Below, in pieces: positions 1-64,000 of a DNA stretch of 64,000 bases. The notes beneath the pieces are model-generated. The model was given only the letters and a program-made list of their open reading frames with translations, was not told where the DNA came from and ran no database searches. How positions within the stretch are numbered: the stretch's first letter is position 1; every line of letters starts with the position of its first letter. This DNA is from an uncultured delta proteobacterium (lineage in GTDB: Bacteria; Desulfobacterota; Syntrophia; Syntrophales; UBA2185). The stretch is from positions 32,001 to 96,000 of the forward strand of contig CAVSPA010000006.1 in assembly GCA_963729715.1 (NCBI GenBank), given 5' to 3'. The position numbers and the translations under genes are program-made.

Positions 1-740
1 TTATTCATGAATGCGTCCTCGGCCATTACCCGGTATCGCTGCACATTCTCGGGCAGTGGGGGCTTCACCGTCAAGTCACGCCATGTCTTCGCGGCCGCAC
101 TGAACGTAGCAAACTCTTCGTCCTGACGTGCGGCGTATAGAAGTCGATTGAACGCATCAGCAAACTTCTCCGCTGATGTCTTGTTTCCCCATACAAGTAC
201 TGGGTAATTGGAAGGCCAGGGCTCAGGGGTGGCAACCCCGTAGAGTCTCTTCGGTATCTCCAGTTCATAAACACCATTCGAAAACGTTGGATCTAACGAG
301 TAAGCCTGCATGTACTTTGTGGCTTCTTTGAAACTCACGGACATCTGTACATCATAGCGCTTGTCGGAATAGGCGGCAACCCTTTCAGTATATGATGAAG
401 TGAAATGGAAGCCGGTGGGGCCGATACGGACGCCGGTCACCTTTTCAAACACTACCATCCCATCACACAGTTTATTTCCAATGAGTCCCTGGAATCCTTC
501 AGCCAGACGGCAGGATTTAGCGGTCCCGACATATTTGTTGTTTATGGCCTCTTTCAGTTGAGCGCGAGCTTGACGAATTGAAAGAGCCATTGAGTCTCCC
601 GGAGGGGGATCGCCTCGCCAAACCGAAGGAATGCCGCCTGCCGGAGTATTGCCTCCCTGAGTCTGTGCCATCAGGTTTGATGGAATCGCAGCCACGGTCA
701 GCAGCACAACCAGCGCGCACAACATATTCCTGTTGCTCAT
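1..740 (-). CDS. Secreted TPR-domain protein, paralog 1 (3' end runs off the window; absent from the ORF track)
   Basis: Manual translation from ATG at 740 (RBS CAGGAGG upstream): MSNRNMLCALVVLLTVAAIPSNLMAQ...AKTWRDLTVKPPLPENVQRYRVMAEDAFMN, open to position 1. The C-terminal part matches WRALTVKPALPEDVQRCRIMAEDAFKN of the next gene. Confidence 0.85.
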   Translation of the reverse strand, partial: MSNRNMLCALVVLLTVAAIPSNLMAQTQGGNTPAGGIPSVWRGDPPPGDSMALSIRQARAQLKEAINNKYVGTAKSCRLAEGFQGLIGNKLCDGMVVFEKVTGVRIGPTGFHFTSSYTERVAAYSDKRYDVQMSVSFKEATKYMQAYSLDPTFSNGVYELEIPKRLYGVATPEPWPSNYPVLVWGNKTSAEKFADAFNRLLYAARQDEEFATFSAAAKTWRDLTVKPPLPENVQRYRVMAEDAFMN

Positions 741-872
741 TTGATCATCCCTCCTGATTGTTGATGTCCCGATTTCGCCACGAATGATAGCAGTCTTGTC
801 GTCTTGCGAGTTCATCAATAGAAAAAGTGTTCAAATGCTTCATCGAGTTTCCCCGCTCTTGGACCTTGTGAA

Positions 873-1850
873 CTATTGTGTACTCGCCTCTTTCGCCTTT
901 CCCTCCCAGAGGTACATCTTCTCCCTTGCGGTTGTGGCGTTCTTGGCATTGGGGACGAGTTCCAGATAACGTTTCATATGCAGGGCAGCAGTTGCGTACC
1001 TATTCAACTCACCATCAAGCATAGCGGCGTTGAAGTGGCCTTGCGGCCATAGAGGTTCAATCGCCAACCCTTTTTCGTAGTACATTACCGCCTTCTCAAA
1101 ATCTTTATTCTTGAATGCGTCCTCGGCCATTATCCTGCACCGCTGCACATCCTCGGGCAGTGCGGGTTTCACCGTCAAGGCGCGCCATAACTTCGCCTTC
1201 TTTTGGAAATCGGCAAACGACAAGGCCTCATCTTCGGGTTTGTAGCCTTCGGTGTATCTCTTCAGCACATAAAAAGCTTTGGCTAAAGAGACGGCTTCAT
1301 CCCTCTTGAGTGAACTCCAAAAGGTATCTGTTGCGCTTGTATCCCCGCTGTTTCTGCTTCCCCCGTGCTGCACCTGCTTGATGCAACCGTGGTACCATGG
1401 GGCAGCCTCACACGGAAGTACATTGAATGTCCCATACACATGACTTTTCTCGACATGGGGATCCATTGATCTAAAACCTGACGTACAAGCCCAAAATAGT
1501 TTCGGATAGACTTGATCCCAGGTTATCTTGTCGGAGCTTATCGTGATGTTCTTCATCAAGGGGGTATTATAAGTGGAGGCATTCCAGCCGGGAGGAATCT
1601 GCTCCCGGCGGTTTTCCATAGACTCTATTATTTTACGCGCCTGGGAATATGACATCGTCAGGAGCACGTCGTCATTCGGCCTATACACTACTTCGTCTCT
1701 TTGCGCATCATTCGGATTGAAGGCTAAACTTGGCTGAAGACTGATAAGTAAGGTCATGAGGGATAATGTTAGGGACAGACATAAAATAGCGCACAAATCT
1801 AAGCGGCCCTGTCTCTTAAAAACCTTCCGGTATCCCATCTTCATTATCAT
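873..1850 (-). CDS. Secreted TPR-domain protein, paralog 2
   Basis: Likely start ATG at 1850 (AAAGGA RBS, just after the stop of the upstream paralog). Hydrophobic signal ending SLA-F. C-terminal TPRs (AEDAFKNKDFEKAVMYYEKGLAIEPLWPQGHFNAA...YLELVPNA). Confidence 0.85.
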   Translation of the reverse strand: MIMKMGYRKVFKRQGRLDLCAILCLSLTLSLMTLLISLQPSLAFNPNDAQRDEVVYRPNDDVLLTMSYSQARKIIESMENRREQIPPGWNASTYNTPLMKNITISSDKITWDQVYPKLFWACTSGFRSMDPHVEKSHVYGTFNVLPCEAAPWYHGCIKQVQHGGSRNSGDTSATDTFWSSLKRDEAVSLAKAFYVLKRYTEGYKPEDEALSFADFQKKAKLWRALTVKPALPEDVQRCRIMAEDAFKNKDFEKAVMYYEKGLAIEPLWPQGHFNAAMLDGELNRYATAALHMKRYLELVPNAKNATTAREKMYLWEGKAKEASTQ

Positions 1851-1857
1851 GATCCTT

Positions 1858-2781
1858 TCATTCCCTCTCACCGGTAATCTTTTGCTGCTCCTCCTTAGCT
1901 TTTTCCTCCCAGATGTATATCTTCTCCCGCGCGGCTGTGGCGTTCTGGGCATTGGGGACGAGTTCGAGATAACGTTTCATATGAAAGACAGCCCAACTGT
2001 ACCATTGCGATTCACCTTCGAGCATGGCGGTATTGAACTGTCCCTGAGGCCACAGTGGTTCAATGGCCAGCCCTTTTCTGTACCATTCGAGGGCCTTCTG
2101 CAACTCTTTGTTCTTGAATGCGTCTTCTGCCAGTATCCGGCACTTCTGAACTGCTTCGGGCAGAGCGGGCTTAACCGCCATCTCGCGATACCTTTTGGCT
2201 TCGTTTGCAAATGCGGCCTCCGCAGCAGGATCACTCTCGGGCACGGGTACGTATCCTTCCGCGTAGCGTTTTAGAACATAGAAGGCATTGGCCAAAGAAA
2301 CCGCTTCGTACTTATTCGTATAGGTCCAAAAAGGTTCGCCGTAAAAAGGAGTTTCCTTCAGACCTCCCCCACGGCCCTGCGATTTAACGTTACCGAGAGT
2401 TACGGGAAATTCCCCATTGTCCCGACCCGTCACAGCAATCTTCATAGACTTCACATGTAACGTGCTGACATACCAGAGATCCATGCACTCTTTACGCCAA
2501 GTCACTTTGTCGAAGCTTATTACGATGTTCTTGATTATGAATGGACCGGCGAGCCCAGGAATCGGCGTGCTGCGGTTTTCCATGGACTCTATTATTTTAC
2601 GCGCCTGCGCATACGGCATCGTCTGTAACACCTCGTCAGTCGGCTGATAAACTACTTCGTCTGCCTGGGCCAGACCTGTCTGAAAGCCGATTAATATAGT
2701 AGCGGCGGATAATACCATGAACAGATACGCGATGGAGTGGAAATATAAGCGGCCGTGTTTCACGCAAAGCATCCTCTTCAT
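1858..2781 (-). CDS. Secreted TPR-domain protein, paralog 3
   Basis: Signal peptide ending AQA-D; C-terminal TPR region highly similar to paralog 2. Confidence 0.85.
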   Translation of the reverse strand: MKRMLCVKHGRLYFHSIAYLFMVLSAATILIGFQTGLAQADEVVYQPTDEVLQTMPYAQARKIIESMENRSTPIPGLAGPFIIKNIVISFDKVTWRKECMDLWYVSTLHVKSMKIAVTGRDNGEFPVTLGNVKSQGRGGGLKETPFYGEPFWTYTNKYEAVSLANAFYVLKRYAEGYVPVPESDPAAEAAFANEAKRYREMAVKPALPEAVQKCRILAEDAFKNKELQKALEWYRKGLAIEPLWPQGQFNTAMLEGESQWYSWAVFHMKRYLELVPNAQNATAAREKIYIWEEKAKEEQQKITGERE

Positions 2782-3136
2782 AAAAGATTCCTCGATAGTG
2801 GATTAGCATTATTTTTGTGCGGCTGATTTTAGGGAAAATTGCAGGTATGGTCAAGAGAAACCTCTGCAATCTTTTGAGATGTTAAGAAATGGGAAATTTA
2901 ATTATCAATTGATAATGTTCGTAACGGTGGGCATAAAACAATTGTTTCGATTTTTTCACAAGTTTTTGCCTAAGAATTGGAGTAAGGCCGGCGGAAAAAT
3001 CATTAAAACTTCAAATTTCCATCAAAATAGCCATCTTTTATCATTGACACTTCGTTTTCCACTCCTTACACTGTCAATAATAATTAGTGGAATATGCGGG
3101 AGATAAATTTTCAATTTCCCAGGAAGCGGTGTTGAA

Positions 3137-4279
3137 ATGGACATCCCTTTGTTTATTGCGGGACTGGTTTTGATCCTCGTCGTTTTGGGGGATGCCTTTG
3201 AAACGATGGTGCTCCCGCGCCGCGTGACACGCCGGCTCAGACTTGCCCGTCTCTTCTTCCGATATTCGTGGAAGTTCTGGCTGCTGATCGCCAGGTTGAT
3301 ACCTTCACGCAGAGGGAGGGAAACCTTTTTCGGTTTCTTCGGTCCTTTTACGATGCTCATGCTGATCATCCTCTGGGCAACCGGGCTGGTCTTCGGCTTT
3401 GCCATCATGCTCTGGGCATCCGGCTCGACACTCACAATGCATGCGGGAATTGTCAGTTTCGGAACATACCTCTATATGAGCGGCACGAGTCTCTTCACCC
3501 TCGGCCTAGGAGATGTCACGCCGACCACTCCTCTGGGGAGGGGATTAATTGCCGCTGAATCCGGGTTGGGTCTCGGCTTCCTTGCCCTCGTCATCAGTTA
3601 CCTGCCGCTCTTGAACCAGTCGTTCTCTCGTCGTGAGGTGACTATCTCACTCCTCGACTCTCGCGCGGGTTCACCTCCCACGGCGGCAGAGTTGATACGG
3701 CGCCATATCAATGACAAAGAGGTTGATGAACTTCGCCAGCATCTTCATGAATGGGAACGCTGGTCGGCGGAATTGCTTGAGAGTCACTTGTCCTATCCGG
3801 TGCTGGCTCAATTTCGTTCCCACCACGAGAACCAGTCGTGGCTCGGATCGCTCACGGCGATACTGGATACTTGCGCGTTTGCCTTGGCAGGTATCGAAGG
3901 CGTATGCAAGGATCAGGCGAAATTCACTTTTGCCATGACCCGACACGCGATTGTGGATATCGCGGGGGTCTTCAACTGTCCTCCCGTCCATCCGGAAAAG
4001 GATCGCCTTACCAAGGCCGACCTTAAATATCTTTGCTCGATATTGTCAGAGGCGGGTCTTAAGCTCGAAGAGGCTGAGGTCCTCGAAAAGGCGCTCAAGG
4101 AATTGCGCTTGATGTATGAACCGTATATCCACGCTCTTTCCATATACCTCCATATTACTATTCCGCCCTGGGTTTTGAGGACCAAGCGCCCGGACGACTG
4201 GCAGACGAGCCGCTGGGATACCGGCGCCGGCGTGGCGCGAAAGAAAATGTTGCAGGAGATTTGGGACGATCATTTTTGA
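3137..4279 (+). CDS. Potassium channel family protein (2TM pore domain plus cytoplasmic C-terminal domain)
   Basis: Pore helix and filter YMSGTSLFTLGLGDVTP flanked by TM helices. Confidence 0.8.
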   Translation: MDIPLFIAGLVLILVVLGDAFETMVLPRRVTRRLRLARLFFRYSWKFWLLIARLIPSRRGRETFFGFFGPFTMLMLIILWATGLVFGFAIMLWASGSTLTMHAGIVSFGTYLYMSGTSLFTLGLGDVTPTTPLGRGLIAAESGLGLGFLALVISYLPLLNQSFSRREVTISLLDSRAGSPPTAAELIRRHINDKEVDELRQHLHEWERWSAELLESHLSYPVLAQFRSHHENQSWLGSLTAILDTCAFALAGIEGVCKDQAKFTFAMTRHAIVDIAGVFNCPPVHPEKDRLTKADLKYLCSILSEAGLKLEEAEVLEKALKELRLMYEPYIHALSIYLHITIPPWVLRTKRPDDWQTSRWDTGAGVARKKMLQEIWDDHF

Positions 4280-4334
4280 TTGAATAAGGCCGGTAAGAGG
4301 GGCAGAGGATAAAGACATAATCAGGAGAGGAAGA

Positions 4335-5111
4335 ATGAATTACAAACTTATTAAATTTGAAAAGACGAATGGTGTGGGGACCCTTACGTTAAATAATCCA
4401 GAAAGAAGAAATGCCCTTTCTCTTGAGATGTTGAAAGAGCTTCACTACATACTGGACGAGATCAAGGGAAAAAGCGATGTGAAGGTCGTTATTGTCAGGG
4501 GAGCAGGCAAGATCTTTTCGTCCGGCCACGACCTGACGGAGATGATAGGCCATGGGCTCAAGGACTACCAGGAGGTGTTTGATACGTGCAGTGCCTTCAT
4601 GCTGAAGATACAGGATATGCCGCAGCCCTTCATCGCTCAGGTGCACGGCATAGCAACTGCCGCCGGATGCCAGCTTGTGGCCGCGTGCGACCTTGCCGTT
4701 GCTGAGGAAGGAACCCTCTTCGGGACGCCCGGTGTCAGGCTCGGCATCTTCTGCACGACGCCGGCAATTCCTTTGGTTCGTGCAGTGGGAAGAAAACGGG
4801 CCCTCGAAATGCTCTTCACGGGTCGGATGATTTCCGCGAAAGAAGCAGAGCAGTTCGGACTTGTCAACAAGGTCGTGCCCATGGATCGGTTGGAAGAAGA
4901 AGCAAAAGCCATGGCGGAGAAGATCGCCGAGGCCAGTGCATTGACGCTCAAGATCGGCAAGGGTGCCTTTTATGCGCAGGTGAATTTGAGCGATGCGCAT
5001 GCGTACAATATCGGCAATGAAGTGATGATAGGGAACCTGTTTGCGGATGACGCCAAAGAGGGCATCCGCTCCTTTCTTGAAAAACGCAAACCCGTGTGGA
5101 CCGGGAAATGA
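4335..5111 (+). CDS. Enoyl-CoA hydratase/isomerase (crotonase) family protein
   Basis: FSSGHDL and ATAAGCQLVAACD crotonase motifs; RBS AGGAG. Confidence 0.9.
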   Translation: MNYKLIKFEKTNGVGTLTLNNPERRNALSLEMLKELHYILDEIKGKSDVKVVIVRGAGKIFSSGHDLTEMIGHGLKDYQEVFDTCSAFMLKIQDMPQPFIAQVHGIATAAGCQLVAACDLAVAEEGTLFGTPGVRLGIFCTTPAIPLVRAVGRKRALEMLFTGRMISAKEAEQFGLVNKVVPMDRLEEEAKAMAEKIAEASALTLKIGKGAFYAQVNLSDAHAYNIGNEVMIGNLFADDAKEGIRSFLEKRKPVWTGK

Positions 5112-5120
5112 CAATTCTTG

Positions 5121-5218
5121 TTCTCTTGTCATTCCGAACGAATGTGATGAATCTCAAGATATTAATATTATTAATCATCAAGATTTCTCGTTTCACTCGA
5201 AATAACGAAATAAGAGAA
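5121..5218. repeat. REP-like imperfect palindromic element, copy A
   Basis: Arms TGTCATTCCGA...GAATCT and AGATTTCTCG...TCGAAATAAC, with outer TTCTCTT/AAGAGAA; related to the element at 9180-9304. Confidence 0.6.
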
Positions 5219-5382
5219 TAACGACGCAGCCCCTTCGAGGGAATAATAGTGATGAAAAAACCGGGAATTTTAGCCCCAGATTTGATATAGAAAGTGGCGG
5301 TTGCGAGGTTGAACCCGGTTATGTTTTTCTATTATGGGGTTCTTCAGAATATAGTCTATGAAATAATAAGGAGGGACGTTAA

Positions 5383-5784
5383 ATGGCCGAGGCAAAGAAA
5401 TTGAAGCAGCTTAGTTTTTCCCTGTCCAACAAGGTTGGACTATTGGCCCAAGTGGCTTCTGTCGTCTCCGATGCAAAGGTCAATATCGAGGCGATCTGCA
5501 CTTACGAGATGGGCGACAAGGGATATTTCATGGTGGTCACGGACAATAACGCCAAGGCAAAGAAGGTACTGGCCAAAATCGGGGCCAATGTTGAGGTGGA
5601 AGATGTGCTCGTAGTCAGTGTGCCGAATAAAGTCGGACAGTTGCAGAGCCTAGCAAAGAAAATTGCCGAAGCGGGAATTGACATCTACTATGCCTATGGG
5701 AGCCCCGGGGCGGTCAAGACGACGTGCCTCGTTTTTAAGACGGCCAATGACGACAAAGCGTTGAAAGCCATTAACGCAAAATAA
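5383..5784 (+). CDS. Tandem ACT-domain protein
   Basis: Two ACT repeats: NKVGLLAQV...VNIEAI and NKVGQLQSL...IDIYYAY. Confidence 0.85.
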   Translation: MAEAKKLKQLSFSLSNKVGLLAQVASVVSDAKVNIEAICTYEMGDKGYFMVVTDNNAKAKKVLAKIGANVEVEDVLVVSVPNKVGQLQSLAKKIAEAGIDIYYAYGSPGAVKTTCLVFKTANDDKALKAINAK

Positions 5785-5928
5785 TTTTTTTGTCAGCCAG
5801 TCGCCGAAAAGCACCGGCCGTTTTTTACTTTGACGATAACCTGCAATAATGTCCGAGGGGGTGTGCATGGCGCATGCAGACTCCTCCTCGTCTTCTCTTT
5901 ATCGCATGATAAAGCCATGCGGCCGTAA

Positions 5929-6150
5929 TCAGCGCCTCTCGCTCTTGACCTCCACCGGTATTCCCCACCAGCCCTTCTGTTTGGTTTCCTTAACATCCAG
6001 AACGGTTGGATTCTGGTAGCCAAATATGGAAAATCCCATGTGATCCCACGACGCATACATCGATTTATGCTTCCAGAATTCAGATTGTTCCGCAAGATGG
6101 CAACATCCTGATACAATTAAGACGACGAGTAAGATGAATAATTTTTTCAT
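5929..6150 (-). CDS. Small lipoprotein, unknown function
   Basis: MKKLFILLVVLIVSG-C lipobox; AAGGAAGG RBS upstream. Confidence 0.7.
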   Translation of the reverse strand: MKKLFILLVVLIVSGCCHLAEQSEFWKHKSMYASWDHMGFSIFGYQNPTVLDVKETKQKGWWGIPVEVKSERR

Positions 6151-6453
6151 ATGATGCCTTCCTTTCTGTCAGAAGTGACTTCATTCTCAAAGACTCACTT
6201 ATTTCTATTACTACAAAGAAAGCTGTTTTGGTATCCAATTTATGGGATTATATTATTACATTCATTTCTTCGCACCGATAAACACCAGAGAGCCGGCCGA
6301 CCACTCAAGATCAGTAGCGGCGAACATTTCCACGAATAATTCCCCTTGACTTAATTCAGTTTGCCCATTTACTATCCTGCCTACGGCAGATATCGTCGAG
6401 GCTTTGAATATCGTGGGATTTCAATAATGACACGGCGCAGGGAGCAGAAAATC

Positions 6454-7182
6454 ATGAAAGAAGAGCAGGTCGCCCTCGTGACAGGCGGCAGTCGCGGCAT
6501 TGGCCGCGCCATCGCGGTTGAGCTTTCATCAGCAGGATATGAACTTATCATTACGTACAAATCCGACGATGCTTCAGCCGCAGAAACCCTCGACATTATC
6601 CGCTCGCAAGGCGGCACGGGAGAAAAGGTCCGGTTCGATGTGACGGATTCCAAGAAGACGGCGCAGCGGATGGATGAAATCCTTGCCCGGCGTAAGAATA
6701 TTCGCGTCCTCGTCAACAACGCCGGCATTACGGCTGACGGACTCTTCATGATGATGCGTGAGGGGGACTGGGACAGGGTGATTCAAACGACCCTTAAAGG
6801 CTTCTACAATGTGACCAAGCCGGTGATAAAAAGGATGGCAAGGAATCACCAGGGATCTGTTGTCTCTATCTCGTCTGTATCGGCTCTCGTGGGAAACAGG
6901 GGGCAGGCCAATTACGCGGCGGCTAAGGCAGGCTTGATTGCCGCCAGCCGCTCACTCGCATCTGAAGTGGCAAGGTTTGGCATCCGCGTGAACGTGGTTG
7001 CACCAGGGCTCATCGACACGGGAATGATCAAGGGAGCGCCGCTGCAAAGGATTAAGGACATCATTCCTATGGCAAGAATTGGAAAACCCGAAGAGGTCGC
7101 AAAAGTCGTCCGATTCCTGTGTTCAGACGATGCCTCTTACATCACAGGGCAAGTAATTTCCGTAAACGGCGGCATGTTGTAG
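6454..7182 (+). CDS. fabG: 3-oxoacyl-ACP reductase (classical SDR)
   Basis: TGGSRGIG, NNAGIT, GQANYAAAK and ITGQVISVNGG motifs; start at ATG 6454 after GGAG. Confidence 0.8.
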   Translation: MKEEQVALVTGGSRGIGRAIAVELSSAGYELIITYKSDDASAAETLDIIRSQGGTGEKVRFDVTDSKKTAQRMDEILARRKNIRVLVNNAGITADGLFMMMREGDWDRVIQTTLKGFYNVTKPVIKRMARNHQGSVVSISSVSALVGNRGQANYAAAKAGLIAASRSLASEVARFGIRVNVVAPGLIDTGMIKGAPLQRIKDIIPMARIGKPEEVAKVVRFLCSDDASYITGQVISVNGGML

Positions 7183-7196
7183 CCGAGACAGTCTTT

Positions 7197-7544
7197 CTAA
7201 TACGAAACATATAATCCCACATTAACTCCATACTGGTGTGTCATACTTGCCTGTTCATAAAGAGCACCCACCGTTGTTCCGTAATATGTAAGGTCCACGG
7301 TGTCACTTTGACCAATTTCATCATACGCATACCATGGTTTGATAACAACGGATCAGAATTGAGAAACCTTATATTATGTAGGGATTTCAGCGTAATAGCC
7401 AGTTCTATTTCCTAATTTAACGTCAGGGGTGTTGTAACCTGGGTCGAAGTCAGAGAATTTGACTGCCATTTTGCCATAGAACATGAAGCGGGCGCCCACG
7501 TTCGGTTCCATGACCACCTTTTTTGAAACAGGTAAATAATTCCC
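7197..7544 (-). pseudogene. C-terminal remnant of an outer-membrane beta-barrel gene with two in-frame stops
   Basis: One frame reads ...VMEPNVGARFMFYGKMAVKFSDFDPGYNTPDVKLGNRTGYYAEIPT*YKVSQF*SVVIKPWYAYDEIGQSD...QYGVNVGLYVSY*. Amphipathic beta-strands and a terminal aromatic residue; no 5' part. Confidence 0.65.
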
Positions 7545-8513
7545 ATGATACCCATCCGCGGCACCATTCCATCGAGGCATTATCCCGTTGTCAACATGCT
7601 TATCATTGTTGCAAACATTTTCTTTTTTATGGTGGAGATGTCTCAGGGTGATGCGCTTGACAGGTTTATATACATCTACGGGCTTGTTCCGGCGCGTTAT
7701 TCATTGTTTCAGCTCGCGGCTCATTTCACTTTCTCAGAGCAGATGTTTTCTTTCATCTCATTTATGTTTCTCCATGGCAGCTTCTGGCACCTCGCGGGTA
7801 ATATGTGGTTCCTTTACATTTTCGGGGACAATGTGGAAGACCGTCTCGGACATTTGAGATATCTTTTCTTTTATCTCCTTTGCGGGCTTGCGGCGGGCGT
7901 TGCCCACGTATTCTTCAATCTGGACTCCACAATGCCTACGATCGGGGCGAGCGGCGCCATAGCGGGAGTGATGGGCGCATACTTTATCCTCTACCCGAAG
8001 GCGCGTATTGTTACGCTCATTCCCATTATCTTCATTCCCTACTTTGTCGAGCTTCCCGCGACACTTTTCCTGGGCATATGGCTTTTTATTCAATTTATCA
8101 GCGCAGCGCTGACGAGCGTAAATGCCGGCGGTATCGCTTGGTGGGCGCATATAGGGGGCTTTATCTTCGGCGCTCTATTCTTGAAAATCTTCCTTCTGAT
8201 TCCCGGGCAGGGTGTGCCCCGCATATTAACGGATGCTACAGTGAGAAAAGGCACTCCCAGATTGCATATGGCGCGGCCTGTACTACAGTCGGCAGAGTCG
8301 GACCTTTTTGACGTCATATATATTACGCCGGAAGAGGCAGCACGGGGCGCCAGAAAGCTGATCAGCGTTTCCTTTGGTTATCAAAAAAAGACCGTAATTG
8401 TCGGCATTCCTCCGGGTATTAGAGACGGCACGAAGCTTCGTCTCGAGGGAATGGGCAAAAAGACAAACGGCGATCAAAGAGGCGACCTTTACCTCCAGGT
8501 GTCTATAAGGTAG
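7545..8513 (+). CDS. Rhomboid intramembrane serine protease with a C-terminal DnaJ_C-like domain
   Basis: HLAGNM, GASGA (Ser) and AWWAHIGG (His); tail ITPEEAARG...IPPGIRDGTKLRLEGMG...GDLYL. Confidence 0.85.
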   Translation: MIPIRGTIPSRHYPVVNMLIIVANIFFFMVEMSQGDALDRFIYIYGLVPARYSLFQLAAHFTFSEQMFSFISFMFLHGSFWHLAGNMWFLYIFGDNVEDRLGHLRYLFFYLLCGLAAGVAHVFFNLDSTMPTIGASGAIAGVMGAYFILYPKARIVTLIPIIFIPYFVELPATLFLGIWLFIQFISAALTSVNAGGIAWWAHIGGFIFGALFLKIFLLIPGQGVPRILTDATVRKGTPRLHMARPVLQSAESDLFDVIYITPEEAARGARKLISVSFGYQKKTVIVGIPPGIRDGTKLRLEGMGKKTNGDQRGDLYLQVSIR

Positions 8514-8647
8514 ATGGATACCCTGTCACATCTTCTGTGGTGGGAGCATTTACCTGCCACTATACTCCCGTTAAACCATCCTTGTACATTATCGATTGCC
8601 AATTTATAAATTAACCGTATCAACATATCAATCGGGAGGTAGGGAAA

Positions 8648-9169
8648 ATGAAGAAAATAATTTGGGCCGGAATCGTCGTCTTATTTATCACAAGTTATGC
8701 CTTTGCCGATCAAATCACAGTGCAGATGAACCTTGTGAACGAGCAGGGTACCGGAAAGAATATAGGCAGCGTTACTGCTATGGACAGCCGGTACGGTCTT
8801 ATCCTCATTCCTGAATTGAAAGGTCTCGCCCCTGGCATACACGGCTTCCATGTGCATCAGATGCCTGATTGCAACCATGCCATGAAAGACGGGAAACATG
8901 TCGCAGCGCTCGCAGCAGGAGGTCACTTTGACCCCTTGGGGGCCAACAAACATGAAGGGCCATACGGGGAGGGACATCTCGGAGATCTGCCGTTCTTGTA
9001 TGTCGGTGCAGACGGCAAGGCAGCATCGCCGGTGCTTGCGCCACGCCTGAAAGTTGCAGACCTGAAGGAAAGATCATTGATGATACACGCAGGCGGCGAC
9101 AATTATTCCGACTATCCTGAGGCCTTGGGCGGCGGCGGAGCCCGGGTTGCCTGCGGCGTGATAAAGTGA
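8648..9169 (+). CDS. sodC: Periplasmic Cu/Zn superoxide dismutase
   Basis: Signal peptide; HGFHVH, GGHFDP, HLGDLP, MIHAGGDN and GGGGARVACG. Confidence 0.95.
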   Translation: MKKIIWAGIVVLFITSYAFADQITVQMNLVNEQGTGKNIGSVTAMDSRYGLILIPELKGLAPGIHGFHVHQMPDCNHAMKDGKHVAALAAGGHFDPLGANKHEGPYGEGHLGDLPFLYVGADGKAASPVLAPRLKVADLKERSLMIHAGGDNYSDYPEALGGGGARVACGVIK

Positions 9170-9179
9170 TATTTATTTT

Positions 9180-9304
9180 TGTCATTTCGAACCCTTCGGT
9201 TTGCTCAGGGTAAACTCCGTGAGAAATCCTTGTTCCGAGCGAAGAGAGGGATCTGGTTCAATGCAGGAAAGATTTCTCAGTCGCTGCGCTCCTTGGAAAT
9301 GACA
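9180..9304. repeat. REP-like imperfect palindromic element, copy B
   Basis: TGTCATTTCGA...GAGAAATC and GATTTCTC...TGGAAATGACA inverted arms just after the sodC stop. Confidence 0.65.
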
Positions 9305-9345
9305 TGAGAGGCGTCTTCTTCGCAATTACATGACACTCCACAAAT

Positions 9346-9375
9346 CCATTGCTCCTTAAACGCGAGGGGCAATGG
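9346..9375. terminator. Hairpin, possible terminator after sodC
   Basis: CCATTGCTCCT/AGGGGCAATGG 11-bp stem; no strong U-tract. Confidence 0.35.
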
Positions 9376-9431
9376 CGACAGGGCGTAGTTTTCTCGTGAT
9401 ATTAATCGTCATTGCTATAAATAATCTCAAG

Positions 9432-9460
9432 TTGCTTTCTCAGATGCCTTTTGGTATTTT
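9432..9460 (+). promoter_or_regulatory. Putative sigma70 promoter for purLQ
   Basis: TTGCTT-17 bp-TATTTT with TG just upstream of the -10. Confidence 0.4.
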
Positions 9461-9584
9461 ACCCGCGCAGTTGCCTGCATAGAGACGCAACTGCTTCGTC
9501 TCCTTGTTCGGCTTCCCGCCATCGGAGTGACAAACAATATTTTCGCACATCTCTTATCATGAAAGGACAAATGGTCACGCGTAA

Positions 9585-12563
9585 ATGGCAGACAGAATTG
9601 AAATAGGATTCAAGGAGGGGGTCAGAGATTCTCTCGGGGAAAAGATAAAGAAAAGAGTCATCGAAAATCTGCACATCAAAGTCGATTCCGTAAAGACCGT
9701 TGATGTCCATACTATTGATGGAACGCTAACCCGCAAGGAGCTGGAAATGGCTGCCGCCGGCCCTCTTTCCGATCCCATTATCCAGGATTTCGCCATCAAC
9801 AGCGGCTTGGCCGACAGGTTCGATTGGATGATCGAGGTGGGCTTCCGGCCCGGTGTCACCGATAATGTCGGAAAAACTGCGAGAGAAGCTATCGAGTTGC
9901 TTTTTGGAAAATTGCCGGAGCGGCTTTCCGGCGTTCATACATCAAGGCAATATGTAATTGAAGGAAGAATCGGCAGGGACGACGCGGAAACGATAGCATC
10001 GAGCCTCCTCGCCAATGATCTCATCGAGCGTTACGTAATTGTCGATGGAAAATCCTGGGACAGGCGGAAGGGGCTATCTCCTTATGTCCCCCGTGTGATC
10101 GGCGAAGACAGGGTGCATATAGAAGAAATCAATCTTGATATGAGCGACGAGTCGCTTATGAAGATCAGCAATGAGCGTCTCCTCGCACTGAATTTGGAGG
10201 AGATGAAGGCGCTCCGGAATTATCTGAAAGACAAGTCAATTCTAAAAGAGAGGAAGAAGGCAGGCCTGGGCGGCAACATGACAGATGCCGAACTTGAGTG
10301 CCTGGCGCAGACATGGTCCGAACACTGCAAACATAAAATCTTCAATGCCCGGATTGTCTATGAGGACGAACAGGGCGCGAGAGAGGATATCGATTCCCTT
10401 TTCGACAGCTGCATCAAGAGGGCGACAAAAGAAATTAGGGAACGGTTGGGGAAGGACGACTGGTGTCTCTCGGTATTTGTGGATAATGCCGGAATCATCA
10501 GGTTCAACGACGATTACAATTTAGTTTTCAAAGTGGAAACCCACAATTCTCCTTCCGCGCTCGATCCATACGGCGGAGCCCTCACGGGAATTGTAGGGGT
10601 TAACAGAGATCCCTTCGGCACGGGCAGGGGAGCCAAACTGATTTTCAATACCGACGTCTTCTGCTTTGCGCCGCCGACTTACGATAAACCGCTCCCGAAA
10701 CGGATTCTCCATCCGAGACGCATCTATGAAGGGGTTCGGGAGGGCGTTGAACACGGTGGGAACAAGAGCGGCATCCCGACGATTAACGGCTGTATCGTGT
10801 TCGATGAGCGATTCCTTGGAAAACCATTGGTCTACTGCGGAACAGGCGGGATCATGCCCGCGGTTATTGAGGGGAGGCCCACGCACACGAAAGAGATTCT
10901 GGCCGGAGATTTGATTGTCATGGCGGGAGGCAGGATAGGGAAAGACGGAATCCACGGGGCAACATTTTCTTCCGAGGAGCTCCATGAGGGTTCTCCGGTG
11001 ACGGCGGTGCAGATCGGCGATCCCATCACCCAGAAAAAAATGACCGATTTTCTGTTGCTGGCGAGAGACCGCGGCCTCTACCGGTGTATAACCGATAACG
11101 GTGCTGGCGGCCTTTCTTCCTCGGTGGGTGAGACTGCGCGCCTGTCCGGTGGCTGCGAAATCGATCTGAAAAAAGCGCCTTTAAAATATGCCGGTCTAAA
11201 TCCCTGGGAAATTCTTATCTCCGAATCACAGGAGAGAATGACGCTGGCCGTATCTCCCGATATGGTGCAGGAATTTTTGGAGCTTGCAGAGAAGATGGAT
11301 GTGGAAGCGACTGTTGTCGGCAGATACACGGATTCGGGTATGTTCCACGTCCTATACGGTGACACGCCCGTCGCCTATCTCGATATGGATTTTCTCCACA
11401 GCGGTGTTCCCCAGATGCAGTTGCACGCGAAATGGCAGCCACGCATTTATTCCGAGCCTGATTTTCCCGAGCCCGCCGATATGGGACAAGCCATAAAAGA
11501 TATTTTATCCAGACTTAATATCTGCAGTAAAGAGTCCGTCGTCAGGCAGTACGACCACGAGGTCCAGGGTGGAAGCGTCGTTAAGCCGCTCGTCGGGGTA
11601 TGTAATGACGGCCCGAGTGACGCCGCCGTCATAAGGCCCATCCTGACCTCTTTCGAAGGCGTGGTGGTGACAAACGGCATCTGCCCACGGTATGGCGATA
11701 TTGATACTTACCACATGGCCGCTTGCGCGATTGATGAGGCCATAAGGAATGCCATAGCCGTAGGCGGCAGCCTTGACTTCATGGCGGGGCTCGATAACTT
11801 CTGTTGGTGTGATCCTGTTCAGTCGGAAAAGACCCCCGACGGCGAGTATAAACTGGCGCAGCTTGTGCGGGCCAACAAGGCCGTGTACGATTATACGAGA
11901 GCCTTTGGTGTCCCGTGCATTTCCGGAAAAGACAGCATGAAAAATGACTATAGCATCGGGAATGTGAAAATTTCCATCCCGCCGACGCTTCTGTTTTCCA
12001 CAATGGGAAAAATCAGTGATGCGCGGAAAGCGGTCACCCTGGATGCGAAGCGGCCGGGAGATTTGGTTTATATAGTGGGTGAGACATATGATGAACTGGG
12101 CGGTTCAGAGTGGTATGCGATGCATGGCATGATCGGGAATCGGGTGCCCAAAGTCAACGCGGAAAGAGCAAAAGCATTGTACAACGCCTTAAGCAAAGCC
12201 ATTGGTGCGGGACTGGTCGCTTCCTGTCACGACTGCTCTGACGGAGGTGCAGGCGTCGCCATCGCTGAAACCGCTTTTGCCGGAGGACTGGGCATGCTGA
12301 TCAATCTGGCCTTGTTTCCCTCTTCCGGTATTCGCCGCAACGATACACTCCTCTTCTCAGAAACACAGAGCAGATTTGTTGTCACGATCTCTCCCGCGGC
12401 AAAAAAATCTTTTGAAGCGATGATGAAGGGAATCGCCATGAGCCAGGTGGGGGAAGTGCTTGCGGAAGGAGTGTTGAAGATAGACGGGCTTGACGGTAAG
12501 AGGATCATCTCGGAAGATATCGGCGGGTTGAAAGCGGCCTGGCAAAAGCCGTTGAATTTTTAG
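9585..12563 (+). CDS. purL: Phosphoribosylformylglycinamidine synthase, synthetase subunit with N-terminal PurS-like region
   Basis: QTWSEHCKH, KVETHNSPS, DNGAGG, SESQERM and HDCSDGG. Confidence 0.95.
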   Translation: MADRIEIGFKEGVRDSLGEKIKKRVIENLHIKVDSVKTVDVHTIDGTLTRKELEMAAAGPLSDPIIQDFAINSGLADRFDWMIEVGFRPGVTDNVGKTAREAIELLFGKLPERLSGVHTSRQYVIEGRIGRDDAETIASSLLANDLIERYVIVDGKSWDRRKGLSPYVPRVIGEDRVHIEEINLDMSDESLMKISNERLLALNLEEMKALRNYLKDKSILKERKKAGLGGNMTDAELECLAQTWSEHCKHKIFNARIVYEDEQGAREDIDSLFDSCIKRATKEIRERLGKDDWCLSVFVDNAGIIRFNDDYNLVFKVETHNSPSALDPYGGALTGIVGVNRDPFGTGRGAKLIFNTDVFCFAPPTYDKPLPKRILHPRRIYEGVREGVEHGGNKSGIPTINGCIVFDERFLGKPLVYCGTGGIMPAVIEGRPTHTKEILAGDLIVMAGGRIGKDGIHGATFSSEELHEGSPVTAVQIGDPITQKKMTDFLLLARDRGLYRCITDNGAGGLSSSVGETARLSGGCEIDLKKAPLKYAGLNPWEILISESQERMTLAVSPDMVQEFLELAEKMDVEATVVGRYTDSGMFHVLYGDTPVAYLDMDFLHSGVPQMQLHAKWQPRIYSEPDFPEPADMGQAIKDILSRLNICSKESVVRQYDHEVQGGSVVKPLVGVCNDGPSDAAVIRPILTSFEGVVVTNGICPRYGDIDTYHMAACAIDEAIRNAIAVGGSLDFMAGLDNFCWCDPVQSEKTPDGEYKLAQLVRANKAVYDYTRAFGVPCISGKDSMKNDYSIGNVKISIPPTLLFSTMGKISDARKAVTLDAKRPGDLVYIVGETYDELGGSEWYAMHGMIGNRVPKVNAERAKALYNALSKAIGAGLVASCHDCSDGGAGVAIAETAFAGGLGMLINLALFPSSGIRRNDTLLFSETQSRFVVTISPAAKKSFEAMMKGIAMSQVGEVLAEGVLKIDGLDGKRIISEDIGGLKAAWQKPLNF

Positions 12564-12633
12564 CGCCCGAAACATGCAAGCCCTCTTTTGCAAAAAATGG
12601 AAGAGTTAATTTTTTAGAGTGAAGGAATGTATC

Positions 12634-13461
12634 ATGCCGAAAGAGGTTAAGTCGATCGTCATTACCGGGAACGGGACCAACTGCGAAATGGAGATGGCCC
12701 ATGCCTGCAGGCTTGCAGGTTCCGATGTTGTGGATATTGTGCACATCAGTATGTTGCTTTACGGTGAAAAAAGCCTCGACGATTATCATTTCCTTAACCT
12801 GCCCGGGGGGTTTCTTGATGGCGACGATCTCGGCTCGGCGAAAGCGGGAGCCAACCGGATTCTGAATGCGAAAATCAAAGGGAAGAAAGAAAATCTCTTC
12901 GATCAGTTTGCCAGGTTCATAAGTAAGGGTAAACTTATCCTCGGCGTCTGCAACGGATTTCAGCTACTTGTGAAACTTGGGATGCTGCCGGGTTTTGACG
13001 GCGATTACCGGAATCAGACAACGACCCTCACCTTCAATGATTCGGGAAGATTCGAGGACCGGTGGGTAAATCTGAGAGTCAACTCTGATTCCCCCTGCAT
13101 TTTTACAAGAAAGGTGACCGGCATTTATCTTCCCGTAAGACACGGCGAGGGGAAGTTCGTCACGAAGGATAAGGATATCTTAGAAAGACTTCACAGAGAT
13201 CATCAAGTTGTCGTAGAATACAGCCATGAGGATTTTAAGGATGCCACGATGGAGTATCCGGCAAATCCGAACGGCGCCATTGACGGCATCGCCGGGATCT
13301 GCAATGAAACGGGACGGATATTCGGTCTCATGCCGCATCCGGAAGCCTATCTCCACCGCACCAACCACCCACGCTGGACGAGGGAAAAGTTGCCGGAAGA
13401 GGGGATGGGTCTGGCCATTTTCAAGAATGCCATAGACTTTATAAGGAAAGAGAATATTTGA
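12634..13461 (+). CDS. purQ: FGAM synthase glutaminase subunit
   Basis: GTNCE, PGGFLDGD, GVCNGFQ, HGEG and MPHPE. Confidence 0.95.
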   Translation: MPKEVKSIVITGNGTNCEMEMAHACRLAGSDVVDIVHISMLLYGEKSLDDYHFLNLPGGFLDGDDLGSAKAGANRILNAKIKGKKENLFDQFARFISKGKLILGVCNGFQLLVKLGMLPGFDGDYRNQTTTLTFNDSGRFEDRWVNLRVNSDSPCIFTRKVTGIYLPVRHGEGKFVTKDKDILERLHRDHQVVVEYSHEDFKDATMEYPANPNGAIDGIAGICNETGRIFGLMPHPEAYLHRTNHPRWTREKLPEEGMGLAIFKNAIDFIRKENI

Positions 13462-13492
13462 AACTGCGGCAAATCCTTTTCTGTAGCTTTCA

Positions 13493-13831
13493 TCAGGGCG
13501 TGATAATCCGTGAGGCGGACTCGCGCTGCATCTCCTTGGCCCGCTCAATCATATTCTTTATTGTCAGCGCCATGACTTCAGGAAATTTCTTTATGGCCTC
13601 CGGCAGCGTCTTTGCAGGTATCTGACATTGAATCGGTATGGGGCCCTGGGGTGTGACCAGTTGCGACTGTCCAATGAACATGGATTCGCGCTTTTTATCT
13701 CTGTTGCCGTCGGGTGTCACGGGAGTGAGTCGGCGTATCCACCCGACCTTCAGATCGGTGAAGGTCTCCTCATGGTAGAGATTGTCCTCGTCTATCTTGA
13801 TTTCTGGTTCTTTGTCGTCCGTGCCGTTCAT
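13493..13831 (-). CDS. Hypothetical cytoplasmic protein
   Basis: Clean 112-aa ORF with AAGGAG RBS; ends in RIITP. Confidence 0.7.
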   Translation of the reverse strand: MNGTDDKEPEIKIDEDNLYHEETFTDLKVGWIRRLTPVTPDGNRDKKRESMFIGQSQLVTPQGPIPIQCQIPAKTLPEAIKKFPEVMALTIKNMIERAKEMQRESASRIITP

Positions 13832-13963
13832 GGTTTTTCTCCTTCAGGAAGTATAGAGGCTTACGTATACTACAGTGGAAATGACGTCAAATCTTATTAT
13901 TTGGAATAACTCCCGTGCATTTCTTCATTACTGCTTTTTGGAAAAGTATGAAAACTTTTTTTG

Positions 13964-13992
13964 TTGACAAATCGGATGATATATCTTAAAAA
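13964..13992 (+). promoter_or_regulatory. Putative sigma70 promoter of the cimA leader
   Basis: TTGACA at 13964, 17-bp spacer, TAAAAA. Confidence 0.4.
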
Positions 13993-14038
13993 CACGACTA
14001 GTTGATTGTTCAAACGCAAAAGGACATTGTTATTCATT

Positions 14039-14101
14039 ATGCGAAGCACGTACACCATCAGGCCGATTGGTATTGAAGGCATAATTAGGCTCATTACATA
14101 G
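14039..14101 (+). CDS. Ile/Thr-rich attenuator leader peptide (20 aa; absent from the ORF track)
   Basis: MRSTYTIRPIGIEGIIRLIT*: 6 Ile and 3 Thr codons, directly upstream of an isoleucine-pathway gene. Confidence 0.8.
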   Translation: MRSTYTIRPIGIEGIIRLIT

Positions 14102-14153
14102 GAAGCCTGGTAGTGGTGTAGTGTTTCGATAAAAGCAATAGAGCAGCAAGAAT

Positions 14154-14187
14154 CCGTTATCAGGTTATCTGGTAGCGGTTTTTTTTT
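14154..14187 (+). terminator. Attenuator terminator (3:4 hairpin) upstream of cimA
   Basis: CCGTTATCAG-gttat-CTGGTAGCGG followed by a 9-T run. Confidence 0.85.
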
Positions 14188-14203
14188 GGAAGAGGGGGGA
14201 GCT

Positions 14204-15811
14204 ATGGATTCGTCGGATGTTTTGATTTACGACACGACATTGAGAGACGGGACACAGGGCGAGCAGGTAAATTTCTCGGCAGAAGAAAAATTACGCATTG
14301 CCCAGCGTCTTGATGAGCTTGGTTTTCACTACATTGAAGGCGGGTGGCCGGGATCAAATCCGAAAGATATGCGTTTCTTTGAGATGGCCAAGGGCGTGTC
14401 ATTCAAGCACGCGCGCCTCACCGCATTCGGCAGCACGAGAAAGCCGCATATGAAAGCTGCGGCTTGTCCCAATATAATGGCTCTCTTAGAGGCGGAAACG
14501 CCGTCCGTAGCCATTTTCGGCAAGAGCTGGGACCTTCATCTCTCAGACATCCTCAATGTATCTCTCGATGAGAATTTAGAAATGATTCGTGATTCTATTG
14601 AATTCCTGAAATCAAAAGGGAAGGAAGTCATCTTCGATGCGGAGCATTTTTTCGACGGATACAAGAATAATCCCGCTTGTGCGCGCCAGGTGATAGAGGC
14701 TGCCCTTTCCGCCGGGGCCGATATGATCGTGCTGTGCGATACCAATGGGGGAACGATGTCCGGTGATCTGATTACGATCATCGATGAGATCGTCCCTTCT
14801 GTTCCTTACCGTATCCTCGGTATTCATGTACATAATGATTGCGGCCTCGCCGTGGCAAACTCGCTTGCGGCAGTCCATCGCGGTGTAAGAATGGTTCATG
14901 GAACGATCAACGGATACGGAGAAAGGTGCGGAAATGCCGACCTCATCTCCGTAATAGGGAATCTCCAGCTGAAAATGAATAAGAGATGTTTGCCCGAAGC
15001 ATCCATAAGGCAATTAACACACCTCTCTAATTACGTGAGTGACGTTGCGAACATTCCCCCCCTCAATTCCAGGCCGTTCGTCGGCCGCAGTGCATTTGCC
15101 CATAAGGGCGGTGTTCACGTTGATGCGGTATTGAAGAATCCGGCGGCATATGAACACATCAGACCGGAACTGGTAGGAAATCAGCAGCGAGTACTGGTTT
15201 CGGACCTCTCGGGTAAGAGCAATATTGCATACAAGGCAAGGGAGCTCGGCATCGACTTGGGTGAGGAAACATCCGTCAGCAAAAATATCGTTCAGCAGGT
15301 AAAGACCATGGAAGACCAAGGATATCACTTTGACACAGCCGATGGTTCCCTCTCCGTATTGATGAAGAAAATAAAAGGTGAATTCAGAGACCCGTTTATC
15401 CTGGAGAGCTTTCAGGTAATAAATGCAAAAACAGGAAATAATCCACCCGTATCACAGGCTACGATCAAGATAACGGTGGGCGGTGAGGAAGAATTAACCG
15501 CCGCGGAAGGCAATGGGCCGGTAAATGCCCTGGATAACGCCCTGAGAAAAGCATTGATAAAATTTTATCCAGAGGTCAGCGGGATGCATCTCGTAGATTT
15601 TAAAGTGAGGATTCTCGAGGGCTGCGAAGGAACGGCGGCCAAGGTGACGGTGTTTATAGATTCAACCGACGGCGCGGATATATGGAGCACCATGGGTGTA
15701 TCCACAAACATCATCGAAGCAAGCTGGCTCGCCCTCGTGGACAGTATCCAATATAAATTGAGCAAAGATGAAGAAAATAGAAATGGAATTGTTCTGAAAG
15801 AGATTCAATAA
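14204..15811 (+). CDS. cimA: Citramalate synthase (CimA, LeuA-like family)
   Basis: YDTTLRDGTQGE, EGGWPGSNPKD, FDAEHFFDG, HVHND, GERCGNA, AHKGGVH and the regulatory domain GNGPVNALD. Confidence 0.9.
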   Translation: MDSSDVLIYDTTLRDGTQGEQVNFSAEEKLRIAQRLDELGFHYIEGGWPGSNPKDMRFFEMAKGVSFKHARLTAFGSTRKPHMKAAACPNIMALLEAETPSVAIFGKSWDLHLSDILNVSLDENLEMIRDSIEFLKSKGKEVIFDAEHFFDGYKNNPACARQVIEAALSAGADMIVLCDTNGGTMSGDLITIIDEIVPSVPYRILGIHVHNDCGLAVANSLAAVHRGVRMVHGTINGYGERCGNADLISVIGNLQLKMNKRCLPEASIRQLTHLSNYVSDVANIPPLNSRPFVGRSAFAHKGGVHVDAVLKNPAAYEHIRPELVGNQQRVLVSDLSGKSNIAYKARELGIDLGEETSVSKNIVQQVKTMEDQGYHFDTADGSLSVLMKKIKGEFRDPFILESFQVINAKTGNNPPVSQATIKITVGGEEELTAAEGNGPVNALDNALRKALIKFYPEVSGMHLVDFKVRILEGCEGTAAKVTVFIDSTDGADIWSTMGVSTNIIEASWLALVDSIQYKLSKDEENRNGIVLKEIQ

Positions 15812-15888
15812 GTTCATTGATATTAATGCCCATTTCTGGTAAGTAATCAAACCTATAGACAAGGGGAATTTAATAGAATCAGAATACA

Positions 15889-16509
15889 ATGAAATATATG
15901 TATTTATCCATTAACAGTCAAAATCCGCAGATGCGGTTGATCAAGAAGGCTGTTGATGTCCTGCAGGATGGGGGAGTCATAATCTATCCTACGGACACTG
16001 TCTATGGGTTGGGTTGCGCCCTTTCCAATAAGAGGGGCATCGATAGGATTTATGAGATAAAGAGGAGGAGCAGGAAACGACCGCTGAGTTTTGTTTGTGC
16101 AGACCTCAAGGATATCAGCCGTTACGCCCGCGTTTCGGATTTCGCCTATAAGACCATGAAGCGCCTCCTGCCGGGACCATATACATTTATCCTTGAGGCG
16201 TCGAGGCTGGTCCCGAAGACCATCCTGCCGAAGAGACTGGCCACAGGGATCAGGGTGCCGGATAATCAGATCTGCCTATCCTTAGTCAGGGAGCTGGGAC
16301 AGCCCATTATCAGTACGAGTGTGTCGACTGAAGACGGCGAGGTGCTGAGTAATCCGTTTGAGATCAAGGATAAATTCGGTCATACCGTAGACCTGATAAT
16401 AGATGGAGGCATTCTGGTTTCCGAACCGTCGAGCATTATCAGTCTTGTTGATGACACGATTGAGATAGTCAGGGAGGGGAAGGGGGATGTATCCACTCTC
16501 GTCCGATGA
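15889..16509 (+). CDS. Sua5/YrdC/YciO family protein (YciO-like)
   Basis: IIYPTDTVYGLGC, IKRR, LPGPYTFIL, GIRVP and ISTS. Confidence 0.85.
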   Translation: MKYMYLSINSQNPQMRLIKKAVDVLQDGGVIIYPTDTVYGLGCALSNKRGIDRIYEIKRRSRKRPLSFVCADLKDISRYARVSDFAYKTMKRLLPGPYTFILEASRLVPKTILPKRLATGIRVPDNQICLSLVRELGQPIISTSVSTEDGEVLSNPFEIKDKFGHTVDLIIDGGILVSEPSSIISLVDDTIEIVREGKGDVSTLVR

Positions 16510-16605
16510 TTATCTCGTAAAAATATAAATAGCGGCCTGAAATTGGCGGCAGCGCAGCCTCTGCACATATTTTGCGAGGCTGAGATTTAAAGAACAAGGA
16601 TATTT

Positions 16606-18480
16606 ATGAAAAGAGTGATGTTAATTAATGCTGTTCATCCAGAACAGAAGCGGCTGGCCATTGTGGACGGCGGGAAACTCATCGAATACAACATCCAAAT
16701 GGCGGACAAGGAACCCATAACGGGCAATATTTACAAAGGCGCCGTGATGAAAGTAGAGCGCGGTCTCCAGGCGGCTTTCGTAAATTACGGGGGCAGGAGG
16801 GATGGATTTCTGCCGCTGCACGACGTTGGTCCCGAGTATTTCACAGAGCAGACGGGAAAAGAAGGCAGCCCGCAGAGTCAGAAACCTTTTCTCAAGGCGG
16901 GTCAGGAGGTATTGGTTCAGATAGTAAGGGAAGAAAGCGAACGCAAAGGAGCGCTTCTTACGACCTATATATCATTGCCCGGAAGATATTTGGTTCTCTT
17001 ACCCAATAAGGAAAGCAGCGGCATTTCCCGAAAGATAGAGGACGAGGAAGACCGCAAGCGGCTAAAAACATTAATGGAGCAAGTAAAAATTGATGAAGGC
17101 ATCGGTTTTATAATCCGTACGGCAGGCATGCACAGAACAAAGCAGGAGCTTGCCCGGGATTACCAAATGCTGTCGAGGCTGTGGAAGGAGATTCAGAAGA
17201 GGGCAAAGAGCGCCCCTGCGCAGTCACTCATCTATCAGGAAAGCAATTTTGGTGTATGCTCCCTCCGCGACTATTACACATCGGAAATAGAAGAGATCCT
17301 TGTAGACGATATGGAGACATACAGAAAAATGAGGGAATACTCCAAAGCCGTCGTGCCGAGGACTCTAAAACTCATCAAGCTCTATAAGGAAAAGACACCG
17401 CTGTTTGATAAGAATCGGCTTGAAGAACAGATTCGCGTTATCTACCAGGACAGGGTGGAGTTGAAATCAGGCGGTTATATAATAATAAATCCCACGGAAG
17501 CCATGATTACCATTGATGTTAACTCGGGGCGGGCATCAAACAAGAGGAACGTGGAAGAAACGGCCTACAGGACCAACATGGAAGCGGCAGAGGAGATTGC
17601 CAGGCAACTGCGCCTGCGAGACCTGGGCGGACTACTTGTAATCGATTTCATCGACATGCGTGACCGAAAACATGAAGCCGAAGTGGAGAAGACCTTCAAG
17701 AAGGCTCTCAATGTCGACAGGGCAAGGATACAGATGTCGCGCATATCCAAGTTCGGAATTCTTGAACTTTCCAGACAGAAGAAGCAGTCGACCATACAGG
17801 AAATAAGTTATAACGTCTGCCCTTACTGTAAGGGGCGCGGTGTCAGGCCGTCTCTCGAATACACGGCCCTCGGCGCCTTCAGGAAAATTGAATCGCAGGC
17901 GGTAAAGGGGGATTTCTCTGTTCTCAAAGTGAAGCTGCCTTACGAGATAGCCGATTATCTCCTGAACAGGAAGAGAAGCGAGATCAGTAAGCTTGAAAGC
18001 ACTTATAACGTGTCAATTCATATCTCCGGAAGCCCTGACACGCCGTGGGATGAATTAAAGATCGAAACCGTAACCAGGGAGGTAATTGAGGAAGTTTCTC
18101 AGGAGGAGGAAATCCGCCCTGTTGAGGTGTCTGATAAGCAGGAGAATGAGCGTGCCGAACCCGCTGTCGGCATATTAACACAGGCCGAAGCCAGTTTCCT
18201 TCCGCAGGAAAGCAGCGAAGGCGCGGAGGCAAGTCCTAAGCCTGCCAAGAAGAAGACAAGATGGAGATCAAGACACAAGAAAAAGAAGACGGAAGATAAA
18301 TCCGTTGAACCCGTATCTCGACCTCAGGCTGGCCGCAGCGATAATACGATGACCTACAGGAAGATAGAACAAGCCCAGGACAGCGTAGTCAATACTCCGG
18401 CGCCGTCCGGCGGAACAGGCGGAGAAGGACAAGACCTTTTAACAAGACTCCGCAAGGTGTTTGAACAGATGGAGGAGTAG
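16606..18480 (+). CDS. rne: Ribonuclease E/G family
   Basis: GNIYKG, S1 domain, TIDVNSG, LRDLGGLLVIDFIDM, CPYCKGRG Zn-link and a disordered tail. Confidence 0.9.
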   Translation: MKRVMLINAVHPEQKRLAIVDGGKLIEYNIQMADKEPITGNIYKGAVMKVERGLQAAFVNYGGRRDGFLPLHDVGPEYFTEQTGKEGSPQSQKPFLKAGQEVLVQIVREESERKGALLTTYISLPGRYLVLLPNKESSGISRKIEDEEDRKRLKTLMEQVKIDEGIGFIIRTAGMHRTKQELARDYQMLSRLWKEIQKRAKSAPAQSLIYQESNFGVCSLRDYYTSEIEEILVDDMETYRKMREYSKAVVPRTLKLIKLYKEKTPLFDKNRLEEQIRVIYQDRVELKSGGYIIINPTEAMITIDVNSGRASNKRNVEETAYRTNMEAAEEIARQLRLRDLGGLLVIDFIDMRDRKHEAEVEKTFKKALNVDRARIQMSRISKFGILELSRQKKQSTIQEISYNVCPYCKGRGVRPSLEYTALGAFRKIESQAVKGDFSVLKVKLPYEIADYLLNRKRSEISKLESTYNVSIHISGSPDTPWDELKIETVTREVIEEVSQEEEIRPVEVSDKQENERAEPAVGILTQAEASFLPQESSEGAEASPKPAKKKTRWRSRHKKKKTEDKSVEPVSRPQAGRSDNTMTYRKIEQAQDSVVNTPAPSGGTGGEGQDLLTRLRKVFEQMEE

Positions 18481-18482
18481 AA

Positions 18483-19301
18483 TTATTTTTTCCTGCCGAG
18501 TTCCTTAGCCCGAAGAGTGGCCGCCTGAACGGCTGCCATCATGGTAGCCCTCAGTTTCCCCTCTTCTATGGCCTGCAAGCCGGCTATGGTCGTCCCTCCG
18601 GGAGAGGTGACCATGTCCTTGAGCGCTGCGGGGTGTTTGTCTCCTATGAGGCAAAGTTTGGCCGCGCCGAGAAGGGTCTGTGCTGCAAGTTTCAGGGCGA
18701 TGTCCCTCGATAGCCCCATGTTGACGCCGGCATCGGCGAGTGCATCAATTATGACAAATGCGTATGCAGGTCCGCTCCCGCTCAAGCCGGTTACCGCATC
18801 CATGAGTTCTTCTTTAACCGCAACGGTAATCCCGACGGCATCAAAGATATGAAGGGTGAAAGCAAGATCTTCGTCAGTCGCAAGTGAGCCTCTCGCGATT
18901 GCCGCAGCCCCTTCACCGATCAACGCAGGGGTATTCGGCATGACCCTCATGACGCGGGCACCCTTCTTGAGGTATTCCTCGATAAATCCTGTAGAAATAC
19001 CCGCGGCGATGGTGATGATAAGCTTATTAGTATCAATGCTGCCTGATATCCCTTCCAGCACTTCCGCCATATTCTGTGGTTTTACAGCGAGGATGATGAT
19101 GTCTGCGTCTCTGACGGCTTTCTTATTGTCTTTGGTCGCAAGGACGCCGTATGTCTTTCTGAGCCCTTCGAGTTGCTCTTCTACCACATCAGCTACGGTG
19201 ACCTTGCCCGCAGCTATGAGATTGCGGGCCAGGATGCCCTTAATGAGGGCGCTGCCCATTTTGCCTCCCCCGATAAAGCTGATCTTTTTTCCTTTCAACA
19301 T
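18483..19301 (-). CDS. proC: Pyrroline-5-carboxylate reductase
   Basis: FIGGGKMG, AVKPQ, RVMPNTP, SGSGPAY and VTSPGGTT. Confidence 0.95.
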   Translation of the reverse strand: MLKGKKISFIGGGKMGSALIKGILARNLIAAGKVTVADVVEEQLEGLRKTYGVLATKDNKKAVRDADIIILAVKPQNMAEVLEGISGSIDTNKLIITIAAGISTGFIEEYLKKGARVMRVMPNTPALIGEGAAAIARGSLATDEDLAFTLHIFDAVGITVAVKEELMDAVTGLSGSGPAYAFVIIDALADAGVNMGLSRDIALKLAAQTLLGAAKLCLIGDKHPAALKDMVTSPGGTTIAGLQAIEEGKLRATMMAAVQAATLRAKELGRKK

Positions 19302-19564
19302 ATTTCTCCCCCCCCGTGTTTGCCCTCTTATGGGCCGTCAGTAATTTGAACCAGTTTACGAATTTTTACAATATTATCAATCTTTATTTGCACAAGATGC
19401 ATGATATATGATAGGCACTGAATACCTCCTATATGCAGGGGCGGAGTCGTAACATCACTTCAATTCTCTGTTGTTGATGCGGAAGACAGACAGAAAACCT
19501 GTTCCGGGATTTTCGTGGTAGGACCTCACACGCCGCTGTCTTTTGTCAGAAGGAAAAATGTACG

Positions 19565-20356
19565 ATGATAATATTTCATGAAATCGACGGTGCAAATATA
19601 GCCTGCTGGGTGAGCAGCAAGAACTTTTCTCAGGAGAAAAAGACGCTCTTCTTTATTCACGGATCTGGCGGGGACCACAGGATCTGGATAAAACAGTATA
19701 CGAGATTGAAGGATGAGTTTAATATTGCGGTAATTGACTTGCCCGGCCATGGACTGTCCGGGGGCCGGGGTGAACAGGATGTATCGCGGTATGTCGAAAG
19801 GGTGAGAGAATTCGTCGGTGTCATTGCTTTGGAGAAACCTGTCTTGATAGGCCACTCCCTCGGTGCGGCTATAAGCCTCGTATTTGCGATAAAATATGGA
19901 GACATGCTCTCCGCCATTGTTCCCGTGGGCGGAGGTGCCAGAATGCCTGTAAATGCTATGATTCTCGAAGGACTGAAAACGGACCCCGATTCTGTAATCG
20001 CTTTGGCCGCCAAGTTTTCTGTTACCAAGGAAAATAGAGAACGCCTGTCCCGAACCGTTATTGATGGCCTGTCACGCGCCAATCCTGATACACTGTGTGG
20101 CGATCTTCTTGCCTGTGACAGACTTGACGTTAGCCGTGAGATCGTAAGTATCGCAAAGCCAACGCTCGTTATGTGCGGTGGTGATGACAAGATGACACCT
20201 CCTGCGCTGTCGCAATTCCTGAGAGATAACATTCCCGGTGCGCAGTTGTCGCTTATTGAGAATGCCGGTCATATGGCGATGCTGGAAAATGCGGAGGCCT
20301 TCAACGAAGTCCTCAAAACATTTGTTCTATCCTTGCCTGATGTGGAGAGACAATAA
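19565..20356 (+). CDS. Alpha/beta hydrolase
   Basis: FIHGSGG, DLPGHG, GHSLG nucleophile, Asp and AGH triad. Confidence 0.85.
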   Translation: MIIFHEIDGANIACWVSSKNFSQEKKTLFFIHGSGGDHRIWIKQYTRLKDEFNIAVIDLPGHGLSGGRGEQDVSRYVERVREFVGVIALEKPVLIGHSLGAAISLVFAIKYGDMLSAIVPVGGGARMPVNAMILEGLKTDPDSVIALAAKFSVTKENRERLSRTVIDGLSRANPDTLCGDLLACDRLDVSREIVSIAKPTLVMCGGDDKMTPPALSQFLRDNIPGAQLSLIENAGHMAMLENAEAFNEVLKTFVLSLPDVERQ

Positions 20357-20392
20357 AGAAATTAAAGTATTTGATTATTAGAAGGAGTTCGT

Positions 20393-20692
20393 ATGTTTGT
20401 GCTGGGAAACTTTATCATCGCGGTGGCAAAAATTATCCACGTCATACTTAACATCTATATGTGGATTATCATTGCGAGGGCTATCATCTCATGGGTGAAT
20501 CCTGATCCGTACAATCAGATCGTGCAGTTCTTATATCGTGTGACAGAGCCGGTTCTGGCACAGGTTCGCAGATGGCTGCCTTTCGGACGCATGGCCATTG
20601 ACGTATCGCCGATAGTCGTTATTCTGGCGATTTATTTCTTAGATGAATTTCTCATCAAGAGCATGATTGAATTGGCGGTGAGCTTAAAGTAA
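20393..20692 (+). CDS. yggT: YggT family membrane protein
   Basis: ISWVNPDPYN...VTEPVL...IDVSPIV. Confidence 0.9.
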   Translation: MFVLGNFIIAVAKIIHVILNIYMWIIIARAIISWVNPDPYNQIVQFLYRVTEPVLAQVRRWLPFGRMAIDVSPIVVILAIYFLDEFLIKSMIELAVSLK

Positions 20693-20722
20693 TGATCCAT
20701 GCAAACATGTCTCTGGTCTGAA

Positions 20723-21007
20723 ATGGTAAACATCAAAGAAACGGAAGACGGCGTAATCCTACAGGTTCATGTCGTGCCGCGGTCTGCCAAAAGCGAGATT
20801 GCCGGCTTTCAGGGCGACGCGCTAAAGCTTCGAATAACGGCGCCGCCTGTGGAGGGGCAGGCGAATGCGGAATGCATCAGGTTTCTCTCTGATATCCTGG
20901 GGATCAAAAAAAAACAGGTAAGAATCTTGAGCGGCCATAAATCGAGGAAGAAGACCTTTGCAATAGAAGGGATCAGAAGAAAGAACATAGAGGTTCTGAT
21001 TCCGTGA
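20723..21007 (+). CDS. yggU: DUF167/YggU family protein
   Basis: VVPRSAKS, APPVEGQAN and GHKSRKK; start placed at ATG 20723. Confidence 0.85.
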   Translation: MVNIKETEDGVILQVHVVPRSAKSEIAGFQGDALKLRITAPPVEGQANAECIRFLSDILGIKKKQVRILSGHKSRKKTFAIEGIRRKNIEVLIP

Positions 21008-21109
21008 ACCGGCTCCCATTAGAAGGGCGTGCTCACGAATAGTTTTGTTTAATTCCCACAAGCCGCCGTATGTGACATTTACTTTCACTGCTTTTTGCCA
21101 ACTTACAGT

Positions 21110-22699
21110 ATGGAAGAGGGTCGAATAACAGGCACGGAAAATAGAAGAGTCGCCCGCGCAGCAGGGGTGGTCGGTCTGGCGACGATGCTTTCCCGCATAT
21201 CCGGCTTTCTCCGGGATATGGTTGTCGCCGCTTTTTTCGGCGCCGGTCTTACGACGGACGCCTTTTTCGTTGCCTTCCGGATTCCCAACATGCTGAGGCG
21301 CCTGCTCGGCGAAGGATCGCTGACTGTCTCCTTCGTACCCGTCTTTACGGAATACCTGAACAAAAAGACAAAGGCCGAGGCCTATGAATTGGCCAATGTC
21401 GCATTTACGGTGCTTTCGATTATCCTTGTCATTGTATCTATCGCAGGCATTATTTTTTCACCGCTTATCGTAACGATCATGGCGCCTGGATGGTATATCG
21501 ATCGTCCGGCCCACTATCAACTGACGGTTTTTCTCAATCGTCTGATGTTTCCCTACATCTTCTTCATCGCTCTCGTGGCGCTGTGCATGGGCATCCTCAA
21601 TTCCCTGCGCCACTTCGCCATACCCGCCCTTTCACCCGTTATCCTTAACATCTGTATGATCCTGGCGGTGCTGCTGCTCATGGACTTTTTCCCGGAGCCG
21701 ATTACGGCCCTTGCCGTGGGAGTCATGATAGGAGGCGTTTTGCAGCTCGCCATGCAGTGGCCTTTCCTTGTTAAATTCGGATTGAAGCTGAAGCCTGATT
21801 TTAACTTCAGGCATCCAGGCCTGAAAAAAATCGGGATCCTCATGCTTCCCGCAGTTTTCGGGGCGTCGATCTATCAGATCAATATTTTCATTGCCACCAT
21901 CTTGGCCTCGCTCCTTCCGTCCGGGAGCGTCTCCTATCTCTACTATGCGGACCGGGTCGTGGAGCTTCCCCTCGGCGTATTTGCTATTGCGGTAGGGACG
22001 GCGGTGCTCCCCAGCTTTTCGGAGCAGGTGGCAAAAGGCGACTTTCATGAATTGAAGGGAACAATTAATTTTTCCCTGAGACTAATACTCTTTGTCACTA
22101 TACCGGCAGCGGCCGCACTCATAGTACTCCGGGTGCCGATAATCTCGGTACTTTTTCAGAGAGGTGCGTTTGATATCCAGTCAACATTTCTGACGGCCCA
22201 AGCCCTCTTATGTTACGCCCTTGGCTTGTGGGCCTTTTCGGTAATCAGGGTTATTGTGTCGGCTTTTTATTCACTTCAGGATTCAAAAACTCCGATGAAA
22301 GCGGGAATTGTCGCATTCATCGTCAATGTTGTCTGTAGCATTATTCTCATGTATCCTCTAAAGCATAGCGGTCTCGCGTTGGCGACGTCTATCGCGACGG
22401 CTGTTAATGTCATCATGCTGACAATTGTTCTCAAGAGGCGGATCGGGGTTTTCCTGGATCAGGAGTTTTATAAGTCTGTTCTCAGAATATTGCTGTCGTC
22501 GTTTGCGATGTGCGGGGTTATCATCCTCATAGGAACTTTCCTGCCCTGGAGTGACGAGGGTGCGTTTAACGCAAGACTATTGCACCTCATGGTCTCTGTC
22601 TTTGCCGGGATGGCAGCATTCTTCAGCTTCGCCTGTTTGACTAAGTGCTCGGAAATGACGATGATTGTTGATGTTATCAAGAGAAGGATGGTGGGCTAA
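21110..22699 (+). CDS. murJ: Lipid II flippase MurJ (MviN)
   Basis: SRISGFLRD, AFRIPNMLRRLLGEG and YADRVVELPLG. Confidence 0.95.
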   Translation: MEEGRITGTENRRVARAAGVVGLATMLSRISGFLRDMVVAAFFGAGLTTDAFFVAFRIPNMLRRLLGEGSLTVSFVPVFTEYLNKKTKAEAYELANVAFTVLSIILVIVSIAGIIFSPLIVTIMAPGWYIDRPAHYQLTVFLNRLMFPYIFFIALVALCMGILNSLRHFAIPALSPVILNICMILAVLLLMDFFPEPITALAVGVMIGGVLQLAMQWPFLVKFGLKLKPDFNFRHPGLKKIGILMLPAVFGASIYQINIFIATILASLLPSGSVSYLYYADRVVELPLGVFAIAVGTAVLPSFSEQVAKGDFHELKGTINFSLRLILFVTIPAAAALIVLRVPIISVLFQRGAFDIQSTFLTAQALLCYALGLWAFSVIRVIVSAFYSLQDSKTPMKAGIVAFIVNVVCSIILMYPLKHSGLALATSIATAVNVIMLTIVLKRRIGVFLDQEFYKSVLRILLSSFAMCGVIILIGTFLPWSDEGAFNARLLHLMVSVFAGMAAFFSFACLTKCSEMTMIVDVIKRRMVG

Positions 22700-22818
22700 A
22701 TCCAAATAAAAACAGAAAGATGAAACTAATGGTGGGAGAAAAGGTATTGACTGCCGGGGCTTGAAGTGATAGGGGGAATTTCCTTTTGACGGGGTAATCT
22801 GGAAGGGAAGGTCAGAAT

Positions 22819-24099
22819 ATGCTGGATATAAAATTTCTGAGACAAAATATTGATTTCGTCAGAAAGAAAATGCTCGAGAGAGGTCAGGACATCAATCTCG
22901 AAGCCTTTGCCGCGCTGGATGAAGAAAGACGCAGAGTTCTTCAGGAAGTGGAAACCCTGCGGAACGAGCGGAACAAAGCCTCCAAGGAGATAGGCGAGAA
23001 AAAGAAAAAAAAAGAAGACGCTTCCCAGCTTATTGCCAAGATGAGCGATGTCTCCAATCGCATCAAAGAACTGGACGAGTCTCTGAAGAAGATCGAGGAA
23101 GACTTGGGCAGCATTCTGATGATCATTCCCAATGTACCTCATGAGTCCGTCGTGTACGGTACAGGCTCGGAGGATAATCCGGTAATCCGCGTCTGGGGAG
23201 AAAAGCCGCAGCTCGCGTTCACGCCGAAACCGCACTGGGAAATCGGTGAGGATCTGAACATCCTCGATTTTACAAGGGGTGCAAAGATTACGGGGGCGCG
23301 GTTTACCCTGTACAGGGCGTGGGGGGCTGTGCTGGAGCGGGCCATCATAAATTTTATGCTTGACCTGCATACGTCGGAGCACGGCTATACGGAGGTATTG
23401 ACGCCCTTCATGGTGAACAGCGAAAGCATGACGGGAACCGGACAGCTCCCGAAATTTGCTGAGGACCTTTTCAAGATCGAGAAATTTGACTATTACCTAA
23501 TTCCTACGGCCGAAGTGCCGGTAACTAACATCCACCGTGACGAGATTCTGGATGAGCGGGATCTTCCGACTTTGTATGTGGCGTATTCGCCATGTTTTCG
23601 CTCCGAGGCCGGTTCATACGGAAAAGATACGCGGGGACTCATCAGGCAGCACCAATTCAACAAAGTGGAAATGGTCAAGTTCACCACACCGGAAACATCC
23701 TACGATGAGCTGGAAAGGCTGACCCTCAATGCTGAAGAAGTTTTAAAAAGGCTCAACATCCATTTCCGAACGGTAAGCCTGTGTACAGCGGATTTGGGGT
23801 TTTCTTCCGCCAAGACCTATGACGTTGAAGTTTGGCTTCCGGGGCAGGATTCTTACCGGGAGATATCGTCCTGCAGCAACTTCGGGGATTTTCAGTCTCG
23901 CAGGGCGTCCATACGATTCAGGCGTGAAGACAGCGGCAAGGTAGAGTTTGTTCATACCCTTAATGGGTCCGGACTCGCCGTCGGAAGGACGGTAGTGGCC
24001 GTTCTGGAAAATTTTCAGCAGGCCAACGGAAGCGTAATTATTCCTGAGGTGCTCAGGCCTTACATGAAAGGAATTGACAGGATTCCCGCTCGGGTCTAA
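22819..24099 (+). CDS. serS: Seryl-tRNA synthetase
   Basis: [28 protein letters not shown] and HTLNGSGLA. Confidence 0.97.
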
Positions 24100-24132
24100 T
24101 ATAAATTTTGGTTCTGAAATCAGTGTCATCAC

Positions 24133-24218
24133 GGAGGGGTGGCCGAGTGGTCGATGGCGGCGGTCTTGAAAACCGTTAACCGAAAGGTTCACAGGTTCGA
24201 ATCCTGTTCCCTCCGCCA
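24133..24218 (+). tRNA. tRNA-Ser, anticodon TGA
   Basis: GGAGGGG acceptor, CT-TGA-AA loop, long variable arm, TTCGAAT loop and encoded CCA. Confidence 0.95.
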
Positions 24219-24297
24219 GAATAGAAATAAAATCCCTGCCCCCTATTCAGAAATATGGGTTCACGGGAGACCTAAGAGATAATAGATCGGCTCATAT

Positions 24298-24392
<95 letters not shown>

Positions 24393-24404
24393 TGACTTTG
24401 TGGA

Positions 24405-24481
24405 GCGCCCATAGCTCAGCTGGATAGAGCGTTGGACTACGAATCCAAAGGCCCCAGGTTCGACTCCTGGTGGGCGCGCCA
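24405..24481 (+). tRNA. tRNA-Arg, anticodon ACG
   Basis: GCGCCCA/TGGGCGC acceptor, CT-ACG-AA loop and CCA. Confidence 0.95.
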
Positions 24482-24553
24482 GTTTATGTGAGACCGTAGA
24501 TTTTTTCCGCAGCCCTTTGCAAATCTCTTTTTCGGGAGAATTAGCCAACGCGT

Positions 24554-24907
24554 ATGGTTGCCTCAAAATCTGAAGAGCACCGGCCATGGGGTTATTTCTG
24601 TGTGCTTACCGATGAGCCGGACCATAAAGTGAAACGCATCGTTGTGTTCCCGAAGCAGCGTCTGAGTCTCCAGAGACACCGTCACAGAATGGAACACTGG
24701 TATATAGTCCGGGGGACCGCCATCGTGACCATCGACAAGGAACAAATCCAACTGGAGCGCGGCCAGGCTGTGGATATTCCCCAGGGTGCATGGCATAGGA
24801 TCATGAACACAGGGGAGGAGAATGTTGTTGTCATTGAAGTTCAAGGCGGAGATTACTTCGGAGAGGACGACATCGAACGGGCAGAGGACGACTACGGCCG
24901 GGTTTGA
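24554..24907 (+). CDS. Cupin protein, type II mannose-6-phosphate isomerase C-terminal domain
   Basis: RPWG, RLSLQRHRHRMEHW and IEVQ.G.YFGEDDIER. Confidence 0.85.
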   Translation: MVASKSEEHRPWGYFCVLTDEPDHKVKRIVVFPKQRLSLQRHRHRMEHWYIVRGTAIVTIDKEQIQLERGQAVDIPQGAWHRIMNTGEENVVVIEVQGGDYFGEDDIERAEDDYGRV

Positions 24908-25157
24908 CGGTTTCAGCATCAAATCCCGAGATTGGACCCATTGTCACAGAGAGGTATCACTATATGGCCAAAATCGTTGACTATATGAGAAGCAACCCGT
25001 CAAGCGCCCGCTCATTTGGCAAGAGATGCGTCATAATTTTTCAGAAATACTTGGCAGATTTATCTTGACAATGAAAAAAAAGGGAGTATGTTTCGTGCCT
25101 AAAGAAATGGGTTTAACACCCAGCGTCTGAAAAATTTTGAAAGGAGGTACTACGTTG

Positions 25158-25382
25158 ATGAAGAAGGTGTTTGCTTTCATGCTTTCGGTGCTGATGTTAA
25201 TAGCATTTACGGTTGTATTAGTCGGCTGTCCGTCCGCACCCGAAAAGAAACCAGCAGAGCCCGCGAAGAAAGAAGCAGCAGCAGCGCCGGCACCAGGGGC
25301 ACCAGCGCCAGCACCAGGGGCACCAGCACCAGGGGCACCAGCTCCTGCAGCGCCTGCTCCCGCAGCGCCTGCGCACAAGTAA
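25158..25382 (+). CDS. Small Pro/Ala-rich lipoprotein
   Basis: AAGGAGG RBS, LVG-C lipobox and APAPG repeats; TTGACA-16 bp-TATGTT promoter at 25065. Confidence 0.75.
   Translation: MKKVFAFMLSVLMLIAFTVVLVGCPSAPEKKPAEPAKKEAAAAPAPGAPAPAPGAPAPGAPAPAAPAPAAPAHK
25290..25342 (+). repeat. Coding tandem repeat (GCACCAGGG/GCACCA units)
   Basis: GCACCAGGGGCACCAGC recurs three times. Confidence 0.7.
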
Positions 25383-25404
25383 TATCCCTATTACGATCTG
25401 ATAA

Positions 25405-25450
25405 GAAAAAAACAACCGAGCATCTCAATGATGCCCGGTTTGTTTTTTTT
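25405..25450. terminator. Bidirectional intrinsic terminator
   Basis: A-tract, AACCGAGCATC/GATGCCCGGTT stem, then T-tract, between convergent genes. Confidence 0.75.
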
Positions 25451-25459
25451 GGGCGGGGA

Positions 25460-25918
25460 TCAATTTTTACAGGCTGCGCTTTGTATATTTTGCCAGAGAC
25501 TTCCGGGATAAATTATTTTCCATTCGTAATCTGCGGAGACGGCAGAGTGGATTATGGACCCTTCCGCATTGAAATGAACAATCTGCAGGAACCTGATCCT
25601 GTTTCCTCTGCACTCAATCTCATTTAGTATCTCAGTGTACATCAGTCCCTTTGCGGATTTCTTTAGCTTCTTTAGTTCTCCTTTCACTTCCTCGCGATAT
25701 TTACTCTTTTCAGACGGGGCAATCATTGACCATACCCGGGCAATATCGGGGGATGGATAGGAGACGCTTTTCTTCTCGATATAAAGTGCATCTCTGTACT
25801 TGGTAAAACCCACAAAGATCCATTGCTCTTTTCCTGCCTGTGCGCAAACGGAAGTTGCTCCCAGGAAAGATGCGCCGATAAAGAAAATAATGACATATGA
25901 TAGCGGAGTCAGTTTCAT
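25460..25918 (-). CDS. Secreted protein, surface-adhesin E-like
   Basis: Signal peptide; W...YI...S...RVW, EIEC, W..I.PGS and a terminal Cys. Confidence 0.55.
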   Translation of the reverse strand: MKLTPLSYVIIFFIGASFLGATSVCAQAGKEQWIFVGFTKYRDALYIEKKSVSYPSPDIARVWSMIAPSEKSKYREEVKGELKKLKKSAKGLMYTEILNEIECRGNRIRFLQIVHFNAEGSIIHSAVSADYEWKIIYPGSLWQNIQSAACKN

Positions 25919-26022
25919 TGAGAGAATCTCTCTTTTATTTACTTGCCAGACTGTTTATAATACCTTATTTTCCGCGCATAATAAATAGTATATTTGCCTT
26001 GCACATCATGGGATGCAAAGAA

Positions 26023-26706
26023 ATGGAACTGAATTACGAAGTGGTGAGGAGTAAAAAAAGGAGGCGGACGATTTCATTGCAGGTCAGGGCAGACGGGACT
26101 GCAGTCGTCCATGCTCCATATCGAACACCGATTCCGGAAATAGACAAATTTGTTAGGGAGAAACAAAGCTGGTTAGGGAGAAAGGTCAGGGAGAACAGGG
26201 AAAGGCAAAAAGAAATCCAGGCTAAGAAGTATTTAAGAGGCGAAATATTTTTTTTCCTGGGGAAACCCTATCCGTTGAAGATCGAGGCCGCCGCCCTTGG
26301 ATTTGATAAACTGGCTTTCGTTTGCGGCCAATTTGTCCTTGCCGAAGATAATGCCTTTCAGGGAAGAGAGCTTTTCGTTGACTGGTATAGGAAAAGCGCG
26401 CAGAAACATATTGGGGAAAGAGTCGATCATTTCGGCCAGGCCCTCAAGCTCGTTCCCAAAGACGTCAGGATAAGCAACGCGCGCTGCCGGTGGGGTTCCT
26501 GTTCTCAGGACAATCATCTGCATTTCAGCTGGCGGCTCATAATGGCGCCATGTTCCGTCATTGATTACCTGGTCGTGCATGAATTAGCCCACATGCAAGA
26601 AAAGAATCATTCGGAGAGTTTCTGGAGTCTTGTAGGAAATACGATTACCGACTATAAGAAACAAAGAATCTGGTTAAAGGATAACGGGCATACATTGGAT
26701 ATTTAG
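26023..26706 (+). CDS. YgjP/DUF45 (M48/SprT-like) metal-dependent hydrolase
   Basis: RRRTISL, RWGSCS and VVHELAH...NHSESFW. Confidence 0.85.
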   Translation: MELNYEVVRSKKRRRTISLQVRADGTAVVHAPYRTPIPEIDKFVREKQSWLGRKVRENRERQKEIQAKKYLRGEIFFFLGKPYPLKIEAAALGFDKLAFVCGQFVLAEDNAFQGRELFVDWYRKSAQKHIGERVDHFGQALKLVPKDVRISNARCRWGSCSQDNHLHFSWRLIMAPCSVIDYLVVHELAHMQEKNHSESFWSLVGNTITDYKKQRIWLKDNGHTLDI

Positions 26707-26860
26707 AAATGATGGAGTACGTGAATCCAGAGAGCTTCTGCCGTGCGATTATCTTGTCTGTCATTTCACTGGAGCTCGGGCAGAAGCTTCTTTTTGTGTA
26801 TTTTCCGGCATAATTTTGGTATAAGCGGGCACGTTTAACTTTGGTTAGTGAAATAGGCAC

Positions 26861-29107
26861 ATGGGCACCGAATTGATACCAGTTACATCGATGAGCATAG
26901 GCGAAGAGGGAATCATTCAAGCCATCTCCGGAGGAGGCGCTCTCACAAGCAGACTCGCAGGCATGGGTATTGTGTCTAACGCCAAGCTCAAGGTCCTCCG
27001 CAAAAGCGGAGGATTGATTATTGTCCAGGTAGCGGATACGAGGGTGGCCTTGGGAAGTGGAGAGGCATCGAAGATACTGGTATTTAAGGTTGCGGCAGTG
27101 CGGGATGAAGGAGAGCAAAAGAGGGTCGAGAAGAAACTTCTGGTTGCACTTGCCGGGCAGCCCAATGTGGGGAAATCCACTGTATTCAATATCCTTACCG
27201 GTTTATCGCAGCATGTGGGCAACTGGCCGGGAAAAACGGTAGAGAAGAAAGAAGGCGCCCATTTTTCGGATGACGTGGAACTTCAGATTATAGACCTGCC
27301 GGGCACTTACAGCCTGACGGCCTTTTCCGAAGAGGAGAGGGTTGCACGGGATTTTATCATCAGTGCAAATCCCGATGTTATTGTCCACCTCGTGAATGCA
27401 TCTGCCCTCGAAAGAAGCCTCTATCTCTTGTCAGAGCTGCTGCTTTTGGGTCCGCCCATTGTTGTGGCCGTCAATATGATAGATGTTGCTGAAGCTCAGG
27501 GGATCCATGTTGATGTGAAGGCGCTGCAAGAATCTCTGGGGATACCCGTCGTGCCGATGGTTGCTACAAAAAACAGGGGAATCAAGGAGCTCGTATCCAC
27601 TGTCATCGCTGCGGCAACGGGGGAACTGGATTACAACCCGAGGATACCTGATGTTTCCCCGGACCACAGGGCGATTTTTGATAGTCTCATGGATCTCATC
27701 AAGGAATATGTCCCGCTTCCATTCACCGTCCGCTGGACTGCAACGAAACTCATGGAAGGCGACCCGGAAATATCGAAGTTGATGGAGGGACTCGTGCCCG
27801 CGGATGTGTGGAATAGGATACAGACGCTTCTCATCAAGCATGAAGACTCCCTCCACGCTGTGGTCGGCGGCAGGTATGACTGGATCGAAGAGGTTACCAG
27901 AGCCGCCGTTTCGAGATTCAAAATGGGAGAAGTCGTAATGACCGACAGAATCGATCACATTCTCACCCGTCCCATTCTCGGCATTCCCATACTCCTTGCG
28001 GTTTTTGCAGGCGTCTTCGTGGTGACATATAAAATAGGGTTCCCCTTGCAAAAGCAGGTTGAATGGATGGTCGCTGCACTTGCCCGGTGGGTGGATGCGG
28101 CAATCGTCTCTTTTCATCCATGGATCAGGGGAATTATAATCGACGGCGTTATCGGAGGTGTGGGGTCAGTCTTGACCTTGCTCCCCATATTGCTCATATT
28201 TTTTGCGGTCATGGCTTTCTTGGAAGATGTTGGATATATGGCGAGGGCGGCTTTTGTCATGGACAGATTCATGCACCTTGTGGGTCTTCACGGTAAGAGC
28301 TTTATTCCCATGTGTTTGGGTTTCGGGTGTAACGTGCCATCGGTTCTTGGCACTAGGATTGTGGAGTCCAGGAGGGAGCGGTTGCTTACAATATTTCTTA
28401 TTCCCTTCGTTCCCTGCACGGCGCGGCTTGCCGTTGTGACGTTTGTCTCTGCCGCTCTATTTGCGGACAAAGCAGCCTCTGTTTCCTGGGCATTACTGAC
28501 CATGAACATACTTGTATTGGGCGTCATAGGCATGTTCATAGATAGATTTATTTTGAAGGACGAGCCCATGCCTTTTATCATGGAATTGCCGCTCTATCAT
28601 AAACCCGATCCCAAAACTATCGGAATCGTTGTGTGGGCAAGGACCGTAGCATTTGTGAAGAGGGCGGGCACTGTTATACTGACAGTTTCTGTCGTCATAT
28701 GGGTTTTCTCCTATTTTCCAAGCGGCAATATGGAGGATAGCGTTCTCGCGTGGTTCGGCCGTCTCATTGAGCCGGTCGGGAAACCAATGGGTCTTGACTG
28801 GAAAATGCTGACAGCCCTGATTACGGGCTTTTTAGCGAAAGAGAATGTAATTGCTACCCTCGGAGTTCTTTACGGCGTAGGCGAGCATGGGTTGCTTGAG
28901 GTCTTGCCAAACGTCGTAAGCCACGCCTCGGCGTTGGCTTTCCTGGTTGTTCTCATGCTTTTTATTCCCTGCGTTGCCACTTTGACAGTGATGAAGAGGG
29001 AAATGGGAAGCGCGAAATGGTTTGCGTCCTCTCTGCTCTTGATGCTGATTGTCTCTTTTTCCGGAGGCATCATCGCCTACCACGTGGCTCTGTGGGCGGG
29101 ACTATAG
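26861..29107 (+). CDS. feoB: Ferrous iron transporter B with fused N-terminal FeoA domain
   Basis: FeoA-like first ~75 aa; GQPNVGKS, GNWPGKTVE, DLPG, NMID, GFGCNVP and PCTAR. Confidence 0.92.
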   Translation: MGTELIPVTSMSIGEEGIIQAISGGGALTSRLAGMGIVSNAKLKVLRKSGGLIIVQVADTRVALGSGEASKILVFKVAAVRDEGEQKRVEKKLLVALAGQPNVGKSTVFNILTGLSQHVGNWPGKTVEKKEGAHFSDDVELQIIDLPGTYSLTAFSEEERVARDFIISANPDVIVHLVNASALERSLYLLSELLLLGPPIVVAVNMIDVAEAQGIHVDVKALQESLGIPVVPMVATKNRGIKELVSTVIAAATGELDYNPRIPDVSPDHRAIFDSLMDLIKEYVPLPFTVRWTATKLMEGDPEISKLMEGLVPADVWNRIQTLLIKHEDSLHAVVGGRYDWIEEVTRAAVSRFKMGEVVMTDRIDHILTRPILGIPILLAVFAGVFVVTYKIGFPLQKQVEWMVAALARWVDAAIVSFHPWIRGIIIDGVIGGVGSVLTLLPILLIFFAVMAFLEDVGYMARAAFVMDRFMHLVGLHGKSFIPMCLGFGCNVPSVLGTRIVESRRERLLTIFLIPFVPCTARLAVVTFVSAALFADKAASVSWALLTMNILVLGVIGMFIDRFILKDEPMPFIMELPLYHKPDPKTIGIVVWARTVAFVKRAGTVILTVSVVIWVFSYFPSGNMEDSVLAWFGRLIEPVGKPMGLDWKMLTALITGFLAKENVIATLGVLYGVGEHGLLEVLPNVVSHASALAFLVVLMLFIPCVATLTVMKREMGSAKWFASSLLLMLIVSFSGGIIAYHVALWAGL

Positions 29108-29215
29108 AGATTTGTGACATTCAATGAGCTGTCGTGGTTGCCTGTATGGACAAAAGGGTATTTACCTGCGATTAATTCCGTAATGGAATGACCCGCGCCA
29201 GTGTAATTAAGTAGG

Positions 29216-29977
29216 TTGACGGTAGTGAATTCAAATCCTCATCCGAGGCATTCGCCGCGCTCTGAATTTATCGCGGGCATCAGGGCTGAACTGCCAATCT
29301 TATTAGGCGTGGTTCCGTTCGGCATGATTTACGGGGTATTGGCCATTGGCGCCGGATTGACCGTGGGCGCGGCTATGGCGATGTCGTCCATCGTTTTCGC
29401 CGGCTCGGCACAGTTCGTGGGCGTGCAGCTCATCCACTCAGGTGCGCCGGGGATGGTCATCGTCTTTACGACGTTTATCGTGAACCTGCGGCATATACTC
29501 TATAGCGCCTCCATAGCGCCACACCTTGCACGGCTGAGCCACAGGTGGAAGTGGTTGCTGGCCTATCTGCTCACCGACGAAGCCTACGCCGTCACCATCA
29601 CCCGCTACAATCAAGAATCCGCATCACCCGTCAAGTGCGCCAACAGGCATTGGTATCTGCTGGGGGCGGGACTGGCAATGTGGACCACATGGCAGGTTAG
29701 CACAGCGGCGGGTATCTTCCTTGGCGCGCAGGTTCCATCAAGCTGGTCGCTCGATTTCACCATAGCCCTCACGTTCATCGCCCTCGTTGTGCCGGCGTTG
29801 CGCGATCGGCCAAGCGTGGCGGCGGCCCTGTCTGCCGGCGTCATCGCCGTCCTGGCTTTTGGCCTGCCCTACAAGCTGGGGTTGATAGTCGCGGCCATCA
29901 GCGGCATGGCAGTTGGCCTTTGGGTCGAAGAGAGACAGCTGTCAAATGGCCGTCACGAGCGGGGGGGCAGCCGATGA
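29216..29977 (+). CDS. azlC: AzlC family branched-chain amino acid exporter
   Basis: FAGSAQF, VNLRH and LTDEAYA; start uncertain. Confidence 0.85.
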   Translation: MTVVNSNPHPRHSPRSEFIAGIRAELPILLGVVPFGMIYGVLAIGAGLTVGAAMAMSSIVFAGSAQFVGVQLIHSGAPGMVIVFTTFIVNLRHILYSASIAPHLARLSHRWKWLLAYLLTDEAYAVTITRYNQESASPVKCANRHWYLLGAGLAMWTTWQVSTAAGIFLGAQVPSSWSLDFTIALTFIALVVPALRDRPSVAAALSAGVIAVLAFGLPYKLGLIVAAISGMAVGLWVEERQLSNGRHERGGSR

Positions 29978-30294
29978 ATGTGTGGCTCCTTCTCATATGC
30001 ATGGGCTTAGTCACCTACGCAATTCGTCTATCACTGATCGTGCTGATCGGGCGCGTCAATCTGCCGCCGATTATTCAATGGGCATTGTGCCTTGTGCCTC
30101 CGGCAGTGCTGTCGGCGATTATCTTTCCGGAACTGCTGATGCCGGCAGGCACGCTCGATTTGTCCTTCGGAAATCTCCGGCTGCTGGCGGGAGCACTGGC
30201 CGCGGCTGTTGCTTGGCGCACCCGGAATGTTCTCTTGACGATCGGAGTCGGCATGGTGGCGCTGTGGGTCTTGCAGGCGGTGATTACCCACTGA
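29974..30294 (+). CDS. azlD: AzlD family protein
   Basis: ATGA overlap with azlC; TYAIR and VPPAVLSAII. Confidence 0.85.
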   Translation: MNVWLLLICMGLVTYAIRLSLIVLIGRVNLPPIIQWALCLVPPAVLSAIIFPELLMPAGTLDLSFGNLRLLAGALAAAVAWRTRNVLLTIGVGMVALWVLQAVITH

Positions 30295-30619
30295 CGCAGG
30301 CAGCTTCGGTTCCGTGATTTTCCTCGTGGGATGGGATTGCTCTCGCAGACGGGAATGCACGCATTAAAGAGCCCTCAAAAATTCTTCCAGACGTGCTTTC
30401 TTTGGCCGAACGGCGCGCCCCGTTATGTGTTGAAGTCATATTTTCTTGACATACCGGAACTCCATCCCCTATAATTCTTACACGCAAAAGAAATCCTTTA
30501 ACTAAAGATAAGCAACAAATTGTTAAATCTATTGGGAGGCGTCGTACTCCTTCAAATAAAGAAACGGTGCCGGAGCAGATGCCGCATCTGCTAATTACGT
30601 TTGTTGACCAAGATCTGAT

Positions 30620-31012
30620 ATGAACGGAAAATCCATAATTTTTAGAACGCAGGAAGGGATATTTGACCTCAGCGCCTCAGTTGTAGAAGTGGGTCAGGAT
30701 TTTGTTGTTGTCATTTGGGGTGGGGAAAGACCCCACGTCGGTGCAGTAGCTTTAGCCCAGTCCCGGCCGAGTCTCAAGGACGCTGAGAAGAAAAGCGCCA
30801 CTGCTTCGGTCCTCAGTATCCTTGGACATAAGGAGGACGCTGTCGTCAAATCTATATCGGAACGACTGGCAGCCGTCGCCGATCGTCCCGTGGTGGTCAC
30901 TGCGGGGATGCACTGGGATAACCTGAAAGAATCAGACCTTAATCACATCCTTAAAAATGTGGAAATACTTACTCAGATGATCGAAGCGCATTTGCGAATC
31001 TCACGCTCCTGA
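30620..31012 (+). CDS. LpdD-like prenylated-flavin chaperone
   Basis: GGERPHVGAVA, GHKED and VVVTAGMH motifs; directly upstream of ubiX. Confidence 0.75.
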   Translation: MNGKSIIFRTQEGIFDLSASVVEVGQDFVVVIWGGERPHVGAVALAQSRPSLKDAEKKSATASVLSILGHKEDAVVKSISERLAAVADRPVVVTAGMHWDNLKESDLNHILKNVEILTQMIEAHLRISRS

Positions 31013-31031
31013 GAATGCGGAGATTGGAGGA

Positions 31032-31601
31032 ATGATACCCGTGTCAAAAAGAATGATTATTGCAATTACCGGGGCAAGCGGGGTGATTTACGGAATTCAT
31101 ATGCTGCGCGCCATGCAAGAAACTCCTTACGAAACACACCTGATCATTTCCGAGTCCGGTTGTCGCAATATCGAGATTGAGACCGGCATGAATCCTGACG
31201 AGATAAAACAGATGGCCGATTACACTTACAGCTACACCGACGTCGGGGCCGCTCTGGCCAGCGGGTCGTTTATCACGGAAGGCATGGTGGTGGTTCCGTG
31301 CACCATCAAAACCCTTTCTGGAATTGCAAATTGCTACACTGATAATCTGATTGTCCGCGCCGCGGATGTTACTCTCAAAGAAAAGAGGAAGTTATTGCTC
31401 GTTGTGAGAGAGACCCCGCTTCACATTGGGCATCTAAAGCTGATGACGATGGCTGCCGAAATGGGAGCGCATCTTTTGCCACCTATTCCCTCCTTCTATC
31501 ATCAACCCAAGACCATCGAGGATATCATCAGCCATACGATCGGGAAAATTTTTGACTATTTCCATATTGAACATAATCTGTTCAAACGGTGGGGCAGTTA
31601 G
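31032..31601 (+). CDS. ubiX: Flavin prenyltransferase UbiX
   Basis: ITGASG, ASGS, PCTIKTL, RAADVTLKEKR, RETP and FYHQP. Confidence 0.95.
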   Translation: MIPVSKRMIIAITGASGVIYGIHMLRAMQETPYETHLIISESGCRNIEIETGMNPDEIKQMADYTYSYTDVGAALASGSFITEGMVVVPCTIKTLSGIANCYTDNLIVRAADVTLKEKRKLLLVVRETPLHIGHLKLMTMAAEMGAHLLPPIPSFYHQPKTIEDIISHTIGKIFDYFHIEHNLFKRWGS

Positions 31602-31829
31602 TCTCGGTCAGGTGGCAGTGTTTCCGTTAGGTACCTGTCTTTGCCTCGAGGAAAGATATCGCAGATTCACCCGACGACTACCGCTATCCGTTACATTGAA
31701 AAAGTGGCTTTAAATCCACCGCCAAAGGTGGATTACTCACCATACTCGACAATTCTGCTTTTCGACAAATTTGTACAATGTCCCCCTCACAAACTCAAAA
31801 AAAGAGAGGGTGTTAGCAGGAAGACATAT

Positions 31830-31991
31830 ATTATTGACAATATTATCGATATTATTGATATTTAAATTAATTGAATAAAGTTCAGTAAGTTTTCCCTTGA
31901 CAAGCCTAAAAAGCGGTGATATGCAGGTGTCGAAATACATTATTGACAATATTATCGACATTATCACTGACAATTTTCCTGAATAAAGTTC
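31830..31991 (+). promoter_or_regulatory. Duplicated operator/promoter module upstream of gntR
   Basis: ATTATTGACAATATTATCGA at 31830-31849 and 31939-31958; TGAATAAAGTTC at 31872-31883 and 31980-31991. Confidence 0.7.
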
Positions 31992-32153
31992 CTTGCATCT
32001 ACGGAAGACTTTTCTGAATGCGGACAATCCATTAATATACCAGAGAAAATGTGAAGGAGCATTTTGACCTCCAACAGATGGACAGCCCGCTAAGAACAGC
32101 CTTCTTCAGGAGCATGCGAGGCGTTGAGCGGTTAAGAATTCGGGTACACGATT

Positions 32154-32936
32154 TTGAGTGAAGCCATGACTGTCATAAATTCGGATGATGCCTGCAGGAG
32201 AATGGCCATGGCCATTCTGACGGGTGAGCTGAAACCCCGGGAGCGCCTGGTCGAGTCGGAACTGATCAAAAAATTCAATGTAAAGCGTTTCACCATTCGC
32301 AAAGCCATTCAGGAGCTGGTCCATCTCGGATTCGTCGAGTTCACTCCGAATAAGGGTGCGAGGGTGGCAGACATTACCGATGAAGAGCTGGAGGATCTCT
32401 ACTGCGTGCGGTTGAGTTTGGAGCTACTGGCAGCGGAGCTCCTGATCAAGAAGATTACTCCGGACAAATTGGCCCTTCTCTGGAAGATTCATAAGGAATA
32501 TTCCAGAGCCGTCGAGAGCGGCGTGCTTGAGGACATGGTGATGAAGAATGAGGAGTTCCACCAGGCCATCTATGCGATGACTGAAAACAGGTTTCTCGCA
32601 GACAATCTTGAAAGATTGAAAAACGGCATCTTCGCTCTCCGGTACAACGCCTACGTCTCGCTTGACATACCCCAGGTGAGTATTGCCCAGCACGAAGCCA
32701 TCATCATAGCTCTCGCTGAAGGCGATTTGGAGAAACTCAAAAGGTGTGTGAGAGAAAATATCATTTATCCGAAGATGATTCATGAGGCAAAAAAACCGAA
32801 GCAGCCTTCTGCCGAGGGAGCCAAAGGTTTTGTGGACGGGATGCTGCGGGAGAAGCGGGGAAACAAATGGAAAGACGATCGACGGCCCGGCGCTCGCAGG
32901 CACAAGAAGTACGTAATATGGGACCGCCATCTGTGA
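32154..32936 (+). CDS. GntR family (FCD domain) transcriptional regulator
   Basis: GELKPRERLVESEL wHTH, PNKGARV, NEEFH and QHEAII; start is TTG 32154 or ATG 32166. Confidence 0.9.
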   Translation: MSEAMTVINSDDACRRMAMAILTGELKPRERLVESELIKKFNVKRFTIRKAIQELVHLGFVEFTPNKGARVADITDEELEDLYCVRLSLELLAAELLIKKITPDKLALLWKIHKEYSRAVESGVLEDMVMKNEEFHQAIYAMTENRFLADNLERLKNGIFALRYNAYVSLDIPQVSIAQHEAIIIALAEGDLEKLKRCVRENIIYPKMIHEAKKPKQPSAEGAKGFVDGMLREKRGNKWKDDRRPGARRHKKYVIWDRHL

Positions 32937-33073
32937 TGAGAAAGTTCCGCTAAGGGTTCTTCGGGCCTCTGTCGGCGTCTTCTCATGAGTTGAAGAAAGG
33001 TATGAAAGATTCACATTTCACTATCCGGAAGGGGAAAGTCTGAAGTCACGCATTTAATCTACGGGGTGTATCT

Positions 33074-33946
33074 ATGTTTGTATCGATCTTGATCAACGGG
33101 TTAGTTTCAGGCGCGGTTTATGCCATTCTTGCCATTGGCTTCTCCCTTATTTTCGGCGTTGCGAAGATACTGAACATGGCCCATACCGCCTTTTACATGC
33201 TCACCGCTTTTCTCATACTGGGCGCTATAACATTCCTCGATGTGCCGCTTCCCCTTGCCGCCGTGGCATCCATTATTGTCGCAGGCCTCTTAGGAGTGGT
33301 CTGCTATAAACTGTGTTTTGACAGGATCAAGGTGCATGAAACAGCAGTGATGATTATCTCAGTGGCGATAGCAATGCTGTTTGAGGAAACGTTGCTGTTA
33401 ACATTTGGTGCTCAATACCAGAGAATACCTCCCTTTGTCGAAGGATATTTCGAAATTGGAGGGGTTAGCGTCCTTAATCAACATTTCTTTACGGCTGGAG
33501 CAAGCATTATTACCCTGGTCGGGGTATGGCTATTATTGTCAAAGACAAAACTCGGCAAGGCGATAAGAGCTGTGGACCAGGATCGCGAGATGGCTAACGT
33601 TATGGGAATCAATGTAACCAAGACGAGTATGCAAGTTATGGGTATATCAGTAATCTTGGCAGGCGTAGCGGGTGCAGTAACGGCTCCTACAATTATGATA
33701 AACCCTTTGATGTGGACTAACCCGCTTGTTATCGTGCTGTCCGCAGTTGTGCTTGGCGGGCTCGGAAGCATCAAGGGGAGCGCTATCGCGGCTTTTATCC
33801 TGGGATATGCGGAGACCATGGTAGTTTTTCTCGTTCCTGATGGAAGTTTTTTAAGGGGCGCGGTTTCATTAAGCGTGATGGTATTGGTGCTCTTGGTGAG
33901 ACCTGAGGGCTTATTTGGAGTAGCATTCGAGGAAGAGAGATTATAA
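33074..33946 (+). CDS. LIV/HAAT ABC transporter permease (LivH-like)
   Basis: AIGFSLIFGVAKILNMAH, GKAIRAV and VVLGGLGS. Confidence 0.9.
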   Translation: MFVSILINGLVSGAVYAILAIGFSLIFGVAKILNMAHTAFYMLTAFLILGAITFLDVPLPLAAVASIIVAGLLGVVCYKLCFDRIKVHETAVMIISVAIAMLFEETLLLTFGAQYQRIPPFVEGYFEIGGVSVLNQHFFTAGASIITLVGVWLLLSKTKLGKAIRAVDQDREMANVMGINVTKTSMQVMGISVILAGVAGAVTAPTIMINPLMWTNPLVIVLSAVVLGGLGSIKGSAIAAFILGYAETMVVFLVPDGSFLRGAVSLSVMVLVLLVRPEGLFGVAFEEERL

Positions 33947-33947
33947 A

Positions 33948-35045
33948 GTGATAACACGTATTGTATGGATGTGGATGTGGTTTCGTAAATCCGTCCTGGT
34001 TGTTCCCGGGCGGGCAATCGCGCTGCTTTTTGGCATAACGTTGCTTTTTTTCCCTCTTATCACGGCTGATGAGGAGATATTGCGTATTGTCACATTTGCC
34101 GCAATATTTTCCCTTTACGCCGTGAGCTGGGACACTTTAAGCGGATTTACCGGACAGTTAAGTCTCGGCCACGCACTTTTCTTTGGTGTCGCCGCCTACG
34201 CCAGCGCCTTGCTTGATTTACACTTTGACTTACCCTTGTGGTTGACCATTCCCATCGGAAGCTGCGTCGGGGCTTTGGTGGGGTTGATCGTCGGTCTGCC
34301 GGCTTTGCGTTTGCGTGGCTTGTATTTGGGGCTTGTGACACTTGCTTTTCCGATAATCCTTTCCGGGATCATATTTTTCTTTTCAGACTTCACAGGCGGT
34401 GAGGCCGGTCTTTACGGATTAAGTCGTCTTGCGGAAGACAAAATCAATGCCTACTACATTGTTATGGCAGTGGTGATGTGTTCCATTTTCATTATGTTCA
34501 AATTTACCGATGCAAAAAGCAGGATCCTGAGGACTGGTCTTCTCTTGCGCGCCATTCGGGAAGACGAGATGACCGCGCGTGCCTCGGGGATAGATACGAT
34601 AAAATATAAGCTGCTGGCTTTTGCGATAAGCGGGTTTTTTGCAGGAATTGCCGGAGGCATGTATGCCCACTATATCAGAGTTGCCGGACCCTCCACGCTG
34701 GAGCTTATTTTTTCTATTCAAGTAGTGCTATGGTCAATTTTTGGAGGTATGGGGACGATCTATGGACCCGTTGCCGGAGTCTTCATTTTGTATCCGCTCA
34801 CAGAAATCATCCGGTTTTATCCGTATGGAGAGGAAATACGTTTTATCCTTCTTGCGCTTATCTTAATTCTTTCTCTGCTTTTCATGCCGGAGGGGATTAC
34901 CGTCTGGGTGCGTGATAAAATTGAGACGGAATGTACGAGATGCAAAGTCATGAATGTGGCTACCAGGCGTACCTGCAGGGCATGCCGGGCGCCGATGTTT
35001 CTGACGAAAGATAAAAACACAAATCAAGGAAAGGAAGAAAAATGA
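33948..35045 (+). CDS. LIV/HAAT ABC permease (LivM-like) with C-terminal C4 zinc ribbon
   Basis: GQLSLGHALF, LRLRGLY and AIREDE; tail CTRCKVMNVATRRTCRAC. Confidence 0.88.
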   Translation: MITRIVWMWMWFRKSVLVVPGRAIALLFGITLLFFPLITADEEILRIVTFAAIFSLYAVSWDTLSGFTGQLSLGHALFFGVAAYASALLDLHFDLPLWLTIPIGSCVGALVGLIVGLPALRLRGLYLGLVTLAFPIILSGIIFFFSDFTGGEAGLYGLSRLAEDKINAYYIVMAVVMCSIFIMFKFTDAKSRILRTGLLLRAIREDEMTARASGIDTIKYKLLAFAISGFFAGIAGGMYAHYIRVAGPSTLELIFSIQVVLWSIFGGMGTIYGPVAGVFILYPLTEIIRFYPYGEEIRFILLALILILSLLFMPEGITVWVRDKIETECTRCKVMNVATRRTCRACRAPMFLTKDKNTNQGKEEK

Positions 35046-36751
35046 CTCAGACATCTGTATACTTGACCAGGCCTTGGCTTAGTTCTTATTTGCCTTCGTC
35101 TCCCCACGAGGTTGATGTCCCAAAGATATCAGTGAGCGAAGCTTTTGATGAAGTGACTGAGAAGTGGAAAAATAAAACCGCATTGATGTTTTATGGCAGA
35201 AAAATATCGTACAAAGAACTGAGGGAGAAGGTAGACAGACTGGCAACCGCCCTTGCAGATCTTGGCGTCAAAAAGGGAGACAGGATAGCAATATTATTAC
35301 TCAACTCTCCCGAATACATAATAGCGTCCTACGCGGCGTTCAAGTTAGGGGCCGTCGTAACAGCCATAAGCCCTGTTTATGTTTCGGCTGAGATCAAACA
35401 TCAATTGGAGGATGCGGGAGCAGAGACTATAATTTGTCAGGACATACTTTATGAAGCCGTAGAGAAAACAGGCATCAAATTCAAAAACGTGATTTTAACC
35501 AATATATCCGAATCCCTCCCTAAATTAACAAAATTTGTAGGCAAGACCATCTTGAGCGCCGTATATCAGAAGATGGCAGCGCCTGCCCCGGAAATACTCA
35601 CGAGGGAGGGTTTTCATAAACTTGTGGACTTGATCAAGAAATATCCACCGACCCCGCCAAAGGTTGACATAGGTCCTGAAGATCTCATTACACTCCCATA
35701 TACAGGGGGTACAACAGGGCTACCAAAGGGTGTTATGCTGACGCATGGAAATGTGATGGCCTCCGTTGCGATCTACAAAGCTGCAAATATGTTTCTTGAA
35801 GACGGCAATGAATCCGTCGTCGGTATCATGCCATTTTATCACGCAGGAGGTCAATTTAACGCCGTCTTCTTTTCGATCTTATCCGGGTTTAAGATACTGA
35901 TACTTACAACTCCTGAACCTGATGAATTATTATATACCATTACCAGTCAGAGGCCGAGCCTTCTGATTAGTGCTCCGTCTCTGTATGAAAAGCTCAAGGA
36001 CTATGAAAAGACCGATAGAGTGAACTGGAAAAAATTTAAAATCATTACCAGCGGGGGCGACGCACTCAATGAATATACCGCCAAGGACTGGGAGGCCAAG
36101 ACGGACACGAAACTCCACGAAGTTTACGGCATGACTGAATTCGTATGTTTAAGCCATTGTGTCCCCTTGGGCAAAGTAAAAGTCGGTTCCGTCGGCATCC
36201 CGATGCCCGGTGTTCTGGCCGCCATAGCTGATCAGGATAAGGATGAATTTCTCCCGATCGGCGAATTGGGTGAAATTGTGGTACATGGTCCGCTGGTAAC
36301 TAAAGGGTACTGGAAAAATCCGGATGATACAAAGGCCTGTGAGGCCATTATAGACGGTATACGATGGTGGAGAACCGGGGATCTGTCAAGCATGGACGAA
36401 GAAGGTTACTTTTATATTTATGACAGAAAACGGGATCTCATAAAATACAAAGGCCTGCGGGTGTATGCGCGAGAGGTGGAGGAGGCAATAAAGAGCCATC
36501 CAAAAATTAAGGAGGTGGGGGTCGTGGGGGTGAAGGACATAAAGGTGGGACAAAACGTAAAGGCCTTTGTAGTCCTGGAAAGCGATGCACGCGGTAATTT
36601 GTCCGAAGAGGATATTCGTGAATACTGCAAGGACAAGTTAGCCTCTTACAAGATTCCTAAAATTGTTGAATTTGTCGGCGAAATTCCTAAGACCGATATT
36701 GGGAAAGTATCACGGAGGGACTTAAGGGAGGAGGATGAAGCTCAAAAATGA
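35042..36751 (+). CDS. AMP-forming acyl-CoA ligase
   Basis: YTGGTTGLPKG, YGMTE, RTGD, DRKRDLIK and PKTDIGK. Confidence 0.9.
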   Translation: MTQTSVYLTRPWLSSYLPSSPHEVDVPKISVSEAFDEVTEKWKNKTALMFYGRKISYKELREKVDRLATALADLGVKKGDRIAILLLNSPEYIIASYAAFKLGAVVTAISPVYVSAEIKHQLEDAGAETIICQDILYEAVEKTGIKFKNVILTNISESLPKLTKFVGKTILSAVYQKMAAPAPEILTREGFHKLVDLIKKYPPTPPKVDIGPEDLITLPYTGGTTGLPKGVMLTHGNVMASVAIYKAANMFLEDGNESVVGIMPFYHAGGQFNAVFFSILSGFKILILTTPEPDELLYTITSQRPSLLISAPSLYEKLKDYEKTDRVNWKKFKIITSGGDALNEYTAKDWEAKTDTKLHEVYGMTEFVCLSHCVPLGKVKVGSVGIPMPGVLAAIADQDKDEFLPIGELGEIVVHGPLVTKGYWKNPDDTKACEAIIDGIRWWRTGDLSSMDEEGYFYIYDRKRDLIKYKGLRVYAREVEEAIKSHPKIKEVGVVGVKDIKVGQNVKAFVVLESDARGNLSEEDIREYCKDKLASYKIPKIVEFVGEIPKTDIGKVSRRDLREEDEAQK

Positions 36752-37515
36752 CCGCACCATTCCTTCAGGTTGAAAATTTAACTAAAGACTTTGGCGGGCT
36801 CAGGGCCGTAGAGGACGTAAGTTTCAGCATTGATCGGAACGAGGTCGTCGGTTTGATAGGGCCAAACGGCGCAGGAAAGACAACCTTGATTCGTCTTCTA
36901 ATGAATATACTGAAACCAACCTCCGGCAAGGTAATATTGAAAGGCGAAGACATTACGGGGCAGAAGACTGCAAAGATTGTAAACAAGGGAATGGCATTGA
37001 CTTTCCAGGTAGTAAAGCCATTTCGTCACCTGCCGGTTGCCGCCAATGTTATGGTGGCATGCCTTAGCCCCAAAACGAAGAGGAGGGGAGAGTGGGTAAA
37101 AACAGTTGAGTTGCGAGCGTTGGATGCACTGGAGTTCTGCGGCATTGCCGACCTTGCCCTTGAACCGGCATCGGTTCTATCCCACGGAGACCTGAAGCGC
37201 CTTGAATTAGCGAGGGCAATTGCCACCGAACCAGAACTTCTCCTCCTCGATGAGCCTTTTGGCGGATTGAGTCCGGCGGAAACGACGCTCGTTGCAGGGT
37301 CTTTAAAGCGGCTGCATAAAGGTGGTCGGTTTGGAAGACTCCATAGTGAGGGGCCCGCGATGCTTATCGTCGAGCACAAATTGTCCGAGTTGATGAAGAT
37401 TGTGGACCGGGTAATTGTGATTAATTTCGGAAAGGTAATTGCGATAGACGTCCCAGGTAATATAGTAAAAAATAAAGACGTAATAGAAGCGTATATCGGG
37501 AAGGGGGGCAAGTGA
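36748..37515 (+). CDS. ABC ATPase (LivG-like)
   Basis: GPNGAGKT, LLLLDEP and IVEH. Confidence 0.9.
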   Translation: MTAPFLQVENLTKDFGGLRAVEDVSFSIDRNEVVGLIGPNGAGKTTLIRLLMNILKPTSGKVILKGEDITGQKTAKIVNKGMALTFQVVKPFRHLPVAANVMVACLSPKTKRRGEWVKTVELRALDALEFCGIADLALEPASVLSHGDLKRLELARAIATEPELLLLDEPFGGLSPAETTLVAGSLKRLHKGGRFGRLHSEGPAMLIVEHKLSELMKIVDRVIVINFGKVIAIDVPGNIVKNKDVIEAYIGKGGK

Positions 37516-38264
37516 GCCTGTATCTGGAAGTAAAGAACCTGTCCGTTTTATATGACAGAGCGATTGTTTTAAACGGCTTGAGTTTGCATGTAAACTCAGG
37601 GGAACTGGTTAGCTTGGTAGGTCCAAATGGAGCCGGGAAGAGCACCCTTCTTAATGTCATGTCCGGGCTGATAAAATGGCAGCGTGATACGCTTAAGGGA
37701 ACGGTGAGCGGGAAAATTACCCTAAACGGAAGTGTCAAGTTTGACGGAAATGAGCTAATCAATCTTCCGGCCCACGAAATCGCAAGAAAAGGAGTAATCC
37801 TCTGCCCGGAGAGGGGGAGACCATTTCGAGAAATGACAGTGAAAGAGAACCTGGAAGTGGGCGCCCTTTTTATCGACAAGGAGGTAGCGGATCAAAATCT
37901 TGAGAAAGTCTATGCCCTTTTTCCAGTCTTGAAAAAAAGAGCCTCCCAAATTTCGGGGACACTATCGGGCGGCGAGCGCACAATGTTGTCAATCGGCCGA
38001 TCGTTGATGTCAGAACCCAAAATTCTGTTAATTGACGAACCTTCGGTTGGGCTTGCCCCATTGGTTAAGGATAGTTTATTCGAACGCATCAGAGACGTAC
38101 AGGGCATGGGAGTCACCATCCTCTTGACTGAGCAGGATGTAAGTTTCGCCTTTGATTTGGCTTCCAGAAATTATGTGATTTCCCGGGGAAAGATAATCGC
38201 TGAAGGAACTTCGCAGGAATTGCTTGCTGATGAGCTCATCAGAGAAACTTATTTGGGCCTGTAG
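37512..38264 (+). CDS. ABC ATPase (LivF-like)
   Basis: GPNGAGKS, LSGGE and DEPSVGLAP. Confidence 0.9.
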   Translation: MSLYLEVKNLSVLYDRAIVLNGLSLHVNSGELVSLVGPNGAGKSTLLNVMSGLIKWQRDTLKGTVSGKITLNGSVKFDGNELINLPAHEIARKGVILCPERGRPFREMTVKENLEVGALFIDKEVADQNLEKVYALFPVLKKRASQISGTLSGGERTMLSIGRSLMSEPKILLIDEPSVGLAPLVKDSLFERIRDVQGMGVTILLTEQDVSFAFDLASRNYVISRGKIIAEGTSQELLADELIRETYLGL

Positions 38265-38482
38265 TACGCCGTATGAAATTCCGGCGTGGAGACGGGAGCT
38301 CAGGAGCCGGCGAAAGAGCTTTATCTGGAGGATGCGTTTAGTATAGCGGCTTATAATTTCACATAGAATGAAAAAAAGGAGGTGAAATACCGGCGTGAAA
38401 TGGGACTCACTTTTGGTTCGTATCAAAGGGGAAAGAAATGGATATTCCAAATTGTAGAGAGAAGCTAAGGCAGGAGGAAGCT

Positions 38483-39805
38483 ATGACAAGCAAGCATAAG
38501 AAGACAATGTACGGCATATTGGTGTGTTTCTTGATAATGGCTATGGCCACGATGGCCCATGCTCAAAATACCATCAAGTTTGGGTATATAGGCCCCATGA
38601 AATTCATAATTGGTCAGGAATGTTCTTTAACCGCTGAGATGGCTGTCGAAGACATAAATAAGGCGGGCGGGATCAAGGTTGGTAATACGAAATATAAGGT
38701 AGAGTTGGTCAAGGTGGACAGCAACGAGATTTTGAACATCTCAGATGCCGTAAGCGCAATGGAAAGACTGATTACTGCCGATAAGGTAAATTTTATAGTG
38801 GGGGGATACAGATCAGAAGCGGTGCTCGCCATGCAGGAAGTCATAGGGGACAAAAAAGCCATATGGATTAACTGCTATACGGGGTCCCCGGAGCCGGTTG
38901 CGAGAGTGGCAAAAAACTATGACCGACTGAAGTACTTCTTTAAGATTGCAACACTAAATTCCCAGTACATCGGTGACGTGGTTTTTAACGGGCTCCTTAT
39001 TATACGTGACAAGGTAATAAAGGACTTAGGTATTGCAAAACCTCGCGTAGCCCTCTTGGGAGAAAAGGCATTGTGGGTAGATTACGTGATTAAGGACATG
39101 CAAAAGAGGATTCCTGAGAATGGTATGGAAATAGCCGGTATATGGAGACCTTCTATTACAGCCCAGGACGTCACTGCTGAATTATCCGCTATTAAACAAT
39201 CAGGCGCGCAAATAATCCGTTTCGACGCTTGTGGTCCCATAGGAGCGGTTGTTCCTAAACAGTGGGGTGAGCTCCAGATACCCGCCGCCATGATTGGGTT
39301 TGACTGTGCGTCCATGAATGACCGAAACTGGGCGTCAAGCGGCGGATTGATTAACTATGAGGCGACCTTGGCCCCGTTTGGGAATGCTCACATAACGCCT
39401 AAGACAGTAGCTTATAGCAGAAAACTTAAGAACCGTTACGGGTACAGCCCCTCATACTGCGGCGTATGTTATGACGCTTACAATGTACTAAAAGCAGCCA
39501 TTGAAAGAGCCGGCACCCTTGATAAAGACGCTGTGGTAGCCGCCCTGGAAAAGACTGACTATGTCGGGGCTTCGGGAAGAATCGCGTTTACGCCCAAGGG
39601 CGCAAAGTGGGTTCATGATATAGTATTCGGCCCTGGTTATACAACAACTACCATTGTCCAATGGATAAACGGCAAACCAATGGTCATCTGGCCTGACGGT
39701 AAACCATTTTTGGGCGATAAGAAATGGGTCGGTGTAAAATACGGAGGTACGACGGAATATCAGTTGCCTCCTTGGATGGTAAAATACTGGCAGAGCAAGA
39801 AGTAA
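38483..39805 (+). CDS. LIV-type periplasmic substrate-binding protein
   Basis: Start after AGGAGG; signal peptide ending AHA-Q; INKAGGI and YDA...AIERAGT type I PBP features. Confidence 0.88.
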   Translation: MTSKHKKTMYGILVCFLIMAMATMAHAQNTIKFGYIGPMKFIIGQECSLTAEMAVEDINKAGGIKVGNTKYKVELVKVDSNEILNISDAVSAMERLITADKVNFIVGGYRSEAVLAMQEVIGDKKAIWINCYTGSPEPVARVAKNYDRLKYFFKIATLNSQYIGDVVFNGLLIIRDKVIKDLGIAKPRVALLGEKALWVDYVIKDMQKRIPENGMEIAGIWRPSITAQDVTAELSAIKQSGAQIIRFDACGPIGAVVPKQWGELQIPAAMIGFDCASMNDRNWASSGGLINYEATLAPFGNAHITPKTVAYSRKLKNRYGYSPSYCGVCYDAYNVLKAAIERAGTLDKDAVVAALEKTDYVGASGRIAFTPKGAKWVHDIVFGPGYTTTTIVQWINGKPMVIWPDGKPFLGDKKWVGVKYGGTTEYQLPPWMVKYWQSKK

Positions 39806-40196
39806 GTAAGATAGTCTGTTACTTAGTGAGTTCTTTTTGTCAATCTTTTTACCAGGGAACTATATCTGTCTGTAATACGTTCTCGTAATCTATCGGCTGA
39901 GGGGGCCTGCGATTTTGGAGGCTCCCCTCAACGCTGCAGGTGCAACTTCTTTCCGGGCGGTTGCATTCCGCGGGTCACTAATGCAGGGTTTGGAAGGCGC
40001 GGAGGGTGAAAAAACTGGGCCTTGGGCCGGGCCAGAAGAAATTACATGAGACCATATTGGGTCACGCACAACGATTTGTAGCCCCAATTGGCAACTATGG
40101 AAAGATTGAAATATGAATTCGGTAGCGAGCGCATTCCCCGAAGCTTGCTGCGGAGAGCTTCAATTCATCAATGCAAGATCATCATAAGGAGGAAGC

Positions 40197-41666
40197 ATGA
40201 AGGCAAAACTGATAGACCAAAAGGGGGCCTTAGATTTTTGTGCGAAAGAAGGGGAACTTATCACCATTTCCAAAGAGGTGGATCCTGTGTACGAAATAGC
40301 GGGCATCACGAAGAGCTTTGATGGAGGTCCAATGGTCCTCTTCGAAAATATCAAGGGGTATCCGAAATGGAAGGCCGTGACGAACATTTTCGCAAATCGC
40401 GATCGGGTGGCCAGGTATTTTGGGACAACCAAGCAAGAGCTTCCCAAGCGGATTCTGGACGCAGCGAGGAATCCCATCCAGCCGAAATTGGTGACACAGG
40501 CGCCGTGCCAGGAAAATGTCATCACTAAGGACATCGATGTCCTGAACTTCCTGCCGGTGATTACGCACACGAAATTGGATATCGGTCCCGTTATTTCCGG
40601 TGGTGTAGTGATGATCAGTGTTCCCAAGGAGATGGGCGGAGGAGAGCAGTCCTTTAATCTTTCTTTCCATCGCATGAATCCGAGCCTGGGAAAAGACTGG
40701 ATTAGTATGGCAACGTTGTACAGCCGCCACTTCCTCGAAGTGCTGTATCATCATAAGTCGAAGAAGCAGGAGTACCCCGTTACGATTAACATCGGCATGT
40801 CTCCGGCATTAAGTGTGGTCGCTTCCGGCGGCGACTTCCCGCAAATCCGCCCCATTGGGACTGATGACCTGGGCATGGCCGGGAACCTGCAAGGGCAGGC
40901 CGTTGAGTACTGCAAGGCGAAGACCGTCGACGCCTACGCCCTGGCCCACGCAGATATCGTCCTCGAAGGAAAGGTGATTTATACTGAAAAGATAACCGAA
41001 GAACTTCCCTCCAAGGCGAAGGGACCGGGGAAGAGTTATTTCTTCCCTGAACAACTTGGCTACGAAGGTCTGGCAGCCGCGGGCTTCAAGATTCAGATTT
41101 CGGCCATTACCTACAGGAATAGTCCCTGTTACTTCACCCCTCTGGCCGATGCCTATGAGACAAATAACCTGCAGGTACTCATCTCGGAAGCGAGCATCTA
41201 CAATACCTGCAAGATGACGGCCCCGAACATCTTCACGAACTGTCATGTCCTGGACTGTATGAAGGGACATATGGGGGTGGTTATCCAGTGCCGTGTGCCC
41301 CATGAGCAAGAACAGGGAATCTCGCAAAATCTGATCGGCGCAGCCTTTGGGGCAGTCAGGAACCTTAATTTCGTGATAGCCGTCGATGAGGACGTAGATA
41401 TCTATGATCCTTCGGATGTCATTTGGGCGATGGTGAGGAGGACACGCGCTGCCGAGGACGTCAATATCATAAAGGGGGCAGGCATAGGCAATAACTTCGC
41501 AAAGTGGTCCGTTGACACAACTGTTCCTGTTGCAGAAAAATATCGGGCATTGAGACCCAAATTCGAGCCCATGGATCTAGGCAAGTGGCTGACCCCGGAA
41601 GAGGTCGCGAGAGGGCTCGCCCTGATGGACGACGGAGCAAAAAGTATCGCGAGGAGACGGGTGTAA
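40197..41666 (+). CDS. UbiD-family prFMN (de)carboxylase 1, with AroY/LpdC-like features
   Basis: EVDP, FENIKGYP, APCQE, SFHRM, FFPEQLGY and VDEDVDIYD. Confidence 0.88.
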   Translation: MKAKLIDQKGALDFCAKEGELITISKEVDPVYEIAGITKSFDGGPMVLFENIKGYPKWKAVTNIFANRDRVARYFGTTKQELPKRILDAARNPIQPKLVTQAPCQENVITKDIDVLNFLPVITHTKLDIGPVISGGVVMISVPKEMGGGEQSFNLSFHRMNPSLGKDWISMATLYSRHFLEVLYHHKSKKQEYPVTINIGMSPALSVVASGGDFPQIRPIGTDDLGMAGNLQGQAVEYCKAKTVDAYALAHADIVLEGKVIYTEKITEELPSKAKGPGKSYFFPEQLGYEGLAAAGFKIQISAITYRNSPCYFTPLADAYETNNLQVLISEASIYNTCKMTAPNIFTNCHVLDCMKGHMGVVIQCRVPHEQEQGISQNLIGAAFGAVRNLNFVIAVDEDVDIYDPSDVIWAMVRRTRAAEDVNIIKGAGIGNNFAKWSVDTTVPVAEKYRALRPKFEPMDLGKWLTPEEVARGLALMDDGAKSIARRRV

Positions 41667-41698
41667 AGAAGGAATACGAGAAATAGAGGAGATTATTT

Positions 41699-43123
41699 AT
41701 GGAGCCGAAAGAACGAGAGGCTTTGGACAAGTTTTTTTACCCTCAGTCCGTGGCGATAATCGGAGCTTCCGCTGAGCCCAAAAAAACAGGTTATGTGTGG
41801 GTGAAGAACTTCGTTGAGTATGGATATAAAGGAAAGATCTATCCCATCAATCCCAAGGAGGATGAGATCCTCGGATTCAAGGCGTATAAGAGTGTTTTGG
41901 ATGTCCCTGATGAGATTGATCTTGTCATATTTATCGTCCCCGCTGCGGCCATGGTCAAGATCATGGAGGAATGCGTCAAAAAGAAGATCCCTGCGGGGAT
42001 CATTCATTCCGCCGGCTATGCAGAGACGGGTAAGGAAGGGGTGTTTCTTCAGCAGAAGCTGGTGGACATGGCCCGCCAGGGCGGCATGAAGCTCATAGGA
42101 CCAAACTGCGTAGGCATCCTCTGCCCCGAATCCGGTCACCCCTGGGCGAGGAGAAGCACATTTCCGAAAGACGTAGGCGGTGTTTCCGTCATCAGCCAGT
42201 CAGGAGGCGGTGGAGGATATTTCATCAACATGGGCGAGGTCCGGGGACTCTCGTTCAGCAAGTTCATCTCCATTGGAAACGAATGTGATGTCTCCGTGAT
42301 TGACTTCATGGATTACCTGCGTGACGACCCCAAGACAAACGCAGTCTTCGTCTACCTGGAAGGCTTCAGAGACGGGCAACGGTTCCTGGAAATAGCCAAA
42401 CCCCTCTCCCGTGTCAAACCCGTACTCGTTTACAAGGTCGGGAGAACGGAGGTGGGCCGAAAGATGACAGCCTCCCACACCGGTTCTATTGCCGGGTCTA
42501 TCGCAGTTTACGACGGCGCCTTCCGGCAGGCGGGGATTATTCGTGTGGAAGACTTCGAGCAGGCGCAGGATTATCTTACCGCCTTCGAGAACGTGTGGTT
42601 CGGACAAGGAATTCCTAAAGGGCCAAGGGTCGGCATCATTGCGGGACCCGGAGGTCCGGGTGTTGCGGCTGCTGACATGTGCGGAGAGGTGGGCCTGGAA
42701 GTTCCCCCGTTTTCGGAGGAGACCGTGAGGAGACTTGCGGAAGAGATCCCCGGAGCCAGCAGGACGAACCCGACTGACATCGACCTCGGTGCGATGGCAA
42801 TGCTGAAAGGAAAGAATCCCTTTGTCGTGCGGGCCAACATCATCGAGATGGACGAGAATATCGACATGCTGGCCTTCGTCGGCTTGGGAGAAAACAACCC
42901 CAAGGCGGCCTTGGATGCGATGCTGGAGATCCAAGCCACATGCAAGAAACCGTTCATCATCATCTGGCCTTCAGCCGGAAAAGAAGTAGACGCATGTAAG
43001 GAAGTCCTGCTGCAAAAGAAGGTTCCCCTCTTTTTGACTCCGGAAAGGGGAGCGAAGGCCCTGGGAGCCCTGATAAGATACAAGAAAGCGGTGGAGCGAT
43101 TGGAGAAGGAGGCAGTGCGATGA
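41699..43123 (+). CDS. NDP(ADP)-forming acyl-CoA synthetase, alpha (CoA-binding) subunit
   Basis: AIIGAS, YPINP, GPNCVG, SQSG, SIGNE and phospho-His ASHTGS. Confidence 0.9.
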   Translation: MEPKEREALDKFFYPQSVAIIGASAEPKKTGYVWVKNFVEYGYKGKIYPINPKEDEILGFKAYKSVLDVPDEIDLVIFIVPAAAMVKIMEECVKKKIPAGIIHSAGYAETGKEGVFLQQKLVDMARQGGMKLIGPNCVGILCPESGHPWARRSTFPKDVGGVSVISQSGGGGGYFINMGEVRGLSFSKFISIGNECDVSVIDFMDYLRDDPKTNAVFVYLEGFRDGQRFLEIAKPLSRVKPVLVYKVGRTEVGRKMTASHTGSIAGSIAVYDGAFRQAGIIRVEDFEQAQDYLTAFENVWFGQGIPKGPRVGIIAGPGGPGVAAADMCGEVGLEVPPFSEETVRRLAEEIPGASRTNPTDIDLGAMAMLKGKNPFVVRANIIEMDENIDMLAFVGLGENNPKAALDAMLEIQATCKKPFIIIWPSAGKEVDACKEVLLQKKVPLFLTPERGAKALGALIRYKKAVERLEKEAVR

Positions 43124-43827
43124 ATACCCATGAGCAGGCAAAAGAAATTCTGAGCCGGGCCAGAAAAGCCAAGAGGAATGTTTTGTTGGAGCCGGAAGCA
43201 AAAGCGCTTCTCGCCTCCTATGGCTGCGCCGTTACAAAGGATAAGGTGGCCGTCTCGGCTGACGAAGCAGCGGCATTCGCGAGCGAACTCGGATTCCCGG
43301 TTGTGGCCAAGATAGTCTCACCGCAGATCATACATAAAACCGATGCCAAGTGCGTGAAGGTGAATCTTGAAAATCCGGAGAAGGTCAAAGGGGCATTCAA
43401 GGAAATCATGGCCAATGCAAAGGCCTATGATGCAAACGCTAGGATAGAGGGGGTTTTGCTTTATCACATGGTGAGCGGGGGCGAAGAGGTCATAATAGGA
43501 CTGGCGACTGACCCCACCTTCGGGAAGGTGATCATGTTCGGATTGGGCGGAATCTGGGTGGAAGTCATGAAAGACGTCTCTTTCCGTGTTGTTCCCGTGA
43601 GCCGCGAGGACGCCCGGGACATGGTGGAAGAGATCAAGGGATATCCTCTTCTTACCGGGATCCGGGGAAAATCCGCGAAAGACATCGATGCCCTGTGCAA
43701 TATGCTGGTACAAGTTTCGAAATTGGCCGGGGCCAACTCAGAGATTGCGGAGATGGACCTCAATCCTATTTTCGTCATGGAGAAGGGGGCCATCATAGTC
43801 GATGCCCGGATTATCCTCAGTGAGTGA
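43120..43827 (+). CDS. NDP-forming acyl-CoA synthetase, beta (ATP-grasp) subunit
   Basis: GFPVVAKIVS, HKTD, FGLGG, DLNP and VDAR. Confidence 0.9.
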   Translation: MNTHEQAKEILSRARKAKRNVLLEPEAKALLASYGCAVTKDKVAVSADEAAAFASELGFPVVAKIVSPQIIHKTDAKCVKVNLENPEKVKGAFKEIMANAKAYDANARIEGVLLYHMVSGGEEVIIGLATDPTFGKVIMFGLGGIWVEVMKDVSFRVVPVSREDARDMVEEIKGYPLLTGIRGKSAKDIDALCNMLVQVSKLAGANSEIAEMDLNPIFVMEKGAIIVDARIILSE

Positions 43828-43914
43828 ATGAAAGCGTCCACGTCGGCGCTAAAATGAGATGACATTCTTATCGAAAGATTTATACAGAAAGTTACATGCA
43901 AGGAGGACCATACG

Positions 43915-45315
43915 ATGAACCAAGGTCTGCGAGCGTACATAGAACACTTGGAAAGGGATATGCCGTCCCATGTCATCAGGATAAAGAAGGAGGTTTCACC
44001 TGAGTTTGAAATCCCAGCCATCCTGCAACAGGTGGAGTCGAGAAAAAAACAGCCTGTTTTGATTTTCGAGAAGGTGCGGAACCTAAACGGATCAATCTCA
44101 AAGCTGCCGGTGGTGATCAATCTTTTTGGCTCTAGGGAGAGGCTTGCAGATGCTATCGGGTCTACGGTTCAGAGGCTTCCCCTGGACTATATCGAGAAAG
44201 AGAAGCCTGTGCCTCCGGTCGTAATCGATAAGTCCAAAGCGATGGTCAAAGGCGTTATCCAGAAAGGCGATGATGTAGATTTGTATGAACTGCCGATCGT
44301 GACTCATCATGAAATGGATTTAGGGCCATACTTCACCAGCCCCAGCGTCTGGATAAAAGACCCGGAGACAGGATGGGTCAATTGCGCAATCATCAGGATC
44401 TATGTCGCAGGCCCCAAGAGCCTTGTCGTAAATTTCAACGCGGCGCGTCACACAAATTATGTCTTCCAGAAATACAAGGCCCTTAAACGCAACATTCCTA
44501 TAATCATTATGATTGGACATCATCCTGCTTTCTATATGGGGGCGCAAACGAAGATCTTCACGGATGAACCGCAGATAATCGGCGGTATCATAGGCGAACC
44601 CGTCGAGCTGACCCCTTCCGAAACTTGGGGGAAGGATATGCTCGTTCCAGCACAGGCGGAAATCGTCGTAGAAGCCGAAATGTCCTACGAGCAGGTTGAT
44701 ATCGAGGCGCCCTTCGGCGAATATACCCAGTATTACGGCGGCCAGAGGCTAAACCCCGTGACGTCGGTGAAAGCGATAACGCGAAGGAAAGACGCCTTCT
44801 ATCTCGACATCATGCCGGGCCATGCGGATCACCTCCTACTTGACGCACCGATGATCGAGGCTTATCTTTATAACAGAATCAGGGCGGTGGTGCCCGGGGT
44901 TGTGGGGGTACACGTACCTGTCTCAGGGACAGCGAGGCTCCACGCGTATATCCAGATCCGGAAGTCCAACGATGGAGAGCCTAAGACCGCCATAGCAACG
45001 GCCCTTAGCTCCGATTACCGGATAAAACATGTTGTTGTTGTGGATGATGACGTCAATATCTTTGATGATGAGCATGTGCTCTGGGCGATCGCTACACGAT
45101 CACAGTGGGACAAGGACCTTGTGGTCATCCCCGGCATGATGGGCACGAGGTTAGACCCGTCGGGCAATGACATCTTGACGACAAAGGGCGGGATTGATGC
45201 GACCAAGCCTGTCGATCCCCGCGGCTTTGCCAAAAGGCTCTGCATACCTGAATCGGTGATGTCCAGAATAAGGCTGGAGGATTTCCTGGAGCCGGATGTC
45301 CTGAGACAGTTTTAG
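43915..45315 (+). CDS. UbiD-family prFMN (de)carboxylase 2
   Basis: NCAIIR, EAPFGEYTQYY (canonical E-x4-E), VVDDDVNI, WAIATR and GIDATKP. Confidence 0.92.
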   Translation: MNQGLRAYIEHLERDMPSHVIRIKKEVSPEFEIPAILQQVESRKKQPVLIFEKVRNLNGSISKLPVVINLFGSRERLADAIGSTVQRLPLDYIEKEKPVPPVVIDKSKAMVKGVIQKGDDVDLYELPIVTHHEMDLGPYFTSPSVWIKDPETGWVNCAIIRIYVAGPKSLVVNFNAARHTNYVFQKYKALKRNIPIIIMIGHHPAFYMGAQTKIFTDEPQIIGGIIGEPVELTPSETWGKDMLVPAQAEIVVEAEMSYEQVDIEAPFGEYTQYYGGQRLNPVTSVKAITRRKDAFYLDIMPGHADHLLLDAPMIEAYLYNRIRAVVPGVVGVHVPVSGTARLHAYIQIRKSNDGEPKTAIATALSSDYRIKHVVVVDDDVNIFDDEHVLWAIATRSQWDKDLVVIPGMMGTRLDPSGNDILTTKGGIDATKPVDPRGFAKRLCIPESVMSRIRLEDFLEPDVLRQF

Positions 45316-45330
45316 ATAAAGGAGATTACC

Positions 45331-45504
45331 ATGGCAAAAGTGCATTATATAGAGTGTGCGTTGTGCGGAAAGGAATATTATCTGGACAGGATTCTCTCGG
45401 AGGTCGTTGAAGTAAACCCCAAGCAAAAGCTCAAGTGTCCATTTTGCAAGAAAGAATTTCACCTGGACATGAAACGCAAGCAGGGGAAGGACGCGCGACC
45501 CTGA
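45331..45504 (+). CDS. 57-aa zinc-ribbon protein (absent from the ORF track)
   Basis: AAGGAG RBS; MAKVHYIECALCGKEYYLDRILSEVVEVNPKQKLKCPFCKKEFHLDMKRKQGKDARP*. Confidence 0.8.
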   Translation: MAKVHYIECALCGKEYYLDRILSEVVEVNPKQKLKCPFCKKEFHLDMKRKQGKDARP

Positions 45505-45570
45505 AATTGTAAAAGAAAGACCAGTCCATGAAATATGGTCTTTTGACTTGAGAGGAAGGGCAGAAAAGCT

Positions 45571-47595
45571 ATGAAAAAGGTTATAACGAATTCACATTTC
45601 ATTTTGGAAAAATGTGTCGGCTGCAAAACATGCACCCATGTTTGCCCGACGAAGGCCTACACCCCATCCATAAGCCGGCCGCTGGAGAAGATCAAGGTCT
45701 CTCCTTGTACCGTTCAATGTCCGATTGGAAACGACATCGAAGGGTTTAATTATCTGATCGGACAGAAGAAATACCTTGAGGCTTATGATTTGCTCCGAGA
45801 GACAAACCCGCTTCCCGGTGCTACGGGCCGGGTCTGTCATCATCCCTGCGAAAAAGAGTGCAACCGGATCGAATTTGACGAACGCGTGTCGATCAAGTCC
45901 GTAGAGCGTTTTATTGCCGATACTGCCATGAAGATGGGCTATAAGCCGGTCAAGCCAAAGGTGGTCCGGATGGAGACTGTCGCCGTGGTGGGATCGGGAC
46001 CGGCAGGTCTCTCCTGCGCCTTCCACTTGTGCCGGATGGGTTACCGTGTCACTCTTTTCGAGGGTGCTGAGAAGGCAGGCGGCATGATGCGTTACGGTAT
46101 CCCTGAATATCGGCTGCCGAAGCAGGTCCTGGATAACGAGATCAGATATATCGAAGAGTCAGGGGTCAGTATCAAGACGAATACGCCTGTAAAGAACGCT
46201 GAAGAGCTCTTTAAGCAGGGATACAAGGCGGTCTTTGTCGCAACAGGTTCATGGGCAAGTCATAAGGTGGGCGTTCCTGGGGAAGAGACCAAGGGGGTCT
46301 TGTATTCGGTCGATTTCCTGAGGAGGGCGAACTCCGGGGAAAAGGTGAAAATGGGGGACTGCGTGGCGGTCATCGGCGGCGGCAATGTGGCCATCGATTC
46401 TGCCAGGCTTTCCCGGCGACTCGGGGCCAAGGAGGTTCACCTGATCTGCCTGGAGTCTTGCGACCTGACCTGCAAAGACAGGATGCCGGCCCAGGATGTG
46501 GAGATCGAACAGGCCGAAGGGGAAGGGGTTATCGTCCATCCCAACCTGGGGGTCAGAAAGATATTGGCCGATCGGGGCAAAATCGTGGGTTTGGAAACGA
46601 TCCAGTGTACGAGCGTCATTAATGAGCGGGGAAGATTCGCGCCGGAGTTTGGAGATGGTGCTGCCCCAACCATCGCGGCCGATATGGTGATCGTCGCGAT
46701 CGGTCAGAGACCGGACGATAAAGATTTTGTCGAGCTGGAAAGAAACCCCTCCAAAACAATCAAGATCGACGATATGACTTTCGAGACCAATATCAAAGGC
46801 ATTTTTGCCGGAGGGGATGCAACCAAGGGGGCAGGCACCGTATCCGAGGCAATCGGTGAGGGTAAAAAAGTGGCTTTGGCCATCCATCGTTTCCTCGAAA
46901 AGGGGGATGCGCGCCAGGAGATGGCCGCGCGCGAGGTCGTGACTTATGAAGAGATGAATCGCGATTACTTCTATCCGGCCGCGAGGAACGAGACCGGTCA
47001 TCTCGATCTGGGGCAGGCGGTCCGCTCTTTTGAAGAGGTCAGCCTCGGCTATCAGGAGGACCAGGCCGTGAACGAGGCACAAAGGTGTTTCGGATGCGCC
47101 GCACCGCCTACTTACACGTTCGCAGAGTGCAAAGGCTGTTTGAACTGCGTGGACCGATGTCCTGTATTCGCGATCACCATCGAACCGATACAGGAGCCTT
47201 ATACCGTAGCCGTCGACGCCAGCCAGTTCGATCAAGAAGAGATCATGCGCATCTGCAAGAAGACGCGTATCCATCCGAAGCAGATCATCTGTTACTGCAA
47301 CGGGACACGCGCTGAAGAGGTCGTTGCCGCCATTATGAAAGGAGCCAAAACGCCTGACGACATCTCCCGGATGACAGGAGCCCGCACCGGTTGCGCCGTC
47401 CTTTGCATCCAGTCGATCGTCAAACTTCTGGAGGTGTCCGGATTCCCGGTCACGGTGGGGAGCACACACCAGACCTATGGAAAGACCTTCACCCTGTGGG
47501 ATCTGGACCCCGAACTGAAGAAGAAGCATGAGGCACGGGGATATCATTTTGATGATGACATGAAACTAATCGAAACTGTTTTCGAGAGTAAGTGA
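45571..47595 (+). CDS. Fe-S flavoprotein: 2[4Fe-4S] ferredoxin, GltD/NfnB-like FAD/NAD(P) module and BFD-like [2Fe-2S] domain
   Basis: CVGCKTCTHVCP; CTVQCP and GRVCHHPCE; GSGPAG; GGGNVAID; AGGD; CKGCLNCVDRCP; ICYCN...TGCAVLC. Confidence 0.88.
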   Translation: MKKVITNSHFILEKCVGCKTCTHVCPTKAYTPSISRPLEKIKVSPCTVQCPIGNDIEGFNYLIGQKKYLEAYDLLRETNPLPGATGRVCHHPCEKECNRIEFDERVSIKSVERFIADTAMKMGYKPVKPKVVRMETVAVVGSGPAGLSCAFHLCRMGYRVTLFEGAEKAGGMMRYGIPEYRLPKQVLDNEIRYIEESGVSIKTNTPVKNAEELFKQGYKAVFVATGSWASHKVGVPGEETKGVLYSVDFLRRANSGEKVKMGDCVAVIGGGNVAIDSARLSRRLGAKEVHLICLESCDLTCKDRMPAQDVEIEQAEGEGVIVHPNLGVRKILADRGKIVGLETIQCTSVINERGRFAPEFGDGAAPTIAADMVIVAIGQRPDDKDFVELERNPSKTIKIDDMTFETNIKGIFAGGDATKGAGTVSEAIGEGKKVALAIHRFLEKGDARQEMAAREVVTYEEMNRDYFYPAARNETGHLDLGQAVRSFEEVSLGYQEDQAVNEAQRCFGCAAPPTYTFAECKGCLNCVDRCPVFAITIEPIQEPYTVAVDASQFDQEEIMRICKKTRIHPKQIICYCNGTRAEEVVAAIMKGAKTPDDISRMTGARTGCAVLCIQSIVKLLEVSGFPVTVGSTHQTYGKTFTLWDLDPELKKKHEARGYHFDDDMKLIETVFESK

Positions 47596-47605
47596 GGTAC
47601 ATGAG

Positions 47606-49066
47606 ATGGGAAAGACACTAAAACCTGCCGCTCCTAACCGATCACAATACTGCATTAATCCAGAGCTGTTGAAGATGAGAGCCGCTGATTTGCCAGGGAT
47701 GACCTCCCTGACCATTCGGGAACTCATTCCCTCTATGCCCAATCCCATTTTCCCGAGCGAGCATGGGGTTGAAGCGATCCGTCAGGCAACCCGGGATTCT
47801 TTGAACGGGGTTGATATGACCAAGATCAAGCCCGGGGATTCTGTCAACATCCTGGCATCGCACCATGGTTTCACGCTCTATGGCGGGACTGCCTACGCGG
47901 AGATGATCAAGGTGACACGCGATGTGATCATGGAGAGGACCGGTACCAAGGATATACGGCTGCGCGCCGGTGTGGGGCTGCGATTCAGGGAGACAGAGGA
48001 GTACATCAAGAAATTCGGCCTTGATCAGCATTTCAACGGGAAGGCCATGGGGATGACGCCCATTGATGAAGGTTTTCCCATCCAGACAGAGTTCGGCACC
48101 CTTTTTGGACTCAAGAGGGCCTATGATGCGAAGTGGGTTGTCCACGCCCACAACAATGATTTGAGGGAGCTCCACAACCATCGGATGATCAACCGGATCA
48201 TCAAGCCTTTTGCAATGTCGTATGCGAGGATGGAGACGCGTTCCACGTATCACCAGAACTTCGGCCCGAGATCGTCGAACATCATTCCCAGGGCGGTTTT
48301 CACGTCGGACTTCGTCCAGAGCAAGTTTGTCTTTTCCGTCATGCTGAACGTTGCACCCAGCGGGATCGCCGAGGTCAGCGCGAACAACGATCTGCTGAAG
48401 CAGGATGAATATATGGCGGTCGATACGCTGAGATGGTACGGAAAACTGCTTACCTTGCTGGAACACATCGACCAATGCAATGTGATCGTCGACGGTCCCA
48501 TGCCCATCGGGTACATGAGAGCGGGCGGGATCGTGTACGACAATTTTGCAGGGCTCTCTGTGGATGAGTTCGATCTGGATCAGGGATTCCCTCCGTTTTC
48601 ACGCTACACGGAGATGTATTTTGACGAACTGGGCCATCGTCTTATCGAGAATATCCCTCCTTTGAATCCAGCCGTCAAATGGATGATCAACAACTACTGT
48701 ATGAGCGGATTGCCATGCACCTTCTTTTCCCAGCATGTTCCAACCGTTGTGGTGGGTCGCGACATGGTGAACCATATGAATGCGGACCCGCAGAATCCCC
48801 AGTACATGAAATATGCGGTGACGACGGAAGGGCTGCAGGAGGCGGTCGACTTCGTGACGCGGGTCAGCGGTACCTCGAATATCCTCGTATTTGACGGTGC
48901 GGCAAACGGATTCAACATGACTGAGCCCCTGGCCGATCTGCTGAGGTCTAAGGGCTCGGGCATTGAAGAGAAGGTGGAGGGGGAGTTGCTTCCGAAGTGG
49001 TGTCGTCAGCGCGGTCTAAGTGCCGCGGTGCTGAAAGACAAACAGGTAAAGGTTAGCAGGCAGTAG
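47606..49066 (+). CDS. Divergent LarA/DUF2088-like protein, function unknown
   Basis: IKPGDSVNIL N-terminal strand; H190-x9-K200-x15-H216 spacing equals LarA H174/K184/H200 (manual alignment from memory). Confidence 0.55.
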   Translation: MGKTLKPAAPNRSQYCINPELLKMRAADLPGMTSLTIRELIPSMPNPIFPSEHGVEAIRQATRDSLNGVDMTKIKPGDSVNILASHHGFTLYGGTAYAEMIKVTRDVIMERTGTKDIRLRAGVGLRFRETEEYIKKFGLDQHFNGKAMGMTPIDEGFPIQTEFGTLFGLKRAYDAKWVVHAHNNDLRELHNHRMINRIIKPFAMSYARMETRSTYHQNFGPRSSNIIPRAVFTSDFVQSKFVFSVMLNVAPSGIAEVSANNDLLKQDEYMAVDTLRWYGKLLTLLEHIDQCNVIVDGPMPIGYMRAGGIVYDNFAGLSVDEFDLDQGFPPFSRYTEMYFDELGHRLIENIPPLNPAVKWMINNYCMSGLPCTFFSQHVPTVVVGRDMVNHMNADPQNPQYMKYAVTTEGLQEAVDFVTRVSGTSNILVFDGAANGFNMTEPLADLLRSKGSGIEEKVEGELLPKWCRQRGLSAAVLKDKQVKVSRQ

Positions 49067-49233
49067 GCTCTGCATCCTGAATAGATCGACTCAAGACAGC
49101 GACTTGAGAGGGATGCGCCAGCGGGGCATCCAATCCCTATTGAGGGGAGATATTTCACTGCCGGCGGTTTTTCGAGAAGGGGATTCCTGCCCGGCCATCA
49201 GGCAGGCTCAAATAAGAAATGGAGTGGAAGCGA

Positions 49234-49782
49234 ATGTACGAAATCAGGTTTCATGGAAGAGGAGGACAGGGCGCGGTCGTAGCGTCGACGGTTCTCGCCT
49301 CCGCCTTCTTCAAGGAAAAGAAATTCGTTCAGGCTTTCCCGAACTTCGGGGCTGAGAGAAGAGGTGCGCCCGTAGTCGCCTTTACGCGCGTGAGCGACCA
49401 TGAGATCAGGGAGAGATTCGGAATCTATGAGCCGGACTGCCTGATCATTCTTGACTCAAGCCTGACCAGAAGGAAGGGGATTGTCCAGGGTCTGAAGGAA
49501 GGCCACTGGATCATCATCAACAGCGATAAGAAACCGGAGGACTATGTTTTTCTGGGCCCCTATCTCGTGGCGACACTGAATGCAAACACCATCGCACAGG
49601 AGCACGGCCTGGGGAGCTCATCCGTTCCGATCGTCAATACGACGATCCTCGGTGCGTTCTCAAGGGCAACCGGGATGGTCGCTATAGAATCGATCATGGA
49701 TGCCGTGCGCGAGAATGTACCTTCACATCCCGAGGATAATGCCAAGGCCGCCCGGGAGGCTTATGAGAAGGTGGTTTTTTAA
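49234..49782 (+). CDS. 2-oxoacid:ferredoxin oxidoreductase gamma subunit (set 1)
   Basis: EIRFHGRGGQG, FGAERRGAPV and IVNTTILGA. Confidence 0.92.
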   Translation: MYEIRFHGRGGQGAVVASTVLASAFFKEKKFVQAFPNFGAERRGAPVVAFTRVSDHEIRERFGIYEPDCLIILDSSLTRRKGIVQGLKEGHWIIINSDKKPEDYVFLGPYLVATLNANTIAQEHGLGSSSVPIVNTTILGAFSRATGMVAIESIMDAVRENVPSHPEDNAKAAREAYEKVVF

Positions 49783-49814
49783 GTAGAGTAATCTTGCATC
49801 AAGAGGTTGATTAA

Positions 49815-50099
49815 ATGAAAAAGCGATATAGCCTGAAATCCTTAGATACGTTACCGATCACAGCCATCTCCTTCCTCACCACAGAGGGAAACGAAACCGG
49901 CGAGTGGCGCTCACAAAGACCAATCCTCGATCGGGAAAAGTGTAATCGCTGCGGCCTTTGCTGGATGTACTGTCCGGATAACGCGATCCATGCGGAGGGC
50001 GGTGCATTTCAAATCTCCTACACCTATTGCAAGGGTTGCGGAATCTGCGCGAAAGAGTGTCCCAGAGGAGCCATTTTGATTGAGAAGGAAGAAAGATGA
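49815..50099 (+). CDS. 2-oxoacid:ferredoxin oxidoreductase delta subunit (set 1)
   Basis: TGEWR, CNRCGLCWMYCP and CKGCGICAKECP. Confidence 0.92.
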   Translation: MKKRYSLKSLDTLPITAISFLTTEGNETGEWRSQRPILDREKCNRCGLCWMYCPDNAIHAEGGAFQISYTYCKGCGICAKECPRGAILIEKEER

Positions 50100-51241
50100 A
50101 GAAAGTTATTTCTGCCAACCAGGCCGTCTCGTATGCTGTTCTGGCCGCTAAGGCCCAAGTCATTGCAGCGTATCCCATCACCCCTCAGTCTTCCATAGTG
50201 GAGATGTTGTCAGGGTTCTGCGCAACGGGAGCCCTTCAGGCCAAGTTCATCAACGTGGAGTCGGAGCATTCCGCCATGGCCGCGTGCATCTCCGCGTCAG
50301 TGATGGGGGCCAGAACATTCACGGCAACAAGCTCCCAGGGGCTGGCGTTGATGCATGAGTTGCTTCATTATGCCTCAGGGTTGCGGCTCCCGATAGTCAT
50401 GGCAAACGTCAACAGGGCGCTGGCAAGCCCTTTCAATCTGAAGGCGGATCTGAGCGACAGCCTCTCCCAGCGGGATACGGGTTGGCTGCAGTTCTACTGT
50501 GAGAGCGGCCAGGAGGTCTTTGACACAATCATTCAGTCCTACAAGATATCGGAAAAATTACTGCTTCCTGTTATGGTTAATCTGGAAGGTTTCATCCTTT
50601 CTCACACCTACGAGATTGTCGACCTTCCGGAGCAGAGCCAGATCGACCTCTTCCTCCCGCCCGCGCCCGCCCGGGAGTGCCTTGACGTTGATAATCCCTG
50701 CATGTTCGGGTCAACTACGGATTACTATATCAATTTCCGGTACAAGATGCATCAGGACATGGAGGAGGCCAAGACCTTATGCAGTGAAATCGATGCCGAA
50801 TTTAAGAAGGCGTTTGGCCGGGATTATGGTCTCGTCTCAACCTATCTCTGTGAAGATGCCGACCTTATATTGGTTACAGCAGGAACAATCGCCGGCACAT
50901 GCCGCGTCGTTGCCGACCGCTGCCGGGCCAGGGGAATGAAGGTGGGCGTCCTCCGGATCCGCATGGTTCGTCCTTTCCCTGGAAAGCAGATCTGTGAGCC
51001 GCTTCGAAAAGCAAAGAAGGTGGCTGTGATCGACCGTGACTTCTCTCCCGGATGCGGAGGGATTTTTGCACAGGAGGTCAAGGCCTCCCTCCAGGGGATC
51101 AATTGCGGTCTGCCTGTTTATGAGTTTATCGCCGGCTTGGGAGGCAAGGATGTGACGGATAAAGACATCGAATTAATCATTGAACAAACGCATAATATGC
51201 CGAACCGAGGAGAAAGCACATGGATAGGCCTGCTCAAATAA
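50096..51241 (+). CDS. 2-oxoacid:ferredoxin oxidoreductase alpha subunit (set 1)
   Basis: AYPITPQ, ESEHSA, TATSSQGL and GLGGKD. Confidence 0.92.
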   Translation: MKKVISANQAVSYAVLAAKAQVIAAYPITPQSSIVEMLSGFCATGALQAKFINVESEHSAMAACISASVMGARTFTATSSQGLALMHELLHYASGLRLPIVMANVNRALASPFNLKADLSDSLSQRDTGWLQFYCESGQEVFDTIIQSYKISEKLLLPVMVNLEGFILSHTYEIVDLPEQSQIDLFLPPAPARECLDVDNPCMFGSTTDYYINFRYKMHQDMEEAKTLCSEIDAEFKKAFGRDYGLVSTYLCEDADLILVTAGTIAGTCRVVADRCRARGMKVGVLRIRMVRPFPGKQICEPLRKAKKVAVIDRDFSPGCGGIFAQEVKASLQGINCGLPVYEFIAGLGGKDVTDKDIELIIEQTHNMPNRGESTWIGLLK

Positions 51242-52110
51242 AATTCCCCATACCCGAAGAGGAGCTTGTTTACTCAGGACATACGGCCTGCCCCGGCTGT
51301 GGAGCCGCGCTGGCTATGAAATATGTATTGAAGGGACTGGGTCCGAGAACCATTATTGTCATTCCGCCCTCGTGCATGGGGACCATTGCCGCGGGTTTTC
51401 CTTTTTCTTCACTCAAGATTCCCGTCCTCAGGATTCCTTTTGAATCGACGGCCATAACGGCTTCAGGAATCCGGGCGGCCCTGGATGTCATGGGCAAGGA
51501 AGACATACATGTCCTCGCGTGGGCCGGCGACGGAGGCACGTTTGACATCGGCCTTCAGGCCCTGTCGGGATCGGCCGAGAGAAATGACAATATCATATAC
51601 GTCTGTTATGATAACGAAGGTTATATGAATACGGGGATTCAGCGGAGTTCTTCAACCCCTGCGGGCGCCTGGACGACTACCACTCCCGCACCCTTCGTGA
51701 AAGATACGCCCAAGAAGGACATCGTCCGCATCATGGCCGCCCACAACATCCCGTATATTGCGACGGCCTCCATCGGATATCCCGCCGACCTGATCAGGAA
51801 GGTGAAGAAAGCGAAGGAGATAGGGGGCACGAAGTTCATATTGATCTTTTCCCCCTGCCCAACGGGGTGGCGCTATTCTCCGGAGATGACGATAAGGCTT
51901 GCCAAGCTGGCCACCGAGACAGGAATATTTCCCCTTTATGAAATTGAAAACGGGGAGAAGTACGCCCTGAGTTCCAAACGGTCGGAAAAGCCGCTCCAGG
52001 ATTATTTTGCCCTCCAGGGACGCTTTCGCAATCTCACGAAAGAGAACCTCCAGCAGTTTGAAGAAAGAGTGGAGAAAGAACGGGAATATCTGAAGCGTCT
52101 GGCAGGATAG
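51220..52110 (+). CDS. 2-oxoacid:ferredoxin oxidoreductase beta (TPP) subunit (set 1)
   Basis: ACPGCG, AGDGGTFDIG...DNEGYMNTG and PCPTGW. Confidence 0.92.
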   Translation: MDRPAQIKFPIPEEELVYSGHTACPGCGAALAMKYVLKGLGPRTIIVIPPSCMGTIAAGFPFSSLKIPVLRIPFESTAITASGIRAALDVMGKEDIHVLAWAGDGGTFDIGLQALSGSAERNDNIIYVCYDNEGYMNTGIQRSSSTPAGAWTTTTPAPFVKDTPKKDIVRIMAAHNIPYIATASIGYPADLIRKVKKAKEIGGTKFILIFSPCPTGWRYSPEMTIRLAKLATETGIFPLYEIENGEKYALSSKRSEKPLQDYFALQGRFRNLTKENLQQFEERVEKEREYLKRLAG

Positions 52111-52290
52111 GCTGACGATGCTCTCCGGGGTAGCGAAATCCTGATTCTCAGCCGGAAAAGCATTTTCCGCTCTTGAAGATACTGCCCAGGAAAATCTTGA
52201 ATGGCCGGTGCGAAAAGCATATCCTATTCCTGTTTTGAGGTCCATTTCCATCCGGGGAATGGATATGCATGCGGGAGGATTTTATAAATA

Positions 52291-53121
52291 ATGCTACCTG
52301 AACGGGATATCCGTGATATCATCTTCGCCGGCATCCGGGAAAAGAAGTACATTGCCCACATCTCCGCCCAGACAGAGGGCGTCCTTTCCGGAATCGAATG
52401 GCTGAAAAAGGCCTGCAAGAATCTGGGAATCCATTTGAAGAAATGCAAGAAAAACGGGGCGAGGGTCAGACTGGAGGAGGTCATCGCCGTTCTCACGGGA
52501 AGCGCCAAGCAGCTGGCCGCGGGTGAAGAGCAGCTTATCGGCTGGATCTCAAAAGCCTCCGGTATTGCCACTGCCGCCCGGAAGGCAAAAAAGGCTGCCG
52601 GAAAGAACCTGAAGGTGGTATGCGGGGCATGGAAGAAGATGCCGCTGCCGATCAAAGATCTGGTCCGGCAGGCGATCGCCGACGGAGGCATTCTGTACCG
52701 CATGGCAGATATACCCTTCCTTTACCTGGACAAGAACTACGTCAAGACATTGGGCGGGGTCGCAAAGACGATGCAATCCGTGAAAGGCCTGAAGGGACAC
52801 ACCCTGGTGATACAGCTGAAAGCGGTGGGACATAACCTCCTCCGGGAAGCAATCGTCGCAGCAGAGGGCGGCGGCAACATCATCATGATCGATACAGGCA
52901 GGAAAGAGGATATCGTAAAGATCGATTCCGGGTTGCGGGCAAGGGGTCTGAGAGACCGCGTGCAAATCGCTTTTGCAGGAAACATCGGAATCGGCGATCT
53001 CCAGGAACTAAAGAAGCTGCCGGTAGAGATCGTTGACATCGGACAGGCCGTTGTCGATGCGCCGCTTCTCGACATGAGAATGGATATTACGGCAGAGACG
53101 GGGGAGAAGATTGGAGCTTGA
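52291..53121 (+). CDS. Divergent NadC/ModD-like type II phosphoribosyltransferase
   Basis: EGVLSG, SGIATA and IIMIDTG fold motifs; quinolinate-binding motifs altered (GAWKKMP, YLDKNY). Confidence 0.75.
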   Translation: MLPERDIRDIIFAGIREKKYIAHISAQTEGVLSGIEWLKKACKNLGIHLKKCKKNGARVRLEEVIAVLTGSAKQLAAGEEQLIGWISKASGIATAARKAKKAAGKNLKVVCGAWKKMPLPIKDLVRQAIADGGILYRMADIPFLYLDKNYVKTLGGVAKTMQSVKGLKGHTLVIQLKAVGHNLLREAIVAAEGGGNIIMIDTGRKEDIVKIDSGLRARGLRDRVQIAFAGNIGIGDLQELKKLPVEIVDIGQAVVDAPLLDMRMDITAETGEKIGA

Positions 53122-54001
53122 ACTTTTTGAAAAGACGGAGATCTGGATAAGTCCCATCCATATCGTGGATGTCGACCTGGGATTGATCGCAGAGAAGTTT
53201 GCCGGGATTCTGCACCTCGACAAGAAGGAGATCATGGTCGTCGATGTGCGTGAGGAACTCATCACCCTTGACGTCCTGAAGAAATCCGTCAGGGCCGAGG
53301 ATATTATCGGCAAGAAGGACGCCCTGCTCAAGGCGCTGGCGGCGATCCCCGGAGTCAGTCTCACCCCCGAGACAAGTCTCCACTCCGATGGCATCCTCGG
53401 ATTGATTGCCGTCGAAGATCAAGCGATGGCGGGTGAAATCCTAGGAGGGATGGCGCGGATGCAGCGCGAAATCTCGGAGCGGATACGGAAGAGGGCAATA
53501 GTCTTTCCATCCGGGTTCGAGGTCCGGAGGGGCATGATTCAGGACACCAACAGCCCCTACATCACAGGCCGGCTGACGAAGGAAGGATACAGCGTCACAG
53601 TAGGCGATACGCTCGAAGACGATCTGGAGAGTATTGTCCCGGTACTTCGCCGGACCCTGAGCGAGGGCTATGGACTGATCATCACGACCGGCGGAGTAGG
53701 GGCAGAGGATAAGGACAGGATGGTTGAGGCCCTTCTGAGGATCGACCCTTCGGCGTCCACGCCGTACATAATCCATTACGAAAAAGGAAAAGGGCGTCAC
53801 GAAAAAGACGGGGTCAGGATCGGGGTCGCTTACCTGCATCCCTCTTACGTCATTGCCCTGCCGGGACCGCACGAGGAAGTAAAGGCCGGTATGGATGTCA
53901 TCATCGAGGGATTAAAGGGGGGAATGGGAAAAGAGGATATTGCTTCCGCCCTTGCAAACAAATATGTCGGTCGCCTGAAGCGGCTTCACCATTTGAAGTG
54001 A
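53111..54001 (+). CDS. CinA-N/COG1058-like molybdopterin-binding-fold protein with N-terminal extension
   Basis: GFEVRRGMIQDTN, TTGGVG and LPGPHEE; overlaps the upstream gene by 11 nt. Confidence 0.75.
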   Translation: MELELFEKTEIWISPIHIVDVDLGLIAEKFAGILHLDKKEIMVVDVREELITLDVLKKSVRAEDIIGKKDALLKALAAIPGVSLTPETSLHSDGILGLIAVEDQAMAGEILGGMARMQREISERIRKRAIVFPSGFEVRRGMIQDTNSPYITGRLTKEGYSVTVGDTLEDDLESIVPVLRRTLSEGYGLIITTGGVGAEDKDRMVEALLRIDPSASTPYIIHYEKGKGRHEKDGVRIGVAYLHPSYVIALPGPHEEVKAGMDVIIEGLKGGMGKEDIASALANKYVGRLKRLHHLK

Positions 54002-54094
54002 CACTGAAGATCAGTAACAACTCCACCCCTGCGCAAAGTGCCGGGCCTGATGAAGAGATCAGTTTAAGTCAATAAAGTGAGGGGAAGAAAGAAG

Positions 54095-54655
54095 ATGCTT
54101 GAAATCCGCTTTCATGGTCGCGGAGGCGGGGGTACCGTCGTGCTGGCCACCTTACTCGCCAAGGCTTTTTTTCAGGCCGGTTACCAGGTCCAGAGCTTCC
54201 CCTTTTTCGGTGTTGAACGGCGAGGGGCCCCGGTAGAGGCGTATCTCCGTCTCGCGAGCAAGAAGATTTTAGCGAGAACCAGTGTGACCACGCCGGATCA
54301 TGTAGTTGTTCAGGATCAGAGCCTCATTCAAGACATCGGCGTCATGCAAGGACTCAAGCCGGGTGGTTGGATTTTGCTTAACTGCCCCTTACACCCTTCC
54401 GATATGAGCCTCTTTACAAACTACAAGGTTGCCATTGTGGATGCAACCAGCCTTGCGCTCAAAAACAGGATAGGAAGCAGGACGCACCCCATTGTCAATA
54501 CGGCCATGATAGGTGCTTTTGCGCGCATGATGGAGGCACCGCCGATGGATACCGTCATTGCAGCGATAAGGAAAGAAGTGCCGTCCGACCCTGATAGAAA
54601 TGTCGCCGCTGCAGAAGAGGCGTATCGTGAAGTCCGTTTATTACAGGAAACATAA
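54095..54655 (+). CDS. 2-oxoacid:acceptor oxidoreductase gamma subunit (set 2)
   Basis: EIRFHGRGGGG and FGVERRGAPV. Confidence 0.92.
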   Translation: MLEIRFHGRGGGGTVVLATLLAKAFFQAGYQVQSFPFFGVERRGAPVEAYLRLASKKILARTSVTTPDHVVVQDQSLIQDIGVMQGLKPGGWILLNCPLHPSDMSLFTNYKVAIVDATSLALKNRIGSRTHPIVNTAMIGAFARMMEAPPMDTVIAAIRKEVPSDPDRNVAAAEEAYREVRLLQET

Positions 54656-54668
54656 ATAAGGCGAAGGC

Positions 54669-56414
54669 ATGAAGGTCGCAATAATACCAAAACCGTTTGT
54701 AGCCATAACTTATGAAACGACGGAAAGCAACAAGACGGGCTCTTGGCGCTTTCTCAAACCGCGTTACCAGGATAAGACATCGCCCTGCAGCACCGGTTGT
54801 CCGGCCGGCGAAGATATCGGCATGATTGAGATGCTCGCAAAGCAGGGATTGTTCAAGGAGGCGTGGGAAGCGATCCTCCGGGAAAATCCTTTACCGGGCG
54901 TATGCGGGCGCGTCTGCTTTCACCCTTGCGAGAGCGCTTGCAACAGAAAGGATTTCGATTCGCCCATTGCCATTCACACCCTTGAACGGTTTCTGGCCGA
55001 TGCGGCTGCCGGTTGCGATCTTACGACAACACTGGAAAAGCTCCCCCAAAAGAAACAAAGGATAGCCATCATCGGCGCTGGTCCGGCGGGACTTTCCGCC
55101 GCATGGTTTCTGTCAGTGCTTGGTTATCCCTGTGATATTTTTGAGGCACTTCCTGAAGCAGGTGGAATCTTACGCTGGGGGATACCGGAGTATCGTTTAC
55201 CCGCGGCAGTTCTTCAATCCGAGATTGCCCGGGTTGAAGGCTTGGGAGTGCGCATGTATACGAATAAAGCCGTGGCGTCTGATACATTTGATGAACTTAG
55301 GAAAAGTTACGGCGCCGTTTTTCTCGGCTGCGGCCATGCGCATGGCACGCCGCTCGGATTGACGGGAGAGACCCCGGAAACTGTTGAGGACGGCCTGGAT
55401 TTTTTGAGAAGAGTGAGGCAGGGTGAAATGCCTTTATGTGACGGTTTCTCTGTTGTCATCGGGGGCGGCAACACGGCTGTTGACGTTGCCAGAACCATCA
55501 CCAGGTTTGGCGGCATTGCGGCCATCTTGTACCGCAGGCGCCGTCAGGATATGCCGGCATTCGGAGATGAAATAGAGATGGCGCTCGAGGAAGGTGTGGA
55601 ACTGGAAGAGCTTGTAGCCCCGTCAGCTATTGAACATCATAACGGCCGGCTCAGACTGCTTTTGCGGAAAATGAAAATCAAAGGTCAGGATAAAGATGGT
55701 CGTGGACGGATAGTATTCGACGGGAAAAAGACCGTTAAGAAAGTTGTCGATCATATATTTGCGGCCACGGGCGCCAACGCGGCTGAGTCCTGGCATAGCC
55801 CTCCTTTGGCGCAACGGGAAGTTATCGGCTTCAATAACTGTGTTCTATTGTTGGAGGACAGCGGCGCGCCTGTAATCTACGGCGGGGATCTGACCAATGA
55901 AACAAAAAATGTCGCACAGGCCATAGCCTCCGGCAAGCAGGCAGCGATGGTACTGGATACCTATTTCGAAAGAGGAATCGATGAGATTAAACCCCGGCTT
56001 GAGGCATGCATGGTCGGAAACGGGCCGGCACTTTCCATGGAAGCATATCTCGGGGAAGCGCGCGGAGGCCGCAGTTCCCATATTGTCCAATACGGAGAAA
56101 TCAATACAGACTATTTCCATAGTGAAGATAGGGCGGCTCAACTCCGCCTTTCCGCGGAAGATCGCAGCCGCTCGTTTAATGAAATCGACTTGGGCATACC
56201 CGCTGAGGCGGCCGTCCGGGAGGCCGGGCGCTGCTTCAATTGCGGCCTGTGTGACCAGTGTGACAACTGTTATGTATTTTGCCCGGATGCTGCCGTTATC
56301 AGAAGTAAGAACATGGAAGACCGGCATATCAACTATGATTACTGCAAAGGATGCGGCGTATGCGCTACGGAGTGTCCTCGCTATGCCGTAATCATGGGTG
56401 AGGAGAGACTATGA
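54669..56414 (+). CDS. Delta subunit fused with a GltD-like FAD/NAD(P) module (set 2)
   Basis: N-terminal TGSWR, GRVCFHPCE, GAGPAG, GGGNTAVD, YRRRR and C-terminal CDQCDNCYVFCP/CKGCGVCATECP. Confidence 0.88.
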   Translation: MKVAIIPKPFVAITYETTESNKTGSWRFLKPRYQDKTSPCSTGCPAGEDIGMIEMLAKQGLFKEAWEAILRENPLPGVCGRVCFHPCESACNRKDFDSPIAIHTLERFLADAAAGCDLTTTLEKLPQKKQRIAIIGAGPAGLSAAWFLSVLGYPCDIFEALPEAGGILRWGIPEYRLPAAVLQSEIARVEGLGVRMYTNKAVASDTFDELRKSYGAVFLGCGHAHGTPLGLTGETPETVEDGLDFLRRVRQGEMPLCDGFSVVIGGGNTAVDVARTITRFGGIAAILYRRRRQDMPAFGDEIEMALEEGVELEELVAPSAIEHHNGRLRLLLRKMKIKGQDKDGRGRIVFDGKKTVKKVVDHIFAATGANAAESWHSPPLAQREVIGFNNCVLLLEDSGAPVIYGGDLTNETKNVAQAIASGKQAAMVLDTYFERGIDEIKPRLEACMVGNGPALSMEAYLGEARGGRSSHIVQYGEINTDYFHSEDRAAQLRLSAEDRSRSFNEIDLGIPAEAAVREAGRCFNCGLCDQCDNCYVFCPDAAVIRSKNMEDRHINYDYCKGCGVCATECPRYAVIMGEERL

Positions 56415-57586
56415 AGCAGGTGATGGAAGGCAACTCCGCCGTTGCGGAGGCGGTCCGGCTGGCTAGGGTTCAGGTAATCTCTGCATATCCTATCACACCC
56501 CAATCGCATATCGTGGAGGTTCTGTCGGATTACTGTGCCAGCGGCAAGATGGATGCCCGTTACTTAAGGGTTGAGAGCGAGCACTCCTGTCTTGCGAGCC
56601 TTGTCGGAGCCGCATGCGGCGGCGTCAGGACCTTTACGGCGACCTCGTCAGCCGGCCTCGCCTATATGCACGAAATGCTGCATTGGACGGCAGGATCACG
56701 CCTGCCAATCGTTATGGCAGAGGTGAACCGGGCAGTAGGCGCACCCTGGAATATCTGGTCAGACCAAACCGACAGCCTGTCCCAGCGCGATACGGGCTGG
56801 ATGCAGTTCTACTGTGAAGACGGGCAGGAGGTTTTTGACACAACCCTCCAGGCATTCCGTTTGGCGGAATGGGTTAACCTTCCCGTCATGGTCGTCACGG
56901 AGGGTTTCCTACTCTCACATACCTATGAACCAGTGGATATTCCCGAGCAGGAAGAAGTTGATCGTTTTCTTCCTCCCTACAATCCCGCGTTCAGTGTCGA
57001 TACCAAGAATCCGTTTACATTTAATTCCATCGCCTCTCCTTCAATCTATATGGAAATTCGTCATGACAACGCAGCGGCCATGGATCAGGTGCTGGAGCGC
57101 TTTGATGACGTTGAGAAGGAATTTGAAACCTTATTTAACCGCAGATATGGCGCGATCGAGGCGGTCAATTGTGACGATGCAGAGATTATTCTCGTCACAT
57201 CAGGAACTATTACGAGCACCGGCCGTCTGCTTCTAGAAGACCTGCGAGACAGGGGTGAGAAAGTCGGTCTCCTGAAAATGAAAATGTTTCGGCCATTCCC
57301 TGTGGAATTGGTTTGCGAGGCGCTTAAGCCTGCAAAAAAGGTTGCTGTTATTGACCGGAATTTTTCATCCGGCGCAGGGGGGATATTCCTGCAGGAAGTT
57401 CGGGCGGCGCTCTGCAATAGAGAGGACCGTCCCCTTGTCTTTGGTTATGTTGTTGGCCTCGGTGGAAGGGACGTCACGAAGGCTGTTCTCGAAGAGATCT
57501 ATGAGATGACCAAGAACAACGATATCCCATCGGATAAGAGCATTTGGATAGGACTGAAAGAGGTGAAGCATGCGATTGGACGCTGA
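56411..57586 (+). CDS. 2-oxoacid:acceptor oxidoreductase alpha subunit (set 2)
   Basis: AYPITPQ, ESEHS and GLGGRD. Confidence 0.92.
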   Translation: MKQVMEGNSAVAEAVRLARVQVISAYPITPQSHIVEVLSDYCASGKMDARYLRVESEHSCLASLVGAACGGVRTFTATSSAGLAYMHEMLHWTAGSRLPIVMAEVNRAVGAPWNIWSDQTDSLSQRDTGWMQFYCEDGQEVFDTTLQAFRLAEWVNLPVMVVTEGFLLSHTYEPVDIPEQEEVDRFLPPYNPAFSVDTKNPFTFNSIASPSIYMEIRHDNAAAMDQVLERFDDVEKEFETLFNRRYGAIEAVNCDDAEIILVTSGTITSTGRLLLEDLRDRGEKVGLLKMKMFRPFPVELVCEALKPAKKVAVIDRNFSSGAGGIFLQEVRAALCNREDRPLVFGYVVGLGGRDVTKAVLEEIYEMTKNNDIPSDKSIWIGLKEVKHAIGR

Positions 57587-58496
57587 CGATCGTGAATTCA
57601 TGTGCTCAGGGCATGCGGCTTGTCCGGGCTGCGGCGCAGTTATTGCTCTGCGCATTTTTACAAAGGCCATGGGAGAAAATACCATCCTGGTTATTCCGGC
57701 CAGTTGCACAGGTGTCATCGTCGGTGTTTACCCCCAGTCTGTCATGAGAATTCCCGTGGTCCACGCCCCCATGCCGGCCGGCGCCTCCGTGGCTTCAGGG
57801 CTGCGTGCAGCCCTTGATATGAGGCATGACACGGATACCACGGTTGTTGCATGGGCCGGTGACGGCGGCACCTTCGATATCGGCTTTCAGGCCCTGAGCG
57901 GCGCCGTCGAAAGGAACGAGGATTTTATTTATGTCTGCTATGACAATGAAGCCTATATGAATACCGGCATCCAGCGCAGCTCTTCAACGCCGTATGGGGC
58001 GTGGACGACTACCACACCGGGACAAGATTGGAAAAAACTGCGGAAGAAGAATATCGTTGAAGCCTTGGTGGCGCACCGGATCCCCTATGTGGCGACGGCA
58101 AATATAGCATTTCCGGAGGACCTTGTTCGAAAGGTGAAGAAAGCCAAAGCCGTCAGGGGTTCGAGGTTTTTGCATATCTTCGCGAGCTGCCCCCCGGGAT
58201 GGCGCATCCCCTCCGAGATATCAGTAAAAACGGCCCGGATGGCTGTTCAGACAAATATCTTTCCTCTATACGAGGTAGAAGACGGCGTCCGCTACACCAT
58301 CAATTACAAGGACAGGCAGCGCCCTGTGCAGGACTATTTCGGGGTTCAGGGACGCTTCAGTCATCTGACTGCTGAAGACTTCGATCAGATCCAAAAAATG
58401 GTTGAAAAAGATTGGGCATTGTTACTGAGAAAGGCCGGGGAGCAAGCCGCCGACGCATGCATCCAATCATCGAGCGCTCACGAGGTGAAAGTATAA
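57570..58496 (+). CDS. 2-oxoacid:acceptor oxidoreductase beta subunit (set 2)
   Basis: ACPGCG and AGDGGTFDIG...DNEAYMNTG. Confidence 0.92.
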   Translation: MRLDADDREFMCSGHAACPGCGAVIALRIFTKAMGENTILVIPASCTGVIVGVYPQSVMRIPVVHAPMPAGASVASGLRAALDMRHDTDTTVVAWAGDGGTFDIGFQALSGAVERNEDFIYVCYDNEAYMNTGIQRSSSTPYGAWTTTTPGQDWKKLRKKNIVEALVAHRIPYVATANIAFPEDLVRKVKKAKAVRGSRFLHIFASCPPGWRIPSEISVKTARMAVQTNIFPLYEVEDGVRYTINYKDRQRPVQDYFGVQGRFSHLTAEDFDQIQKMVEKDWALLLRKAGEQAADACIQSSSAHEVKV

Positions 58497-58644
58497 CTTC
58501 AATCTATATGAAACTGTCCTCCTGGCATTTTGTCATGGCAGCACTTCTGATACGGTTCTTTCACATGTTTAGACAATTTGATAGGCATCTTACAACAGGG
58601 GTGCTATACTGGTATTATAATTCGTATGTTGGCAAGGAGGAAGG

Positions 58645-59355
58645 ATGAAAAAGAGAATCGCAGTATCCATTTTTTTTGCGTTAGTTTTTGTCTCCGTAAT
58701 CTGTGGAAACCTGCGCGCTGAAACAGTAGAAGAGACCTTGACAAGAGAATTTCCCGGAGCAGATTTTGATGCTATTAAACCGACAGATATAAAGGGTGTG
58801 TACGAGATCGTCAAAGACTCCGATGTTATCTATTTTGTTCCGAACCCCGGTTATCTTATCGTCGGGGATATCTACGACAAAGAGGGAAGGAATGTCACGG
58901 AAGAGAGGAAGGGCGAGCTTTTTGCCGCAAGCGCAAAAACCCTCCCGTTGGATAAGGCCGTCAAGATCGGAAACGGTAAAAATACCATTGTAGAATTTAC
59001 TGATCCTGATTGCCCCCACTGCAGGACTGCATCCTCTTTTTTAGGAAAGAGAAAGGACGTAACCCGCTATATTTTCTTTTTCCCACTCCCCATGCACGAG
59101 GATGCTGAGAACAAGATAAAATATATCTTGTGCGCCGCCGATCGGGCGAAGGCTTACGAAGATGCCATGCAGGGCAAGCTTGATGATCAGAAATATGAAA
59201 AATGCTCGAAACCTGAGGCAGCTGAACTCTTGGAGCTTCACAAGGAGATGGGGCGAAAGATGCGCATTAGCGGTACACCATTCTTTATCATTAACGGGAA
59301 GAAGTCGATCGCTGGGGCCAATATTCCTGAGATCGAAGAAGCTTTAAAAAAGTGA
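58645..59355 (+). CDS. dsbC: DsbC family thiol:disulfide isomerase
   Basis: Signal peptide, dimerisation domain, FTDPDCPHC and GTP cis-Pro loop. Confidence 0.85.
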   Translation: MKKRIAVSIFFALVFVSVICGNLRAETVEETLTREFPGADFDAIKPTDIKGVYEIVKDSDVIYFVPNPGYLIVGDIYDKEGRNVTEERKGELFAASAKTLPLDKAVKIGNGKNTIVEFTDPDCPHCRTASSFLGKRKDVTRYIFFFPLPMHEDAENKIKYILCAADRAKAYEDAMQGKLDDQKYEKCSKPEAAELLELHKEMGRKMRISGTPFFIINGKKSIAGANIPEIEEALKK

Positions 59356-59454
59356 CCCTTATTTGACCGGCACAGCATCTTAGCTGCGGCCGGGCTTTTT
59401 TCTCGATAAACAAATCATAAGGGCTTTCTATCATGGCTGAAGGCCCATTGTAAT

Positions 59455-59946
59455 CTATATCACCTCATCCTTCATGCTGTAAAAGCGGTTGAAATGCCAG
59501 GCGAGCGGCGTGAGGTCTTTGTTCACTGTGAAGTCCACGGGGCTGGCGAGGTAGACAGTGTAGGTGCTCACCGGGAAGGATGTGAGCACGTTGCACTCTA
59601 TGGAGACAGAGGAGCCCTTAATAATAGGGGCGCTCACCACTTTCGCCTTTTCCGTCTTGATGGCGAATTTTTTGAATTTATCGACTTTATCGCCGTGTGT
59701 GGAACCGAGACCCCTGGCGAGCTTCACCTGGCCTACGGAGGCTACGTTTAGGACGAACTGGCCTGTTTCTTCAATCAGGGCATGAGTCAGGTGACCCCTG
59801 TCAACACTCACCACGAATAAGGGTGGGTCTTCGGAAACGAACATGGAGGTGGCTGTTATGGCGTCCTTCTTCGCTCCGTTTCCTGCGCTCAAGAGAACTA
59901 CGGAGCATGGCATCAAGTGGCTTACGTTCAGCATCTCTTTCTTCAT
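59455..59946 (-). CDS. Flavin reductase-like (flavoredoxin) protein
   Basis: SEDPPL, IEETGQFVLN, VDKF and APII...IEC. Confidence 0.8.
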   Translation of the reverse strand: MKKEMLNVSHLMPCSVVLLSAGNGAKKDAITATSMFVSEDPPLFVVSVDRGHLTHALIEETGQFVLNVASVGQVKLARGLGSTHGDKVDKFKKFAIKTEKAKVVSAPIIKGSSVSIECNVLTSFPVSTYTVYLASPVDFTVNKDLTPLAWHFNRFYSMKDEVI

Positions 59947-60111
59947 AATCTTCTCCTTCCTTCATGACGATTGACTGAACTCAATCGATTCCCATCGGCA
60001 AATGAAATAAGACATTTTCTTGATTGAAACTTCTTTTGAAAGTATAGGAAAGGGAGAATTGCCTGTCAAGACAAATGAAAATCTACCCCGTGTAATTGTC
60101 AGGTGTTTCAC

Positions 60112-60639
60112 ATGAAGCCCATTATATACACAATAGGCCATTCAACTCATGCGATCGATGAGTTTGTGGAAATGCTCCAGGCATTCCATATCGAGAGGGT
60201 AGTCGATGTTAGGTCTATTCCTAAATCACGCCATGATCCCCAATTCAATAAAGAGGAATTAAAGAAGAGTCTGCACGAGCATGAAATTGACTACATGCAC
60301 TTGGGTCTTCTCGGCGGGCTGCGTCATACAACAAACGCATCTATCAATACGGCCTGGAGGAACTCATCGTTCCGGGGGTTTGCGGACTATATGCAGACTT
60401 CTGAATTTGCCGCAGGGATGGAGCAATTGGTGGGTCTTGCCGAGAAAAAAAGAGTTGCCATTATGTGTTCGGAGGCTGTCCCGTGGCGCTGTCATCGCTC
60501 ACTTATCGGCGATGCGCTCCTGGTGCGCAATTACCATGTTGAGGATATTATTACCAGCAAGGCCACTAAACCTCACATACTGACACCCTGGGCAAAAGTG
60601 AAGGGTATGGAGATCACATATCCGGAGCCCGAGATATGA
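60112..60639 (+). CDS. DUF488 family protein
   Basis: TIGHS, DVRSIP.SR, LGGLR and MCSE...CHRSLI. Confidence 0.85.
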   Translation: MKPIIYTIGHSTHAIDEFVEMLQAFHIERVVDVRSIPKSRHDPQFNKEELKKSLHEHEIDYMHLGLLGGLRHTTNASINTAWRNSSFRGFADYMQTSEFAAGMEQLVGLAEKKRVAIMCSEAVPWRCHRSLIGDALLVRNYHVEDIITSKATKPHILTPWAKVKGMEITYPEPEI

Positions 60640-60678
60640 GGAACGGAAGCGAGACGCAAATCTAATTCCAACGCTGGA

Positions 60679-61701
60679 TTATTTTCGCTCACCCTTAGCC
60701 TTTCCCAGATGCCCCTCTTCCTGCAGCCACTGTTCTGTTATCTGCATTCCTTCCTTCAATGAGAGGCGGGGCCGATAACCGAGCTCGCGCCGCGCCTTTT
60801 CAATACTGAAGCAGGCTTTCTTGGTTAGAAAACCAACAGCCTGCCGCGTGATCTTTGGCTGCTTGCCGGTAAACTTTGAGGTTATTTCCATCCCGAGTGC
60901 GACGATTTTTCCGAGATGTGCGGGAACGGATCTCATCTGCGGTTTCCCGGCCATTTGTGCATAGCATCCGAAGAATTCTTTCCAGGGGAGGGCGATACCG
61001 TCGGTAATTATATAAGCCTGCCCAACGGCTTCGTCGCTTTTTACGGCCAGGAGCGTAGCGTCAATAAGATTATCGATATACACATAATTGCACAGACCTG
61101 TCCCACCGTTGATGAGCATCATTTTATCTGAGTTTATCATCTTGATAGGCCGCAGCGTCCATGGCTTGGAATGAGGCCCGTATACATTGGTGGGCCGGAT
61201 TACCACGACCGGCAGTCCTCTGTCCCGGTGATATGCCCATACGATCTTTTCCGCGGCGATCTTTGTATCGCAGTAAAGATTGCCGCAGAGCTGAAAGGCG
61301 GTGTCTTCATCCGCCCCATCCGGAGGATTGAGTCCGTATACGGCGACGCTGCTCATGTGAATGAACTTCTTGACGCCTGCTGCGACGGCAGCCTTCACGA
61401 TGTTCTCCGTCCCTTCCACATTTATTTGATAGAATTCCTTTTTCTTTCCCGTCTCACGGACAAGGGCCGCGCAGTGGAACACAAGGTCGCACCCCTCCAC
61501 GGCCTTCTTGAGAGATTGCGGATCAAGAAGATCCCCCTCAACTATTTCCAAGGGCAGCTTTGTTAGACGCCCCGCTTTCCCCGCGCTGCGCACCAGAGCG
61601 CGAACACGGACGTCTTCTTCAGTCGCCAATCTTTCCGTTAGGCGGCCGCCGATGAAGCCTGTGGCGCCTGTCACCAATGCGAGCAATCCACGAATTTCCA
61701 T
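60679..61701 (-). CDS. NAD-dependent epimerase/dehydratase (extended SDR)
   Basis: TGATGFIG, SSVAVYG, YCDTK and RPTNVYGP. Confidence 0.88.
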   Translation of the reverse strand: MEIRGLLALVTGATGFIGGRLTERLATEEDVRVRALVRSAGKAGRLTKLPLEIVEGDLLDPQSLKKAVEGCDLVFHCAALVRETGKKKEFYQINVEGTENIVKAAVAAGVKKFIHMSSVAVYGLNPPDGADEDTAFQLCGNLYCDTKIAAEKIVWAYHRDRGLPVVVIRPTNVYGPHSKPWTLRPIKMINSDKMMLINGGTGLCNYVYIDNLIDATLLAVKSDEAVGQAYIITDGIALPWKEFFGCYAQMAGKPQMRSVPAHLGKIVALGMEITSKFTGKQPKITRQAVGFLTKKACFSIEKARRELGYRPRLSLKEGMQITEQWLQEEGHLGKAKGERK

Positions 61702-61739
61702 GATGTCTCCTAAAGAATTATTGTACTCAATTCCCTATC

Positions 61740-64000
61740 TCACCCGTGTGCCTCGTCCCAGTTTCTTCCCGAGGCGATGTCCACCCTGAGAGGCACCTTC
61801 AGTTTGATCACCTCTTCCATCTCTTTCTTGACGAGGGCCAAGACTTCTTCCTTCTCCGCGAGGGGAACTTCAAAGACGAGTTCATCGTGGACCTGCATGA
61901 TCATGCTTGCCAGGAAGCGTTTTTTCGCCATCAGGTGTGAGATATTGATCATGGCCACTTTAATAAGGTCGGCCGCCGTCCCCTGAATTGGGGTGTTGAT
62001 TGCCGTGCGCTCAGCAAACTGCCTCACGGGGGCATTGCTGCTGTTTATCTCGGGAAGATAGCGACGCCGGTTGAGAAGGGTGGTAACGAACCCGTCTTTC
62101 CGTGCATTTGCGATGAGTCCATCCAGAAACGCTCTCACCTCCTGGTACTTGTTGAAATATTCGTCGATGTAAACCTGGGCTGTCTTCTGTGGCACATTGA
62201 GTTCCTTCGATAGACCGAAGGCGCTCATGCCGTAGAGGATGCCGAAATTGATAACCTTGGCCTGCCGTCTCATGTCCGATGTCACCATCTCCGGGAAGAC
62301 GCCGAAGACATTCGCCGCTGTTGCGGTATGGATATCAACATCCTCCATGAAGGCGTCGATCAAGGCGCTGTCACAGGAGAGATGCGCGAGTATCCGGAGT
62401 TCGATCTGGGAGTAATCGGCGGAGACGATTTCCCAGCCGCCCGGTGCGATGAAGGCCTGCCTGATTCTTTTCCCCTCCGGTGTCCTGATGGGGATATTCT
62501 GCAAGTTGGGATTGCTGCTGGAGAGCCTGCCTGTTGCCGTTACAGTCTGGTTGTAGGAGGTGTGGATGCGGCCTGTCTCCCTGTTGATCAGCAACGGCAG
62601 AGCATCGATGTAGGTTGACCGCAGCTTCGCCATGGTCCGGTATGACAGGATTTCTGCGGGCAGTTCGTGGCTCCGGGCGAGGTTGGTTAAGACTTCAATG
62701 TCCGTCGAGTGGCCCTCTTTCGTTTTCCTCCCCTTGGGGAGACCGAGCTTTTCGAAGAGAACCACCTGGAGCTGTTTCGGCGAACTGATATTGAATTTTT
62801 CTCCGGCCAACTGGTAGATCTTTTCTTCGGTGAGAGACATTAGTTGTTCGATCTCTCTCGACATCGCAGCAAGGAGCTGTGTATCCAGGAGGACGCCCTT
62901 CTTCTCCATGGCGGCAAGAACGGAAATGACGGGCAACTCTACCTCATAGTAAAGGACTTTGAATCCATCTTGTACAATTTTTCCATGCAGCGCTGCGGCA
63001 AGTGCCAAGATGGCATCGGCCCTCCGGCATGCGTAATCCCTGACATTTTCAACAGGGATAGCACTGAAACAAATAGCCTTCGCGCCGCTGCCGATCAAAT
63101 CCTTCGGATGTGTAATATGCATGCCGAGGTGATTCCTGACTACATCGGCGAGCTCGAAGCTGTGCTTTGCCGGATTCAGTATGTAGGTGGCAACCATCGT
63201 GTCGCACCCCAGACCCTGCAGATTTACGCCGCTTCGGGCCAGGATGATCATAGCATTCTTCATATCGTGGCCGTGCTTCTTGATGCCGTTACTGGAAAGG
63301 AAGGGTGTCAGGCCCTTCAGGACATCGCGTGACGTGAGCTGCTGCGGCATTCCCATATACGCGTGGGAAAGCGGGATGTAGAAGGCTTCTCCCGGGGAGA
63401 GGCAGATAGAGATGCCGATAATATCGGCAAGCATCGGTACATCCGCATTCGCGACTATATCAAAAGAAAATTCGTTCACATGCCCGAGCCGTTCAATCAG
63501 GGCTGTGAATTCGGCATCTGTGAGGATGAGACTGTATTGCCCCTTGATCGATTCATCTTTGCTTTTCAGTTCCTGAAGGAGCGATGAGAATTCAAATTCC
63601 CTGAACAGGGCCTGCAATGCCTTATTGTCAGGCCCCGAATAGCGCGTGCTTTCGAGGTCAATATTAAAGTCAGCGTCCGTCCTGATTCTGGCGAGATCGT
63701 GGCTCATTCTGGCCTGGTCGGCGAACGACCGCAAACTTTCGCGCGTCTTCGGGTTTCGCACCTTGTCGATGTTTTGCAGAACTCCCTCCACAGACCCGAA
63801 TTCCTCAATCAGGCGCTGTGCGGTCTTCGGACCTATACCGGGAACGCCCGGGATGTTATCCGATTGATCGCCCGTGAGACCGAGAATTTCTATTACCTTC
63901 TCAGGGCCGACGCCAAATCGCTCCCTCACGGCTTCGACATCGTAGGACTTGTCCTTCATGGTATCTATCATCATGATGTTATCGGAAACGAGCTGCATCA
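61740..64000 (-). CDS. polA: DNA polymerase I (5' end outside the window)
   Basis: GDQSDNIPGVPGIG, TGRLSSSNPNLQN, ADYSQIELR, KVINFGILYG and QVHDEL. Confidence 0.97.
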   Translation of the reverse strand, partial: MQLVSDNIMMIDTMKDKSYDVEAVRERFGVGPEKVIEILGLTGDQSDNIPGVPGIGPKTAQRLIEEFGSVEGVLQNIDKVRNPKTRESLRSFADQARMSHDLARIRTDADFNIDLESTRYSGPDNKALQALFREFEFSSLLQELKSKDESIKGQYSLILTDAEFTALIERLGHVNEFSFDIVANADVPMLADIIGISICLSPGEAFYIPLSHAYMGMPQQLTSRDVLKGLTPFLSSNGIKKHGHDMKNAMIILARSGVNLQGLGCDTMVATYILNPAKHSFELADVVRNHLGMHITHPKDLIGSGAKAICFSAIPVENVRDYACRRADAILALAAALHGKIVQDGFKVLYYEVELPVISVLAAMEKKGVLLDTQLLAAMSREIEQLMSLTEEKIYQLAGEKFNISSPKQLQVVLFEKLGLPKGRKTKEGHSTDIEVLTNLARSHELPAEILSYRTMAKLRSTYIDALPLLINRETGRIHTSYNQTVTATGRLSSSNPNLQNIPIRTPEGKRIRQAFIAPGGWEIVSADYSQIELRILAHLSCDSALIDAFMEDVDIHTATAANVFGVFPEMVTSDMRRQAKVINFGILYGMSAFGLSKELNVPQKTAQVYIDEYFNKYQEVRAFLDGLIANARKDGFVTTLLNRRRYLPEINSSNAPVRQFAERTAINTPIQGTAADLIKVAMINISHLMAKKRFLASMIMQVHDELVFEVPLAEKEEVLALVKKEMEEVIKLKVPLRVDIASGRNWDEAHG

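Follow-up and report, generated by a model that had tools for sequence, protein, structure and literature searches.

The window analysed here, a 64,000-nucleotide stretch of DNA from an uncultured delta proteobacterium, carries two overlapping genes set between two OFOR gene sets; these and all other features of the window described below lie on the plus strand. The first gene encodes a NadC-like protein (PRT; 52291..53121, 276 aa, ATG start), which we examined with Pfam and NCBIfam profiles, profile matches to QPRTases in the PDB and a residue table. The second encodes its MoCF-fold partner (MCF; 53111..54001, 296 aa, TTG start), examined with Pfam, alignments, a fold search and a residue table; the two open reading frames share 11 nt. 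Upstream are the gene for LARL (47606..49066), a LarA-fold protein and putative nickel-pincer oxidoreductase recognized from an AlphaFold model, fold searches and conservation; a GltD-like flavoprotein fused to an FD module (45571..47595; BFD-like [2Fe-2S] at 572-621); and a UbiD akin to HmfF, a decarboxylase of furan-2,5-dicarboxylate (43915..45315; best PDB match 6H6V). A second UbiD (40197..41666), whose nearest solved relative is a phthaloyl-CoA decarboxylase (222 bits to 8OZ5), is a lineage-specific feeder. Pfam and NCBIfam identify the remaining neighbours. We propose that the 2-oxo acid product is oxidised by OFOR set 1 (gamma, delta, alpha and beta; 49219..52110) and that an ADP-forming acyl-CoA synthetase (alpha and beta; 41699..43827) catalyses the ATP-yielding final step; in OFOR set 2 (54077..58496) the delta subunit is fused to a GltD-like flavoprotein. 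An LpdD-like protein (a weak match, E 2e-4) and UbiX (30620..31601) are the prFMN supply for the UbiDs, outside the core cassette, while genes for a GntR regulator, a branched-chain-type ABC transporter and an AMP-forming CoA ligase (32154..39805) make up a local uptake and activation module. Counts in a promoter and terminator scan were not above those in shuffles.

PRT matches PF02749 and PF01729 above cut-off, the two-domain profile of type II PRTases, and reaches about 95 bits against solved QPRTases in a PDB profile search. It falls short of the nadC family (TIGR00078, 91 bits, cut-off 198.4) and of modD (TIGR01334, 26.8 bits, cut-off 178.85), and molybdate-transport genes, the context of ModD, are not among the recurring neighbours. 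The initial annotation had set PRT apart from NadC by four motifs, CGAWKKMP (111-118), GGILYR (132-137), YLDKNY (145-150) and IQLK (174-177). These, like the motif quoted for MCF, are conserved across the family and not chance: K115, K116, D147, K148, Q175 and D201 are kept in all 62 aligned PRT sequences. Among the quinolinate ligands R105', R139, R162, K172 and H175 (residues taken from PMC4065032), only R162 is kept in the residue table (60/62 sequences). R105' is replaced by Glu or Asp and K172 by Asp in 62/62, H175 by Tyr or Phe, and R139 by Trp and E201 by Gln invariantly or nearly so; four of the five residues shown to be essential in QAPRTase are changed. PRT no longer has the residues that hold the C2-carboxylate in NadC; equivalents of K140, R162 and D222 are retained and invariant K88, K116 and R126 are gained. 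A canonical nadC does exist elsewhere in the host genome, between genes named valS and birA from their translations, and PRT, unlike NadC, is always accompanied by MCF, LARL and FD. We propose that PRT is a NadC-fold protein with a remodelled base/PPi site that acts on a nickel-pincer nucleotide.

MCF consists of an N-terminal domain of about 100 aa (beta-alpha-beta-beta-alpha-beta), for which an Atlas search gave no informative match, followed by a MoCF-fold domain (Z 13-16 in a fold search covering this domain and not the N-terminal one). Its only Pfam match is PF00994, at residues 134-265; the four-domain chain of MoeA is absent. The sequence GFEVRRGMIQDTN at 135-147 contains the motif read earlier as CinA-N, with G135, E137, D145 and N147 kept in 57/57 aligned sequences. 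However, GxExxxGxxxD[TS]N also occurs in an alignment of gephyrin E/MoeA-type proteins, so the motif does not single out COG1058, and scores against CinA/COG1058 family HMMs are low (26 bits against a cut-off of 243 for cinA_nterm; 45.5 against 293). E137, D170 and D202, the acidic triad of MoeA and COG1058 proteins as defined in PMC3680494, are invariant (57/57), as are G194 and G195. MCF thus shares fold, motif and triad with COG1058/CinA and with MoeA/Cnx1E domain III, and differs from these in an invariant GRH loop (228-230), in the extra N-terminal domain with its invariant K8, E10, D45 and D54, in its second motif, GGVGAEDKD instead of GG[LI]GPxxxD, and in having neither a PncC nor a FAD-synthase domain. 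Substrates of COG1058 enzymes include ADP-ribose and, with weak activity, NaAD; FAD can also be hydrolysed (PMC3680494). We propose that MCF is a dinucleotide pyrophosphatase.

LARL has no Pfam or NCBIfam match, its profile finds only weak, unrelated matches among PDB sequences, and profile-profile comparison with the local larA group is weak. Its whole-chain fold is nevertheless that of the LarA superfamily: the AlphaFold model (pLDDT 90.9) matches 9EIA with Z 18.5 (rmsd 3.8 Å over 341 aligned residues; next non-LarA Z 6.8), and Foldseek finds the LarA fold with E 7e-9. K200 and H216, present in 59/59 sequences and spaced by 16 as are K183 and H199 of LarA, are from this spacing and the fold the probable pincer tether Lys and Ni-ligand His. 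The catalytic His pair of LarA is not kept, as there is no conserved His at 119-133 (the H108 position), and H190, at the H174 position, is His in 42/59 and Tyr in 17/59. The ribose Asp and phosphate Arg of LarA (D70-x-x-R73) are apparently replaced by S85-x-H87-G88, in a weak profile alignment of 1.3% probability. LARL also differs from LarA in having a fixed Fe-S partner, implying net redox: FD, usually a free protein of about 205 aa with 2x[4Fe-4S] + [2Fe-2S] directly upstream of LARL, adjoins it in 70/73 cases. Complex predictions for LARL with PRT and MCF gave 0.43, 0.12 and 0.31, against a mark of 0.32, and carry no weight here. We propose that LARL is a nickel-pincer oxidoreductase. The initial annotation had noticed neither the Fe-S partner nor a catabolic pathway.

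Together FD, LARL, PRT and MCF form a cassette found in many anaerobic bacteria and archaea. All four genes are present in 49/49 loci of at least 15 kb and in 71/80 loci overall, although kin and redundant contigs inflate every count of loci or genomes given here. Genomics and fold comparison show the obligate co-occurrence of the four genes, the LarA-type fold of LARL with its tether Lys and Ni-ligand His, the links to larBCE and the presence of downstream genes for 2-oxo acids; the chemistry of the cassette is inferred. In a phylum sample of 251 genomes, LARL occurs in 10 and PRT in 9, all nine among LARL's ten; the tenth, a 520-contig assembly, has MCF. The suspected tie of the pair to the LarA-like gene is thereby borne out. 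PRT and MCF are functionally coupled, being adjacent in 61/78 loci and fused in 1/78, with fusions known in both orders. Genomes with 2, 3, 3 and 4 LARL genes each hold a single PRT, and have 1, 1, 2 and 1 MCF genes, respectively, and LARL paralogues occur in other catabolic contexts as well. The supposed tie to a decarboxylase island, by contrast, did not hold (UbiD in 14/80 cassette loci, UbiX in 4/80), and neither Moco genes, which the initial annotation would have taken as a refutation, nor MoeA/MoaB-like neighbours stand beside the pair in the 80 loci. A literature search, with subscription journals and bioRxiv supplements outside its scope, found no mention of the cassette genes or their combination, nor is the combination mentioned in the searched text of pincer-enzyme papers.

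Genes for nickel-pincer cofactor synthesis are linked to the cassette in several lineages, where larBCE stands in the operon. Fifteen of the 80 loci contain larB/C/E, 13 of them without a racemase-type larA, and in two genomes with such loci there is no LarA-family match anywhere; LarB lies inside 11/80 loci. All four pseudomonad loci (from three isolates) carry larBCE, compared with LarB in 39/300 other genomes. Genome-level co-occurrence with LarB (42/50) was dropped as evidence, the phylum baseline (222/251) being no lower. NphT and an NPAD-dependent ornithine cyclodeaminase demonstrate intermolecular hydride transfer by pincer cofactors and the existence of such cofactors with an altered nucleotide tail (PMC13524815); the folds of these enzymes (an aldo-keto reductase fold in NphT) are unlike LARL, and no ferredoxin or phosphoribosyltransferase is named in the text consulted, unlike the cassette.

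Several neighbours point to furans. The window's UbiD at 43915 scores 279 bits to 6H6V (PtHmfF), against 144 for its best non-HmfF match, has retained the His corresponding to H297 of HmfF, and is about 37% identical to Firmicutes-type HmfF copies. Six loci carry one UbiD group, two tested members of which score 567-572 bits to PtHmfF; the furan-selecting His is kept and a hydratase is present in 6/6. In the reverse direction, a cassette gene was found in 17/25 loci of at least 8 kb around close HmfF-type genes (8/25 lack it) versus 0/12 around distant ones. One of the distant loci, when annotated, held hmfABCDE-type genes instead of the cassette; near HmfF-type genes, one of these gene sets replaces the other. 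Overall, 32/80 cassette loci contain a hydratase-family gene, one each, and 17/80 have it with an aldolase and an acylating dehydrogenase; 48/80 have no hydratase. The two hydratases that were tested match DmpE best, but their scores, 310 and 336, stay under its cut-off of 409, as do their decarboxylase scores of 261 and 288 under a cut-off of 351. No CoA-ligase-cluster gene occurs in the 32 hydratase loci, and locus L068 additionally holds AOR and Fe-ADH. Taken together, an HmfF-type decarboxylase, a 2-oxopentenoate hydratase and an aldolase or OFOR as neighbours suggest the conversion of furoate + 2[H] to 2-oxopent-4-enoate. Because the host genome has no match to the hydratase, the window's LARL falls in a sister clade, and its UbiD is only distantly HmfF-like, the window's substrate may differ. 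Picolinate and other C6 substrates are disfavoured by the one hydratase-family gene per hydratase locus and by the missing C2-carboxylate ligands of PRT; an isophthalate-type CoA route is consistent with the second UbiD only.

We suggest, with a probability of roughly 0.4, that the cassette encodes a ferredoxin-driven nickel-pincer ring-opening reductase whose cofactor is serviced by PRT and MCF. FD and LARL would be the catalytic half, in which a nickel-pincer enzyme is connected with Fe-S clusters, and PRT and MCF the accessory half. FD-LARL would put two electrons into free 2-furoate or a substituted furoate, opening the C5-O bond without CoA to give 2-hydroxypenta-2,4-dienoate (2-oxopent-4-enoate; C5H4O3 + 2H = C5H6O3). 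On chemical reasoning, addition of a nickel hydride across C4=C5 and then elimination of the beta-oxygen would achieve this. We consider this reductive opening probable for the hydratase clade, where hydratase, aldolase and acylating dehydrogenase would take 2-oxopent-4-enoate to pyruvate and acetyl-CoA; for the window's clade the odds are even, and there the product would pass through OFOR to acyl-CoA and ATP, and the GltD-FD fusion would carry the electrons from OFOR back. We slightly favour the cofactor over the substrate as the target of PRT and MCF: MCF may cut an adenylated pincer or precursor down to the mononucleotide, and PRT may bind a 3-carboxy-pyridine nucleotide lacking a C2-carboxylate and edit or remove its ribose-phosphate tail, so that LARL would receive a pincer form not used by racemases. 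The boldest version, that the pair strips or re-tails the finished nickel-pincer nucleotide and that the Fe-S-fed nickel hydride of a Lys-tethered, low-potential pincer cleaves the ring C-O bond in furoate that is not activated (paralogues doing likewise to other O-, S- or N-heteroaromatic acids), is unlikely and offered as speculation. Like the aerobic hmfABCDE pathway (Trudgill), the proposed route would begin with HmfF and presumably use the same substrate. The aerobic pathway, however, ligates CoA and reaches 2-oxoglutarate after a Mo-dependent hydroxylation at C5 (PMC3223595), where the proposed one would open the ring reductively without CoA. It resembles lower meta-cleavage (DmpE/MhpD, MhpE, MhpF) in its hydratase-family, aldolase and acylating dehydrogenase genes, and differs in that the recurring neighbours include no dioxygenase or separate 4-oxalocrotonate decarboxylase and the hosts are mostly anaerobes.

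Rather unlikely is a reading with the same cassette and pathway in which PRT and MCF just supply or salvage an ordinary cofactor, PRT making NaMN or P2CMN from nicotinate or pyridine-3,5-dicarboxylate plus PRPP and MCF recycling dinucleotides or ADP-ribose. Such a role would predict, for a nicotinate-type base, a retained R162 with the C2-carboxylate ligands lost; having one PRT copy in each genome agrees with a shared supply, the ADP-ribose and weak NaAD hydrolysis of COG1058 enzymes fits recycling, and at locus L047 PRT directly precedes larC-larB-larE. Yet it leaves unexplained that PRT tracks LARL (9/251) and not LarB (222/251), as well as the near-invariant Trp and Gln at R139 and E201, and a NaAD-cleaving hydrolase would oppose the supply of substrate to LarB. 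Less probable again is a LARL that performs no net reduction, either hydrating furoate towards 2-keto-3-deoxypentonate or oxidising a 2-hydroxy acid to the 2-oxo acid with electrons passed to FD, PRT and MCF being helpers or subunits. LarA chemistry removes a hydride from C2 of 2-hydroxy acids, a divergent larA lies in 10/80 loci, and the host genome's second LARL has a 2-hydroxyacid dehydrogenase gene nearby; against this, the His107/108 position is unconserved in LARL and the second His is Tyr in 17/59, the furoate delivered by HmfF-type genes requires +2H to become 2-oxopent-4-enoate, and pure hydration would need no always-adjacent three-cluster Fe-S protein.

The initial annotation had offered three roles for the pair. 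Phosphoribosylation of the substrate is improbable: PRT would N-phosphoribosylate an N-heteroaromatic such as pyrrole-2-carboxylate or a pyridine carboxylate, FD-LARL would reduce and open it, and the ribose phosphate would be freed by MCF or by a protein of M24/creatinase fold (in 22/80 loci) that lacks the metal ligands usual for this fold. The phosphoribosyl-site residues K115, D201 and G251 are kept, PtHmfF tolerates pyrrole-2-carboxylate, and this substrate + 2H + H2O likewise yields 2-oxopent-4-enoate, but the linked UbiDs have the furan-selecting His and not the Asn of pyrrole decarboxylase, all 62 PRT sequences have acidic residues at the positions that bind a ring C2-carboxylate, and a single PRT accompanies up to four LARL paralogues in differing contexts. 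Of the two other roles, construction of a pyridinium-dicarboxylate mononucleotide by the pair with a UbiD, bypassing LarB, and supply of FMN or dimethylallyl monophosphate to UbiX, we give very little credence to either. The window does hold two UbiDs, UbiX and an LpdD-like gene, and COG1058 enzymes can hydrolyse FAD; however, UbiD is missing from 66/80 loci and UbiX from 76/80, and 11/12 distant-HmfF loci of at least 8 kb have UbiX while 0/12 have the pair, so the co-occurrence profile refutes supply to UbiX. With larB/C/E within cassette loci and larEBC in the host genome, a LarB bypass is not needed; the idea of a pyridine-carboxylate cofactor as substrate survives. It is equally hard to credit that the pair are unremarkable paralogues, PRT an additional NadC or ModD and its neighbour MCF a CinA or Moco protein. 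Their Pfam domains and the automatic annotation (nicotinate-nucleotide pyrophosphorylase) would say so, and an over-cut-off nadC is absent from two of five genomes tested; the scores below the nadC, modD and cinA cut-offs, the changed essential residues, the true nadC of the host and the lack of MoeA/MoaB-like neighbours in the 80 loci argue otherwise.

A reductive furan-ring route appears to be undescribed; a 2011 review names two Desulfovibrio strains, and no others, as degrading furfural anaerobically (PMC3223595). The cassette makes anaerobic furan breakdown testable in cultured organisms (Sporomusa aerivorans DSM 13326, Fonticella tunisiensis DSM 24455 and Oscillibacter ruminantium GH1), and draws attention to a family whose present annotation is nicotinate-nucleotide pyrophosphorylase. 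It may offer a CoA-free, Moco-free removal of furan inhibitors in lignocellulose fermentations and digesters, and dietary furans may be processed by it, as three contigs with human-gut metagenome in their titles (L186, L189 and L191) carry HmfF-type genes that adjoin LARL. If our main reading is true, nickel-pincer enzymes would gain ferredoxin-coupled net redox in addition to racemisation and hydride shuttling, and the cassette may reveal a further cofactor form; if the tail-editing reading is also true, it would combine a new cofactor form with biological heteroarene ring opening that uses neither CoA nor oxygen.

The two overlapping genes that the initial annotation described between two OFOR sets are indeed present, with every motif it had quoted and an overlap of 11 nt. 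PRT (52291-53121, 276 aa) is nadC-like and contains both QRPTase domains in a Pfam search, and MCF (53111-54001, 296 aa) carries PF00994 at residues 134-265. PRT scores 91 bits against the nadC model (cut-off 198) and 27 bits against the modD model (cut-off 179), and so was assigned to neither NadC nor ModD; MCF falls far under the cut-offs of the CinA models and agrees with COG1058 only in part. A separate canonical nadC with DTRKT, GGGHNHR, LIKDNH and EIEV is found on contig C6 of the source genome. PRT homologues are numerous (1266 of 4292 candidates at E <=1e-10), a tally that may include ordinary NadC.

A GTDB scan gave 135 relatives, of which the best 80 were analysed as loci, the cassette genes being detected with HMMs made from the loci themselves. 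These best 80 loci come from deltaproteobacteria, Firmicutes, Acidobacteria, Chloroflexi, Actinomycetota, a few pseudomonads and several archaeal groups; they contain PRT in 80, MCF in 78, LARL (a LarA-fold protein; window 47606-49066) in 76 and FD (an Fe-S protein) in 73 cases, and all four genes in 71 (49 of 49 where the locus is at least 15 kb). In 61 of the same best 80, PRT sits directly beside MCF; it is fused to MCF in one and lies apart from it in 16, and FD lies immediately upstream of LARL in 70 of 73; ten of 14 long matches scanned are PRT-MCF fusions, in either order. The tie to a LarA-like gene suggested earlier was borne out by reverse profiling of 251 genomes of the phylum: 10 carried LARL, and the 9 that carried PRT all belonged to those 10, the remaining genome being a 520-contig assembly with LARL at a contig end and MCF present. 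The proposed tie to a decarboxylase island fared otherwise, as 14 of the best 80 loci have UbiD and 4 have UbiX, and the island is therefore regarded as a local feeder; the initial annotation thus stands as an observation, and only in part as an interpretation. Since kin are not independent, these counts are descriptions and not statistics. That the four-gene cassette is real as a unit is nearly certain, and its parts all have known folds. We found no description of the combination in the open-access literature searched, pincer papers included.

Several loci vary this arrangement. The source genome has a second FD-LARL pair (G000:C3:367469-369555; L086:10512-12556) with no PRT or MCF in its vicinity; its neighbours are genes for a beta-keto acid cleavage enzyme, a DASS transporter and a 2-hydroxyacid dehydrogenase. 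A group II intron reverse transcriptase (L086:13498-14790) directly follows this LARL, and another ORF of equal length (430 aa; L086:17220-18512) lies 2.4 kb beyond. Loci L118-L120 (G303:C141, G185:C52) have three or two tandem FD-LARL pairs around a single PRT and a single MCF, and also hold a divergent UbiD, AOR and a linalool dehydratase/isomerase-like gene. Actinomycetota loci (L013, L015, L019, L021, L063) form a separate LARL clade with altered gene order, some with hydrogenase/complex-I-like neighbours.

LARL (486 aa) had no match in Pfam, NCBIfam or PDB profile searches, and some LARL clusters carry the automatic name "LarA-like" in the Atlas; it is LarA-like by structure, its model (pLDDT 90.9) finding its match in LarA structures alone, with Z 18.5 and an rmsd of 3.8 A across 341 residues, against Z 6.8 for the next fold. 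LarA is described as tethering its cofactor at K183 and binding nickel through H199 (PMC11851776); K200 and H216 of LARL, equally spaced by 16, are invariant throughout an alignment of the window protein with 58 of the 72 full-length locus copies. Unlike LarA, LARL does not retain the racemase His pair, and it fell outside the racemase family. LARL is very likely dependent on the nickel-pincer cofactor. FD combines two [4Fe-4S] motifs with a BFD-like [2Fe-2S] domain, and is fused to a GltD-like flavoprotein in the window and in locus L068; because a racemase has no need of an electron carrier, we infer that FD-LARL performs net redox.

Genes for making the pincer accompany some cassettes. larB, larC or larE lie inside 15 of the best 80 loci, racemase-type larA being absent from 13 of these, and in two of five genomes tested, those of L050 and L052, larBCE is part of the locus and a search for the LarA family gave no match. 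All four pseudomonad loci (two from the same isolate) contain larBCE, and in that phylum LarB was detected in 39 of 300 further genomes. Cassette and larBCE occur together in Oleiphilaceae, Burkholderia and Erythrobacter (L047, L052, L064, L074), which are usually aerobic; the Erythrobacter locus has a flavin monooxygenase nearby. The source genome carries larE-larB-larC on contig C7. Of the 50 cassette genomes checked, for which 50 of the 80 loci were submitted, 42 have LarB, but this has no weight as evidence, because LarB is present in 222 of the 251 phylum genomes sampled; the latter frequency far exceeds what the cassette explains, and the pincer probably has other frequent clients in this phylum. 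A divergent LarA-family subgroup lies beside the cassette at L079:5487-6779 and in nine other loci among the best 80, with a best NCBIfam score of 183 versus 500 bits. Its His200 is invariant, but the positions 26 and 16 residues ahead of it, occupied in LarA by the catalytic His and the tether Lys, hold Gln and Gly; the protein is possibly a second pincer enzyme of the pathway.

The neighbours point to the product. A hydratase-family gene, one per locus, occurs in 32 of the best 80 loci, and the two tested score highest as 2-oxopent-4-enoate hydratase, under its cut-off; 4-hydroxy-2-oxovalerate aldolase and acylating acetaldehyde dehydrogenase each occur in 17 of the best 80, and no CoA-ligase cluster gene was found in the 32 hydratase loci. 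IclR (25), an M24-fold protein (22) and a BenE transporter (16) also recur among the best 80. The M24/creatinase-fold protein (L062:10438-11547 and 21 other loci), whose consensus lacks the usual prolidase metal ligands, is perhaps a furoyl-amide hydrolase or tautomerase. Elsewhere among the loci the neighbours include an OFOR, a 2-oxo-acid dehydrogenase complex, an HpaI-type aldolase or an HpaB/AbfD-family gene, each of which would suit a 2-oxo acid as the product.

Six of the best 80 loci have UbiDs of one group (mutual identity 53-84%; one split in two pieces), all with a hydratase, and the two that were tested reach 567-572 bits against 6H6V, the P. thermopropionicum HmfF (PMC8988006), an FDCA/furoate enzyme (PMC8252502). 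All six have the His that is reported to make HmfF select furans; pyrrole-2-carboxylate decarboxylase carries Asn at this position (PMC7976604). A reverse search from one of them gave 65 metagenome loci, many on near-duplicate contigs; among loci of at least 8 kb, LARL, PRT or MCF occurs in 17 of 25 at UbiD identity of at least 55% (all three in 12) and in 0 of 12 below 55%. The single distant locus that was annotated has Mo-dehydrogenase subunits, CoA ligase and enoyl-CoA hydratase, the aerobic hmf set (PMC3223595). Loci L144-L146, L148, L149, L154 and L158, whose UbiDs are close HmfF-type ones, had no cassette gene, and the cassette may sit elsewhere in those genomes; the L148 UbiD is flanked by transporters and gamma-glutamyltranspeptidase. 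Short contigs titled human-gut metagenome (L186, L189, L191) have an HmfF-type UbiD with LARL, two of them also with FD. We propose that the cassette would convert furoate and two hydrogens to 2-oxopent-4-enoate, and such a reductive opening is probable for the hydratase clade. If so, L068 (transporter, AOR, Fe-ADH, HmfF-type UbiD, PRT, MCF, hydratase, dehydrogenase, aldolase, GltD-FD, LARL) would encode all the steps that lead from furan aldehydes down to pyruvate plus acetyl-CoA.

As to PRT, an alignment of the window protein with 61 of the best 80 locus copies shows invariant equivalents of QAPRTase K140 and D222, and Q in place of E201. QAPRTase is described as gripping the C2-carboxylate with R105' and K172 and the C3-carboxylate with R162 and R139 (PMC4065032). 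R105' is replaced by E or D and K172 by D in 62 of 62 sequences, and R139 by W in 61; R162 is retained in 60. These changes indicate a base other than quinolinate, probably without a C2-carboxylate; judged from the residues, a pyridine of the nicotinate type or one substituted at positions 3 and 5, as the pincer is, would fit. MCF, aligned as the window protein plus 56 of 71 copies, retains E137, D170 and D202, matching an acidic triad shared by COG1058 and MoeA (PMC3680494); its C-domain has the Mog/MoaB/CinA fold, and the second COG1058 motif is absent. Triad and fold make a pyrophosphatase role likelier for MCF than an adenylyltransferase one.

PRT is single-copy in all nine PRT-positive genomes of the 251 (one relative outside this sample has two), and four of the nine have 2, 3, 3 and 4 LARL copies, with FD upstream of each copy examined. 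That a single PRT serves genomes with several LARL paralogues, which stand in differing contexts, suggests a shared cofactor service, specific to LARL because PRT tracks LARL and not LarB. LarA is reported to bind the cofactor's ribose and phosphate through D70 and R73 (PMC12611868), where LARL, in a weak alignment, has S-x-H-G, and an adenylated pincer is known (PMC13524815). Together these favour PRT and MCF editing the nucleotide tail of the pincer, which we hold slightly better than even; that they only supply or salvage the ordinary cofactor comes next and is rather unlikely. Cassette, pincer, furoate opening and cofactor role taken together are our best explanation, with a probability of roughly 0.4.

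The window itself is a variant. No hydratase was found genome-wide, its LARL falls in a sister clade (FastTree, midpoint-rooted), its HmfF-like UbiD is more distant from HmfF with the His retained, and its second UbiD is nearest to phthaloyl-CoA decarboxylase. An LpdD-like gene lies upstream of ubiX (30620-31012; weak PDB match), and L161 has another member of this Pfam family close to an HmfF-type UbiD. The window also has two OFORs and an ADP-forming synthetase; in this organism GltD-FD-LARL would reduce and OFOR would oxidise, and the two would balance and give ATP.
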